A DNA stretch of 55,193 bases from a virus (IMGVR_UViG_3300048686_000358:1-55193); one strand, 5' to 3'; shown: positions 1-55,193, numbered from the stretch's first letter. Numbers and translations are program-made. The notes: generated from the letters alone by a model not told the origin.

Positions 1-597
1 AGCAACTCCTTCATTTCCCTTGCCGCCTGCTCCTACTTTCCAGTTGACGGCAGTACCTTCGCCGATACTTTCTTTAAACTCTTTACTAACTTTACTAAGA
101 TAGTTAGTCCAAATGAAAGTCGTACCGCTACCGTCTGCTCTACGTACAACCATAATTTCTTGATCAGGTAGTTTTAATGTGGGATTTAATTTTGTAATGG
201 CAGGATCATTCCAACGTTTAATTTTACCTAAGAATATATCTGCTATTACTACACCTGTAAGTTTCAACTCGCCTGGTTTAACTTCTTTCAAGTTAATAAC
301 TGGCACCACTCCTCCAATGGCAGTAGGAAACTGTGTCGCTCCCAAACTTGCTAATTTATCATCTTTGAGTGGCATATCACTTGCACCGAAAGTAACTGTT
401 TTACCTTCAATTTGTCTGATACCTGCTCCACTACCAATACTTTGATAGTTTAGTCTGATACCAGACTCTTTGTTATATGCTTCTGCCCATTTTGAATAAA
501 GCGGAGCCGGGAAAGTTGCCCCGGCCCCATTAATTGTTGTTTGTGCTTGTGCCGTGAATGTAACAGCCATTAATAATGTAGCAAATATTTTGTTCAT
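1..597 (-). CDS. pstS: Phosphate ABC transporter substrate-binding protein PstS (3' part runs off the window)
   Basis: Not in the ORF track; translated by hand from the ATG at 597: MNKIFATLLMAVTFTAQAQTTINGAGATFPAPLYSKWAEAY...NYQSIGSGAGIRQI...FGASDMPL...VVRRADGSGTTFIWTNYLSK...GGKGNEGVA. Signal peptide plus the GAGATFP, GSGAG, FGASD and RADGSGTT motifs typical of PstS. RBS AAGGAG at 605-610. Confidence 0.97.
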   Translation of the reverse strand, partial: MNKIFATLLMAVTFTAQAQTTINGAGATFPAPLYSKWAEAYNKESGIRLNYQSIGSGAGIRQIEGKTVTFGASDMPLKDDKLASLGATQFPTAIGGVVPVINLKEVKPGELKLTGVVIADIFLGKIKRWNDPAITKLNPTLKLPDQEIMVVRRADGSGTTFIWTNYLSKVSKEFKESIGEGTAVNWKVGAGGKGNEGVA

Positions 598-636
598 ACT
601 GTGTCTCCTTGTGTTGAACAAATATATTTACTTTTT

Positions 637-669
637 TTATGTGACAAAATTATTACAGTTGTGTGACAA
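637..669 (-). promoter_or_regulatory. Pho box (three PhoB-type half-sites at 11-bp period) upstream of pstS
   Basis: Minus strand reads TTGTCACACAA CTGTAATAATT TTGTCACATAA, matching the CTGTCA(C/T)+AT-rich spacer consensus. TAAATA (630-625) lies 10 bp after the last TTGTCAC. Confidence 0.85.
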
Positions 670-671
670 TG

Positions 672-693
672 AAAAAAGGGGCCGAAGCCCCTT
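672..693 (-). terminator. Rho-independent terminator after the porin gene
   Basis: Minus strand AAGGGGC-TTCG-GCCCC-TTTTTT: GC stem, UUCG tetraloop, U-tract. Confidence 0.92.
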
Positions 694-714
694 AAACTCA
701 AAAATGATTTGAGA

Positions 715-1599
715 TTAGAAGCGGTGTGTTACGCCAACTCCAAATGCTTTAACGTCACCGGCAGTGCCAGCAGCGTCAACATTGCGGAATGCAACATTAA
801 GTGCGGTACGCTTTGTGAAGTTATAATCAGCACCGGCAGCATAAGCCTTTACGCTAGTATTGGTTCTACCATAACTTGCTTTGGCAGTAATCTTGCCAAA
901 GTCGTGCGCTATACCAATGCTATCACCTTTGCTCTTTACTAGACCTTGGTCATCGCTGTGAACGAAACTAAAAGTTGTACCTGCTAGTTTTGTATTCAAA
1001 CCAACAACTGTACTCTTTTCTAGACCTTGTTCAAAACGAGCAACGCTACCATTCACACCCATGAATTTACCTGAGGCTGCAACAACTGTTGCATCATTTG
1101 CAGGACCATTCATTGTGCGCTCATATGCTAGTGAAGCACCCTTCATAGGGTTTACGCTAACAAATACTGCGTCACCTAAACGAAGATTGCGTAGATTGTG
1201 TACATCACCTGCTACACTTCCATACAATGTGCCGAACACATCATTGTTAGTGATTACTAAAAAGTGGCTGTGAACATTACGACCTAGATCCACGCTACCA
1301 AACTTATTGGCAATACCTACAGTTGCTTGACGGTCACCTAACTTAGTACCATTGCCATCGATAGTGTTGCCACTTAATGATGTTTCAACAACAGCACGTG
1401 CTCTTAGACCATCGCCTAACTTTTCATTGACAGAGATAGCAAAGTTGCTAGTAGGTTCTGTAACAAGTTGTGTTGCGCTTACATTGTCACCAACTTTAGA
1501 GTTGTCTACAAATGCACTAACTTTACCTGATAACTTAACCTGAGCACTAGCGATACTTACTAAGCCCATCAATAAAGTTGCCATTACGATTTTCTTCAT
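715..1599 (-). CDS. Gram-negative outer-membrane porin (Betaproteobacteria-like general porin)
   Basis: 294 aa. Signal peptide ending ASA-Q, 'VKLSGKV' start, EKLGDGLRA and RQATVGI..KFGSVDLGR segments, ADYNFTKRT, and a C-terminal GVGVTHRF beta-signal ending in Phe. Confidence 0.9.
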   Translation of the reverse strand: MKKIVMATLLMGLVSIASAQVKLSGKVSAFVDNSKVGDNVSATQLVTEPTSNFAISVNEKLGDGLRARAVVETSLSGNTIDGNGTKLGDRQATVGIANKFGSVDLGRNVHSHFLVITNNDVFGTLYGSVAGDVHNLRNLRLGDAVFVSVNPMKGASLAYERTMNGPANDATVVAASGKFMGVNGSVARFEQGLEKSTVVGLNTKLAGTTFSFVHSDDQGLVKSKGDSIGIAHDFGKITAKASYGRTNTSVKAYAAGADYNFTKRTALNVAFRNVDAAGTAGDVKAFGVGVTHRF

Positions 1600-1613
1600 A
1601 TTTTCTTCCTTAT

Positions 1614-1636
1614 AAAAAAGCCTGTTAAAACAGGCT
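1614..1636 (-). terminator. Hairpin plus U-tract between the oxygenase-like gene and the porin RBS
   Basis: Minus strand AGCCTGTT-TT-AACAGGCT-TTTTT. Could be a terminator or a 5' leader hairpin of the porin mRNA. Confidence 0.65.
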
Positions 1637-1701
1637 AGATTAATATTTAACTTATAAAATCCTACGAAATAAATTGTTAATATGTGTAATATAAACTAAT
1701 A

Positions 1702-2469
1702 TTAAATGTAATATAGCGATAGTTTATTAGCATTTTGTAATTTTACATCAGTATTCGTAGTCCTTAATCCTGTTATAGTTAGATTTGGACGTGGTGATGT
1801 GCTTATGTTAATGGTTGCATGTGGTACATTGGAGTGGTCAAATATAGTTACGTCTCCTGCTCTCCATTGACTATGAACATGATTACCGTACACAAAGTAT
1901 TGTCCCATTTCCCAGTCAGCTAAATTTACTGTCATTCTGACAATTCTACCAGGGTCAGCCGGACATCTATGCCACAATTTATCTATATGGGGTGCAAAAG
2001 TTTGTCCAGGTAACTGAACATGGGCACGATATGTTACGTTTTCTAACTCCCAATAATTTACAATTTTTTTAATTACATCAAAGTTATCAAGAAAGTTTTC
2101 TAAAACTACTTGAGTATGTTTGTGATTTTCAACTCCATGTCTTACTCTATCATTATATTCTTGTTGGGTCATAGGGCTTGCTCCGTTGTTAGGAAAATTT
2201 CTAAGCCCTTTGTTAGTTACTTCATCCCACTCTAAGTCTAAACTTTTTTCAATTATACTTTTAGTAGTAGCAGTGAGGTCGCAAACATAACGTCCCAAAG
2301 AATGAAACCATTCTCCTTCATTTTCTTTAACAAATTTATCAAAATGATAATTACTAAAGTTTTCTTTTACATAATCGAAACTGGAATCATATTCGCTACC
2401 CTTTTGATGATTAAAATCTTTGGGCAAGGATTTGATTTTAAGTCTATTTGTATATGTTGTGATGTCCAT
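1702..2469 (-). CDS. Putative 2OG-Fe(II)/cupin-fold oxygenase
   Basis: 255 aa. HxD (PHID), distal His (PHATIN) and Arg (RPNL) in the arrangement expected of a double-stranded beta-helix dioxygenase; QLPGQ and WRAGD motifs. Confidence 0.65.
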   Translation of the reverse strand: MDITTYTNRLKIKSLPKDFNHQKGSEYDSSFDYVKENFSNYHFDKFVKENEGEWFHSLGRYVCDLTATTKSIIEKSLDLEWDEVTNKGLRNFPNNGASPMTQQEYNDRVRHGVENHKHTQVVLENFLDNFDVIKKIVNYWELENVTYRAHVQLPGQTFAPHIDKLWHRCPADPGRIVRMTVNLADWEMGQYFVYGNHVHSQWRAGDVTIFDHSNVPHATINISTSPRPNLTITGLRTTNTDVKLQNANKLSLYYI

Positions 2470-3381
2470 TTATTTCTTATCTTTCAAAGTTTTTACAAAG
2501 GTATCAACTCTTTTTGTTGCATTATCTATTCCAAATATATCTATTTCGGTGTATTCTGAAACGAAATCTTGGTTTACTTGCTCATTTTTCATATATGATA
2601 AAACAAATTCTTTCCAAAAATTGTAGGCTTCAGTATTCGTGTGTTGCGGCAATGTAAGTAGAAATCCATCATCGAATTGCCAATTATTATATTTTTTTGC
2701 AACGTTAGGTACATGTGAAAATTCTTTCCAATTATTTCTCGCTATAATAGCAATTAAACGTAATTTTCCTGAATCTACGTGTTGCTTTATTATAGAATAA
2801 GGCACAACAATAAAATCAACATGCCCACCTATAGCATCTTGTACTGCAGGTCCACCACCTTTATATGGTACTAAAACAGGTTGAATAGATATTTTGTTTG
2901 CATTAAAAATTTGTTCCCAAATCGTTTTTTGACTAGGGCTACCAAATGCAAATGTCTTTTTATTATCACCAGATTTTAGTGTTTTTTCTAGACTATCGAA
3001 ATTTGTAATATCATTATTAGGATGTGTTGCAATAGCCATAACACTACCTTTAATTACAGAAATATGATCAAAATTATAATTAGGATTATTTAGTTTATGT
3101 GTTGCTACAGTTGCAACTGTAGCGAACCCGATAGTATATCCATTAGGTTTTGATTCTGCAACCTCATTGGTTCCTATAAGTCCGTCTGCACCTCCCTTGT
3201 ACATCGGAACGATAGTAATATTGCGTTGGTCGGCGTATTTCTGAAAATGTCGGAAGGCTATGTCAGTGCCTCCACCGGGTGCGAAAGGTATAACAGCCTT
3301 TATAGGTTCTTTAGTTGGATTAAACTGTGCGTGTGCTGTTAATGCAAAAAATGCAGTTAACATTAAAATTAATTTTTTCAT
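2470..3381 (-). CDS. Bug/TctC family tripartite tricarboxylate transporter substrate-binding protein
   Basis: 303 aa. Signal peptide, PIKAVIPFAPGGGTD, KGGADGLIG, PNGYTI, VPYKGGGPAVQDAIGGHVD, VDSGKLRLIA. RBS AAGGAG upstream. Confidence 0.92.
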   Translation of the reverse strand: MKKLILMLTAFFALTAHAQFNPTKEPIKAVIPFAPGGGTDIAFRHFQKYADQRNITIVPMYKGGADGLIGTNEVAESKPNGYTIGFATVATVATHKLNNPNYNFDHISVIKGSVMAIATHPNNDITNFDSLEKTLKSGDNKKTFAFGSPSQKTIWEQIFNANKISIQPVLVPYKGGGPAVQDAIGGHVDFIVVPYSIIKQHVDSGKLRLIAIIARNNWKEFSHVPNVAKKYNNWQFDDGFLLTLPQHTNTEAYNFWKEFVLSYMKNEQVNQDFVSEYTEIDIFGIDNATKRVDTFVKTLKDKK

Positions 3382-3427
3382 TTATTCTCCTTAGTAGAAT
3401 TATTTAATTAATAAGTTCATAATTCAT

Positions 3428-3453
3428 AAAAAAAGGGGCTTAAGCCCCTTTTT
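3428..3453. terminator. Bidirectional rho-independent terminator downstream of the tmRNA gene
   Basis: AAAAAAAGGGGC-TTAA-GCCCCTTTTT, a perfect inverted repeat with A/T tracts on both sides. Confidence 0.9.
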
Positions 3454-3780
3454 GAGTTTCTGTTTATCGGTATGTCTTACCTCAGCATGCCTCAAGCGGC
3501 AAGTGCGTATGTAGAGTCGTTTGCGTCTACTTGTTTTGCTTGATTTACGGTCATCGCCTACCGTATGGTCCACTCTGTTACTCTTTGCCCTGTCGAAACC
3601 ATGACTGGCCCATCAAAAGTAGTTTATGTTTGACAATCTAGATATTAGTAAGGGGCATATTCGAATTAGCCTCTAGCATCCTCGGAAGGGTCAAATCTAA
3701 CTGTGTTCAAAACTACTTTTGGTGGACCAGGCGGGAGTCGAACCCGCGTCCAGAACACTTTTCTCTTTGCTTCATACCAT
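3454..3780 (-). ncRNA. ssrA: tmRNA, circularly permuted (two-piece) gene; tag ANDSTYALAA
   Basis: The acceptor piece comes first (~3780-3720: ...GGACGCGGGTTCGACTCCCGCCTGGTCCACCA, T arm and encoded CCA). A 108-nt intervening segment follows (3719-3612), then the coding piece from 3611 (GGGCCAGTCATGGTTTCGACAGGG). GGGCCAG pairs with CTGGTCC including G3.U70. Tag frame GCA AAC GAC TCT ACA TAC GCA CTT GCC GCT TGA at 3524-3492. Outer ends are approximate. Confidence 0.93.
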
Positions 3781-3785
3781 AATAT

Positions 3786-3914
3786 TCAGTCATAGGGTTT
3801 CAAAAAATCGTCACCCTCAGAATCTTCTTCAAACTTACTCCAATCATAGGTACATAGTTTATAAATCCAATATACATATAATGTAACTATTAATAGTAGC
3901 AATATTATATTCAT
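3786..3914 (-). CDS. Small membrane protein (42 aa), hypothetical
   Basis: Hand translation MNIILLLLIVTLYVYWIYKLCTYDWSKFEEDSEGDDFLKPYD*: one hydrophobic helix plus an acidic tail. Fills the gap 5 nt after the upstream stop. Confidence 0.6.
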   Translation of the reverse strand: MNIILLLLIVTLYVYWIYKLCTYDWSKFEEDSEGDDFLKPYD

Positions 3915-3919
3915 AATAT

Positions 3920-4297
3920 TTAGCGTTGGTAACAAGTTCTTTCACGCTGAATTCTACCATCAGGTAAAAGCACTTCACGCCATTCTGTACAAATGGTTTG
4001 TACAGGATATTGTTCAATAATTACAGGTTGCTCAATTACACGGGGTCTTGTTGCTTCATGTATTACTGCGCCTAACACTACGGCACCAATTACAGGTGCT
4101 ACCCAATCATTACCGCGATATTGGTGACCATGATGATGCCCATGATTATGGTGTCTATGGTTGACTGCATGATTTGAGTACATACTATAACACGCCGGGT
4201 GCTTATGGTCTACTCCATACCTACAGTCTATGCCACTCGCACTAGCATTAAGAGCCAGTAAACTAAAGATAACAACAAATAACTTTTTCATATCCAT
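3920..4297 (-). CDS. Exported His-rich hypothetical protein
   Basis: 125 aa. Signal peptide (MKKLFVVIFSLLALNASA), His-rich linker, hydrophobic WVAPVIGAVVLGAVI segment, two Cys pairs. RBS AGGAG. Confidence 0.75.
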   Translation of the reverse strand: MDMKKLFVVIFSLLALNASASGIDCRYGVDHKHPACYSMYSNHAVNHRHHNHGHHHGHQYRGNDWVAPVIGAVVLGAVIHEATRPRVIEQPVIIEQYPVQTICTEWREVLLPDGRIQRERTCYQR

Positions 4298-4356
4298 TCT
4301 CCTGTGGTAGAATTCATGATGCTTACATCATAACATATATGGGAATATTTGTCAAA

Positions 4357-5637
4357 TCACTCAAACAACATGTTGAATGTGTTTGTTTCTAAACCCTCAT
4401 ATACATTTTTATTTTTTCTAAATACCCATATCGGTTCAACAAATACGCTATTCTTATCTGCCTCGACTATCTGATGCGGTCTGGCTTGCAATCTCATACC
4501 TATCTTACCCAAATAATGTGCATTAGGATAAGTTAAGATATTATCAACCATATCGTCACAAAGATTTAATCTTTCACCTTTACTGGTTCTAGGTTCAATA
4601 ATATTAATCATCATGTATGCACTATCTTTTAACGCACGATAGACCATTTCGTTGACACGGAAAAAGAAATCATTCTTCCATTTTTCAAAAGTAGGATACC
4701 TTATATAACTTTGAGTAGCATTATTATCCTGTGCATATCTCTCAGTTTCAAAATACGGAGGACTGGTAAAATAAAAATCAAAAGTATTTTCATACAAATC
4801 CCAATTTACATCTTCACTGGGTAAATTATATATCTCAACTTTCTTAATACCCGTACAAGTAAAATGTTTGTCAGATTCTACTAAAACTGGAGTACCTCCC
4901 AAAAGTTCTTCATATTCAATACATTGTTTTTTATATGTCTCAAACACTTCGGGATTAGGATCACAACCAACATACATCTTTGTGCAAGGTGTTGCATAGA
5001 AGCCTGCGAGTCTATCACCCCAACCACAACTAGTATCTAATACATGTTCGGCACTGTGTTTTTCATACAATGCTTTTGCAACGCTAGGTTTGAATTGTGT
5101 AGCAGTATATGTACCAATACGAAATGCACTACGGAATGTGCTATCATTGATATCACTATTGCCCAACGCACCCATACGCCAAAAGTGCCAGTTCATTTTG
5201 TTTAGTTTATTGGCATCATTCCATATATGCCATGGACTGTCTACTAGATTACTCCCGCACTTCATACGATTTAATTGCTGAAAATAATTGCTGACGCTAT
5301 TATATGCGTGTGACTTTTCTATAACACCCAATGGCTTGTCGCTATATTTGTATCTGTAATCAAACTTTTCTAATACTACATCAACATTTTTGTATTCAGA
5401 TAACATAGATGTTGATGCAAATTTTGTAAACAAATCTATAAAATCTACTTTATTAATTATTTTAGTTGGGAATAGTAAATTATTTTTGGTAATATACTCC
5501 GTTAGTGATTGTTTAATATCTTCTTTTGGATATTGATTTATAAATTGGCGCCAATCAGTATTAGAAATATTTGGAATACCTCTAGCGTCTGAGTGCGATG
5601 AGAAATAATTTACAAGATTCGGGTCGACCATATACAA
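4357..5637 (-). CDS. SAM-dependent DNA amino-methyltransferase (N4-C or N6-A)
   Basis: 426 aa. SAM-binding motif VLDTSCGWGDRL, YVGCDPN, and catalytic motif IV FTSPPYF. Confidence 0.85.
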   Translation of the reverse strand: MYMVDPNLVNYFSSHSDARGIPNISNTDWRQFINQYPKEDIKQSLTEYITKNNLLFPTKIINKVDFIDLFTKFASTSMLSEYKNVDVVLEKFDYRYKYSDKPLGVIEKSHAYNSVSNYFQQLNRMKCGSNLVDSPWHIWNDANKLNKMNWHFWRMGALGNSDINDSTFRSAFRIGTYTATQFKPSVAKALYEKHSAEHVLDTSCGWGDRLAGFYATPCTKMYVGCDPNPEVFETYKKQCIEYEELLGGTPVLVESDKHFTCTGIKKVEIYNLPSEDVNWDLYENTFDFYFTSPPYFETERYAQDNNATQSYIRYPTFEKWKNDFFFRVNEMVYRALKDSAYMMINIIEPRTSKGERLNLCDDMVDNILTYPNAHYLGKIGMRLQARPHQIVEADKNSVFVEPIWVFRKNKNVYEGLETNTFNMLFE

Positions 5638-5653
5638 TTATAACATAATTTAA

Positions 5654-8600
5654 TTATGAATTGAAATTGTTTGGGTCGTATTTATTTTTGAAATATTCAC
5701 GCAGCCATGCCCAGTCATAACTTAGACGCAGTTTTTCCATATCCCCGTTTACTTCTTCGTAGTATTGGACAGCATCATAAGCACCCCTAGTACTGTATTC
5801 ACCGTACATGCCATTTCCCACAGTTAACCAAATATCCAAGCGTTCTATACTCTTGTCCGAAATATCTGCTCTTAGTTTCAATGCTTCTCTAAATGCTGTA
5901 CGCCAGGTTGTCCATTCATCTGTATTGTATGCAGCAACACCCGAATTCAACTCTACAACTTCGTGTGCATCGTCAAGTGTGAAGTCAAGTCCATGACCTA
6001 TGTTGTTAAGCGTAATCTTTTTATTATACGCAATCATAGCCTGGTGTCCATACTCTAATCCGTTAACTGGATTTGTAGCATGGAAGATATAGTGCTTAGG
6101 AATCTGTAATCTATCAGGTTGCCAAGCCCAATCAAATTTTTCATTCACTTTGAGTTTAGCAAACACAGTAAACATCCAGGGTGTTTCGCTTGCTTCTGCT
6201 GCCGCATGATAGGCTGCTACACGACCATTCACCCCATCAACACGCACAACACGGTTGCGTAGTCCTTTGGTCACTTTCAATAAATGTTCATAGTTTTCTT
6301 CAGCACCTGTTTCACCGTTGCTTAAGAATACAATATCTAATGGTTTACTTTGTGCTAACTTAGTACTGCGACTAATATATGGGTAATCATAAAGTTCTTC
6401 TTCAACAAAGTCTTGTGCTTCTTTCGGAACAATAATTCGTGTACCACCTGTACTAGTAATAACAATATTTTTAGTTTCAGGAGTCCACAAACTAATAGGT
6501 TCAGTATCAACAACATCGTGTTTTTCTGTTTGAAAGATAGCATACGGGAAATTAAATTCTGTTTTAAGTTTTTCAGTATGTGTATCGGTATCTACTTCTA
6601 TGACTGGCGCGGGCAAACGCTTCACTCGTTGATGCTGATTATAATTAATCTTTTCATAATCCTCCATCAATAGCATATCATCTATTAATTCTCTGAGTTT
6701 GTTCACATCTACTAGGAAGGTATCACCGAATTTTTGTTTATCGCTAGGAAAAACATGCAATTGATCTTTTGCAAAAGGATCACATATATAACTAAAGTCA
6801 AAATCAGTATAGTCACAAACACTACTGCAAACCCAAATATAGTGTTCCTTCTTTTGTTCTAATCTCTTTAACACTTCTCTAAATGTGCGTAGATAACTAT
6901 GATTATATTCAATAACTGTTATAGATTTGTTTTGTATTTTATTGCGTAACGCTAATGCTACACTATCTATTTCTACATTGCCATGGTCTACTAGAATCAC
7001 ATCGTATAGACAACTAGTCGCTACTGCTGTTTTTCGTTTTACAAAGTTTAAATTTCCTAAATGTTCAATAACTTTGACATACTTTGTATCTTCAGGAAAA
7101 CTTGTCTTATTAACCATATATGTAGTACCCCAATGACTCCATTGCGTACCAAACACGTGAACCATACGCATTTGCCATGGGCTAGGATAATAGTCAAATT
7201 CAAAGTTACTATAGTCTAGTTCGCTATTCAGTATCCAGCATAAATTTGTAGTAGACTTGTTGATACACCGATTGATTGTATCAACCCAACTATTCAAATA
7301 GCGTGTCTTAGTGATGTTGCCAAACTTCCCACGTAAATTTTCAAATCTTACTTGTGATTCTATATTACCCCTATCTACATAGAAAATATCAATTTTGGTT
7401 TTCAGTTCAACTAACTTATCTTCAATGTAGTTGATGTCACGATAACCTTTTTGCCACATTTTGCCGTTAACAAAATATGTTTGTGTATTAATGTTATCCC
7501 TACTACCGAATGCATTTATATGATATACATTCTTTTTATCAGGTATCCATTTAAAATCAAATCCACTATAATCGATTTCAGGGTTTAAGGCCCAAAAGAT
7601 TTCACCTTCATGTTTTCTAATTAGGTCTTCTAATGTGGTGCTAATATAATATTTAGGAAACTCTAATTCTTCTAGTATGATTTCTTTGCGTTCTAAATGA
7701 ACAATGGTCCCGTCATTACCCGGTGTCATATATCTTGGACCATCTTTTTCATCAAGTAGTGTACCAAACTGATATATGTATGGCGGGCTAGTATCATCTG
7801 GATGCCAACTAAAATCAAACTTTGTAACATCGACACCATCAGGTATTACCCAATGTGTCATGTCGGGTAGAATAGTAGCAACAGGGTCTGATACAAATTT
7901 ACTATCTATTGCTCCCTCTACAGTATAAGTGGGACCATGCGTTTTAGCCCATTGTGTACCAAACTGGTAGATGAACGGGGGATCCTTAGGATTTGGTCTC
8001 CATGTGTAATCAAAATCTTTTATTAATTTTGTGTTGTTAAACAACTCCGGTTTACTTGCTAGTGTAGCAACAACTTGGTCAATAAACTTTTCTTGCGTAG
8101 GATTGCCCCTATGCAACTTGACAGTAGGCATAATGGTGCCAGGATACTGAGTATTTCCAAACACGTATGTATAATCAGGGTCAGTTGGATCAGGTCTCCA
8201 ACTATAATCAAAATCACTAATTTCTTCTATTGTTTCCCAGCCTTCTGTGTAGGGCGCTACCGTTGCGATAATCTCGCCGACGTAGGATTTTTGTGTTGCG
8301 CCTGGTACATGATATTCTATAGTTGCTTCTAATTCAGCGGGGTTCCATTGATTACCAAACACATAGATATAAGGTTCACTGGTTTCGTTAGGATGCCAAC
8401 TATAATCAAAATCAACAATGTCAATTAAAACTTTGTAATTCGTTTTATTAGGAAGTTTTATTGCATGTGATATATTTCTGTCTACGTACTTTATCTCCGT
8501 AGCACCAGGTGCAACATATCTAGGTCCACCGTCTCGTTGCCATTGAGTTCCAAATTGCCAAATTAAATCAGGTTCTAGTGGGTCTGGTCTCCATGAGAAA

Positions 8601-10573
8601 TCAAAACTTTCTTTATCTATATTATCAGGTATTTCCCAGCGTTCCCATTCAGGTAATACATCAACATCGTTATCCATGTACTTTATTTCTGTTGCTCCTG
8701 GTACATGATATTCTACGGTTGGCTTATACTTGTTACTAATATACTTGTTACCCCATCTGTAAATATAGGGAGGATCTTTAGGGTTAGGCTTCCAAGTAAA
8801 ATCAAACTTAGTTTCATCAATAGGTTGAGTAATTATCCAATTAGACATGTCAATATCAAGCGTAGCAATGATATCATTTACAAATTTAATTTTAGTCGCA
8901 CCCTCAACATGATATTCAATAGTTGGCATTATCTCAGCAGGATACTGGTTGTTACCAAATACATAAATATAAGGTTCTTCTGTATCATCGGGATGCCATG
9001 TAAAATCAAAGTCTTTGATTTTATAATTTTCCAATATTGTAAACTTTGAAATATCAGATACTTTTTTTGCTGTCAACAAATCAATGTATTTTATATCGCT
9101 ATTAGCAGTTGCATTATGTGCTATAAACTTAGGTCCTCCAGTTTTTTGCCATTGTGTACCGAACTGATAAATATACGGCTTATCATCAATGTCAGGGTGC
9201 CAGCTAAAATCAAAATCAGTTGTATCAATGTTTTCAGGTATGATCCAGTGAGTTTTATCCGGTAACGCTACCGCAGTTACTGCATCAATATATTTTACTT
9301 CCGTTGCACCTTCTGCAACAAACTTAGGACCGCCTGTCCTACTCCATTGACTGGGAAACTGATAAATGTAGGGAGGTTCTGTTGCATCAGGATGCCAACT
9401 AAAATCAAATTTCTTTTGATCCACATTACGTGGAACTAACCAATTAGTAAATTGATATGGTATAACTGTTGCAACCTGTGTATCAATATATTTTATTTCT
9501 GTTGCACCCGATACAATATATCTAGGACCATTTGTTTTTTGCCATTGAGTAGGGAACTGATAAATGTATGGCGGATCATTGGGATTAGGTTCCCAACTAA
9601 AATCAAAACTTTGTTTTACAACATAGTCAGGTACTTCCCAATTATCCATTACGGGCAATCGTTTTGCCCTCACATCCATATATTTGTACTCAGTAGCACC
9701 TTCTACAACATATTGAACACTAATTCTATCTTCAGGTTTATTCCATTGATTGCCCCATGCATAAATGTATGGTGGACTAGTCGGATCAGGTACCCAACTA
9801 AAATCAAAACTCAAAGGATCAACATTGTCAAGTATTTCAAAATCTTGCGGTCTTGCAGCCAAACTAGGAGTAAAACTGTCTATATATTTGCGTTCGGTTG
9901 CCCCAGGCACATGATACTCAAGTGTTGGCATAATGCTTGCCGGATATTGATTGTTACCGAAAACATATATATAGGGTGGATCAGTTGGATCAGGTCTCCA
10001 ACTATAGTCGAAACCTATAACTTCATGTATATGCTTGAACAACATTGGCATCGGCAACAAATGTGCTATAATATCGTTTACATATTTTTTATCTGTTGCA
10101 CCGGGCACTTTATATAATACAGTAGGCATAATTGTACCAGAGTACCACTCATTGCCAAACACATATATGTAGGGTGGATCACCGGGATCAGGATGCCACT
10201 TGAAATCAAACTTATCTTTTTCAATATATTCTACAATTTCCCAACAACTGTTAACTTCATCTTTCATGGGAATAGGGTCAACATCGGCCCTATAAATCAT
10301 AACTTCACTATCATTTTTAGAGCATAGCCACGTACCGCTATCTTTTTGATACGTGCTAGGCCATACATTGTTATGGTCTTCAGCCCATACATCTTCGTCG
10401 GGCAGGAAATCGAAGTCCCAATCCCAATCAAAATCTCTATAATCGCAATGTTCGTTGATTATCCAAAAGTGCTCAGTAGTTGCGAGGCGGCGAGCCTCTT
10501 GCAAGTTGTCTACTTTTCTTTCTCTTGGATGAACATTGGGTTTTTCACCATAATAAAATACATCTCGTAGCAT
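5654..10573 (-). CDS. 1639-aa repeat protein with degenerate glycosyltransferase-like domains
   Basis: About 13 tandem ~66-68 aa repeats (FDFSWxPDxxxPPYIYxFGxQW...Y.VPGATE.KY). The C-terminal domain (DIVFLSNGE..AEENY..RVDGVNGRVAAYHAAA..NPVNGLEYG..WRTAFRE) is visibly homologous to the 316-aa GT at 26411-27361. Confidence 0.8.
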   Translation of the reverse strand: MLRDVFYYGEKPNVHPRERKVDNLQEARRLATTEHFWIINEHCDYRDFDWDWDFDFLPDEDVWAEDHNNVWPSTYQKDSGTWLCSKNDSEVMIYRADVDPIPMKDEVNSCWEIVEYIEKDKFDFKWHPDPGDPPYIYVFGNEWYSGTIMPTVLYKVPGATDKKYVNDIIAHLLPMPMLFKHIHEVIGFDYSWRPDPTDPPYIYVFGNNQYPASIMPTLEYHVPGATERKYIDSFTPSLAARPQDFEILDNVDPLSFDFSWVPDPTSPPYIYAWGNQWNKPEDRISVQYVVEGATEYKYMDVRAKRLPVMDNWEVPDYVVKQSFDFSWEPNPNDPPYIYQFPTQWQKTNGPRYIVSGATEIKYIDTQVATVIPYQFTNWLVPRNVDQKKFDFSWHPDATEPPYIYQFPSQWSRTGGPKFVAEGATEVKYIDAVTAVALPDKTHWIIPENIDTTDFDFSWHPDIDDKPYIYQFGTQWQKTGGPKFIAHNATANSDIKYIDLLTAKKVSDISKFTILENYKIKDFDFTWHPDDTEEPYIYVFGNNQYPAEIMPTIEYHVEGATKIKFVNDIIATLDIDMSNWIITQPIDETKFDFTWKPNPKDPPYIYRWGNKYISNKYKPTVEYHVPGATEIKYMDNDVDVLPEWERWEIPDNIDKESFDFSWRPDPLEPDLIWQFGTQWQRDGGPRYVAPGATEIKYVDRNISHAIKLPNKTNYKVLIDIVDFDYSWHPNETSEPYIYVFGNQWNPAELEATIEYHVPGATQKSYVGEIIATVAPYTEGWETIEEISDFDYSWRPDPTDPDYTYVFGNTQYPGTIMPTVKLHRGNPTQEKFIDQVVATLASKPELFNNTKLIKDFDYTWRPNPKDPPFIYQFGTQWAKTHGPTYTVEGAIDSKFVSDPVATILPDMTHWVIPDGVDVTKFDFSWHPDDTSPPYIYQFGTLLDEKDGPRYMTPGNDGTIVHLERKEIILEELEFPKYYISTTLEDLIRKHEGEIFWALNPEIDYSGFDFKWIPDKKNVYHINAFGSRDNINTQTYFVNGKMWQKGYRDINYIEDKLVELKTKIDIFYVDRGNIESQVRFENLRGKFGNITKTRYLNSWVDTINRCINKSTTNLCWILNSELDYSNFEFDYYPSPWQMRMVHVFGTQWSHWGTTYMVNKTSFPEDTKYVKVIEHLGNLNFVKRKTAVATSCLYDVILVDHGNVEIDSVALALRNKIQNKSITVIEYNHSYLRTFREVLKRLEQKKEHYIWVCSSVCDYTDFDFSYICDPFAKDQLHVFPSDKQKFGDTFLVDVNKLRELIDDMLLMEDYEKINYNQHQRVKRLPAPVIEVDTDTHTEKLKTEFNFPYAIFQTEKHDVVDTEPISLWTPETKNIVITSTGGTRIIVPKEAQDFVEEELYDYPYISRSTKLAQSKPLDIVFLSNGETGAEENYEHLLKVTKGLRNRVVRVDGVNGRVAAYHAAAEASETPWMFTVFAKLKVNEKFDWAWQPDRLQIPKHYIFHATNPVNGLEYGHQAMIAYNKKITLNNIGHGLDFTLDDAHEVVELNSGVAAYNTDEWTTWRTAFREALKLRADISDKSIERLDIWLTVGNGMYGEYSTRGAYDAVQYYEEVNGDMEKLRLSYDWAWLREYFKNKYDPNNFNS
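7700..10240 (-). repeat. Protein-level tandem repeat array (~200-bp unit, ~13 copies) within the 1639-aa gene
   Basis: Recurrent FD(F/Y)(S/T/K)W(H/R/K/E/V)P(D/N) and PYIY motifs. At DNA level ccaactaaaatcaaa / ccaactataatcaaa recur (e.g. near 7805, 8200, 8395, 9395, 9593, 9794). Boundaries are approximate. Confidence 0.85.
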
Positions 10574-10584
10574 GTATCTACTTA

Positions 10585-11208
10585 TTAATCCAAGGCAATA
10601 TTAAAATTTTTTGTTTGAGGTATGTTGTTTTTGATTTGAGTAACATACAGGTCAAATAAAAAATCAGCCAATTGAACATTAGATTCCGGTAAAAAATGAT
10701 TGTAAGACTGTTCGGTGTTTATATCTTTATTCATTAACGATTTTAAATCAACAACATTTTTATACCCATTACAAATATTGAAACCTAATTTTAATGATTC
10801 TTTGAAGCAAAATAAATGTATTACCTTTCTATTGGCTAGCATATCATTTAATTCATGAAAATATTTTGTCATAGCCCATTTATGAAAATCCTCATCATAT
10901 ATATGTTTATAATAAACCTCGTTCGCATGAAATTCATCAGGGATATCTTCGGGGAAACATGAAGTAATTTTTGTACTTAAAATTCTTAATGGTTCTGTGT
11001 GACAAAAGATAAAAAGTTCTGTACGATTAAAGTCAATGCTTTTCTTATACTCATATAAATTTTGTCTTGCGTACCACCATGATTTAGCAGGATATCCCTG
11101 ACCAGTAAGAGTCAAATTTAATTTATTGGCAAGTATTAAGGGCCAGTGATATGCAGGATTTTCACGCCAAAAACAAAAACTGTCTCCAGTTATGTAAATA
11201 TTAGACAT
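10585..11208 (-). CDS. SGNH/GDSL-like hydrolase or acyltransferase
   Basis: 207 aa. N-terminal IYITGDSF, WPLILA, and C-terminal His (YNHF). Confidence 0.65.
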   Translation of the reverse strand: MSNIYITGDSFCFWRENPAYHWPLILANKLNLTLTGQGYPAKSWWYARQNLYEYKKSIDFNRTELFIFCHTEPLRILSTKITSCFPEDIPDEFHANEVYYKHIYDEDFHKWAMTKYFHELNDMLANRKVIHLFCFKESLKLGFNICNGYKNVVDLKSLMNKDINTEQSYNHFLPESNVQLADFLFDLYVTQIKNNIPQTKNFNIALD

Positions 11209-12692
11209 TAACTCAATACTTTGACGTTATAAAGTTTTTCAAAACGATCTGCATCGAACCTATCATTAACCATAGGTTCACCGCGTATGTTTAATGACGT
11301 ATTTAATAGCATCGGGCATTCTGTCAACACATACCATTTTTCTAAAAGTTCTCTTATTCCACTTCCATCTTTCGGTACAGTTTGAACACGGCTAGTGCCG
11401 TCATGATGAACAATAGCAGGAAACAAATTAGGTTTATTACATTTTGCAATCACTTGCATATATCTACTATTATTCCAACCTTTTGGCATGTCAAAATATT
11501 TGTGTACATGTTCTTCTAATATGATAGGAGCAAAAGGTCTAAACTTCTGTCTGCGTTTAATTTCATTTACTTTATCCTTTATTTCGTTGCCTCTAGGATC
11601 AGCCAATAAACTACGGTTGCCTAACGCTCTGGGACCAAACTCAGCACGACCACTTGCTACACCTACTATTTTTTCAGTTTGTAATACATCAAGTATACGA
11701 TTTACTGGATAAGGACCATCTATATTGTGTCCAAGAAACGCATCTTTCCATTGAAGTTTTTTACCATACCCCAATGCTGCTGCACCTAAACTACTACCAC
11801 AGTCGCCGGGGTTAGGCATAATCCATATATGTTGAAAATAATCACCTAACATTCTATTAGCAAGACAATTAAGTGCGACTCCGCCACCATAGACAATGTT
11901 GCTACTATTTCCTAACATTCTTGCTTTGGCAAATATTTCTTTAAGTAAATCTTCTAGTACAACTTGTGCCGAACTTGCAATGTCCATTGGATCGGCATTT
12001 GGTAAAAAATCATCGCCAACACCAATATGTAAATTTTGCTTAAAAGTTAAATGACGTTGGTCTTCTATCAATAGATTATGCATCTCATCAGAGTGAATGG
12101 GTTTACCATATGCTGCCATGCCCATTAAAATATATTCTTCATCCATTGGATGCAATCCTACTTTATGTGTCATTGCACTATAAAATAATCCCAAACTATT
12201 TGGATATTGTTTACTATATATTTTTTTATATTGTGCTATACCATGATGGTCATATCCAGCATTCCATATAGTGACTGTATCAAATTCTCCTATAGCATCA
12301 ATAATTACAACTGTTGCTTGACGAAAGGGACTTGTTTGAAAACTTGCGGCGGCGTGGCTTAGATGATGACTATGCTTATAAACTTTTTTCTCTCTAAGCA
12401 TTCCATGAATATCATGCTCTAACAAATGCCCATCAAATAGATTTCTAAATCTAGGTTTCTCACCTGATCGTATTTGCCTCAATACTTTTAATAGTGGACG
12501 CTCATAATAATGTAATTCATAATCACCAATAATATGTTTGAGTGCATCATTAACAATGCCATGACACAAATTCTTATCATGCTTATGCTTGCTGTATCTT
12601 TCACTATGACTGGCAAATAATATTTCACCTGTGTTAGACACAACACTAACACCGGCATCGTGAAACCCATTACTTAATCCAATATAATTCAT
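11208..12692 (-). CDS. Carbamoyltransferase (NodU/CmcH/TobZ family)
   Basis: 494 aa. GFHDAG, SERYSKHKHD, HHLSHAA, IDAIGE, MGMAAYG, GGVALNCLAN, PGDCGSSLGAA, EFGPRALGNRSLLADPR, RQKFRPFAP, DGTSRVQTV, LLNTSLN. Confidence 0.95.
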   Translation of the reverse strand: MNYIGLSNGFHDAGVSVVSNTGEILFASHSERYSKHKHDKNLCHGIVNDALKHIIGDYELHYYERPLLKVLRQIRSGEKPRFRNLFDGHLLEHDIHGMLREKKVYKHSHHLSHAAASFQTSPFRQATVVIIDAIGEFDTVTIWNAGYDHHGIAQYKKIYSKQYPNSLGLFYSAMTHKVGLHPMDEEYILMGMAAYGKPIHSDEMHNLLIEDQRHLTFKQNLHIGVGDDFLPNADPMDIASSAQVVLEDLLKEIFAKARMLGNSSNIVYGGGVALNCLANRMLGDYFQHIWIMPNPGDCGSSLGAAALGYGKKLQWKDAFLGHNIDGPYPVNRILDVLQTEKIVGVASGRAEFGPRALGNRSLLADPRGNEIKDKVNEIKRRQKFRPFAPIILEEHVHKYFDMPKGWNNSRYMQVIAKCNKPNLFPAIVHHDGTSRVQTVPKDGSGIRELLEKWYVLTECPMLLNTSLNIRGEPMVNDRFDADRFEKLYNVKVLS

Positions 12693-13525
12693 TTTATATA
12701 CTCACAAATTTTGTTAGAAAACATTATATGATGTTCTGGTCCAGGATGCATCCTATCTCTTGCCAAATCTCTTTCTGCTTGTTCGCCACTTTCACTAGCC
12801 CAATTAGGCAAAATTGTTCCATTTAAGTTCATGTTTTGCAGAAATTCATATGTTACTGCGTCCCAAGATGAATAGTAAGTTTGTATATTTCGTGTTTTGG
12901 CTATATAATCCGCAATATATATTGAATTTCTGCATTGTTTTAATAATTCATCTTCGGGCAAAACTCTAAAAATACCTTCATCATTTATATCATAAAACTG
13001 GCACATACTTGAATTATGTGTAGCAATTATAGAAATGTAATTTACCTCATCAACAGTTGGATGTTGTTTAGCAATTTGCAACCTGTTATGACTGGGTAAT
13101 AAAAATATTGCTTTATTGATTTTTATATGGTTTGATACTATCAAAAATAAATCACTAGCAGTTAATATACTTGAACCGGGCAAACCAAAATTTATACATG
13201 ATGTTTTTAACTTATCTGCTAATAGACTATGCCATAGTAATTCTTTAGGGAGACCTATACCAAAAGTAAAACTACAACCAAACACTGCTATGTCTACTTC
13301 TTTTGGTAGTTCTGTAAATCTGAATCCTGTATCGTGTATTTCATATTGAAAATGTTTATCGTGCCATTGGTCTGCATATTTTATTTCGTTAGTTGTAAAA
13401 TAATCAATGTATGTTATTTCATTTCTAGGTAAATTTGACAAATTGGCGCTGGCAGTCGTATACCTACGAACATCGTCTATACTCTTAGAATCTAATAAAT
13501 TAAATTGTGCAAATTCTTTGTTCAT
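12689..13525 (-). CDS. SGNH/GDSL-like hydrolase or acyltransferase
   Basis: 278 aa. AVFGCSFTFGIG, NFGLPGSS and C-terminal DxxH (RDRMHPG). Confidence 0.75.
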   Translation of the reverse strand: MNKEFAQFNLLDSKSIDDVRRYTTASANLSNLPRNEITYIDYFTTNEIKYADQWHDKHFQYEIHDTGFRFTELPKEVDIAVFGCSFTFGIGLPKELLWHSLLADKLKTSCINFGLPGSSILTASDLFLIVSNHIKINKAIFLLPSHNRLQIAKQHPTVDEVNYISIIATHNSSMCQFYDINDEGIFRVLPEDELLKQCRNSIYIADYIAKTRNIQTYYSSWDAVTYEFLQNMNLNGTILPNWASESGEQAERDLARDRMHPGPEHHIMFSNKICEYIK

Positions 13526-13626
13526 TTATAAATGAATGGATCACGCTTTTTAATTTCTTTCAATCGTTTGCGGTATCTGATTTCAGATTTAATTTTATAG
13601 ATTATTTTTTTAATCCAGGTTAACAT
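13522..13626 (-). CDS. Small basic peptide (34 aa) ending RDPFIYK
   Basis: Hand translation MLTWIKKIIYKIKSEIRYRKRLKEIKKRDPFIYK*. RBS GGAG upstream; its stop overlaps the next start (ATGA at 13525-13522). Confidence 0.8.
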   Translation of the reverse strand: MLTWIKKIIYKIKSEIRYRKRLKEIKKRDPFIYK

Positions 13627-13638
13627 ATTGCTTCTCCG

Positions 13639-14379
13639 TTATTCACTTAATACTTTTTTAATTCTAGGTCCTGCTAAGGTCACATAATATAATTTATGAC
13701 CTTTCTCATTTACATGAGCGTCAGGGCTATGACAACTGACATTAAACTCCCTTTTTCTTGTTTGAGAAAAATCATAACCATGTATATGATTCATTCTACA
13801 CTCTCTAATACTTGTAAATCTATCGATAATATCAAATGGTAAAGTTGGTGGCGGACACCATAAAAATTTTATACCATTAGTTACTGTATACGAGTGCGCT
13901 CCATAAATTGCAGACATGGATTGATGTAGACCGATTGCACCGTTATATAGATATTTTATATAAGCATTTTTTGCTTCTGTGTATTCACTAAATTCTACCC
14001 CGGGTGCATTTGTATGATTTATTGGCCAAGGATCGGGTCTTTCAGGGTCACCCATTGATGCGGCTTCAATCCTATCTACAAAAGATGATGAGTATACAAC
14101 TAAATCAATTTCTTTTTTAAAATTATAAAAATAATCTACAAGTTGTCCAAACATGTGTTGATTTGAATTGCCGGGTCTTGCAATGTTAACAACTTCATAA
14201 TCAGTTAATTCATTTTGTAATAATGATGCCCAACAATGTTTGCTGGGAGGATCTCTGGGAAATTCAAAGAACCAACCAACCATTTCTTTCTTTTCTTTAT
14301 CCCAATGATAAATTCTATCTTCACATCCGTGACCATATGTAAAACTATCCCCTAAAACTAAAATTTTTCTTTTTTTCAT
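13639..14379 (-). CDS. SGNH/GDSL-like hydrolase or acyltransferase
   Basis: 246 aa. ILVLGDSFTYGHG, VVNIARPGNSN and C-terminal PDAHVNEKGH. Confidence 0.78.
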   Translation of the reverse strand: MKKRKILVLGDSFTYGHGCEDRIYHWDKEKKEMVGWFFEFPRDPPSKHCWASLLQNELTDYEVVNIARPGNSNQHMFGQLVDYFYNFKKEIDLVVYSSSFVDRIEAASMGDPERPDPWPINHTNAPGVEFSEYTEAKNAYIKYLYNGAIGLHQSMSAIYGAHSYTVTNGIKFLWCPPPTLPFDIIDRFTSIRECRMNHIHGYDFSQTRKREFNVSCHSPDAHVNEKGHKLYYVTLAGPRIKKVLSE

Positions 14380-14392
14380 AACTCACAATATA

Positions 14393-15577
14393 TTATGTTT
14401 TAATAGGAATTATCTTCCCGCTTCGTGTATATAACTTATCGATAGCAGAAATTTCTCCACAAGTTTCAACACAATAAAGTAACTTACCATTTTCTACAGT
14501 ATCTGCTTTCCATCCATCTAAGAAAAACTTACCAAAATATGGACCGGTCAATATGTCTATCATACTATTTTGACGCAAATCAAATTTATCTAATCCAACT
14601 CCCTGCATTTTTTGATTAAATTGCCAACGAGAATAAGAAGTAGTAAACTGTCCAAATATTCCACCTAAGAAACAGCAAGGCAGTAAATGTCCTGTTGCTG
14701 AAACATATATTTCTTGATATCCTCTTTCTATTGACTTGCAATTTATATCAGACCTTTTTGCTAAGTCTTTGCTGAAATCAGTTAGTGTGGGTATTGACGA
14801 ATGCCTATATGTAAAATCAACCTTATGACCTACGTCAGGATTAACTTTTGGTCCTTCGTGATTTGCTGGCCATATTGAATATTCAAAATTACCTTCTTTG
14901 TCATAAACACTTAAGCCTTTCATTACACCGTCGTATTCCCCGAATCCCATTGGATTCTTAACTAAGAAAACAAACCCTAACTCATCTGCTAATTTTCTAG
15001 CCTCTTCAACTTGGTGTTGGTTATGTTCAAAAATTAACCATTCCCATATGCCCCTGCCATGTCCGCCGTTTTCACTGTATGCTTTCATGTTAGCATATAA
15101 TTTTTCCCACTTAACACCTCTACGATAGATGTGATTTGTATCTTCTAATCCATCTACACTAAACACCACACCACTCATGCTAAAGACATGTCTATCTTTA
15201 GGCTCGGGCATGGATGCAAAAAATTTACCTAGTTCAGCCCAATGACGAGGGCTACGCATTCCACCATTCGTTCTTACTTGAAACGCATAGTGTTTTTGTT
15301 TTGTACTTTGTTTAAAATATTCTAGTATAGGGAGTAAATCTCTAGCAGTTCCGGCATCACCTAAGTTTCCGCAAAAATTAATACCTATAACATTCTTTAG
15401 TATTTCTTCGGGAAACATTGCCTTAATATCATCTAAGTATAGTTCAGTCAATTCTAATTCAGGTGCAACAGGGCCACCCGCTAAATTTCTACTACATGCA
15501 GGACAACTAGCATTACACCTCGAACTTAATTCAATATGCAATCTTCCTATTTGTGGTATATCATACATTTTGTCCAT
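14393..15577 (-). CDS. Radical SAM enzyme with C-terminal twitch/SPASM-like domain
   Basis: 394 aa. N-terminal CNASCPAC (CX3CX2C), FCGNLGD, TNGG, FSVDG. C-terminal CKS..IYVSATGHLLPCC..CVETC. Confidence 0.92.
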   Translation of the reverse strand: MDKMYDIPQIGRLHIELSSRCNASCPACSRNLAGGPVAPELELTELYLDDIKAMFPEEILKNVIGINFCGNLGDAGTARDLLPILEYFKQSTKQKHYAFQVRTNGGMRSPRHWAELGKFFASMPEPKDRHVFSMSGVVFSVDGLEDTNHIYRRGVKWEKLYANMKAYSENGGHGRGIWEWLIFEHNQHQVEEARKLADELGFVFLVKNPMGFGEYDGVMKGLSVYDKEGNFEYSIWPANHEGPKVNPDVGHKVDFTYRHSSIPTLTDFSKDLAKRSDINCKSIERGYQEIYVSATGHLLPCCFLGGIFGQFTTSYSRWQFNQKMQGVGLDKFDLRQNSMIDILTGPYFGKFFLDGWKADTVENGKLLYCVETCGEISAIDKLYTRSGKIIPIKT

Positions 15578-16830
15578 TATCGTAATCCTATATATTTTGC
15601 TAAGTTGTCTGGTTTGTTTCTGCGTGTCGTGTACTGTTCAAAAAATACATCGCTGTCATTTCTTAATTGTAATTGATTATCTTTAACAAAACCTTCATCT
15701 AAAAACTTAATTAATCTATTGCAATGTTCATGCTCTACAGGTAATAAATCATCATTTATTAATGCAAAGAACTTGGTATACTTATTAATATAAAAATCAC
15801 GCTCACTTCTAGTCAAGCAAGCAAAACCTTGAAAATCTGGCTTATCAACCATATTGATAGAGATATATGGCTTAACTTTAGTGCGCTTACGAATATTGAT
15901 AATATCATGGTACATTTGATCTAATGATTGTAATGCGATTGCACTTACTGTAGTACTGATACTAAACTCTTTTACTGTACTGTTACCTAATCGTTCTATA
16001 TTGTCTAACCATTCATTATAGACCATACCCTCACGAATAAATTCGGCAGTCTCGCCCGCGCTTTCATTGCTAATATTCATGCGTAGATTAGTTAATCCCC
16101 TAATCTTATCAAAAAATCTATCCATGACTGTGGGTTTTTGACAGAGGTTGCTATGTATAACACACTCAATATTTGGGTTCATCTCTGTCATCATTTCAAA
16201 CACACGAAACACTTCCTCATGCATTAATGGTTCGCCACCTGATACACGGATAGATTCTAAACTATCAGCAATACTAGTAAACCACTCCCAGAATAAATTC
16301 ATATCAGGAGGGTCAATCATTTCATTGATCTCATCCATATCTTTCTGATAGTGTCTGCGGTCATCAGTGATGATACCTTTATACACGCCGTTGACTCTGA
16401 TATCATTCATCCAACTTGTGCTGAATTGTGGGCTGCAATAACTACATGCTAGGTTACATGTATTCTGAAATGCTAACTCTAATGCTTTAGGTTTGAATAC
16501 ATAATTTGGATTCTTATAATCTTCGGCACTTAAATGGTCTTTAAAACTTAAACTCTTGCGTGTTCTATCACTACGCAAGCCTAAGTTTTCATAACGCCAG
16601 CAACTATCACATGCAGGTGGCTGTTCACCTGCTAGCATTCGTTTTTGTTGTTCACGCTTTTCTGCAGGGTTATAAAAGGTGTCTACTGTATTGCCTACTT
16701 GAATGAAGGGCGTATAATGGCAACTGGCAATCTTACCTGAGTAAACCCAGATACTTGCCTCATGAAACTTTGCAAGACAAAAAGTTTTACTTGTCTCATC
16801 ACGAATTTTAAATAGTTTCTTTTCATCCAT
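15577..16830 (-). CDS. Radical SAM enzyme with N-terminal twitch-like domain (CxAK subtype)
   Basis: 417 aa. FCLAKF..SCHY..CDSCW, then CNLACSYC and SGGEP. Confidence 0.92.
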   Translation of the reverse strand: MDEKKLFKIRDETSKTFCLAKFHEASIWVYSGKIASCHYTPFIQVGNTVDTFYNPAEKREQQKRMLAGEQPPACDSCWRYENLGLRSDRTRKSLSFKDHLSAEDYKNPNYVFKPKALELAFQNTCNLACSYCSPQFSTSWMNDIRVNGVYKGIITDDRRHYQKDMDEINEMIDPPDMNLFWEWFTSIADSLESIRVSGGEPLMHEEVFRVFEMMTEMNPNIECVIHSNLCQKPTVMDRFFDKIRGLTNLRMNISNESAGETAEFIREGMVYNEWLDNIERLGNSTVKEFSISTTVSAIALQSLDQMYHDIINIRKRTKVKPYISINMVDKPDFQGFACLTRSERDFYINKYTKFFALINDDLLPVEHEHCNRLIKFLDEGFVKDNQLQLRNDSDVFFEQYTTRRNKPDNLAKYIGLR

Positions 16831-18143
16831 TAATAATTAAACTCATCATCTAGTTTATTTTGTATTAAATAATATTCCATATTTTTGTGTTCTGGAAATA
16901 CTTCAAAAAAACTTTCATTTCTTATACTGTCTAGTTTTTTAGTTATTTTGCTAAAAAACTTTAAAGTATGTGTAAGCGGTGATGCTCCTGCATCTGAATA
17001 CATAAACTTTATAGCATTTTCATATCTACTTACCGTGTTATGATATATCCCATAAGTTTTCAACCACTCTATTTGTTTTAAGAATGCTTCTTCAATTTCA
17101 CGCTTTTTCCAGTCAGGTATATTTTTTAAGCAATAATAGGGAGGTGTGTCTAACGGATTAATCATAATGTTATCTGGCTCTATCAATCCTAACTCTACCC
17201 ATTCTCTGTGAAATTCTATTAAATTAAATGCATTAGGCCAACTCAATGTAAATGATATATTAAACTTGACATGCGGACATTCACGCATCATTAGTTTTCT
17301 ATTTTCTACAACTGTGTTCCAATCAGTACCGCTACGCCAGTATTCAGCCTTTTTATGATTACCGTCTAAACTAGCATTGACACTCACATTCTTGAATTCT
17401 TTCCAATATTCAATAACATTGGGATAATTTTTCAATTGAAAATTACTAAAATTAGTATTATACCTTATCTGTACATCAAAATTTTCTAGTGTAATGAGTT
17501 GATTTAGAACTTCATAATGCTCTTTTTGCATCAGTGGTTCACCACCTGCAAAATAAATTATTTTTGCAGTAGATAAATGTGGTAATATTTCTTCTAGTGC
17601 TTGTTCTTCGGTCTTACCGGGATATTGAAAGCCATCATCAATTTCACTCCTCTCAGTTCGATTGTATAGTTTTCTATGATCCAGTATCCAACTAGTACTA
17701 AAATGAGGGGCACAACTACGACATTTTAAATTACAAAGATTGTTGTAACGAACATCTATATAAAATAATTTATGTTCTTCAACTGTACCATCTGGTTTAG
17801 TATTTGCTACAATATCTTGTATATCTTGATTGTTGTTAAAAAATTCTTCGTTGTATGCATTATAAAATGCATCACCTATTTCAGCACGATTATTACATAT
17901 TCCGCAGTTTTGATGCTGTTCCCCGTTGAGAAACTGTAGGCGCATCTTGCGTGTCTTTTCATTATTCCATATTTCTTTTAGTGTGTTTTTTTTGAGATTA
18001 CCAATTTCATTAACACCATTATAAACGCAACAAGGTTTTACATCGCCCGGTGGACCGACATATTGATGTATCCATGGAAATATACAAAATGTCTTGCTTT
18101 TTTTAGCCATCTCAAGAGGATTAAACTCATTCTGCGTTGTCAT
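16830..18143 (-). CDS. Radical SAM enzyme with N-terminal twitch-like domain (CxxPW subtype)
   Basis: 437 aa. FCIFPW..GDVKPCC..CGIC, then CNLKCRSC and AGGEP. Confidence 0.93.
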   Translation of the reverse strand: MTTQNEFNPLEMAKKSKTFCIFPWIHQYVGPPGDVKPCCVYNGVNEIGNLKKNTLKEIWNNEKTRKMRLQFLNGEQHQNCGICNNRAEIGDAFYNAYNEEFFNNNQDIQDIVANTKPDGTVEEHKLFYIDVRYNNLCNLKCRSCAPHFSTSWILDHRKLYNRTERSEIDDGFQYPGKTEEQALEEILPHLSTAKIIYFAGGEPLMQKEHYEVLNQLITLENFDVQIRYNTNFSNFQLKNYPNVIEYWKEFKNVSVNASLDGNHKKAEYWRSGTDWNTVVENRKLMMRECPHVKFNISFTLSWPNAFNLIEFHREWVELGLIEPDNIMINPLDTPPYYCLKNIPDWKKREIEEAFLKQIEWLKTYGIYHNTVSRYENAIKFMYSDAGASPLTHTLKFFSKITKKLDSIRNESFFEVFPEHKNMEYYLIQNKLDDEFNY

Positions 18144-19443
18144 ATGGTTTTAGTTTTTCATGCAATTCTGGAAACACTTCTTCAAATGTTTCATTTCGTA
18201 TACTATCTAACAATTTGGTTTCTCTATAAAATACAGGGATAAGGTTAGTCTCATCTTTACTGTTCATCATATTTATAGCATTTTGCCAGTGCTCCATATA
18301 GATATCATAATGAAAATCATGCTCTTGTGTTTCTTCGAGCCAAGCCATATGTTTCTGTATTTTTTCTGTAACTTCTTCTTTAATGTCCGGTGGCAATGCT
18401 GTTGTTCTCAACCAAACAGGATCATGCAGTGTGTTCAAATAAAATCCAAAGTTTGTACCATTCCCTCGTTTGAACAATTCGCTATCACACATGTACCTAT
18501 GTAAATCTACAGACTCGCTTGCATTTAATAAACTATATACGGCACTTACACCATAGTCAGCATTAGGTAAATATTCTTTACAAGTTTTGATCCAGTCTAG
18601 AGCCTTTTCCCACTCAAAACCTTTTCTGATATATTCGCCTTTTGCACCAATGGCATCAATACTGCCAACCATAAAGACATTATGAAAGTTTTTCAGCATT
18701 TCAAATGCATGATAATCTTTTAAAGTGTATGATGTTAAATTAGTATTATATCTAATTTTAACTGTGGTTTTATTCATATCAATCAATAACTGCAAGAAAG
18801 CATAGTGATCTTCTTGCATCATAGGTTCGCCACCACTAAAGTGTATTTCCGTATATGGATCTACCATGTTAACTAACTCTACTAAATCATCCTTCATATG
18901 TGTGACTGTTTCATTAGTAAGTAATGTCACGGGTTTATTAGTAGCACGACCTAATTTAATTTCATCTTGTATCCAACTTGTACTTAGACCCGGTCCACAC
19001 GTTCTGCATTTCATGTTGCATAAGTTATTGAAAATTAAATCAATTGTGGATATCTTTATATCCTCAACAGAACCATCTTCATTAGTATGTTTTACAATAT
19101 CTTTGTATTTGTCATAACCATTTTGTCCAGTATGATCGGGGAAATTTCTATACCGGTCATTGAATCGTTGGCGCATACTAATACCGTTCATATCTTCTTC
19201 AGACCAACAACGGTGGCATGCCGTAGGCTTTTTGCCATTCAAAAAATCATAGCGTAGTTTATTCCATTTTTCACTATGAAATATGTCGCTTATTTTTTCA
19301 TCATTCCAATTACCTAATTTGTGGCTACTATGATGGCTATAGTAACAACAAGGCATAACCTTACCATCAGGTTCAGTATGAATTTGAAGCCATGGAACAC
19401 TACAAAAATGTTCTGGAAAATTATCTATGTCTTTATCAATCAT
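18127..19443 (-). CDS. Radical SAM enzyme with N-terminal twitch-like domain (CxxPW subtype)
   Basis: 438 aa. FCSVPW..GKVMPCC..CHRCW, then CNMKCRTC and SGGEP. Confidence 0.93.
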   Translation of the reverse strand: MIDKDIDNFPEHFCSVPWLQIHTEPDGKVMPCCYYSHHSSHKLGNWNDEKISDIFHSEKWNKLRYDFLNGKKPTACHRCWSEEDMNGISMRQRFNDRYRNFPDHTGQNGYDKYKDIVKHTNEDGSVEDIKISTIDLIFNNLCNMKCRTCGPGLSTSWIQDEIKLGRATNKPVTLLTNETVTHMKDDLVELVNMVDPYTEIHFSGGEPMMQEDHYAFLQLLIDMNKTTVKIRYNTNLTSYTLKDYHAFEMLKNFHNVFMVGSIDAIGAKGEYIRKGFEWEKALDWIKTCKEYLPNADYGVSAVYSLLNASESVDLHRYMCDSELFKRGNGTNFGFYLNTLHDPVWLRTTALPPDIKEEVTEKIQKHMAWLEETQEHDFHYDIYMEHWQNAINMMNSKDETNLIPVFYRETKLLDSIRNETFEEVFPELHEKLKPYDNAE

Positions 19444-20746
19444 GTGTCAACCATAAGTTTAATTCAGGGAAAGTCTGACTAAAGTTTTTGTTTCTTCTTT
19501 GGTCATACTCATGTACAAATATTAAAAATTGATTTTTTCTCCAGCGTCTTTCTTCGTCAGTCATGGTGGTTTTTCTGGCTTTCCAGTAATCATATACCAT
19601 TTGCCATGTCTCATGTTCGACACTAGTTAATTGATTACCATACATTTGAATGATTCTATTCGTTCTTTCAAAATAATTATCACAGTAATCAGGTAATATT
19701 CTTAAATCAAATTGTTTAGGATCAGTTAATCTAGCGCAGTTGAACATAATATCTACACCATCTGCTCTAAGTTCTACAACTTTTTCTAAGAACAATTGAA
19801 AATTAAAAATACTCATCAATCCAAAAGTTACCATAATACGAATAGGAACTTTAAACATCGTGCTTACTTTTCGTACAGTTTGTTCCCATGTTTCAATATC
19901 TAATCCGTCTCTAATATATTCTGCTTGAGGTCCCCAAGTATCCATACTAGTATAGACTTCTAGTCCTTTAATCGTTTTTGCATTTAATAATGCTGTCGCT
20001 TTTTCAAAGAACATATTTAAGTTCTTTTCAGGTACACATAGGTTGGTATTAACAACTAGTGTTAAGTTAGGATTATGGTTTTCAGCAACATAATCAAGTA
20101 ACTTCATAAAGTTTCTAGTTGCAAGCGGTTCACCGCCTGTGATTCTTAAATATCTTAAATCTTTATATGCATCGGGTAACCATTTCCAAAAAGCATCAAT
20201 GTATGGATTATCATCTTCGGGAATCATATCATGCATTTTATCTTTATGCACAGTTGGATCTTCTACGGGATAACTTCCATATTTTCTAACTTCATGTTCC
20301 CAGCGGCTACTTTGTCCCGGACTACAATAACTACATGCAAAATTGCAGGTATTTGCAAAACTTAACTCAAGGTAAGACGGGTTAATATGCTTTTCGTATG
20401 GATTATTTAATATTTCGGCTCTGCGTTCAATAGCCCATGGTTCATTAGTAAATCGTTTTCTATCACTTATAGCATTAGGATTGATAGCCTCCATATTAAA
20501 GCAGTAATAGCATTCATTGGGTTGTTGCCCTGACAACATTTGTCTGCGTTGGTCTAATTTATGACCTGTATTGTGTAATGTACTGGGCGTACTTTTAACT
20601 TGCTCTAAATCCCAACGATGAATGGGCGGGTGATAACAACTGTGATTTTCTCCCATGCCGAAATGCATGGTAACCATTAACCATTTTGCGGCGCAAAATG
20701 AATGACTTATTTCATTTGGAATAGGGGTGATTGGTATTGTATTCAT
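19436..20746 (-). CDS. Radical SAM enzyme with N-terminal twitch-like domain (CxAK subtype)
   Basis: 436 aa. FCAAKW..SCYHP..CYYCF, then CNFACSYC and TGGEP. Confidence 0.93.
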   Translation of the reverse strand: MNTIPITPIPNEISHSFCAAKWLMVTMHFGMGENHSCYHPPIHRWDLEQVKSTPSTLHNTGHKLDQRRQMLSGQQPNECYYCFNMEAINPNAISDRKRFTNEPWAIERRAEILNNPYEKHINPSYLELSFANTCNFACSYCSPGQSSRWEHEVRKYGSYPVEDPTVHKDKMHDMIPEDDNPYIDAFWKWLPDAYKDLRYLRITGGEPLATRNFMKLLDYVAENHNPNLTLVVNTNLCVPEKNLNMFFEKATALLNAKTIKGLEVYTSMDTWGPQAEYIRDGLDIETWEQTVRKVSTMFKVPIRIMVTFGLMSIFNFQLFLEKVVELRADGVDIMFNCARLTDPKQFDLRILPDYCDNYFERTNRIIQMYGNQLTSVEHETWQMVYDYWKARKTTMTDEERRWRKNQFLIFVHEYDQRRNKNFSQTFPELNLWLTHD

Positions 20747-21921
20747 ATAAAGTTACTTAGTTCAGGAATATAGTCTTTGTAATTTAAGTTTCTTGCTTTA
20801 TCAACTGCTGTTATAAACTCTTTTGCTTTAGTCAGTAATTGAGGTTCATAACTGACATGCAACTTAGCAAACAAATCATTTCTTTGATATTCGGGAAGTT
20901 TATTACTGTAGTGATTTCTTAATTCTTCTTTATAAAAGTCAGGTAAAGTTGCCAAACTTAAATAATCAGGATAAAGCACATAATTATGATATGGTGTTTT
21001 GCTATAGTTTGATTGTAACCAATCACTTAATTCTGTTAAATTATGTATGTTTAACATGCTTACCGTTTGCGTTACGTGCCAGTCAACATTTGATAATTGA
21101 TTAAGTTTATTAATACTACTAACAGTTTGATCCCATTGCGTCGGATATCTAATATAATAGTTTCGCAACCCGACATCATCAATACTAGCATTAACTGTAA
21201 CTTTCTTAAACGGTTCCCATAATTTAATTAGTTGGTCTGGTATATCCATCATGTTTAGACTATACACAAGATGTACATTTTCTGCAACGTTTAAGTTAAT
21301 AAGATATTTTAAATATTCAAAGTGTTGTTTTATAAGTGTAGGTTCGCCACCGTTAATATAAATTTCTTCAACAAATTTTGATTTGTGTGCTAGGTCAAAA
21401 TAAAATTCATCTTTTTCAAACCATTTGAAATTTTCCAATGGACGTAGTTTAAACCAACTTAAGTCTTGTGATATTTTCTTTTCATCGGGATACCATTTAC
21501 TTGAACTATAACTGTTACAAGTTAAGCAGGCATTGTTGCACACATTACCCAAACGTAATTCTATGTAAATTAAATTAATATCATCAAGTTTTGCTTTTTG
21601 TTCAAGTTTGGGGATAATGTGTGCCCAACGCTCATTTTCATATTGTCTTTTACTTTTAATACCCTTATCTTCATCACTCCAGCAACCTTCACACTCAATT
21701 GGTCTTTCTCCATTAAGCATTTTTTGTCTGACCTCTATGAACTTTTCACTATTCATAATGTCAGATATGTTATCATTATCTAATGAAACAAGACTTTGTG
21801 ATCCTGTTTTTTTAGCCCAACTTATGGCATCAGTATGATTACTTCGGCAGCAAAGACTAGCACCGCCGTTTGGGTGTGTGGCAAGATGCATCCACGGCAA
21901 TACACAGAGTGTTTTACTCAT
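20743..21921 (-). CDS. Radical SAM enzyme with N-terminal twitch-like domain (CxxPW subtype)
   Basis: 392 aa. LCVLPW..SLCC..CEGCW, then CNNACLTC and NGGEP. Confidence 0.93.
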   Translation of the reverse strand: MSKTLCVLPWMHLATHPNGGASLCCRSNHTDAISWAKKTGSQSLVSLDNDNISDIMNSEKFIEVRQKMLNGERPIECEGCWSDEDKGIKSKRQYENERWAHIIPKLEQKAKLDDINLIYIELRLGNVCNNACLTCNSYSSSKWYPDEKKISQDLSWFKLRPLENFKWFEKDEFYFDLAHKSKFVEEIYINGGEPTLIKQHFEYLKYLINLNVAENVHLVYSLNMMDIPDQLIKLWEPFKKVTVNASIDDVGLRNYYIRYPTQWDQTVSSINKLNQLSNVDWHVTQTVSMLNIHNLTELSDWLQSNYSKTPYHNYVLYPDYLSLATLPDFYKEELRNHYSNKLPEYQRNDLFAKLHVSYEPQLLTKAKEFITAVDKARNLNYKDYIPELSNFI

Positions 21922-23315
21922 CCTATGCTATCCCACCATTCTAGTAGTTTTGAATTTGTAGAGTATATACTACGCATAGTAACCTTTTCATCCCCACGAA
22001 TCTTTTCTAAATGTTCTACCCATCGTTTACCATTTAGTCTAGCAGTCTTATAGGTGTCAGGCCATTCTTCTTCATGTGTTTTACGACTATTCTTCAATGC
22101 TTCTAAGTTAGCAATTAATTGACGTTGCTTCCATGTTGCTCTTGGCTGACAATATGCAATGATATCATCACACATTTCATTTAGTATTTCACGTGGCCAA
22201 CTAGTTGGACTCCACATAATATCAGGATGAAATGCAAAGGTAATCTTTGTAATGATTTCAACATCTAATTCAATACTCAAATCAAACAAGTCTTTTAAAC
22301 TGAACATACCAGGTGCGGTAATAGTCAAGTCTAGTTTCATTTTATCTTTGCCGCCCGGTAGTGCTAGGCCCTGCTTGAAGTTATCTAACCATTTATCCCA
22401 TTTAATACCTGTGCGAATGTACTCTACAATCTCGCCGGTGCCATCGATACTAGCACACATCATCCAGTCTTTATATTTGGGTAGATAATCATATAAGTTT
22501 TTGTCACCAAACTGAACGCGGCTTAGATTACTGTTGTAGCGCATATAGCAATTCTTATTACTGCCATTACGTAACATTTCTTCTAATGTCCACCAATGCA
22601 CATCATACATCAATGGTTCGCCGCCCACCCAATACATTTCTTCTACAATGCCGCGACTTACTGCATCACGGAATTCTGGTTCAACTACAGTCTGTTGAAA
22701 GTCTTGCATTGCTGACTTGATTTCAGGAACCATAAAAGGTTGATTCTTCGGAGTCCACATGTTGTGAACTTTCTTTTCTGTTTCCCATGTTGAACTTAAT
22801 TGTTCACCACACATACGACACTTGAAATTACATAGATTACTAAAACGATAATCAAAACTAATTGGCTCCATTGTTGTGTAACCAGTTTCGTCAGTTTTAT
22901 CAAATGCTTCTTGTATCTTATGCTTAAACAATGTACCGGTAAACCAACCTCGATAACTTTCACCTTCCATCAATAGATTGTTGTTACATACATCACATTG
23001 TGGTATGGCTTCTCCGCGCATTAACTTAACACGAATGTCACGCATATATGGACTGTTCCAATGTTCTTTTAGTGAAACAGGTTTATATGCATCTAATGAA
23101 GTTTTAGATTCTTTTACTTCGCCATACTTTTCATCGTTTGTTGAATCAATATATTGTTTTTGAAAACTATGCTCTTCCCGTGACGCACAACACATTCTGC
23201 GTTCACTTTGTGGGCTGATATAGGTATGAGTCCAAGGTGCCATACAGAACACCTTGTTTTTGCTATCAGGATGGGGCTTTGCATTATCGCCCCATAATGG
23301 TATAATTTTTGTCAT
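21918..23315 (-). CDS. Radical SAM enzyme with N-terminal twitch-like domain (CxxPW subtype)
   Basis: 465 aa. FCMAPW..RMCC..CDVC, then CNFKCRMC and VGGEP. Confidence 0.93.
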   Translation of the reverse strand: MTKIIPLWGDNAKPHPDSKNKVFCMAPWTHTYISPQSERRMCCASREEHSFQKQYIDSTNDEKYGEVKESKTSLDAYKPVSLKEHWNSPYMRDIRVKLMRGEAIPQCDVCNNNLLMEGESYRGWFTGTLFKHKIQEAFDKTDETGYTTMEPISFDYRFSNLCNFKCRMCGEQLSSTWETEKKVHNMWTPKNQPFMVPEIKSAMQDFQQTVVEPEFRDAVSRGIVEEMYWVGGEPLMYDVHWWTLEEMLRNGSNKNCYMRYNSNLSRVQFGDKNLYDYLPKYKDWMMCASIDGTGEIVEYIRTGIKWDKWLDNFKQGLALPGGKDKMKLDLTITAPGMFSLKDLFDLSIELDVEIITKITFAFHPDIMWSPTSWPREILNEMCDDIIAYCQPRATWKQRQLIANLEALKNSRKTHEEEWPDTYKTARLNGKRWVEHLEKIRGDEKVTMRSIYSTNSKLLEWWDSIG

Positions 23316-24838
23316 TGTAAGTCTGGATTGACGAACACATCCTTACTTGGATCTTCTGGTGGATGATCAGGAATATGATTTACGCCATCACGATATTGTC
23401 CTGTAAGTATTTCTTCTTGTAATGGGAGTTCTGTTTCAATACTATCATACCATTGAACAAATTCGGGAGGGAATGTAGCACGGAAATTCTTACCGCGGCG
23501 TACATCATACTGATGATAGAATTGCTTAAAATCACGCTTGTTCTGCTCAGGATCCTTAACATTCTTATGTGGTGTTTTGATAACGTCAAGATAATCAATC
23601 AATCGTTGTGTTTGCTCACGTTCAATACTCATAAGCATTTGCTTACCGTCTCTAGTACGATAATCTGCTTCAATTTGTTTATTTAACCATGCTTGCAATT
23701 CGTTGCTATACTTTTGACGAATCTCCATTGGAAGCATAGCGCAACTTTGGAAACTAGGGAAACGCAAGATATTCAAACTCATTGTTGGGTAGCAAGTATC
23801 GTAAATGCGTTTGAACTCCATCATTTGATCCATAAACTGAACAATGCTCGCAAGACACAAACTATTGATAGTCATCATCATATGTGTCTTTTTGATATTG
23901 CCTTCAGTATGCAATCTTTGTAGATTATGTATCCACTTGTTCCAGTTGAAACCATCACGAATATATTCAGCATGTGGACCGAAACTCTCACAACTTGTAT
24001 ATACTTCAAGCCAGGGAACATAATGACTTAATTCAATAAGTCTGTCCATAATTTCATCTTTAGGCACAAGATTACTGTTAATAGCATAGCGCATAACTTT
24101 GCCGTCAGGTCTATTCTTAACACGCTCTTGGTTGTCGCGGAACCATTCAAAGAGTTTCCATACACCGGCAGCCATTAATGGCTCGCCACCTGTAATACGA
24201 ATTTCTTCTAGGTTATCAGCAAGACCGTTTGGCATTTCCCACCACTTCCAAAACGCCTGACTATATGGATTGATATCGTCAGGCATAGGTTTAGCATGAT
24301 CGGCTTCATTAATGAAGTGACTTCTTGCATCACCATTGATGTTACGATATGGACCAAACTTGTGAATATCTTTTACCCATGTTGTACTAAAACTAGGATT
24401 GCAATAACTACATGCAAAATTACAAGTACGGTCAAAACTAATTTCTAATGTTTTTAACATTGTATTAGTTTGCCAATCACTTTGTGCAGCCTCAATAATA
24501 TGCTTTTCATCAAACACCGCAGTTTTGTATACTCGGTCACTTATTGATCCACGACCCAAATCTTCAATCTTCCAGCAGTATTCACATTCTTGCGGACGCT
24601 TGCCTTCCTGCATAAGTTTACGCATGTACTTCTTATGTTGACTATTATGAATAGCACTTGGATTATTAATTAATTCACCTGCATCAATTTGATGCCCCAA
24701 TGGGTGGTGACAACTAGTTGTCTGCCCGTTGCCTAACCAAATAGTTGCGTTCAACCATTTAGCGGCGCAAAAACTATCACTAATCTTGTCAATTAGTCTG
24801 ACCTTATATTCGTGAAAACTTTCTTCGTGTCTTTTCAT
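23312..24838 (-). CDS. Radical SAM enzyme with N-terminal twitch-like domain (CxAK subtype)
   Basis: 508 aa. FCAAKW..SCHHP..CEYCW, then CNFACSYC and TGGEP. Confidence 0.93.
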   Translation of the reverse strand: MKRHEESFHEYKVRLIDKISDSFCAAKWLNATIWLGNGQTTSCHHPLGHQIDAGELINNPSAIHNSQHKKYMRKLMQEGKRPQECEYCWKIEDLGRGSISDRVYKTAVFDEKHIIEAAQSDWQTNTMLKTLEISFDRTCNFACSYCNPSFSTTWVKDIHKFGPYRNINGDARSHFINEADHAKPMPDDINPYSQAFWKWWEMPNGLADNLEEIRITGGEPLMAAGVWKLFEWFRDNQERVKNRPDGKVMRYAINSNLVPKDEIMDRLIELSHYVPWLEVYTSCESFGPHAEYIRDGFNWNKWIHNLQRLHTEGNIKKTHMMMTINSLCLASIVQFMDQMMEFKRIYDTCYPTMSLNILRFPSFQSCAMLPMEIRQKYSNELQAWLNKQIEADYRTRDGKQMLMSIEREQTQRLIDYLDVIKTPHKNVKDPEQNKRDFKQFYHQYDVRRGKNFRATFPPEFVQWYDSIETELPLQEEILTGQYRDGVNHIPDHPPEDPSKDVFVNPDLQ

Positions 24839-24845
24839 ATCTTCC

Positions 24846-26411
24846 TCAATGTTTGGTATGTGCTTTTATGCATTCTCTCCAGTAACTTTTTAGTTCTGGA
24901 AAGGTTTCTAAGAAATTTGTTTGCCTGCGTCTATCATATTCACTAATGAACATGTAGAAGTTGTTTTTATTTAGTTGCAATTGCTCTGATGGTAGAGATT
25001 CCTTCATTATAGCCAAATCTCGTTTGATTTTTAGTATTTCGTATGGTTTAAAACCTTCAAATGTTTCTAAATAATCATCACCCTGTACATTTTCTTCCAT
25101 GTATTTTAGACATCGTTCTACTTCATCAATGCCATATTGTCCACTGTTTTGAATGCTAAACCAGGGGGGATAACGCAATATTGGAATGTCAAAGAATACC
25201 CGCTGAAATTTCTTTTGCTTGTATACTTTATGGACAATATTATTTTCTTTTTCTATTTCAGTTTGCTCGGGGGCAATCTCAAACTCAACTTGACTTCTGC
25301 CACCAAATTCTTTTCTAAGTTCCAATATCATTTCTAAAAACTTATGTAAACTTGGAATACTTAAAATGTTAAAGGTATTAATGAAACTAACTGTACTGTA
25401 TTTTGTCTCACGCAAAAAGGTACGTACATTATTAAGCATTCGTTCAAACTCTAACCCGGTACGCATATATTCTGCTTGTTTACCATACCCATCCAAACTT
25501 ACAAACAACCAAAAATGTTTGAAACCTTTATCTACATACCAATGATTGCCACTGAACTCATTAAAGTTTTCTTTATCTTCGTATGTTCGTAGTTCTTCGA
25601 TTGCTTTTACTTTGTCTAAAAATTTATCAAATAACTTTTGATCTGGCGGACACATGTTACTTGTGATACTTAATTCAAGTTGTCCATGTGGGTTTTCATT
25701 AACATAGTCTAATACTCTGAAGGTGTTTTTATCCATTAATGGTTCACCACCTGTCATACGAAACACCCGTAACTTACGATAGATATTAGGCCACCATTCC
25801 CAAAATGCATCTACATAAGGGTTCTCTTTCTGTGCTACCTTAAGTGGCATCAAGCCTTTTTTGTCTAGTGCAGTTAAATCATTATGCACCATATTGGCTA
25901 GTTTATAACCACCGTGTTTCTTAACTTCTTCTTCCCAAGACGTAGATAAGTGTGGGCTACAGTACATGCATTTAAAATTACATGCTTGATTGAAATTAAC
26001 CTCTACATATCTAGGTGTTACATCATAATCAAAGGTATTACTTGTAACTTCTTCAAATGTTGGTGCATTCCACCACTCACTACTACGATAATGCCTATCA
26101 CTCATATGACCTTTGGGGTCATCACTTTCTGCATCTTCTACTTTCCAACAATAACTACAGCCTTCAGGGCGTTTACCCTCAAGCATCATCTTGCGTTCTT
26201 GTTTCTTTTGAGGTGTATTATGTAACGCACTGGCCTGTGTTTTTAACAATTCAACAGGTATTTTGTGTGTAGGAGGATGATAACAACTCTGTGTTAGTCC
26301 TTGCGGCAGATGCAAACTCACCTGTTGCCATTTAGCAAGACATAGAGATGGACTGACCGCATTTAAGCGGTCACGCATGTCTCTAGCAAATTGGTCATAC
26401 TCTCCTGACAT
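24846..26411 (-). CDS. Radical SAM enzyme with N-terminal twitch-like domain (CxAK subtype)
   Basis: 521 aa. LCLAKW..SCYHP..CSYCW, then CNFKCMYC and TGGEP. Confidence 0.93.
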   Translation of the reverse strand: MSGEYDQFARDMRDRLNAVSPSLCLAKWQQVSLHLPQGLTQSCYHPPTHKIPVELLKTQASALHNTPQKKQERKMMLEGKRPEGCSYCWKVEDAESDDPKGHMSDRHYRSSEWWNAPTFEEVTSNTFDYDVTPRYVEVNFNQACNFKCMYCSPHLSTSWEEEVKKHGGYKLANMVHNDLTALDKKGLMPLKVAQKENPYVDAFWEWWPNIYRKLRVFRMTGGEPLMDKNTFRVLDYVNENPHGQLELSITSNMCPPDQKLFDKFLDKVKAIEELRTYEDKENFNEFSGNHWYVDKGFKHFWLFVSLDGYGKQAEYMRTGLEFERMLNNVRTFLRETKYSTVSFINTFNILSIPSLHKFLEMILELRKEFGGRSQVEFEIAPEQTEIEKENNIVHKVYKQKKFQRVFFDIPILRYPPWFSIQNSGQYGIDEVERCLKYMEENVQGDDYLETFEGFKPYEILKIKRDLAIMKESLPSEQLQLNKNNFYMFISEYDRRRQTNFLETFPELKSYWRECIKAHTKH

Positions 26412-27361
26412 TACCAGCCTTCGATTTCACGAATCACATCCATTTCACGAACAAGAGGACCACGATTGTGTTTGTCTGCATTCAAGTGTCGTTTGAAAAA
26501 CTTACTTTGATCTTCGTTGAGTGTGCAGATAGGTAAACCAACTTTTAATATCAATTCTTTACCAAGCATTTCAGCAACGGTCATAGGTGTATTGTCTTTA
26601 TACTTTTCCCATAGTTCTTTTAAATTATCAAACCATTGCACTTCTTTAGGATCCCAATCGGTAAGCATAGTCATATATGTACCTAACCGTGCACCCATGA
26701 TAGCCCAATCACCGTTTTCTACATCTAAACCGACATTGTGCCATATCGTTAAATTGTTTAAATTTCTGCTTGCTACTGTTTCTTTAAATTCGGCAAGTTC
26801 TGGTTTCATACCTCGATTCAAGCACATCTTAACTCCCTCACGAAAGCCAGCACGCCATGCTTGAAATGGAGTATAGTTGGGATATGTCGTAGAATAACAA
26901 TCCCACATAGCCCAATAAATGTTATCGCTACTATCCAAACAAAAATCAACAGTAGTTTTATTATCGCCGTCGCTATGTTCATGTGTTTTCATGTTCATAA
27001 CATATTCTTTAGTCCATGAACTCATACCACCATTGCCGTAACGCAAGCCATTAATGTTGTTAATTGCTTTCCAACGATATTGTGCTTTTTTAAAGATAGG
27101 ATCAACTTCTCTAAAGTCAAGTTGTATATCAAAAAACTTTTCTTCAGGCATATTATCACCGTCAATTAAAATAAAGCGTTCAGTATCACTCGCCTCTGCA
27201 GCGGCTTTGTGTGCGGCGTCGCTGCCTTTTACTCCATCAACACGCTTTGCCCAAGGCACCATGTTCTTTACTTTGAGCCAAAATTCTTCTTTCTGCGGCT
27301 CATCGTAACTTAGATAAATGCAGTCTAAATCTGCTACATCAATAATATCATCATAATTCAT
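26411..27361 (-). CDS. Putative GT-A fold glycosyltransferase
   Basis: 316 aa. DCIYLSYDEP, RVDGVKGSDAAHKAAA, DxD motif FILIDGDN, NGLRYGNGG, AWRAGFREG. Confidence 0.72.
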   Translation of the reverse strand: MNYDDIIDVADLDCIYLSYDEPQKEEFWLKVKNMVPWAKRVDGVKGSDAAHKAAAEASDTERFILIDGDNMPEEKFFDIQLDFREVDPIFKKAQYRWKAINNINGLRYGNGGMSSWTKEYVMNMKTHEHSDGDNKTTVDFCLDSSDNIYWAMWDCYSTTYPNYTPFQAWRAGFREGVKMCLNRGMKPELAEFKETVASRNLNNLTIWHNVGLDVENGDWAIMGARLGTYMTMLTDWDPKEVQWFDNLKELWEKYKDNTPMTVAEMLGKELILKVGLPICTLNEDQSKFFKRHLNADKHNRGPLVREMDVIREIEGW

Positions 27362-27698
27362 ATGTCACTAACTTCCATTTAAGTTTTGTTTCTGTGTAAG
27401 ACTCATCTACAAGAATACTTACATCTTCAAAAGCACAATCTATTCCCTCATCTGCTTCTATTAATTTTGAAACAATAGAACCAGGATTTGCAGTTGAAAT
27501 TTTTCCATTAATAATTTTTATATCAGGTCTACCTGCGGCAAAAGTGGCTGCATCTACAACTAGATATTTGCCTTCAGGCTTTTCGCAAGTATAAAATAAT
27601 ACATTACCTTTGTCATCGTAATAAAGACGAAACTCCGGCTTAACGATAGGAGGCGGCTCCCAAATAAGCACGCCATCTTGAATAATAACATCATTCAT
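27351..27698 (-). CDS. Hypothetical protein
   Basis: 115-aa ORF overlapping both neighbours; no motif recognised. Confidence 0.75.
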   Translation of the reverse strand: MNDVIIQDGVLIWEPPPIVKPEFRLYYDDKGNVLFYTCEKPEGKYLVVDAATFAAGRPDIKIINGKISTANPGSIVSKLIEADEGIDCAFEDVSILVDESYTETKLKWKLVTYEL

Positions 27699-28486
27699 TT
27701 GTATTTTTCCATAAGTATATCAGCAAAAGACTTCACATGATAATGAAATGGATACATCTGCGTATATGTATTCACACGCAATTTATCCGATAAACACTCA
27801 AACAATAAAGTAGAAGTCCAATCTTCACTTGGGGTTTCATTGACAAATTGTTTCATGTGGGTCATTGATATATATCCCGGCAGCATAGTGTTTTCTATAC
27901 CCATAATATGGCATGCAATTGCGTATGCCCAATCAGTTGTAGCAACTTCATCAGCATTGCATTTCACTATACCTTTGTATTCTTCCCAGTTTTCAAAAAC
28001 ATCTTTAACAATTTTAAAAAAATCTTCTGCTGTTTGTGATTTTTTAAAATAGGTTATGGCATTATAACAGTTAGGTAATTTATTATCATCTATAAATTTT
28101 CTATAAACTCTTGAACCACTGATATCCCCTTTAAAATTTCGTATTGTATCACAAATAACAACATCTCTCTGAGACAAAACTTCCCACCAATGTGATATTG
28201 AATATGGAATAAACATATCTGCTTCAAGTTTTATTGTGTATTCATAGGGACTTGCTTCATATACTTGCCAATCGTTAATAAGTTTCCAGTCACTATCAGG
28301 AGCCAAATCACCATATGGCAATTCTACTACATTGTCAAAAGCATTGCACATACTGACATCATTACTAATTAAAGTTATAGATTCATCTGGCATGGCTCGT
28401 TTAATACTTTTGGCTAATACTTCAGCACACTTTACATAGTTTACTTTTTCAGTGTTTTGAGCCAATATAATAAATCCACGATTCAT
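27695..28486 (-). CDS. Putative nucleotide-diphospho-sugar transferase (GT-A like, EAD in place of DxD)
   Basis: 263 aa. SPYEYTIKLEADMF; paralogous to the adjacent 267-aa gene (G hydrophobic A start, SPY..T, FKKS..A..FF/IF, DWAYAIA vs DYALTLA). Confidence 0.65.
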   Translation of the reverse strand: MNRGFIILAQNTEKVNYVKCAEVLAKSIKRAMPDESITLISNDVSMCNAFDNVVELPYGDLAPDSDWKLINDWQVYEASPYEYTIKLEADMFIPYSISHWWEVLSQRDVVICDTIRNFKGDISGSRVYRKFIDDNKLPNCYNAITYFKKSQTAEDFFKIVKDVFENWEEYKGIVKCNADEVATTDWAYAIACHIMGIENTMLPGYISMTHMKQFVNETPSEDWTSTLLFECLSDKLRVNTYTQMYPFHYHVKSFADILMEKYK

Positions 28487-29286
28487 TTTATTAACTCCAT
28501 AAAGTTTTCTTTATTCATTACATGAAAATCCATATCTTTAATTGTAATGTATTCTTTACGAATTTTACCACGCTGCCAATGGTCAAACATTACAGTGTAT
28601 TCAGAATTAAATTCGTCATCATTGTTACGATAGATGGATGTATTTTTTCCAACGTGAACTAAGTTCCATGGTATAATATCACGCTTAACATCAATATGTC
28701 CATTTACTATTCTTAGTGCTAGTGTAAGTGCGTAATCGTTTCGATAGACGCCACCGACAAAACTATGAATATTACAATAATGGTCATAATTTTTTTGCAC
28801 CATTTCTAAACATTCAAATATTTGCTTTGCTCTTTTTGATTTTTTAAAAGCGACAACAGTAGCCCACATGGTTTGAAAACTATAAGCACTAAGTACTTCT
28901 TGTGGCAATCCTGGCTGCATCAAATAACTAGTTGTGTCGTGACAGCAAAAATCATCATAATATTTAAAAATATCAAGAGTTTTATTTGAATTGACCATAT
29001 AATCAGTATCCATTAATAAGGTTTCATCATATGGGCTATGTTCGTATGCTTGATATCTCCCCTTGTTTATCCAAACACTATGTTCTCTAATATTATCTTT
29101 GTCTGGACTTATAATTATTGTTTTATCAAATTTATATTGAGAATCTGAATCTATAGAAGTTTCATCTGTAACTACAGTAACTGGTAAATTTAAAAAATGA
29201 TTAATTCTTTTGGCTGTGGCAACAGCCATTTTATAATAGTTAAATTTGGGAGAATTAAAAGCAAAAAGTATTGCGCCTTTTGTCAT
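28483..29286 (-). CDS. Putative nucleotide-diphospho-sugar transferase (GT-A like)
   Basis: 267 aa. SPYDETLLMDTDYMV (DxD), WATVVAFKKS, YRNDYA, HVMNK. Confidence 0.7.
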   Translation of the reverse strand: MTKGAILFAFNSPKFNYYKMAVATAKRINHFLNLPVTVVTDETSIDSDSQYKFDKTIIISPDKDNIREHSVWINKGRYQAYEHSPYDETLLMDTDYMVNSNKTLDIFKYYDDFCCHDTTSYLMQPGLPQEVLSAYSFQTMWATVVAFKKSKRAKQIFECLEMVQKNYDHYCNIHSFVGGVYRNDYALTLALRIVNGHIDVKRDIIPWNLVHVGKNTSIYRNNDDEFNSEYTVMFDHWQRGKIRKEYITIKDMDFHVMNKENFMELIK

Positions 29287-29594
29287 CTTTTAGACTCAAT
29301 TTCTTTCCATTCGTTATACCATTCTTCCATTACATTATCGTATACTTCACGCAGTTTATGATATAGTTGCATAGCATGAACTTCAACCGGATTATTAAAG
29401 GTGTCAAGTAACACTACTTTGTCTTTGGCAACTGGGGTATTATATAAAAAGGTAATAGTTTGAATGTCGGCTTTCCAAAGTCCACCTTGATCGGCAACTA
29501 TTAGTTTGCCGTCATACTTATCTTTAAGTTGGGCTTTGGCAGCGTTATGATTAAATCTGGCTTTCGCCTCTGCAATTAAGGTTTTGGTATCCAT
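29283..29594 (-). CDS. Hypothetical protein, first gene of the modification cluster
   Basis: 103 aa. RBS AGGAG; TAAATA motif at 29616-29611. Confidence 0.75.
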   Translation of the reverse strand: MDTKTLIAEAKARFNHNAAKAQLKDKYDGKLIVADQGGLWKADIQTITFLYNTPVAKDKVVLLDTFNNPVEVHAMQLYHKLREVYDNVMEEWYNEWKEIESKR

Positions 29595-29610
29595 TAAACA
29601 CTCCTAAGAG

Positions 29611-29616
29611 TATTTA
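29611..29616 (-). promoter_or_regulatory. Putative late promoter TAAATA at the head of the modification cluster
   Basis: CTAAATACTCTTAGGAGTGTTTAATG: motif, RBS and start codon in sequence. Confidence 0.5.
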
Positions 29617-29640
29617 GATAGATACCAAGTCAGTTAAAAA

Positions 29641-30603
29641 TTATGATACTGATACGGAGCCAGCAAGTGTAATTGTGCCCCAAGTATTTGCAAGATAAGT
29701 CGTTTCCGGCGGTCTTACTGTTAGTGTTGTCACAGAGCCTGTTGATACGGTTAGACCGTTTGGAATTTCATCCCATACTGTATAGATTGTAACTACAGAA
29801 CCAGCATCACCATTACTACCTTGAGTTCCATTTGTCTTAACAAAGATATTGATATTGGTACTTAGATATCCTGAAGGACCTGTACTTGCAGTTTGATAAT
29901 AAACGTTTGCATTACTGGTTGTCCATGCATAATATCCGCTATTGGTGCCTATAGTAGGTGAATTTCCACCACCACCAACTCTAGTAACACCGTTGTAACT
30001 TGTACCTGCAACCGTGATAGAACCAGATGTTGGACTTGACATAACAACTGTTCCGACGTTAGAACATAAGTTGTTCAATAATAGATTAATACCAGATCCG
30101 TTTGGATGAGATACTGTCATGGCTAACTGGCCGCCGCTATTAAAGAAATAACGGGCAGCATCACCGTTCGCAAAAGTTGCAGTATGAGTAAATGTTGCCT
30201 TATCACTCCATGTGCTACCAACTGTAACTGAGTTTGAAGTAGTGCTACTTTGTGATACAGCATTTAATCTGTTGTTGTAAATTGTTGTTAAGTTAGTTGG
30301 AATAGCACTTAGATAAGTAATTGTTCCTCCTGATACCGGAGCAGTAACAGCGGTAATGCTTGAACTTTGATGCGAGGCTGCATTTGAAGTGTTATTGACA
30401 AGAGATGCCCATTTTGCCGCAGTAACTGTGTCACCACTGGCAGCGTTCGCAATGCCGGTTTGTCCATACCCCTTATTACCGTTTCCAGTTGACCAAACTA
30501 AGTTTAGTGAGGCAGTTCCTGTATTCAAGGTTCCGTTTGCATAACCTTGAATCAATGTATTGAAATCGCCTGCTTCGATAACTCCGTACTGTGCGTAACT
30601 CAT
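29641..30603 (-). CDS. Ser/Thr/Gly/Asn-rich virion protein (tail fibre or baseplate associated)
   Basis: 320 aa, almost free of charged residues; GYGQT and ARYFFNSGG motifs; directly follows the fibre-type gene. Confidence 0.65.
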   Translation of the reverse strand: MSYAQYGVIEAGDFNTLIQGYANGTLNTGTASLNLVWSTGNGNKGYGQTGIANAASGDTVTAAKWASLVNNTSNAASHQSSSITAVTAPVSGGTITYLSAIPTNLTTIYNNRLNAVSQSSTTSNSVTVGSTWSDKATFTHTATFANGDAARYFFNSGGQLAMTVSHPNGSGINLLLNNLCSNVGTVVMSSPTSGSITVAGTSYNGVTRVGGGGNSPTIGTNSGYYAWTTSNANVYYQTASTGPSGYLSTNINIFVKTNGTQGSNGDAGSVVTIYTVWDEIPNGLTVSTGSVTTLTVRPPETTYLANTWGTITLAGSVSVS

Positions 30604-30615
30604 TTCTTATCCTTA

Positions 30616-31836
30616 TTATTTTATAGTAACGAAGGCCTCAACAATACCAACGTCATCCGTATTCTTATTTATTAAAGAACGCCCTATTGTATTGAACGCA
30701 GTTGCTTCGCCGGGTTTTGCTGCCCTTGCAATACCGTTACCAGCACTAACAAGTCTTTGACCCTTTTTTACTTTACCAGTAACTTTAACTGGAACTCTAC
30801 CACCTACAGCGATAGCAGGGTGTGTTTTATCATCACCTGCCATAGCATTCATAACATATCCTGCTTTTTCTGATACTACACCAAATACATCTTCACTTAG
30901 ATCGTATTGTACCGCAGTTATTTCTTTTTCGCCACCGATTTCGACAACAGTGCCTGCATCATATTCATTATCGGATTCAAAACGTTCTGCCAAGTCAGCA
31001 TATGTGCTTTGCCATCTTGCTCCGGAACTTAGAGTCCAAATACCTGACACAGTTCCGCCTCCAGCAATTTGGCTAGCAGTTAATTTATTAACTTGTATAT
31101 TAGCAGTACCAGTATTAGTGGTATAGAAAGTAGGAGTAACACCATTTGATCCTGTCATAAAGTCAAACACATTTGCGTTTGTATATGTGCCGGACGGGGT
31201 AAACGGAGAACCGTTAGCATAATAATAGTTGTCAGTTCTAATACCCTGAGTATAAACGTTACCATTAGCAACAATTAAAGTATTTCCTGCTAAACCACCA
31301 GTTACAGTCCATGTTCCTTGTAGTGTACCAGCAGTAGTATTAGAGCCTGTACTAATCAATGTACAAGGATTGATAGAACCAATGTTGGCACTTGTAATAA
31401 ATGCATTAGCAATTGTAGCGTTCGCAGTTACAGTTGCTAAACGCACTGTAATAGTATCTCCTACGATTGCATTTAATGCTGTAATATTGTTTGCTTGCAG
31501 ATTACCGGTTACCGTTACTGCACCAAAAGTTGTTGTTCCTCCGCTAGCCGTTGAAGTAAGGGCTAACCAGGCATTTGCGTTACTTGTTCCGTCAGCGGGG
31601 CAAACATACAATGTGTTAGCATTTGTATTGTACCAAAGTTGTCCTTGTAATGGGTTTGCAGGAGGGGTAGTGCTTGCAAAATTCTCAATCATGTGGACAA
31701 AGTTAGTATCCAATGTCTGTCCGTAACCAGCGTAGTTTCGTCCAGGCAATCCTAAACTGGTACTTGTTGTGTTTATCGTGCCGTCAGCAATAGTAGTTAG
31801 AACTGTTCCATTGCTTTTTACAATTGTATATGCCAT
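30616..31836 (-). CDS. Baseplate/tail fibre protein with C-terminal chaperone-like domain
   Basis: 406 aa. N-terminal TSLGLPGRNYAGYGQ..ENFA..PPANPLQGQLWY segment, Thr/Asn-rich shaft, and STYADLAE..GTVV..GG.KEIT..FGVVS..GRVPVKV.G..KKG..LVS, which resembles autocleaving intramolecular chaperone domains. Confidence 0.72.
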   Translation of the reverse strand: MAYTIVKSNGTVLTTIADGTINTTSTSLGLPGRNYAGYGQTLDTNFVHMIENFASTTPPANPLQGQLWYNTNANTLYVCPADGTSNANAWLALTSTASGGTTTFGAVTVTGNLQANNITALNAIVGDTITVRLATVTANATIANAFITSANIGSINPCTLISTGSNTTAGTLQGTWTVTGGLAGNTLIVANGNVYTQGIRTDNYYYANGSPFTPSGTYTNANVFDFMTGSNGVTPTFYTTNTGTANIQVNKLTASQIAGGGTVSGIWTLSSGARWQSTYADLAERFESDNEYDAGTVVEIGGEKEITAVQYDLSEDVFGVVSEKAGYVMNAMAGDDKTHPAIAVGGRVPVKVTGKVKKGQRLVSAGNGIARAAKPGEATAFNTIGRSLINKNTDDVGIVEAFVTIK

Positions 31837-31856
31837 TTTTTACCCCGATATGCTAT

Positions 31857-31864
31857 TATTTATC
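31857..31864 (-). promoter_or_regulatory. Putative late promoter GATAAATA before the fibre-type gene
   Basis: Motif lies in a 28-nt intergenic gap, 20 nt upstream of the ATG. Confidence 0.55.
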
Positions 31865-32485
31865 TTAAATTGTTACTAAGTTAGTTAGGGCTTGAATCCT
31901 AACTGTATAATCTATTTGTATTTGTCTGTTTAGTGACTTTTGTACTGGGTGGAAGATAACATGCGTCAAAAGGCGTGTTAACACATTCCCGTTAGTATCT
32001 GTGCCGTAATTTGCTAAAAGTCCTAATTCATCAAAAATAAAACTTGATTCCGTTTGTGTGCTATTATCAAATGCCGCTTGTCCAGCAGGTTCACCGTAAT
32101 CCAACAAACATTGCACTAAAATGTCAGTATAAACTTTTCCTACTGTATGTAGGACTGTCATTTTGTTTCTTGTTGGGTCGAGGTTGAAAACACTAGTGTC
32201 ATCAACGATTTTAGCGTAGGTTTGATTATAAAGAGCAGCATTTTGCCCCGTTGTGTTCGGGGGTAGGTATGTTATAACACCTGTTTCGTCTACACTGGCA
32301 CCACCGTTTCCAAACGCCATTTGATAAATTTCACCGTAGCCGCGACCACTAAGTGTGTCAGCAAGTGCTTCTGACATATTTTCATAGTTGATAGCGTTTT
32401 TCTTATCTACAAACACTTCCCCATTGTTAGGGTCGTAGATTTTCAAAAAACCTTCAACTTTATATGTTATGTTAATTCCTGACAT
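31865..32485 (-). CDS. Virion structural protein (baseplate/tail associated)
   Basis: 206 aa within the structural module; FDELGL..LLTHVIFHPVQKSLNR.IQIDYT C-terminus resembles tail collar/fibre attachment domains. Confidence 0.6.
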   Translation of the reverse strand: MSGINITYKVEGFLKIYDPNNGEVFVDKKNAINYENMSEALADTLSGRGYGEIYQMAFGNGGASVDETGVITYLPPNTTGQNAALYNQTYAKIVDDTSVFNLDPTRNKMTVLHTVGKVYTDILVQCLLDYGEPAGQAAFDNSTQTESSFIFDELGLLANYGTDTNGNVLTRLLTHVIFHPVQKSLNRQIQIDYTVRIQALTNLVTI

Positions 32486-32640
32486 TAGTTATCGCCTCTT
32501 TTTTGTACTAATACTTCTTTGGTATTAGGATCGTAAATTTTAACATGTGAAGAAAAGTAGAATCCTCCGTTCTCATTGGGTTTAACCTCAGGAACGCTAT
32601 TTTTGAGTTGTTCTGTCTTTTTTTCCGTACTTTCATTCAT
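32485..32640 (-). CDS. Small hypothetical protein (51 aa)
   Basis: Hand translation MNESTEKKTEQLKNSVPEVKPNENGGFYFSSHVKIYDPNTKEVLVQKRGDN*. Its stop overlaps the next start (TAATG), and its C-terminus resembles the N-terminus of the next gene. Confidence 0.75.
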   Translation of the reverse strand: MNESTEKKTEQLKNSVPEVKPNENGGFYFSSHVKIYDPNTKEVLVQKRGDN

Positions 32641-32642
32641 AA

Positions 32643-32654
32643 TATTTATTTATC
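32643..32654 (-). promoter_or_regulatory. Putative late promoter (double TAAATA)
   Basis: GATAAATAAATATT-ATG in a 16-nt intergenic gap. Confidence 0.55.
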
Positions 32655-32656
32655 TT

Positions 32657-35600
32657 TTAACCGACATCCTGATTTAAGAATTCTGCCCCGATCGTTTCAC
32701 TTATTTGTAGTGGATCACCCTCAACTGGATTAAAGTCATATGAGTTCCATGTCTTGTTATACTGAACGGATGATAGTAAGTTTTCAGACAAGAATCCGTA
32801 TACATCAGAATATTTGGATATAAACACCTGAACTCCAGTACCGTTAACACCTCGACTTAAACCAGTTAAAGTATTTGTTGCCAAATCTGCTGTTCTAAAT
32901 CTAATCTGTTCCCCATTTACAAATATTGTGTTACCCTCAACAACAGTAATTGTTACTGAGTCGCCAGCAGTAACACCGTTTGTAATTTTAATTACCGGAG
33001 CAATACTAGATATTGCAAAGTAATAATCATTAGAAGTTAAGGTTGTTGCAGTAGTATTATTTACTACAATGATTTGTGTAATAATTCTCTTGTCTGCATC
33101 CAAACCGATAGTTATTACGCCATCTACGGCTGCAGGAGCCACTTCATTTTGAACTATAGTTGCCGTTACTCTAGTAACATCATCTAGGTAAATTGTAGTG
33201 TCAGTATAATCCAAATCTTGTGTTAGCCAAGTTGATGTTTGTGAATTCGCACGATAAATTGTTTGTGTTCCTTCTTTGTTAATTAACTCCATGTAAGTTT
33301 CCTGATCAGGCGTCGCAGAAGGAATCATACTAGTAATAATTACTTCATCACCGGGTTGAATTTCTCGTAGAATACTTAGATTATTGTCTGCATTTAATCT
33401 TAGTGCAGAACTTGGAACACGATAACCATTAATAGTTACCCACAATCTTTCTACATTATATTGTTCCCATTGAGTTACACTAAATGATAAACTTGAAGCA
33501 GTTGCCAGTACAAAAATATCACCTGCATGTGTTTCAGAGATTGTAAATGTATTTGGCGATACTAAATCAACATCCTTAATATAATAAGTTTGACCTTCAA
33601 CAATATTACTTGCTCCAACATTACCAGTAAATATTACTGGTGTATTTGGAACCAATCCAGTAGTACTTGTGACAGAAACTAAATTAGTTCCAGCAGTTGT
33701 ACTTGTTCCTGTTGTATTTTGTAATACAAAGTTACCGTCAATGAATATATAACCACCTGATACATAATTTGCTACATTAATTACAGGATTATTTGTATCT
33801 GTTAGTAATGGTTGATATGGGGTTAGATATAAATCAACTGAGGTAGCACTTATAACGTGTACATAATATAAGTTATTATTTAGTTGTGTTGAGCCAACTA
33901 CACCGTCTATTCTAACATAATCATTTGTAACGAAATTATGTGGGTTTGTAGTGGTAACTCTAATTGTAGATAATCCACCGATATAAACCGTCATAACTCC
34001 TAATCCAGTTCCAGGATCAAATACAGAACCACCCGGTGTTGTTGAAATAGTAAATTCTGTAGCACTTACAATGCTATCAACAAAATATACAGTTCCATCT
34101 GTTTGCACATTACTTCCGGCAAACGGTAGACCTGTTAAATTCTTAAATATTGCAGTCTGACCTACAACAAATCCAGATGTATCTTCGCATGTTATGATAT
34201 TACCAGTTGAAGAAACCTGAGACACTTGAGTAACTGATAATGGTGCAGAGAAGACGTTGTCCACATATGATATTGGATCTACTGTATTATTAGGTGTAGA
34301 ACTTGTAATTGTGTAAGAATTAGTCAAGAAATACTGACGCTCAGTTCTATTAAAAGTTGTTATTGCAATAACATCCCCACTAGATGGTATTCCACTAGTA
34401 AATGTGATAGTGTCTAAATTAGAATTAATATTGTATGTGCTCGGCAATACTCGTAATCCGTTAACTTCTACAATTGCATTTTCAGCATTGTCTCCAGCAT
34501 TGTAGTTAGTAATAACATATGTCGCTGATCCATCTGCTGTAATAAGTTCTGTTTCAGGAAGTGTGTATCCATATTGTTCTGGAGTAGTTTCACCAAATAC
34601 TGTATATGAAAGATAATCGACACTTGAATTATAAACAGTCGAGAAGATAATTTTAGCACTAATACCATTATCCGCAATACCAAATACATAATCATATGTG
34701 ATTGCTAATGCGCCACCTGTTGCATCTGTTAACGATATTACTGAACCGCCAGGTGTAGCAGATATTGTAAACTCGTTATCGTCTATAACATTCTTAACAT
34801 AATAAACAGTCTGTGGAGAAATGATTCCACCAAAAATAGTGTCACTAAATGTTATCGGATCATTATTGTCCATTCCAACTGTTGTATTACATACAACAGT
34901 ATTTGTTGCACTATTTGTACCAGTAATATTAAATTTATCACCTAGCACTAATCTTGTACCGTTATGTTGAACATAAGGATCAGTCCATACCGTTGTTTCA
35001 GGAATCACGACCATTGTGCCTGTTGCATCTATTAAAGTAAAGATAGAGCCTGCGACACCTGAAACTATTGTTGCACTAATGCTAATCAAATTGTTTACAT
35101 AATCAATAGATTTTACATAATAATGTGTACCGGCTACAATATTACCAAATGTTGTGCCGGAGAATACGACCATACCATTTATAGTGAATCCAGACACATC
35201 TTCGCATTCAATACTATTAGTTGAAGCAAAAGTTTCTATAGCATTTGTTTCTGTTAGCGCGGATCTAACAACCCCCGAACCTTCAGTTTTCAATGCGGAA
35301 TAGTTACAAGTCAAATAAATTTCACTAAATCCAGTTTCATCATTCAATCTAATAGGATCGTTACTAGAATTTGATTTAACAAGTTGATCACCGTTACCCA
35401 CATCATATACATCAATTCTGAGTATATCAGGATCGGGGAAGAAATTAAGAGGACTGTTTAATGTTACAGTTTGATTATACCAATCGATTATATAGTCAGT
35501 ATCGTATAATGAAGTGCTTAACCCGGTAGTATAATCAATTACAAAAATTGCTAATTGTGCAGGATTTCTACTTAATCCAGCAAAACTATATGTAACTTGA

Positions 35601-38600
35601 GATGAAGTTGTTGGTACAATTTCTGTAGAAGTTACTCTATACCCAACATGGGCATATTCGGTCGCTTCCCAGTTAGTTCCAGGACGAGTGTTAACAATCA
35701 TTTGCATACTGTCTGTCACAACACCGGGTACTAATTCTTCCGGACCATAGCCAAATGTAAATTCTGCACCCTGTACTGTATAGAAGGTCGGATCACTAGA
35801 AATTTCACTTGTTGTTGTCCATGTAGTTCCATTACTACTTGTAAGGATTATACTTTCTTCGCCAACAATCACAAATTTATTAGTACCATTGTATACAATA
35901 TCATACAAGTCTTTTGTTGTTCCGGAAGTTCTAACAGTCCATGTTACACCGTCAGGAGATGTAATAATTGCTCCATTGTTACCTACTGCTACAAATAATC
36001 CATTGCCATAAGTTACTGCATTTAGATTTACAGCAATACCTGATGCTTCTGCGGTATAGGATGATCCATTTAAACTTGAGTAAACAACACCGTTTTCACC
36101 TACTACAATAATAGTATTATTACCTGATGTTACATCATTAAAGCCACTTGATGTCAACGCAGCCGCAGGGCTAGTCCATGTAACTCCATTGTCATTGCTT
36201 ATTAATAGTAAACTAATGTTAGAAATGATACCACTTAAATTTTGCTGTCCCTTACCAACTGCAATTAAGCCGTTGAAGAAAGTTATGTTTGCACTGGTAA
36301 CAGAATTTAAATTGTTGGTTAATCCGTTTGTAAATTCATATTTTTTAGTCCAGTTGTATACATCATTACTTGTATATATTTTTTCTCCAACTGCTACATA
36401 ATTGGTTCCATCATAGGTAACACCATTTAAAATAGCATTCTCAATATTCACTGTAGGAGTTAATAATGTACCAACACCAGTCGAAGTCCATATTATGGCA
36501 TCAGGGCTAATATAAATTGGTGTATTATTATTGTGTGTTGTAACTACATAGTAACCATTACCGTATGTAATGTCTGTTGCAGATACTGGTACTGTAGTAA
36601 TTTTTTCTGTCACCCACTCAGTAGAATTTGTGCTAATTACCGATTCCGTATTAGTCGGAGAATTGGCTATCGCAACATATTTTGTGTTATCATACACAAT
36701 TCCAACTGATCCCAAGTTAGGTGGATAGAATGGTTTGTCTTGCAACACAGTATCGATTTCGTATTCATCTGCTGGGGCAAACGCATTACCTAAATATATA
36801 CTATTTGGATATGTTATTCCATCTATTAATTGTGTCAAATCTTGACCTGGCATATTGATATAATTGCTCCAGCCCAAGGTGTCTGTGGTTGATGGCTTAT
36901 AGTAACCAATAATTCTGTCTAGTTCATTTAGTAATCTATTATCGCTTCCGATAAGTTCCCATTTACCTAAAATAAATTCATCATCATTATTAGATATAAT
37001 ACATTGATATACTTTGTTATTGTACTTTACAATACTCTGATCAAAGTAGAACGGTTCAGGTAGTAATGCGTAATCTCCTGATTTTGCAACATACATTGAT
37101 CCTGATTCGGTTGAGAGTACAACATCAGTTCCTCCTACTGTTTCAGATACTGTAATATCATTTCCTGATATACTAGTGATATAATATGTAGCACCGATTT
37201 CTATGTTTGAACCGCCAAATACATCGCCGGTGAAAACGACAGGGTCATTAACATTGAAGCCAGTACTACTGGTTAACGTAATAATATCCGTACCGGCTGT
37301 TGTGCTTGTAGCAGTTGTACTTCTTATCCCTTCGAAGGGAAAATCTCCGTATGCTACAGGAACTGATAATAACGGATCTGAATAAACTTCCACTTGATTT
37401 TCATTGATAACTTTAAAATAATAACTTGTTACTGTGTCGTTTGGAACGCCACTGCAAATCAATTGTGTGATTTCACCATTTGATTCAACAGGAATCTTCC
37501 ATGGATTGTTTGGATCTGGATTAGGTACAATTACATCAATGCTATTGACAGTCAATGTCAAATCATTCAATGGAGAGACACCACCTATATCATTTCCACT
37601 AATAACAATAGTATTGTTGATTGTATATCCTGCACCCGGGTCAGTTACAATTACTCTATATCCGCCCAAAATATAACTAATATCAAACTCAGCAATATTA
37701 GATGGGTTGATATATTGTGTCATTTCTATTGTTCCAGTAGCACCCGATAATGCTACTGCACTACCACCTTGACTAGCAGAAAGTTCGACATATGCTTGGC
37801 CGGTACCGGTCATTGAACCATTATCATTAGTTAGTGTTACTGCCGATCCAGCCAATGTTGTTTTAATTGTAAATTGAGTTGCGCTGGCAATTGACTCTAC
37901 ATAATATTGGAAATCAAATTGAACTCCACCTAATGCTGTTCCTGAAAACTCTATAGGCATATTTACATACAATATTGTAGTGTCTGCACAAGTTAATAAA
38001 TTTCCTGTGCTTGAAGTGTTCGTTACAGTTACTGTGGTTACACCCGAATCTATAACATAGTATGGAGTACCTGATGACAGACCACCTATACTAGAATCTA
38101 ACTGGAACGCTAAATTATTGTACACTAATGCCAATGTATTAGTGTTTGTGTCCAAACACACTCTGTTAACTGGCGCTGCTAATGTTGCCTTAATAGTTTC
38201 AACAACTAGATTACCTACTGTGCCGCCACCTGTCAATCCGGGATATTGCTGGCTAGTTGGATACATAGTAAACTGTTGTCCACTAATCTGACCCGGGCTG
38301 ATTGGTAAGCCTACATTTAATGTCATAGAGCCAGTTGCGCTAGTAAGATTAACTGTAGCCATTTGACTTGTTAATGTGCAGGTTCCTGTTTCATTGGCAA
38401 GTGATATTAAACTGCCATTCAATACAGTTGTTACTGTGAAGTGCGTTCCATCTATGATTTGACAAACATAGTAAGTTGTCCCTGATACTAAATTACCAAA
38501 GTTATTAACAGGAGAACCACTTACAACCATATTATTGAAAATAATTCTATCGTTAACATTTAGTCCCAATGTACTTTCGCAAGTTACCTGATCATTTGAT

Positions 38601-41600
38601 GCAGTAGTCGCAGTGACTTCAACAACTAAAGGATCGTTAGTTGTTGACATTGTAAAGTTTTGATTGTCTACAATAGTTGTAACATAATATGTTTGATTTT
38701 CTTCAATGCCACCAAACACATTTCCTGTAAAGAACACGGGCAACCCAACATAGAAGTTATTAGTGCCACCTTGTCCAGTTAAGGTAAGCGGTACTGTAAC
38801 AACATTAGTAGTTGCTGTTGTTTCTGTGGCTTGTAAGATACCAGGATAATCTAGTGTCAATATTGTCTTGTCTGTCAATTCACCCACTAAACAAGTACAT
38901 GTAGCAGTTGGAACTGTAGCGGTTGATAGAACAAATACGGGCCCGCCTGATGTTGCAGAAATTGTAAATCTTTCTAAGTCAACAATAGATTCAACATAGT
39001 ATATGGTTTCGTCTACCAATCCACCAATTACAATGCCTGTAAATTTAACTGGCATACCCACATAGAAACCAGTAGTAGGACCTACCGTACCTTCGTCAGG
39101 TGCTCCACCGGGATTAGGTGCAATTCTTATTGCATTTGGATATGCCGTTGCAGGTCCGTATGTTTCTAATGTGTTTCTTGTTCTTGATGACCATGTAATA
39201 TTTGTTTGTTGTTCAACATCAATAACTTCGAATGCCGCACCTTCAGCACTTGCTAAAATAGAATCTATTGGTGGCTGTGTAGATTGCAATGAAATTGACG
39301 AACTAGAAATTTGAGTACTATTATTAAACAATCCAGCATAGAATGATCCATAGAAGTTACCAGGACTCCATTCTGTAATTCGTGAATTATATGTAGTTCT
39401 ATCATATCTTAATGTTAGATTGTTTTCACGAATTGGATAACTAGATGTAACACAACTTGCTCTCGCAACAATTTGTAATTGGTTGGTTGTACCTGTTCCA
39501 CTTGAACTGATTACAATTCTATTATGATCTTCTAGTGCACCAATGTATGATGAGTATAATGCTACTTCAAAATTTGGTGTATCAACAATTACTCTGGCAT
39601 AATAAAACTCATTATCTATTAATCCACCAATTGTAGTGCTACCCTCACCAACAACATATTTTACAAGATCACCTGTTACTATTAATGGTTGTGATAATAT
39701 AAACGAACTTGTATATGTAGAAACATTTGCACTATCTATGTAAATTGTGTATGCAGGATCAAACTGAATTTCTGGTAGTACGACATAACCTTCGCCCGGA
39801 TCAATTACTGTTACACTTAACACAGTATCTAAGAACATGTTTGCTTGTAGTACCGCCTGTCTTCTTGGAGCAGGATATATATTTGTATCTATATAGGCAG
39901 TAACTCTTGGTGGGTTAGCATATCCGCGACCTCCATTAAGCATTAATACTGCAGGTAAATCAATGTAAATTTGTTGACCCGGTAAATGATTTGTTATTTC
40001 AGTGCCATTAACACCGCGTGTCAATCCGCTTATAGTATTAGTTGCTAAATCAATTTGTGAGTATGCAATTTGTTCATCATCTATCGTGATTAGGCCATTG
40101 ATAGGGAAACCGTTCACGTTATCTACAACCATTGACAATGTAGTTAACTCCAGGTATGATGCAAGAGTTGTGATAGGATAATTGTTTTGACCAATTAAAC
40201 TTATACCATAATTTTGATACCATTGGTTGTATGGTTGAGTTTGCCAAATTTGATTATTTGGTAAGTATTCGTATATGCTATTTGGATTACTGAATACTAA
40301 CTCAGGACTTATAAACTTTTCATAAGTTTTATTGTATTGGCTAGGTAAATCAAAATCAGTAACATCACCGGTATAGATATCTTCTCCTGTATACTTAAAC
40401 AAGAAATCTTTAATTACTACGTGATAAGGTTTGACCTCATTAATGTATCCTGCTAAGAATTCTTGATTATCACTTTGAAATACTTCAATAGGTCTTAGTT
40501 CTCGTATAGTGTGTGAAACGTCAATTAATGATGTTTTATTTAACCATGGCAGATAATTTTGATTCTCAATGGTTTCGCTTTGAATGTAATCAAATAATAA
40601 GATAAGTGCTTTGTTTCTATATTCAAATAGCACTTCCGGTAATTCTTCGTTAAGCGTTCTTAGGACATTTCTTGTTTCTTCACTAGGATAAGTATCGTAC
40701 GGATCAGTATCAAAGAAACTACCACCGAATCCAAATCCAGCAGCCTCATAATCCCACAATGAACTCTTGAATTGTATAGTACCGTTTTGTAATCCAATTC
40801 TCTCCCACACACCAGTGTCTTTTAAAATATATGTTTCTGATAGACCCGCTGAGTTTGTTGCAACCTTAGCGATTGTACCAGTAGGTACTGATAGTGTCGA
40901 TAGATCCGAATATACCGCAACTTGCACGTTCGATTTTGTATTGTTGTTGTAACCAACTGCCCACCAATTTATATATTCCCAATAGTTCTCAGTATCCCAC
41001 ATAGGTTTGCCTGTTGAGGGATTGATGGGTCCTTTATTGAACAAGAAAGTTGGGTTAGCAGTTTCGCTAAAAGGATACTGCTTTAGTATTGTGTTAAAAT
41101 ACTGTAAGTAATTTTCTAATCCTTCAAATCTGTTATAGAAGAAACTTTGTCTTGGTCTTGCCAAAACACCACTTTGCACTAACTTAGGTAGATATGGATC
41201 AGGAACAACTCCCCCAGCCTCATCAGTGCCAGATAGACTTTCTAGCATTCTATTGTATAATGATTCGGGGCGTGTAAATCCAGCCGTTCCGGGCAATCCT
41301 GGTAAGAAATCATCAGGATAGTTAGACCTAATTAGACTATAAGAATTATGTGAAACATCATCATTGTTACCGGTACTGTATCCGATATGTAATATAGAAT
41401 CTAATTCATTGATAGCAGGTGCACAATTATACAATCCAAATACATTAGTTGATAATGGTGCAAAATATTCTATACCTGATCCATTTGGACTAGCAATATA
41501 TGATTGACAAATAAAATCTGATAGTGTTTTACCTTGATTCTTAAAAATCAAATTAGTATTTCTTACCCAATAGAAATATCTAGGAACTGATTTACCTTCA

Positions 41601-44600
41601 GTATTAATTGTGTATTGAATAGAATAATTATCAATATCTCTTGGAGTACCTGGACCTGGATAATCCACTGGAGGGACAGCACTAATAATCCAACTGTAAA
41701 TAGAAACGTCACTACCCGGAAACACACGCCCCCAATATTTACTATTGTAAACTATATCATTTTGATGATAGTTCATGTAACGTAGTGATGAGGTATCTAA
41801 CCACAATTGACCAACTTGTGCAGGTCCCCAAGTAATAGTTCCTCTAGAGGTCGTTGCTGGCGAGTTGTATCCCGCCGGGTCAGAACCAGAAATTACATCA
41901 ATATTCTGAGCAACTACTCCCATTAATTTACCTTGTAATGGATCAAAATAGTCTAGGTTAACTAATGTATTGTTAGTTTCTGCGCTGTAAATTTGAATGT
42001 TTTGAATTTTTCTGACATCGACAACTGGCGCGCTATATCTAAATGTTGACCAATCTTGTTCTCCTGTAGCATTATTATAAATTACAACTTGACCTCTAGT
42101 TACGTCAGGTCTAAAGTTTGGTGCACCAACCATTACCACATTATCATTAAATTCTAAGACTGTACCGTATAGAGGTTGATTGCCATTAACTTGATTCAAT
42201 GCATTAACACTCTGTGCGTAAACATAAGTTCCAGTATTGTTTAACGATTCATTATATACCGGTAAGTAATCATACATGTATACCGCACCCACATTGTTTA
42301 GTGAATCAATAAATTGTGTAGTATTGTTATCAAAAACAAGATCATTATCAAAATTAGAGTCATCAGTGAAATCAAATGTTGTATATTCGAATCGTGTGCC
42401 AATTGGTGCACCTACAACAAATGAACTCTTTTCATTGTACTTTACTTTTGTGCCAAACGCATTTGTCCCTTGTATATGTGGGCAATTAACTAATTGAGTA
42501 AATGTAAATAACTCAAATCCTAATGCAGTTAAAACTCCTTGATTAAATGCTGATACATTTAACTTGTCATTGATATATGCTAAATTAACATTGATAAGGG
42601 CAATGGTTAGTTTGCCATTTACTGCTGTGGCAACTACATTAGGTATATTTGCATTATTAATAGTTAATGCAATCGTAGATGCATTGCCTGCAGGTAGATT
42701 AACAGAATAACCGTTAATCAATATTGTACTTGCGGTTAATAGTGCACAATCAGTAGTGCCCGTAATAGTACCATATTTGGCAGCAGAGTTTGTAAATCGA
42801 TATACTGCACCTTCTCCGTTAATTTGACTCACTTCAAACGGCGCGCCAATAATTAATTCTGTGGCATACTTGTCAACATCTAGGCTTGTAGCAAACTTGC
42901 TACCAACTTCAGGACTTGTTTCTGAAGTAAGTTGTTGTGCATACACAAAATTATTAGAAGAAATAGTAATAATGTCGCCGGCTGTTAAACTACTGTATAT
43001 GTTTAATGTATAAATTACGCTACTAGTGATAGGATCAAATTGACTTGTTACTGCATAATTTTTATCACTCAATAGAGTACCATTAACATCAATGTACATA
43101 GATTGTGTTTGTGCAACAGCAGCCATTGTTCCTGTTGCCGTAGTCAAGGTTACATCAGCATCTACTGTCACAAAAGATAAGTTTGGCGTTGCGTTTGTGA
43201 CTTGGAATGTTGTAGATAATGCTGGATCTTCACTAATTGTAATTGCAGGATATGTAACATCATCTATTGTTCTTGTTCCAATAGTTTTAATATAATAAAC
43301 AGTATTTTCTGTAATACCTGAGGTTGTATACGATCCATAAAACTTAATAGGTCTCCCAACAACCATTGAGGTTGTGTCATTTACAATTATTTTATCGTCA
43401 ATTGATAATGTTCTAGTAGCAGTACCTGATAATTTATTTTTAGCAACTGTAAACTGAGTTCCACCTGGTATACTACTAATGTAGTATACTGTGTTTTGGA
43501 ATATACCACCAAACGTTGTTCCGGTAAATACTACCGGATCAAATAATGAAAATGCAGAAGTTGCGGCTGCTGTTAAAATATTAGTTGTTACAGTTGTGGC
43601 AGTTACAGTAGATGATTGTGTAGTTGGATATAACAATAAATTAAATGTTTGTGGCACATATGGTATTGAACTATTTTGTGTTTCATACGTTTGATATAGT
43701 CTATCAAATACATATGCATAACCCCAATCATTTATTGACCCACTGTAATTTTGTCTTGGCGCACCTACTACTAAAGTTTTTCCAAAATAATCAGTTGCAA
43801 TAGAAGAACTAAATGCATCACCTGATGATAATGTGCCTAGTGTCAACACATTACTTAATTCATATTTTTGTGTAGTTGCATCTTTATTGTACACGTATAC
43901 ATTATTGTTGGCGGTGTCAGACACAAATATCCAATTTTTGTCACCTGATAATGATATAGCACTTCCCCAGTTTGTTACATTATTGTTGGGAGCAATTATT
44001 GGTTCTTGAATCAATACTAATTCATCTTGTAAAGCATTATTAATCAACTGATATAAGAATATTTTACGGTCTGATTGTGTAGCCCCAGTTGGCTGAGAAA
44101 TTACGAACAAATCATCAGTATGTTCAATCGTAGTCCCGAACGAAGGAGATTCGGTTATTGTTTGTGTTAGTACATAGGTTTTTGTTAGTGCATCATATGC
44201 ATATCTGTAAACTTCACCTAGGTCACTATCACTTATTAAGTATCCCAAATTAGCATCATATGCTACTGCCGTTCCAAAACTGCTTGAATTATTCTTAGTA
44301 ACTTCTGAATCGTATTTGTAGTTTAATTTTTTACGTAATACAGCCCATGATCCATCAGAGTTTTCATCTACCCATACTTTATTCTGCACAAATTCTTTTG
44401 CTAGTAAAGGTAGTGAATTAATCTGATTTGGTTTTTCAATTCTTTGTGACTGTAGTTTTAAGCACACTCCCGTACCAGTAACGGTTTGAACGTTAGTGCT
44501 TAGTGATAATGCCAACTGTACCGTGTAAGGATCGACAATACTTTGTACAACATAATAACCATCAACTGCATTATCAAAATTAATGATTGCCAATGGATCT

Positions 44601-47600
44601 AATTTTTGTAGATTGTGCGGGGTGTCTAAAGTAATATTAGCAGTGCCGTTGTTATTATTTTTAGCACCTATTACAGTACCGATTGGTGTAGGTGCAAAAA
44701 TTTGCCACGTGCCTTGAAATTGTGCTAACCAAATATAATCGCCCACATATATTTTAGATAGTGGGTTGTTAGCGACAGGCAATCCACTAAAATAATATGA
44801 GGTTGCCTTAACATCATTTAAGTTTACGTATCCAGCACTAGGTAATAATGTGTTTGGAGTGTCAACTGGCAATGTTGGTAAAATATCAGGGTCTGTGATA
44901 AGTCTACCATAGTTAAGTAAGTTGTATAATGGAACTTCTTGTTGTACACCTTCACTATCTTCCCCGTCGGCTAAACCAACAATACTAGGGTTACCAGTTA
45001 ATAATGATTCATTTAATTTAAATTCAACAAAGTTGGTATTTAAAACTCCACCGTATTCGCCAGTTTTAATAGCCCAGTTTTCATAGACATCATAATCAAT
45101 ACCACCCTGTGGCAATTGAGCGCCCTTGAATACATTTACTGAGTTACGTGTGCCTTTATTCTTAATAAAGTTTTTATATACATTAATTTGTGTAATATCA
45201 GTTAAATCTGCAATTGCTAGGTAATCTCTTGGACGATATCCAATCAAACTAAAACTTAATAAATCAGCATCTTGCTCAAGGTTTGCCTTGTTTACATCAT
45301 AGTATAAAGTGGCTTCATAACTGCGTGTACTTGAATTTGGTAACAAACCTTTTTGAATTTCATCGTAATCAGTTTCTTTCCATGCACGTTCATTGAATAT
45401 TTCATTTGCCTGTATAATTTTGAGTGCAGTCCAGTACTTGTTTTTGTACTTTACAATAGCACCCTTAGTATACTTAATTGTCCTATCCCATTCACGAATG
45501 TTGTCTTGATTTAAAATAAATCCTGACGCATCCAATAATCCGTTCCACTCAGCAGATTTAGTGCCTTTTAATAAGATTCTGTTTTGTCTTAAACCAGTAA
45601 CCAGATTGTATATAATATCGTCAAATAATGTTACGTTATCAAATACAATACCATGTTCAATATTGCTGATATAGAATTGAGTTAGTGCGACAGTATCCCC
45701 GTCATTCAGTGGCTTTGCCGTAAATGACGTACCATCACGAACGATTGACATATCAACTATTTGAATAGGATATGCATTCTGATTTAGAATAAAGTTTTGT
45801 TGTTGTAACGTTAATGGTTGAACGACATGACCATCTTTGTTTACTGTAATCTGATTGGCAGCAGGATTAAGATTAATAATACTACCCGCTTCCCAACCTG
45901 TTTGAACCCAATACATGAATTCCAATGTCATTTGACGCCAGGTAATTGCAAGCCCGGATTCTATAACATCAAATACACAGCCTTGACTTTCTAGATATTT
46001 GCTATAACTTGCCAAAAACTGTCCAACTTGTTGTGGTGTTTCAAATTCTTGCCCATAAGGAACTAATATGATTTTATCAGTATAGTCATTTGCAACTTGA
46101 ATGCTTAGATCGCCTATTTTTATGTTATCATAGTTACCATTAATTTTTGGTGCAAAGGTTTTAAAATATGCAAGTGTTTGACTATTACCATATACTCTAT
46201 ATTTACCATTTGCAGTTAATTGAACAACAACACCACTGAATATCAACTTAGAGAACGGTTGATTTTCATATAGTAATACTTGATAACTTTCGTCGGGAAT
46301 TAATAGTGAACTGTTAGTACTATTGGCTGTACTCTTTTCAACATAGAATTTTAAAAGTGTTTTATCACTAAATCCAGCCACTCTATAGACTAGTCTAACA
46401 TCTAAATTATCTAATAAAGTTGTAATAGAAGTCCCGCCGTCAATGCCGATCTGTTTGCAATAGTCAACTATCCAATTTATATAACTTGTTTTTGCTGTGC
46501 CATTGCCATATATTTCAATATCATTAATTACTAAATGTGTTCTGTTATCAACTAACCATTGATCAAATTCAGAGTTATAACGGTAGTTGTCTAAATCGAC
46601 TCCCAAATTAAAGAAGTTAGCAGGTCTTGTCAATGCTAAAATTCGCATCAAGTCAAATGGCCATGCACTACTTCTGCGATATGCAAACTCACTTGGGCCA
46701 ACATCGCCCACTGCCCAATCTCGTCTAAATGATTGGTTAGAATAATTTCCTACGATGGAAACGAATGGACTGACTAAGTTACCTTCACTGTTTACTGGTA
46801 ATACTTGCAATAAGCCTGGTCTTTGGTATGCACTAATAACAACTGGATCACCGTTATTCCAATTTATACCATTAGCCAAATCTCCCCATAATACAGTGTT
46901 ATCACTTGTGTATGGGGCGGGACCGTAACGTGTTTCCCACCAGTCAGGCTTATTAGTGAAACCAATCATTTCCCACGGGGTCGTGTCGGGTGTGCTAGTA
47001 TCATAGAAGTATTGGTAAATTCCTCTCCAATAACCTTGTATAATTTGTGCCTTGTTTATTTTATTACCAGATTGATTATAGTTATAGGTAAACTCATTAG
47101 CAGGATTATAGTACTGTGTCTTATAAGTGATTCTATTTTGTCCTACCCAATTTAAGAAACTTTCAGAATAGATAGAAAGTATCTCGTTATAATCATAGTC
47201 AGTGGTTCTAAAGTTACCCGGAATAACATCATAATCTCTAATTGGAATAACTTGTCCAAGTTTTAAATTGTTGTAAATGCGCTTTTCAAATTCTAATAAG
47301 ACCTGATCTCTATAATCATTTAATGTCTGAGTTACAGGATCATACTCACCATATAATTTTGTGTAAGAACCATCATGTCCTACAATAAAATAAGTAGGAT
47401 TATTATAATTTTCATCTAATACAACATTAGGAATTGTAGATGGATATAGTCCTAATTTAGTAGGAGTATTTGGTACAAAACTTCCATATGTTTGATTATA
47501 TTCATTGATAGTAATTTGATCGCCAGGTAACAAATCTTTAGTTACTGTCAATACTCTACTATCTGTGCTTACAGTATAATCTACGTTATGTATAAGTTGT

Positions 47601-50600
47601 GTTATAGTAGGTTGATTATTTACCACTCTTGACAAATAAACCAACACACTATTATAGTTTGCAGTATTAAAATTATAAATTGTTGCTAGTGGATACTTAC
47701 TCACATCTAATGAGTTGGCAAACGAATATGTATTTGTAATATACGGTGCTTTAGATGGTAGCATGTCGCTCCAAAAGAACGAATCACTATCTATTTTGCT
47801 AGCAGTAATTTGATCCAATGCATCATCGAGAACATATGCAGGTGTTTCAAAATTTGTGTAACTACTGTTAGTAACAGTATTAATTAATATATTTTTAAAG
47901 TTAGCATATTCTTTACTATTATACATTAATGCATTAAACAAATTATAGTCTTGTTTACGCAAGAATGTACCCGGCAATACCAGTGATGCACTATTTTGTA
48001 TGATGGCAGTTCCATATGGAACAAGATTTCCCAAATCATTGTAATTGTTTATACCAAATACTTCACCCGTTGTATATGGATTGTTATAAAATATACTTTG
48101 ATAATGACCACGAATGTCACCAACGTTAACCTGCTCAACGTCTGCATTAAAAGGATTATTATTTAAGTTAATAGGAACAGTATAATATGCTGAACTGCTT
48201 ACTTCATTACTTAATAAAAATACTTCTACTACAGTATCAACATCAGGATTAGGAACTGACAATGTGATTATAGTTGAATTACCAACCACATCGAACGTGT
48301 AATCAGTTGCAGATTGTCTTACGTTGTTGATGAATACTTGAATAGTAGGCCATGGACTTTCATTTGCAGCCAGTTTTGGAATATCACATTTGTACGTACT
48401 CGTTGGTGCCAATGCGTCATATTTAAACTGGAACACCTGATATTGTACGCTAGGTCCTACTGCTGTCACCCATCCAATAGAACGTTCAAACGTATCTACA
48501 TCAGAGTAATCAAAAATATACCCGGTGTTTACATCTTGTGTTATTGATTGTCCGTTTCTAACATAATTAAACGAATCTAAGTTTAAAGAAACATCAAAAC
48601 TAATATCACCGACATTTGCAACAGAACTATATCTTACAGGGAATCCTAATATTGGATCATCAAGACCTGAACCTAAGCCATATGAAAATAATTTATTACC
48701 TTCAAAAGATGAACTTGGGTAAACTTCTTTGTTACCAAAACTATAATTATTTTTATCAAACACATCAAATAGTGGTGCTTGATTTACAGTAACTTTTTCT
48801 TGTGCTTCGACCCAATCTGTTTCATATAACTCAGTTGTTATATTAAACTTTGGTCCATAATAAAAATCTTTGCCTGCATTATAATATCCACGAAGTATAG
48901 CAGTTTGTTCATTAAACAAAACTTCTCCGTCGTCTGCTTCTGTCAATGTAATGACCGGAGTAGAAGAAGATGTGATGGTAGACAGTCTTACAATATAAAT
49001 CTTGTTTTTAACATTAACATCAGTATCGGATGCAAAAACGATTCTAGCACCATCAAATATATCATATGCATCAAGTTGCTCATCACCTGCATAAATTGCT
49101 ACATCTGTTGCCGTACTAAAGACATTAGATCCAGTCCATTCAACAGTTAAAACATAGTTAGTTGTTGTTTTAGTTACCGCAATAATTTGAGTATTTTGTG
49201 GCAAAACATTGTTTGAATCTGTAATATATTGGTCGACTTCAAATGGCACATTTACAGAATTAATAGGTACTGTAACAGTAGTTGTATATACTGAGGGATT
49301 ACTATTACCTAAGATAGTTGCATTATAAGTTGTGTATACTTGTGTATCAGGATAAAAAACTTCTTTGCCTGCTACTTGACTGAAGGCATCAGTAGTATGA
49401 AAATCAATATAGTCTATTGGCTGTTTACCAACTGTACCTGAATTGAAAAGTTTTATATTTGGATAAAACTCAATAATTGGTCTTTTGGCTTTGTTTTCTT
49501 GTGTCGCATACAAAGAAATCAAATTAGGATCGTTGTTATAAGTTGCTGTTGCATTAATAACATTAATATGGAACCAACGATTTGTTTTAGCCCATGCATT
49601 CTTATCAATAGAATTTCTTGCAATAGTAATGTAGTCCGGAGTTATTGGTATGTACAAACTACCATCATAGTTTCCAATATCATAAGGTAATAAATCATAC
49701 GGTGCGTATACCTCAGAGGTGAATCCTTTGGCTGCTACAAGTTCATCTACACGAATCAATTCAATTGCAGTACCTACACCCTCAACATAAAATTCAGTAT
49801 TAGCATAACTTGTAGGATATATGTCACCTTGTAATATGACTTTTAAACCATTAGTAAATACAACGCCGTTGGGCGCAGTATAATTTTGTTTTCCTAAAAT
49901 ATCTGTAAGTACATTAATTCTATTTGTTATATTGTTTTGAATTAAACGAATCTGTCCTACTTTATTAGCAGATGTTCCGTCTTGATAATACAATACATCT
50001 TTAATAGCACTTAGATAAGGTATTAATGATATAGTTCCGGCAGTGTTTCTATAGAATCCGCGACCTACCCATTGAGTACCATATTGTGGAATAATTTTTT
50101 CATTAGTAGGTATAGGACCTTGTACTACTAACTGAATTGTAGGATCAGCCATATCTCCCACATATACTATTCTATAAAATGTTGCGGCAACGTCTGTGTA
50201 AAAACCACCTTCAAAGTTTGTTTCATCCAAACTTGTGCCAGGAAATACATATGGATTTCCACCAACCGGGAAAGTAACAGGTCCTGATGGGGTACTTACA
50301 GTTTGTGTTCCTGAATATGGACCCGATTCATCATATAGAGTTTCGTCATAAAATTTCTGTACGAACCCTTGTTCATTACTTACACCGGTATTATAAAACA
50401 TTAATGTAAGATTGTTGAGTGCTGTTACACCATCAATACCATTTGTTAGTTCACTAACTCTTTTACCATTAATTTGATCAAACGGTGTAGTACTAACAAC
50501 ACCTACGGGATTGTTACCAGGAAAATTATATTCATCCTGTGCATTCTTAAATGGTACAGTAAACGTTACTAACCCAACTTCAGCACCGTTATTAGAAACT

Positions 50601-51274
50601 CCTAGTATATCACGAACTGGTATATTTGGTTGTGCAGGATCATATCCACTTACACCAGGCTCACCTTGAATCCAAAATTGACTGTCTTGATTTACAGTAA
50701 AAGTATATGTGCCACCACGTAATAATGTGATAACGGGATTGGTTGCACCTTGAGGCTGTCCATCTAATGTGATATTATATCCGTTTGGAGTATCTGTGAC
50801 AATAAACTGACCTGCATTAAAAATGATGTCAGTTGAAATTGTTACTGATTCTGGACCGTCTGGTAGCCAATAATACTGATTAAAATTAATTATTTTATCT
50901 AGGTTGGTATAACTTTCCCATGAATAAAATTGAGACTCAAATAGTCTACTATTGTCATTAACTACACCACCTTCAAGTGCTAGCCCATCAACAATTCCAG
51001 GATAACTTATAAAATCTTGTGCTACACTTGTGCCGTCTTTTAAGAAAACTACGCCCGGCTCAAGTTGATAATCTGTTCGTGTTTTTGTAGGTTCTGTAAC
51101 ATAATAGTCTTTAGCATTTACACCATAACCAATTTTACTTCCAACATAACCTTGCACACGCATTGTGTTAGGTTGGTCAACAATTTGATCTAATGTTGCA
51201 TTTAAAAACTGTGCATTAGTAACAGTTTGAAAGACTTCCGGAAGAAAGTTAAGTGTTCTGATTCGTGAGACCAT
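32657..51274 (-). CDS. Giant (6205 aa) virion structural protein, probable baseplate component with adhesion-type repeats
   Basis: Uninterrupted 18.6-kb ORF following the gp25-like and gp6-like genes. Contains FG-GAP-like propeller repeats (LVVGAP, LIIGAP, FVVGAP, VMVGAP), BNR-like repeats (VAVGNNGAIITSPDGVTWT), ~14 'F.G..FGG....T.YYV..I....FTIS.T.GG' repeats and the INEVKPYH motif. Confidence 0.85.
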   Translation of the reverse strand: MVSRIRTLNFLPEVFQTVTNAQFLNATLDQIVDQPNTMRVQGYVGSKIGYGVNAKDYYVTEPTKTRTDYQLEPGVVFLKDGTSVAQDFISYPGIVDGLALEGGVVNDNSRLFESQFYSWESYTNLDKIINFNQYYWLPDGPESVTISTDIIFNAGQFIVTDTPNGYNITLDGQPQGATNPVITLLRGGTYTFTVNQDSQFWIQGEPGVSGYDPAQPNIPVRDILGVSNNGAEVGLVTFTVPFKNAQDEYNFPGNNPVGVVSTTPFDQINGKRVSELTNGIDGVTALNNLTLMFYNTGVSNEQGFVQKFYDETLYDESGPYSGTQTVSTPSGPVTFPVGGNPYVFPGTSLDETNFEGGFYTDVAATFYRIVYVGDMADPTIQLVVQGPIPTNEKIIPQYGTQWVGRGFYRNTAGTISLIPYLSAIKDVLYYQDGTSANKVGQIRLIQNNITNRINVLTDILGKQNYTAPNGVVFTNGLKVILQGDIYPTSYANTEFYVEGVGTAIELIRVDELVAAKGFTSEVYAPYDLLPYDIGNYDGSLYIPITPDYITIARNSIDKNAWAKTNRWFHINVINATATYNNDPNLISLYATQENKAKRPIIEFYPNIKLFNSGTVGKQPIDYIDFHTTDAFSQVAGKEVFYPDTQVYTTYNATILGNSNPSVYTTTVTVPINSVNVPFEVDQYITDSNNVLPQNTQIIAVTKTTTNYVLTVEWTGSNVFSTATDVAIYAGDEQLDAYDIFDGARIVFASDTDVNVKNKIYIVRLSTITSSSTPVITLTEADDGEVLFNEQTAILRGYYNAGKDFYYGPKFNITTELYETDWVEAQEKVTVNQAPLFDVFDKNNYSFGNKEVYPSSSFEGNKLFSYGLGSGLDDPILGFPVRYSSVANVGDISFDVSLNLDSFNYVRNGQSITQDVNTGYIFDYSDVDTFERSIGWVTAVGPSVQYQVFQFKYDALAPTSTYKCDIPKLAANESPWPTIQVFINNVRQSATDYTFDVVGNSTIITLSVPNPDVDTVVEVFLLSNEVSSSAYYTVPINLNNNPFNADVEQVNVGDIRGHYQSIFYNNPYTTGEVFGINNYNDLGNLVPYGTAIIQNSASLVLPGTFLRKQDYNLFNALMYNSKEYANFKNILINTVTNSSYTNFETPAYVLDDALDQITASKIDSDSFFWSDMLPSKAPYITNTYSFANSLDVSKYPLATIYNFNTANYNSVLVYLSRVVNNQPTITQLIHNVDYTVSTDSRVLTVTKDLLPGDQITINEYNQTYGSFVPNTPTKLGLYPSTIPNVVLDENYNNPTYFIVGHDGSYTKLYGEYDPVTQTLNDYRDQVLLEFEKRIYNNLKLGQVIPIRDYDVIPGNFRTTDYDYNEILSIYSESFLNWVGQNRITYKTQYYNPANEFTYNYNQSGNKINKAQIIQGYWRGIYQYFYDTSTPDTTPWEMIGFTNKPDWWETRYGPAPYTSDNTVLWGDLANGINWNNGDPVVISAYQRPGLLQVLPVNSEGNLVSPFVSIVGNYSNQSFRRDWAVGDVGPSEFAYRRSSAWPFDLMRILALTRPANFFNLGVDLDNYRYNSEFDQWLVDNRTHLVINDIEIYGNGTAKTSYINWIVDYCKQIGIDGGTSITTLLDNLDVRLVYRVAGFSDKTLLKFYVEKSTANSTNSSLLIPDESYQVLLYENQPFSKLIFSGVVVQLTANGKYRVYGNSQTLAYFKTFAPKINGNYDNIKIGDLSIQVANDYTDKIILVPYGQEFETPQQVGQFLASYSKYLESQGCVFDVIESGLAITWRQMTLEFMYWVQTGWEAGSIINLNPAANQITVNKDGHVVQPLTLQQQNFILNQNAYPIQIVDMSIVRDGTSFTAKPLNDGDTVALTQFYISNIEHGIVFDNVTLFDDIIYNLVTGLRQNRILLKGTKSAEWNGLLDASGFILNQDNIREWDRTIKYTKGAIVKYKNKYWTALKIIQANEIFNERAWKETDYDEIQKGLLPNSSTRSYEATLYYDVNKANLEQDADLLSFSLIGYRPRDYLAIADLTDITQINVYKNFIKNKGTRNSVNVFKGAQLPQGGIDYDVYENWAIKTGEYGGVLNTNFVEFKLNESLLTGNPSIVGLADGEDSEGVQQEVPLYNLLNYGRLITDPDILPTLPVDTPNTLLPSAGYVNLNDVKATSYYFSGLPVANNPLSKIYVGDYIWLAQFQGTWQIFAPTPIGTVIGAKNNNNGTANITLDTPHNLQKLDPLAIINFDNAVDGYYVVQSIVDPYTVQLALSLSTNVQTVTGTGVCLKLQSQRIEKPNQINSLPLLAKEFVQNKVWVDENSDGSWAVLRKKLNYKYDSEVTKNNSSSFGTAVAYDANLGYLISDSDLGEVYRYAYDALTKTYVLTQTITESPSFGTTIEHTDDLFVISQPTGATQSDRKIFLYQLINNALQDELVLIQEPIIAPNNNVTNWGSAISLSGDKNWIFVSDTANNNVYVYNKDATTQKYELSNVLTLGTLSSGDAFSSSIATDYFGKTLVVGAPRQNYSGSINDWGYAYVFDRLYQTYETQNSSIPYVPQTFNLLLYPTTQSSTVTATTVTTNILTAAATSAFSLFDPVVFTGTTFGGIFQNTVYYISSIPGGTQFTVAKNKLSGTATRTLSIDDKIIVNDTTSMVVGRPIKFYGSYTTSGITENTVYYIKTIGTRTIDDVTYPAITISEDPALSTTFQVTNATPNLSFVTVDADVTLTTATGTMAAVAQTQSMYIDVNGTLLSDKNYAVTSQFDPITSSVIYTLNIYSSLTAGDIITISSNNFVYAQQLTSETSPEVGSKFATSLDVDKYATELIIGAPFEVSQINGEGAVYRFTNSAAKYGTITGTTDCALLTASTILINGYSVNLPAGNASTIALTINNANIPNVVATAVNGKLTIALINVNLAYINDKLNVSAFNQGVLTALGFELFTFTQLVNCPHIQGTNAFGTKVKYNEKSSFVVGAPIGTRFEYTTFDFTDDSNFDNDLVFDNNTTQFIDSLNNVGAVYMYDYLPVYNESLNNTGTYVYAQSVNALNQVNGNQPLYGTVLEFNDNVVMVGAPNFRPDVTRGQVVIYNNATGEQDWSTFRYSAPVVDVRKIQNIQIYSAETNNTLVNLDYFDPLQGKLMGVVAQNIDVISGSDPAGYNSPATTSRGTITWGPAQVGQLWLDTSSLRYMNYHQNDIVYNSKYWGRVFPGSDVSIYSWIISAVPPVDYPGPGTPRDIDNYSIQYTINTEGKSVPRYFYWVRNTNLIFKNQGKTLSDFICQSYIASPNGSGIEYFAPLSTNVFGLYNCAPAINELDSILHIGYSTGNNDDVSHNSYSLIRSNYPDDFLPGLPGTAGFTRPESLYNRMLESLSGTDEAGGVVPDPYLPKLVQSGVLARPRQSFFYNRFEGLENYLQYFNTILKQYPFSETANPTFLFNKGPINPSTGKPMWDTENYWEYINWWAVGYNNNTKSNVQVAVYSDLSTLSVPTGTIAKVATNSAGLSETYILKDTGVWERIGLQNGTIQFKSSLWDYEAAGFGFGGSFFDTDPYDTYPSEETRNVLRTLNEELPEVLFEYRNKALILLFDYIQSETIENQNYLPWLNKTSLIDVSHTIRELRPIEVFQSDNQEFLAGYINEVKPYHVVIKDFLFKYTGEDIYTGDVTDFDLPSQYNKTYEKFISPELVFSNPNSIYEYLPNNQIWQTQPYNQWYQNYGISLIGQNNYPITTLASYLELTTLSMVVDNVNGFPINGLITIDDEQIAYSQIDLATNTISGLTRGVNGTEITNHLPGQQIYIDLPAVLMLNGGRGYANPPRVTAYIDTNIYPAPRRQAVLQANMFLDTVLSVTVIDPGEGYVVLPEIQFDPAYTIYIDSANVSTYTSSFILSQPLIVTGDLVKYVVGEGSTTIGGLIDNEFYYARVIVDTPNFEVALYSSYIGALEDHNRIVISSSGTGTTNQLQIVARASCVTSSYPIRENNLTLRYDRTTYNSRITEWSPGNFYGSFYAGLFNNSTQISSSSISLQSTQPPIDSILASAEGAAFEVIDVEQQTNITWSSRTRNTLETYGPATAYPNAIRIAPNPGGAPDEGTVGPTTGFYVGMPVKFTGIVIGGLVDETIYYVESIVDLERFTISATSGGPVFVLSTATVPTATCTCLVGELTDKTILTLDYPGILQATETTATTNVVTVPLTLTGQGGTNNFYVGLPVFFTGNVFGGIEENQTYYVTTIVDNQNFTMSTTNDPLVVEVTATTASNDQVTCESTLGLNVNDRIIFNNMVVSGSPVNNFGNLVSGTTYYVCQIIDGTHFTVTTVLNGSLISLANETGTCTLTSQMATVNLTSATGSMTLNVGLPISPGQISGQQFTMYPTSQQYPGLTGGGTVGNLVVETIKATLAAPVNRVCLDTNTNTLALVYNNLAFQLDSSIGGLSSGTPYYVIDSGVTTVTVTNTSSTGNLLTCADTTILYVNMPIEFSGTALGGVQFDFQYYVESIASATQFTIKTTLAGSAVTLTNDNGSMTGTGQAYVELSASQGGSAVALSGATGTIEMTQYINPSNIAEFDISYILGGYRVIVTDPGAGYTINNTIVISGNDIGGVSPLNDLTLTVNSIDVIVPNPDPNNPWKIPVESNGEITQLICSGVPNDTVTSYYFKVINENQVEVYSDPLLSVPVAYGDFPFEGIRSTTATSTTAGTDIITLTSSTGFNVNDPVVFTGDVFGGSNIEIGATYYITSISGNDITVSETVGGTDVVLSTESGSMYVAKSGDYALLPEPFYFDQSIVKYNNKVYQCIISNNDDEFILGKWELIGSDNRLLNELDRIIGYYKPSTTDTLGWSNYINMPGQDLTQLIDGITYPNSIYLGNAFAPADEYEIDTVLQDKPFYPPNLGSVGIVYDNTKYVAIANSPTNTESVISTNSTEWVTEKITTVPVSATDITYGNGYYVVTTHNNNTPIYISPDAIIWTSTGVGTLLTPTVNIENAILNGVTYDGTNYVAVGEKIYTSNDVYNWTKKYEFTNGLTNNLNSVTSANITFFNGLIAVGKGQQNLSGIISNISLLLISNDNGVTWTSPAAALTSSGFNDVTSGNNTIIVVGENGVVYSSLNGSSYTAEASGIAVNLNAVTYGNGLFVAVGNNGAIITSPDGVTWTVRTSGTTKDLYDIVYNGTNKFVIVGEESIILTSSNGTTWTTTSEISSDPTFYTVQGAEFTFGYGPEELVPGVVTDSMQMIVNTRPGTNWEATEYAHVGYRVTSTEIVPTTSSQVTYSFAGLSRNPAQLAIFVIDYTTGLSTSLYDTDYIIDWYNQTVTLNSPLNFFPDPDILRIDVYDVGNGDQLVKSNSSNDPIRLNDETGFSEIYLTCNYSALKTEGSGVVRSALTETNAIETFASTNSIECEDVSGFTINGMVVFSGTTFGNIVAGTHYYVKSIDYVNNLISISATIVSGVAGSIFTLIDATGTMVVIPETTVWTDPYVQHNGTRLVLGDKFNITGTNSATNTVVCNTTVGMDNNDPITFSDTIFGGIISPQTVYYVKNVIDDNEFTISATPGGSVISLTDATGGALAITYDYVFGIADNGISAKIIFSTVYNSSVDYLSYTVFGETTPEQYGYTLPETELITADGSATYVITNYNAGDNAENAIVEVNGLRVLPSTYNINSNLDTITFTSGIPSSGDVIAITTFNRTERQYFLTNSYTITSSTPNNTVDPISYVDNVFSAPLSVTQVSQVSSTGNIITCEDTSGFVVGQTAIFKNLTGLPFAGSNVQTDGTVYFVDSIVSATEFTISTTPGGSVFDPGTGLGVMTVYIGGLSTIRVTTTNPHNFVTNDYVRIDGVVGSTQLNNNLYYVHVISATSVDLYLTPYQPLLTDTNNPVINVANYVSGGYIFIDGNFVLQNTTGTSTTAGTNLVSVTSTTGLVPNTPVIFTGNVGASNIVEGQTYYIKDVDLVSPNTFTISETHAGDIFVLATASSLSFSVTQWEQYNVERLWVTINGYRVPSSALRLNADNNLSILREIQPGDEVIITSMIPSATPDQETYMELINKEGTQTIYRANSQTSTWLTQDLDYTDTTIYLDDVTRVTATIVQNEVAPAAVDGVITIGLDADKRIITQIIVVNNTTATTLTSNDYYFAISSIAPVIKITNGVTAGDSVTITVVEGNTIFVNGEQIRFRTADLATNTLTGLSRGVNGTGVQVFISKYSDVYGFLSENLLSSVQYNKTWNSYDFNPVEGDPLQISETIGAEFLNQDVG

Positions 51275-51295
51275 CGTGTTTTCTCTTTATATTAC

Positions 51296-54200
51296 TTATC
51301 TTGCCTGTAACTCGTTGGGTGTCAACGCTGCGATTACTACCACATCGTTTGCAGTAGCACCGTTTACAAATATTTCATAAGGGGCGCATTTAATTTCATA
51401 TAGATCACCAAAACTTAATGTTGGGTCATTTGGAACCAACACAACTGAACTTACTAATTCGCCAAGTTGATCATGCAGATACGCACTTAACTCTGAGAAA
51501 TAAAATGTATCGCCGAAGTTCCAATTATTAATGTTAAAATAATCATTCATTGATGAAAGCACAGCACTTCTTATTTCACTATTACTTGCAGCAGTATTTT
51601 GTGCCTTGATAACTTTTATTGTTGCTCGTAAAGCGGGTGGTGCTTTAGGACCAAATAATGGCTTGAACACAACACTATTCATAACCATTGAATCACTTAA
51701 CATTTTATATTCTTGTAACCCACTATATTCATTACTTAATTCACTAATTGTAGGTCTTGTTGGCATTGGTATACTATTTGTACTGTCCTGAATATAATTT
51801 TGATACGCAGTATAATAACTTTGAGGTACCACATATAAATCTATAATATTTGTTGTGGCAGGATTAATACGGGTAGTATTATTGCTATTATGTCTGTATT
51901 GGTATGATAAACCCTGTCTACCTGGCAACACTTTATATGCACCTTCAGTTTGCTCTATCATTATATATGAAGGTGTAGTTACAGTTTGATCTTGCACAGA
52001 AATATAAAATTTATTTTCAGCATATGCATAAAACAATGTATTGACTGGATAATCGTATTTTACAACTTCAACTTGCGTGATTGTTGGATATTGAAAAATT
52101 ACATCGGTAGTTGGAATAATTTGATACCTAGAAAGTGTGACAGAATCTTCAACTCGTTGAAAGAATACATATATTCCAACATTTGTTGCACCAAATTGAT
52201 AGCCTGTAAGTGTTGTGAAAAAGTCTGGATTTAAAATAACAACTCTATCATTAACATCGATGCTTGAAACTTCAACTTCAAAGTCATTTACATATCCATC
52301 AGTTTCAATAGTTTGACCAGTGATGTTAACTTGAATAGGTACTGATAGTGGATTATTACTACCTGGCTGTGTATTAGACTCAAGTACTTTTACATAATCT
52401 TGCAAAATTTTTCCTGAGAATGGATCATAAACAAGTTTACCACTTTCAAAGAAAAATCTTGTGTCTGCAACACTACCAAAATAATAATTTAATGAGCGAT
52501 ATGTTACAACATATCTATTGCTACCCAAACTTGTAAACTTCACAAAATATTCAGGATCAGTGAATGAACTAACTTGCCATCTTTGTTGCGTAATTAATAA
52601 ACTATTATCAAAAATCAACGTGAAGTCTTGGTTAAGTTCCATTCTTGTCAAGCATTCTTGTATCACAATATTAGGTAGTGTATTGTCAAATGCAGGTATA
52701 ATCTGTGTTGCTACAGCACCTTCTGGAACTAACCCGTTTAATGTAACTGGACCTATGCCGGTCGCAAACTGACCAACACCATTATTGTAACCATCACCTA
52801 CTACATTCAATACAGTAGTCCAAAAATATGTTCTATTACTTGGTCCAGCAATGCCTGCAACAAGTCTGTTACTAGAATCAAAATAATAACCTGAAGGTGC
52901 TTCAAATTTAATTAATGACCCCTGTGTTATATATTTTAATGTATATGTTGAATATGTTCCAATTGGTACAGGCGTTTCTGCACTTCCTACTATATTATAA
53001 AAATAACCGGTAACATTATTTGCATTTACTGTAGAAACATTCCAATATATGTTTCCGTAATTAGTAGAAAGATTATATCTAGGATATGTAGTTGTATCGG
53101 CAATATAATATTGTCTCGCTTTATTTCCTGATAGTGCTACTGCTAAGTTAGTAGTCAAGAAACTAATAATATCGCCAGTGTTATTGATAGTAAGATTTAA
53201 GAATCCTTCAGTGTCATCTTGATAGATGGCACCATCATTTGCAAAACTATTAGTACTAGAATACTTTCCGGTTGGATCCAATAAATCTAAATTTTTACTA
53301 ACGCCGATGCTTGTTCTATTAATCGCTTTAGACTTAATAATTGAACTGTATAATGTATATGGGAAGTTGTTATAATCTTCACCATTTACCATACGATTTT
53401 GAGTATAATATCTGGCTGGTGCTCGTTGTTTAATTTGCGATAATGGTTCTCTTGCTTGTGCATTTGACACAGGAGTTTGTAGTGTAAGACCTAACTGTAA
53501 TGTTTCTACTCTACCAACTCTACTTACATATGGAATGTTTACTGTAATGCCTTGCATTTCAATAGGATCAATTGTATATGTAAGTGCATTGCCTGCACGA
53601 ACATACGCTCTATATGTACCCACTGGCATTTCTGAAAATACGCCATCACCGAATGTGTAACTTACCTGATCATTAAATCTAGATGCTACGCTGAAAATTT
53701 TTCTGGCGCTAGATTCTGTTTGTAGATATGCGTTTGCATATACATTTTCAACTTGTTTCCACAAAAGTCTAGTATTATTACTTACATTAAGTTGAAATAA
53801 CCAAGTATCAGTTTCATTTATACCTTCAATATTAATATCAACAACTTGATTTGCAATTTGTTGTTGAAGATTAAAATCATACGTGTTTAATGAACCCTGT
53901 TTGAAATAAAAGAAAAATCCTGTGTTTGGGCTTCCGTAACCCAATTTGTCATTTCTAAAAAGTATATTCATTTTTCCACTAGGAGAAGGTGGAATTTCGT
54001 AAACATTATCACTATCAACACTTGTAACACTAACAAGTTCAAAGTTCATTGTTTTTCCATCTACGGTGGTTGTAAACGGAACTATCGGCAAGTTGGCAAT
54101 AGGTATGTTGACACTATATTCGTCTGTTTTTATACCTAAAATTTGTTGACTATTACCGGGCCTACCAATTTTTTGTGAGTTAATTAATGTAGCATTGATT

Positions 54201-54676
54201 ATAGTATTGTATTGATTTAGCCAATTTGCATTTGCAGGATCATTCCAAAGAATGGGGAAATTACTCAAATTAAAACCATTAATGTCGGTAATATTTTCAG
54301 TTGTTTGTATACTTGTTATTTTTATATAACCTTGACCGGCAAGATTTCTTTTAGGGTTATAACTAACCAGGTTGGCTAGTTTGATAACACTGTCTCTACG
54401 TTCAGCAGTATCAATAAAATTTTCACGGGCATTTAAATCACTACGATATGCAAGGCCTTGACCCATGAATGCGATAACATCAAGTAATGCAATAAATTCA
54501 CTTGATTCTACAAAGTCATTAAACGTTTCAGGATAGTAGACACGCAGATAATCGATGAAACTTTTGCGTAATGTTTCATAGTCATAACTTCTAAAATCTG
54601 CCTCGCGGAAGGTTTGGTATATCGCTCTCCAGTCGTTTGTACCAAAAAGTGCTGATTGTCTTGAACTTGTAGCCAT
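51296..54676 (-). CDS. Baseplate wedge subunit (T4 gp6-like)
   Basis: 1126 aa. DFRSYDYETLR, FNDFVESSE, RENFIDTAERRDSV.KLA.LVSYNPKR, FGDGVFS, IKQRAP..YYTQNRMVNGEDY. Confidence 0.82.
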   Translation of the reverse strand: MATSSRQSALFGTNDWRAIYQTFREADFRSYDYETLRKSFIDYLRVYYPETFNDFVESSEFIALLDVIAFMGQGLAYRSDLNARENFIDTAERRDSVIKLANLVSYNPKRNLAGQGYIKITSIQTTENITDINGFNLSNFPILWNDPANANWLNQYNTIINATLINSQKIGRPGNSQQILGIKTDEYSVNIPIANLPIVPFTTTVDGKTMNFELVSVTSVDSDNVYEIPPSPSGKMNILFRNDKLGYGSPNTGFFFYFKQGSLNTYDFNLQQQIANQVVDINIEGINETDTWLFQLNVSNNTRLLWKQVENVYANAYLQTESSARKIFSVASRFNDQVSYTFGDGVFSEMPVGTYRAYVRAGNALTYTIDPIEMQGITVNIPYVSRVGRVETLQLGLTLQTPVSNAQAREPLSQIKQRAPARYYTQNRMVNGEDYNNFPYTLYSSIIKSKAINRTSIGVSKNLDLLDPTGKYSSTNSFANDGAIYQDDTEGFLNLTINNTGDIISFLTTNLAVALSGNKARQYYIADTTTYPRYNLSTNYGNIYWNVSTVNANNVTGYFYNIVGSAETPVPIGTYSTYTLKYITQGSLIKFEAPSGYYFDSSNRLVAGIAGPSNRTYFWTTVLNVVGDGYNNGVGQFATGIGPVTLNGLVPEGAVATQIIPAFDNTLPNIVIQECLTRMELNQDFTLIFDNSLLITQQRWQVSSFTDPEYFVKFTSLGSNRYVVTYRSLNYYFGSVADTRFFFESGKLVYDPFSGKILQDYVKVLESNTQPGSNNPLSVPIQVNITGQTIETDGYVNDFEVEVSSIDVNDRVVILNPDFFTTLTGYQFGATNVGIYVFFQRVEDSVTLSRYQIIPTTDVIFQYPTITQVEVVKYDYPVNTLFYAYAENKFYISVQDQTVTTPSYIMIEQTEGAYKVLPGRQGLSYQYRHNSNNTTRINPATTNIIDLYVVPQSYYTAYQNYIQDSTNSIPMPTRPTISELSNEYSGLQEYKMLSDSMVMNSVVFKPLFGPKAPPALRATIKVIKAQNTAASNSEIRSAVLSSMNDYFNINNWNFGDTFYFSELSAYLHDQLGELVSSVVLVPNDPTLSFGDLYEIKCAPYEIFVNGATANDVVVIAALTPNELQAR

Positions 54677-54695
54677 GGATTATTTCTCTTTTCAG

Positions 54696-54702
54696 TATTT
54701 AT
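54696..54702 (-). promoter_or_regulatory. Putative late promoter ATAAATA before the gp6-like gene
   Basis: Intergenic GATAAATAC about 20 nt upstream of the ATG; resembles the T4 late consensus TATAAATA. Confidence 0.55.
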
Positions 54703-54726
54703 CATACTTAAAAGTATGGATTTTGA

Positions 54727-55176
54727 TTACTGAATCTTGGCTCTGTTTGTGCTTTGATCAAAGAAAACGCTCAATAGTTGTGCGTTATTAAAGGGAGTAA
54801 TCGCAATTTCAACTTCTAAAAGTATTCCATTTTCTTTGGGAAATGCTTTAACAGAGTTCAGAACAAGTCTTGGATCACTGCCTGCAACTCTACGTAGTTC
54901 GTTCTCAAGTTGAAATTGTACATCTGCTGTGTTTGGCTCGAATACAAACGACCACAATGTTGTACCGTATTTAGGATTTCCTACTTTTTGTCCTTGAGGA
55001 ATATTTAAAGCATTTAAAAAGTCTTGTATTACTAATTGTTCATCAACTAATGTGAACTTTTTTCCAAATACGATAGGATTAGTCAAACTACCTGTACCAC
55101 CATCTACACCCTGAGGCAGATTGGTAGAGCGGGGCTTATTTGCGTTTATTGTGCTAAATCCTACATATGTTGGCAT
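54727..55176 (-). CDS. Baseplate wedge subunit / sheath initiator (T4 gp25-like, GPW_gp25)
   Basis: 149 aa. LNIPQGQKVGNPKYGTTLWSFVFEP...DPRL matches the GER..P.FG..L...LFEP...EPR pattern of the gp25 family. Confidence 0.85.
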   Translation of the reverse strand: MPTYVGFSTINANKPRSTNLPQGVDGGTGSLTNPIVFGKKFTLVDEQLVIQDFLNALNIPQGQKVGNPKYGTTLWSFVFEPNTADVQFQLENELRRVAGSDPRLVLNSVKAFPKENGILLEVEIAITPFNNAQLLSVFFDQSTNRAKIQ

Positions 55177-55193
55177 ATTATGTCCTTTTTGTA

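Follow-up and report, generated by a model that had tools for sequence, protein, structure and literature searches.

The window analyzed here, a 55,193-nt stretch of viral DNA (IMGVR_UViG_3300048686_000358:1-55193), makes up about 16% of the genome of a T4-like jumbo phage (~350 kb) in which Gp23 and gp25, markers of this affiliation, were found. Nine consecutive radical SAM ORFs, all on the minus strand, occupied positions 14393-26411, exactly the coordinates given in an earlier note, and all nine kept the CX3CX2C motif that the note had called intact; the motif was also invariant among orthologs. In coordinate order, the ORFs encoded proteins of 394, 417, 437, 438, 436, 392, 465, 508, and 521 aa, and comparison with orthologs showed that none of the nine was truncated. 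Overlaps of 1-17 nt were found at eight of the nine junctions of the array, and a 7-nt gap at the other. Pairwise amino acid identity was 22-36% within eight copies, hereafter the N-twitch copies, and 20-24% between these eight and the ninth.

The eight N-twitch copies scored 243.8-362.0 bits with model NF033640 (N_Twi_rSAM; curated cut-off, 170 bits), and the matches covered nearly the full model (positions 1-2 to 385-398). Copy 3 (21918..23315, 465 aa, 307 bits), copy 4 (20743..21921, 392 aa, 345 bits), copy 6 (18127..19443, 438 aa, 350 bits), and copy 7 (16830..18143, 437 aa, 362 bits) belonged to the 'PW..CC' subtype. Copy 1 (24846..26411, 521 aa, 296 bits), copy 2 (23312..24838, 508 aa, 293 bits), and copy 5 (19436..20746, 436 aa, 284 bits) belonged to the 'AKW..SC' subtype. 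The earlier description of the N-terminal motifs (PW or AKW; CC or SC; CxxC) was thus accurate in general, but copy 8 (15577..16830, 417 aa, 244 bits) reads AKF and represents an 'AKF..SC' subtype. A TATAAATA site, the sole one in the window, was located at 18270-18277, inside copy 6. With Pfam Radical_SAM (PF04055; gathering score, 29.5 bits), five of the nine copies exceeded the gathering score (33.3-40.3 bits) and four fell under it (29.4, 29.3, 25.0, and 20.4 bits). Pfam SPASM (PF13186) matched the N-terminal part of four of the nine above its cut-off (26.1-50.2 bits), for example over residues 24-111 of copy 3, 6-81 of copy 4, and 14-80 of copy 6 (50 bits); such matches are to be expected, since the twitch is a related, shorter unit.

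In the eight copies, the twitch-like unit lay at about residues 10-90, ahead of CX3CX2C (residues 125-162; residue 144 in copy 1). Four N-terminal Cys were invariant (C18, C37, C74, and C77 in the numbering of the first copy) and were in register with the SC..PC..CxxC pattern in the twitch region of BtrN (E 3.5e-8). BtrN, the founding twitch enzyme, is the 2-deoxy-scyllo-inosamine dehydrogenase of the butirosin pathway (PDB 4M7T). The alignment to BtrN and the NF033640 matches bear out the claim of an N-terminal twitch in eight copies. The unit is N-terminal, not C-terminal as in BtrN, and the eight are therefore not filed as classical twitch enzymes, although they are predicted from sequence to work like them, with an auxiliary cluster. 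Only these four N-terminal Cys were invariant in the eight, and the seven- to eight-Cys SPASM motif, which carries two auxiliary clusters, was absent. NF033640 is a catalog entry, and the substrate is known for no member. Our literature searches found no published reaction for it, and neither the accession nor the family name, in agreement with the statement that the family is catalogued without a demonstrated reaction.

The ninth radical SAM protein (14393..15577, 394 aa) is divergent and lies outside the family: NF033640 gave only 37.6 bits, over the barrel alone (model positions 107-271). Its barrel comes first, with CX3CX2C at C21/C25/C28, and was related to the N-twitch profile by hhalign (probability 95%, E 1.6e-8). 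A C-terminal cluster of Cys (C280, C301, C302, C369, and C373) was invariant in seven orthologs. The usual C-terminal placement of the auxiliary domain had been claimed for this copy, but the likeness of its C-terminal part to a twitch or SPASM domain was not significant. The C-terminal part (~270-380) matched the N-twitch unit by hhalign at E 0.18, the C-terminal Cys region had no match in the PDB, and one weak NCBIfam SPASM-family match was found (E 2e-4).

In the phylogeny, every one of the nine copies had its own 1:1 ortholog clade in related phages (SH-aLRT 99-100), with long stems between the clades. Ortholog pairs showed pN of 0.04-0.26 against near-saturated pS of 0.57-0.84. The dN/dS comparison among related phages that had been proposed could be computed for 33 of 46 pairs of the eight N-twitch copies, with values of 0.017-0.109, and for 5 of 6 pairs of the ninth, with values of 0.097-0.20. 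For individual copies, the values were 0.04-0.06 (copy 1, whose orthologs are 87-90% identical), 0.05-0.06 (copy 2), 0.03-0.08 (copy 3), 0.05-0.09 (copy 4), 0.03-0.08 (copy 5), 0.07-0.09 (copy 6), and 0.035-0.045 (copy 8). Judged by these ratios, all nine copies are under strong purifying selection, and together with the long-stemmed 1:1 clades this supports the view of an old, maintained expansion. At 62 alignment positions, residues were constant inside ortholog groups and different between groups, and these positions were over-represented in the twitch unit (20 of its 85 residues, against 42 of 352; Fisher p 0.009). A distinct step for each paralog would be consistent with such paralog-specific positions; copy number varies between phages, and up to 13 N-twitch copies were found at the same genomic place in relatives (8 here). 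N-twitch arrays labeled 'bacterial' in two MAGs proved to be mis-binned phage. Two bacterial isolates with single-copy members were also examined, and the genes next to these members were uninformative.

Copy 7, the sole copy modeled, gave an AF2 model with pLDDT 92.9 and a partial TIM-barrel. The barrel matched eight solved radical SAM barrels at Z 13.2-11.4. The top match was BlsE (Z 13.2, rmsd 3.2 Å, 216 residues aligned; Foldseek E 4.4e-6), and CteB (12.5), MoaA (12.3), SkfB (12.2), and anSME (12.1) followed within about 1 Z. BlsE is cytosylglucuronate decarboxylase (PDB 7VOB), and DesII and AprD4 are other sugar-acting radical SAM enzymes. BlsE differs from the phage protein in sequence (15% identity) and lacks the N-terminal twitch, and its score is tied with those of CteB, SkfB, anSME, and SuiB; in this model, the barrel fold does not tell sugar from peptide enzymes. 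Residues 11-89 of copy 7 aligned to the twitch domain of BtrN, a carbohydrate dehydrogenase and the only significant solved-structure match of this unit. BtrN shares with the eight copies a radical SAM barrel and the four-Cys auxiliary-cluster unit, but the barrels are only distantly alike, the twitch follows the barrel in BtrN, and BtrN comes singly, as part of a small-molecule pathway, whereas the phage copies form an array. An N-terminal auxiliary [4Fe-4S] domain is described for the radical SAM enzyme GDGT-MAS/Tes, a tetraether lipid synthase (PDB 7TOL), in the available text of PMC9433317. This enzyme matched the barrel weakly (E 1.1e-4; Z 11.4), but it also has a rubredoxin domain and a C-terminal cluster domain and binds lipids, and its N-terminal domain is not termed a twitch in that text.

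The array is set in a conserved cassette of soluble proteins adjoining tail-fiber genes. Besides the array, the cassette holds three transferases that look GT-A-like, SGNH-like proteins, one carbamoyltransferase, and a protein of tandem repeats that ends in a GT-A-like domain; the genes detailed below all lie on the minus strand. These neighbors were kept at 31-80% identity in the complete relative G001 and in phage contig L024. Directly upstream of the array lies a 316-aa putative transferase (26411..27361; AF2 pLDDT 84.1) with an IDGDN motif, which had no family match in Pfam and has homologs 59-77% identical in related phage loci. Its residues 4-169 matched a GT-A glycosyltransferase at Z 9.0 (rmsd 3.4 Å, 141 residues), and all 29 structural matches at Z >= 8 were GT-A folds or nucleotidyltransferases, Z 7-8 being common background. 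A pair of GT-like paralogs (263 and 267 aa; 27695..29286) has homologs in L020 and L024; by Atlas features, which are a lead only, the 263-aa protein was nearest to viral 'nucleotide-diphospho-sugar transferase' clusters (0.98-0.99) and also close to PF03407/GT8 clusters (0.96). That middling Z score and the language-model features suggest the GT-A assignment of the transferases. Between them lies a conserved 115-aa protein (27351..27698; 61% identity in G001, 34% in L024) without a family match in profile searches.

On the other side of the array, a 246-aa SGNH/GDSL-like protein (13639..14379) scored 22.8 bits with Pfam Lipase_GDSL, just under the cut-off of 23.6, and has homologs in 10 related loci (33-39% identity). 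A 278-aa protein (12689..13525), with homologs in 13 related loci, is possibly SGNH-like, the Atlas lead being a similarity of 0.93 to a cluster with Lipase_GDSL in 15% of its members. A 207-aa protein (10585..11208) had no family match in profile searches, and its N-terminal GDS motif, seen by reading the sequence, is SGNH-like by motif only; the SGNH assignments in the cassette are sub-threshold and putative. The 494-aa protein at 11208..12692 is a NodU/CmcH-type carbamoyltransferase (Pfam Carbam_trans_N, 109.5 bits; Carbam_trans_C, 163.1 bits) with 55-69% identity in related phage loci. An N-twitch enzyme and a NodU-like carbamoyltransferase are also paired in RsoM2USA, an unrelated jumbo phage that has been cultured, whose carbamoyltransferase matched the NodU model. 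A 1639-aa protein (5654..10573) consists of 13-15 tandem repeats of ~66 aa and, at the C-terminus, a domain that shares homology with the 316-aa protein, and its ortholog in G001 is 64% identical. No TM-like segment was found in the cassette proteins (5654-29594), apart from one borderline window, and the 55,193-nt window contained no flippase, polymerase, exporter, scaffold-forming, or NDP-sugar synthesis gene.

Similar genomic places and gene company are known from T4-like marine phages. The accessible parts of the reports describe a pelagimyophage tail-fiber hypervariable region with glycosyltransferases and variable 'radical SAM' cassettes (PMC7029224) and a T4-like environmental genome with 12 radical SAM genes and Fe-S carrier genes (PMC5332604); in those parts, the genes are counted or mentioned, with no word on their family, orthologs, selection, or function. 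The 316-aa neighbor matched the GT-A fold of PBCV-1 A64R (Z 7.5; Foldseek E 7e-4) and of Mimivirus R699 (Z 7.5). PBCV-1, Mimivirus with its fibril glycan clusters, and the present phage would have in common that they bring glycan-building genes of their own, which in this phage are predicted to serve virion glycosylation. To our knowledge, the PBCV-1 and Mimivirus glycosylation machineries include no radical SAM enzymes.

Sequence analysis established family membership, orthology, and purifying selection in the array, together with the pattern of Cys ligands, the conservation of the cassette, and its lack of membrane segments; from these we infer a substrate class, a reaction type, and an acceptor. 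The best explanation, held tentatively and at not quite even credence, is that the nine genes encode radical tailoring enzymes for a phage-made sugar structure, in a phage glycan-tailoring cassette. They would be co-transcribed as one set of cytoplasmic enzymes. SAM bound at the CX3CX2C [4Fe-4S] cluster would be cleaved to the 5'-deoxyadenosyl radical, which would abstract hydrogen from a sugar C-H, and a second [4Fe-4S] cluster, held by the four N-terminal twitch Cys as in BtrN, would accept or relay an electron. A sugar residue may in the end be oxidized, epimerized, deoxygenated, or decarboxylated, with a different sugar or position for each paralog. The product would be built by the adjacent GT-A-like transferases and finished by the carbamoyltransferase and SGNH-like enzymes. 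The acceptor would be soluble, and because the cassette lies directly behind the tail-fiber genes, a glycan on a virion (fiber) protein is the likeliest one. Gain or loss of individual paralogs between phages would alter the final structure. This explanation draws on the family and cofactor-site evidence, the BlsE and BtrN matches, the conserved soluble cassette and the pairing in RsoM2USA, the maintained specialization of the paralogs, and the pelagimyophage fiber regions of PMC7029224. Weighing against it are the absence of any known substrate in NF033640, the near-tied peptide enzymes in the fold comparison, the middling GT-A and sub-threshold SGNH assignments, the lack of an NDP-sugar synthesis gene in the window, the occurrence of the carbamoyltransferase module without N-twitch genes, and the uninformative neighbors of the bacterial single-copy members.

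The same location adjoining tail-fiber-like genes also suits radical modification of a phage protein (thioether or C-C cross-links, epimerization, Ser/Cys oxidation), with the neighboring fiber proteins, a 6205-aa giant protein, the 1639-aa repeat protein, or a small precursor peptide as candidate substrates. Peptides are the substrates of the majority of characterized SPASM/twitch enzymes, the structural match to BlsE is level with those to CteB, SkfB, anSME, and SuiB, and the cassette holds a repeat-rich protein and a conserved small ORF. We nevertheless consider this alternative unlikely. No PqqD-like (RRE-type) domain was detected in the nine proteins with Pfam and NCBIfam at E <= 0.01, a search that a divergent RRE could escape, and relatives of the repeat protein were also encoded at loci that lack an N-twitch gene (L059, L082, L087, L103, and L120). 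The small ORF (13522..13626, 34 aa, basic, ending DPFIYK) is a real conserved gene without Cys and without a match to RiPP-precursor models. A link between this peptide and the radical SAM enzymes had been suggested, but the ORF travels with the carbamoyltransferase, which it precedes in 77 of 86 eligible loci; N-twitch genes were near it in 31 of 120 loci and absent from the DNA stretch examined in the other 89. It is the sole conserved small ORF, and no dedicated precursor peptide co-occurring with the N-twitch enzymes was found. Because the module of GT-A-like transferases, carbamoyltransferase, and peptide often lacks an N-twitch gene, the radical SAM genes appear to be an optional add-on, and their substrate need not be the product of the module.

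A soluble product resembling a secondary metabolite (a free carbamoylated glycoside or pseudo-oligosaccharide, or a modified nucleotide), acting on the host or on competitors, is quite improbable. The radical SAM enzymes would then serve as in aminoglycoside or nucleoside-antibiotic pathways. The closest characterized relatives (BtrN, BlsE, DesII, and viperin) are all small-molecule enzymes, NodU/TobZ-type carbamoyltransferases tailor small molecules of this type, and every cassette protein is soluble. In the available text of a cyanophage study, a radical SAM gene is placed among 'antibiotic synthesis genes' (PMC12801897). However, scaffold-forming, NDP-sugar, and export genes are missing from the window, 8-13 radical steps on one small molecule would be unprecedented, and the location among structural genes better suits a virion-linked role. 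Decoration of phage DNA bases by the transferases and radical SAM enzymes is very improbable: the phage is T4-like, T-even phages glycosylate hydroxymethylcytosine, some phage DNA hypermodification pathways involve radical SAM enzymes, and the barrel weakly matched QueE and viperin, but the sole thymidylate-synthase-family gene of G001 is a true ThyA (342 bits; cut-off, 327) and not a pyrimidine hydroxymethylase, the cassette transferases look GT-A-like and the T4 DNA glucosyltransferases are GT-B, and the cassette lies in the fiber module, away from nucleotide-metabolism genes.

A modular 'radical glyco-editing battery' of T4-like jumbo phages, in which paralog-specific, undescribed radical reactions would act on a phage-built glycan that is assembled in the cytoplasm and is finally carried by the giant fiber or another virion protein, seems somewhat unlikely. 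If true, paralog gain and loss would rewrite the virion surface and hence host range or defense evasion, the permuted twitch would represent a new reaction family, and virion glycosylation would for the first time involve radical SAM chemistry. G001 carries two genes for A-type Fe-S carriers, which fits the earlier remark on the Fe-S cost of the array to the host.

The nine consecutive radical SAM ORFs were found exactly where the earlier note had placed them, at 14393-26411 on the minus strand, which carries every large ORF of the window. Eight of the nine array junctions are overlaps of 1-17 nt, and one is a 7-nt gap. The family NCBIfam NF033640 (N_Twi_rSAM), in which a twitch unit stands before the radical SAM barrel, has a cut-off of 170 bits and was matched by eight of the nine copies over nearly the whole model length (243.8-362.0 bits). 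The divergent ninth copy (14393-15577) scored 37.6 bits against this model, in the barrel only. The gathering score of Pfam Radical_SAM was exceeded in five of the nine copies, and Pfam SPASM matched the N-terminus in four. In the alignment of the eight N-twitch copies, C18, C37, C74 and C77 of the N-terminal unit were invariant, and the CX3CX2C triad and a GGEP motif were also present. A profile combining one copy and 29 of its homologues and paralogues was then compared with solved structures. Residues 11-89 aligned at E 3.5e-8 to the BtrN twitch domain, the cysteines of the SC..PC..CxxC pattern being in register, and this was the only significant solved-structure match touching the N-terminal unit. 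Because of this alignment, the unit, with four Cys for one predicted cluster, is classed by sequence as twitch-like and not as a full SPASM domain. However, the twitch domain of BtrN is C-terminal, whereas the unit of the N-twitch copies lies ahead of the barrel. In the ninth copy, CX3CX2C is retained at the N-terminal end, and five Cys close to the C-terminal end are invariant. By hhalign (probability 95%, E 1.6e-8), the barrels of this copy and of the N-twitch copies are related; comparison of its C-terminal Cys region with the N-twitch unit was not significant, and no likeness of that region to twitch or SPASM domains could be demonstrated.

The copy at 16830-18143 was modelled with AF2 (pLDDT 92.9, pTM 0.89). 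The best match of the modelled barrel was BlsE (Z 13.2, 216 residues), and CteB, MoaA, SkfB, anSME, SuiB, GDGT-MAS and viperin were within about 2 Z of it. Since sugar and peptide enzymes score so closely, the fold names no substrate class, and the fold searches with this model, Foldseek included, did not separate the two groups.

Pairwise identity was 22-36% among the eight N-twitch copies and 20-24% between these and the ninth. A protein search gave 4,367 clusters at E <= 0.001 among 6,160 candidates, and some of these clusters were on contigs of 290-360 kb. The window was about 16% complete by CheckV, so the whole genome would be near 350 kb. Nineteen related viral loci were fetched, and the records of five relatives contained 10-17 matches to the family model. 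The complete 352-kb relative phage G001 had 12 copies above the NF033640 cut-off and a thirteenth at 163.6 bits; all but one of the 13 were in tandem, in the same place as the array of the window. Radical_SAM matches in G001 numbered 16 in all. In a tree of 83 copies (quick IQ-TREE, LG+G4), every copy of the window fell in its own orthologue clade (SH-aLRT 99-100). Branches within clades were short, and the stems between paralogues were long (0.6-1.9 changes per site). The relatives contained five additional paralogue groups absent from the window, located in L021, a locus of G001, at 5343-6563, 9195-10202, 10247-11536 and 11549-12730, and from L021 19272 to L022 621. Two of the five were short groups; they scored lower against the family model, have CX3CX2C near residue 90, and may have a reduced twitch unit. 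One extra paralogue in the relatives was the distal copy immediately before the small ORF described below.

Selection was estimated by the Nei-Gojobori method for 52 orthologue pairs, in 14 of which dS was saturated. The pN values were 0.04-0.26, in comparison with pS values of 0.57-0.84. Where dN/dS could be computed it was 0.017-0.109 for the eight copies (33 pairs) and 0.097-0.20 for the ninth (5 pairs), with dS near saturation. Because these values are low, purifying selection is considered to keep all nine copies, and relaxed selection was seen in none of them. The earlier note had read the array as an old, maintained expansion, and the one-to-one clades, long stems and low dN/dS values all favor that reading. 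In addition, 62 positions were constant inside orthologue groups while showing at least five residue types between groups. Of the 85 residues of the twitch unit, 20 were such paralogue-specific positions, an enrichment over the 42 of 352 residues counted elsewhere (p 0.009), and the C-terminal helices had few (3 of 98). This distribution fits specialization of the surface around the auxiliary cluster.

The genes around the array were also analyzed. After a gp25-like baseplate gene (54727-55176) comes a single ORF of 6205 aa (32657-51274, minus strand), presumably a giant fibre or structural protein, whose counterpart in G001 is at least 4450 aa long. Tail-fibre-like genes lie between this ORF and the array. 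They are followed by two paralogous proteins of about 265 aa, a conserved 115-aa protein and a 316-aa protein, and then by the array. The two paralogues were nearest to viral nucleotide-diphospho-sugar transferase clusters by language-model features, which give a lead only. In the model of the 316-aa protein (pLDDT 84.1), residues 4-169 resemble a GT-A fold, and the protein carries an IDGDN motif. The model matched GT-A at Z 9.0 (rmsd 3.4 A, 141 residues), and each of the 29 matches at Z >= 8 was either a GT-A enzyme or a nucleotidyltransferase sharing this fold. Downstream of the array are SGNH-like proteins, a 34-aa ORF, a NodU/CmcH-type carbamoyltransferase and a 1639-aa protein (5654-10573, minus strand). 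One SGNH-like protein scored 22.8 bits, just below the cut-off, and the others were assigned by motif or Atlas lead only. The 1639-aa protein matched no Pfam family; it consists of 13-15 tandem repeats of about 66 aa (FDFSWxPDPxDPPYIYxFGNQW...) and a C-terminal domain homologous to the 316-aa GT-A-like protein. G001 and the phage contig L024 have these neighbors beside their arrays too, at 31-80% identity. Most of the neighbors had no match in PHROGs, Pfam or NCBIfam, and no membrane segments were found among them. Inside the cassette, neither sigma-70-like promoters (106 vs 94 +/- 10) nor terminators (10 vs 10 +/- 3.3) were above chance, so transcription as one unit is the simplest reading of the sequence. 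The T4 late-promoter consensus TATAAATA occurred once in the window, in comparison with 12.0 +/- 3.5 expected and at least one in each of 100 shuffles. This sole site (18270-18277) is on the minus strand, the gene strand, inside the array, and the gene at 16830-18143 starts about 130 nt downstream of it.

The small basic ORF of 34 aa (13522-13626, minus strand) is judged from its conservation pattern to be a real gene. It has a basic, variable N-terminal half and a nearly invariant C-terminus, KRDPFIYK-stop, and its homologues are mostly 33-41 aa long. Seventeen were found in the first 25 loci (L001-L025), and others in L057-L176 and in L178 at about 9170-9275; the one in the cultured Ralstonia phage RsoM2USA is unannotated. 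One repeat of the 1639-aa protein reads DPPFIY, near the DPFIY end of the small ORF, which may be chance. All viral contigs were scanned with the back-translated last eight codons plus stop, which gave at least 120 stretches, and all 120 stretches listed contained an ORF ending in the motif. The earlier note had listed this peptide among the substrates to assay with the radical SAM enzymes, and it was examined as their precursor. This proposal was rejected: an N-twitch gene accompanied the small ORF in 31 of the 120 listed loci (23 of the 84 of at least 6 kb), while a carbamoyltransferase lay downstream on the same strand in 77 of the 86 listed loci with enough sequence and directly adjoined the ORF in 52 listed loci, mostly with a 4-nt overlap. 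The peptide has no Cys and matched no NCBIfam model. Given these counts and absences, the small ORF is grouped with the carbamoyltransferase and does not speak for a RiPP pathway. Complex prediction weakly supported a pairing of the two proteins, with a score of 0.60 (runs 0.57-0.64), in comparison with 0.00 for the best of three controls; the runs agreed in at least 86% of contacts, and the partner pLDDT was at least 76. Of 80 solved complexes, 58 reached the mark used, as did 2 of 110 mismatched pairs; only 7 of the 80 solved complexes, but both of those mismatches, passed at 0.60 or under. The peptide could be a small subunit, substrate or regulator of the carbamoyltransferase.

We also investigated which organisms carry these genes. 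A prokaryote scan, with one genome per species, found 34 loci. Arrays as a bacterial feature were considered and rejected, since the array-bearing contigs of the 'Haliscomenobacter' and 'Legionellales' MAGs proved attributable to phage DNA. In the 'Haliscomenobacter' MAG (G006), arrays and Gp23 share two contigs, C1 and C3. In the 'Legionellales' MAG (G007), Gp23 is on one N-twitch contig, C7; the main array contig, C2, is without Gp23 and has a cassette homologous to the phage cassette. Because of the T4-type Gp23 and gp25 genes and the phage cassette there, C1 and C3 of G006 and C2, C7 and C9 of G007 (L023-L025) are assigned to mis-binned jumbo-phage DNA. T4-type Gp23 and gp25 were present in G001 and the other relatives, and the window has a gp25-like gene. 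Two bacterial isolates checked had one N-twitch copy each and no Gp23, and the neighborhoods of single bacterial copies had no clear theme (TPR, GT90, YaaA, AraC). A near-identity search of the sequenced-phage collection with the whole array gave no match, and a protein search of the same collection gave distant cultured relatives only. Vibrio phage K566 has NF033640 members at 202 and 193 bits and a third match, below the cut-off, at 154 bits. Phage RsoM2USA has one member, at 305 bits, followed by a small ORF, a gene of about 280 aa and a NodU-like carbamoyltransferase, the same gene order as in the cassette.

Radical SAM twitch enzymes are known singly, from antibiotic and cofactor pathways. 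We tentatively favor cytoplasmic tailoring of sugars by the cassette, with radical steps by the N-twitch enzymes and a product most likely placed on a virion protein. The enzymes would use BtrN-like radical chemistry, that is, hydrogen abstraction, with the auxiliary cluster as an electron sink or relay, and separate copies would act on different sugars or positions. A virion protein would be the likeliest final destination because the cassette sits behind the fibre genes. The GT-A/carbamoyltransferase/peptide module often occurs without N-twitch genes, which argues that the radical SAM enzymes are an optional, expandable add-on. Modification of a peptide or protein by these enzymes, some of whose close fold matches are peptide enzymes, is rather unlikely; the small ORF co-occurs with the carbamoyltransferase. 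A free product, either a secondary-metabolite-like glycoside or a nucleotide, would suit the pathways in which twitch enzymes are known and is improbable beside fibre genes. Modification of DNA is very improbable, since the sole thymidylate-synthase-family gene of G001 is a true ThyA.

If tailoring of virion or other phage-made glycans is correct, the array would represent a new set of radical sugar reactions and a new layer of phage surface diversity beside host-recognition genes, and would give a reason why such phages carry Fe-S carrier genes. G001 has two A-type Fe-S carrier homologues (PF01521), at C1:139714-140016 and 275742-276053 (75.6 and 70.1 bits). In this it echoes PMC5332604, which mentions in passing a T4-like genome from the environment that has Fe-S carrier genes besides 12 radical SAM genes. 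PMC7029224, also in passing, describes radical SAM cassettes of pelagimyophages as inserts that vary within a tail-fibre region rich in glycosyltransferases. In the literature searched, neither the accession nor the name of NF033640 was mentioned, 'N-terminal twitch' was never paired with radical SAM, and carbamoyltransferase, radical SAM and T4-like were never combined. No characterized reaction emerged, in agreement with the earlier note's description of the family. The array is a well-documented instance of an uncharacterized family of twitch radical SAM enzymes whose domains are permuted and which has expanded in T4-like jumbo phages, with 8-13 specialized copies under strong selection, at high Fe-S cost, in phages of oxygenated waters. 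Its main interest is that experimental access is now possible, because the cultured phages K566 and RsoM2USA have true family members.

Host-like envelope and transport genes were also found on the minus strand of the window: a Gram-negative porin (715-1599; Porin_4, 71.5 bits) with a 55% identical counterpart in G001, a TctC-family periplasmic receptor (2470-3381; 76.5 bits) and, at 3920-4297, a small protein rich in His whose N-terminus looks signal-like. A 255-aa protein (1702-2469, minus strand), without a family match, resembled 2OG/Fe(II)-oxygenases by eye only. Its homologues, 26-28% identical, were found in L024 and in L014, L017 and L018, which are two-copy N-twitch loci. PhyH-type dioxygenases were the second commonest Pfam family among neighbors in the genome-contig loci (6 of 135).
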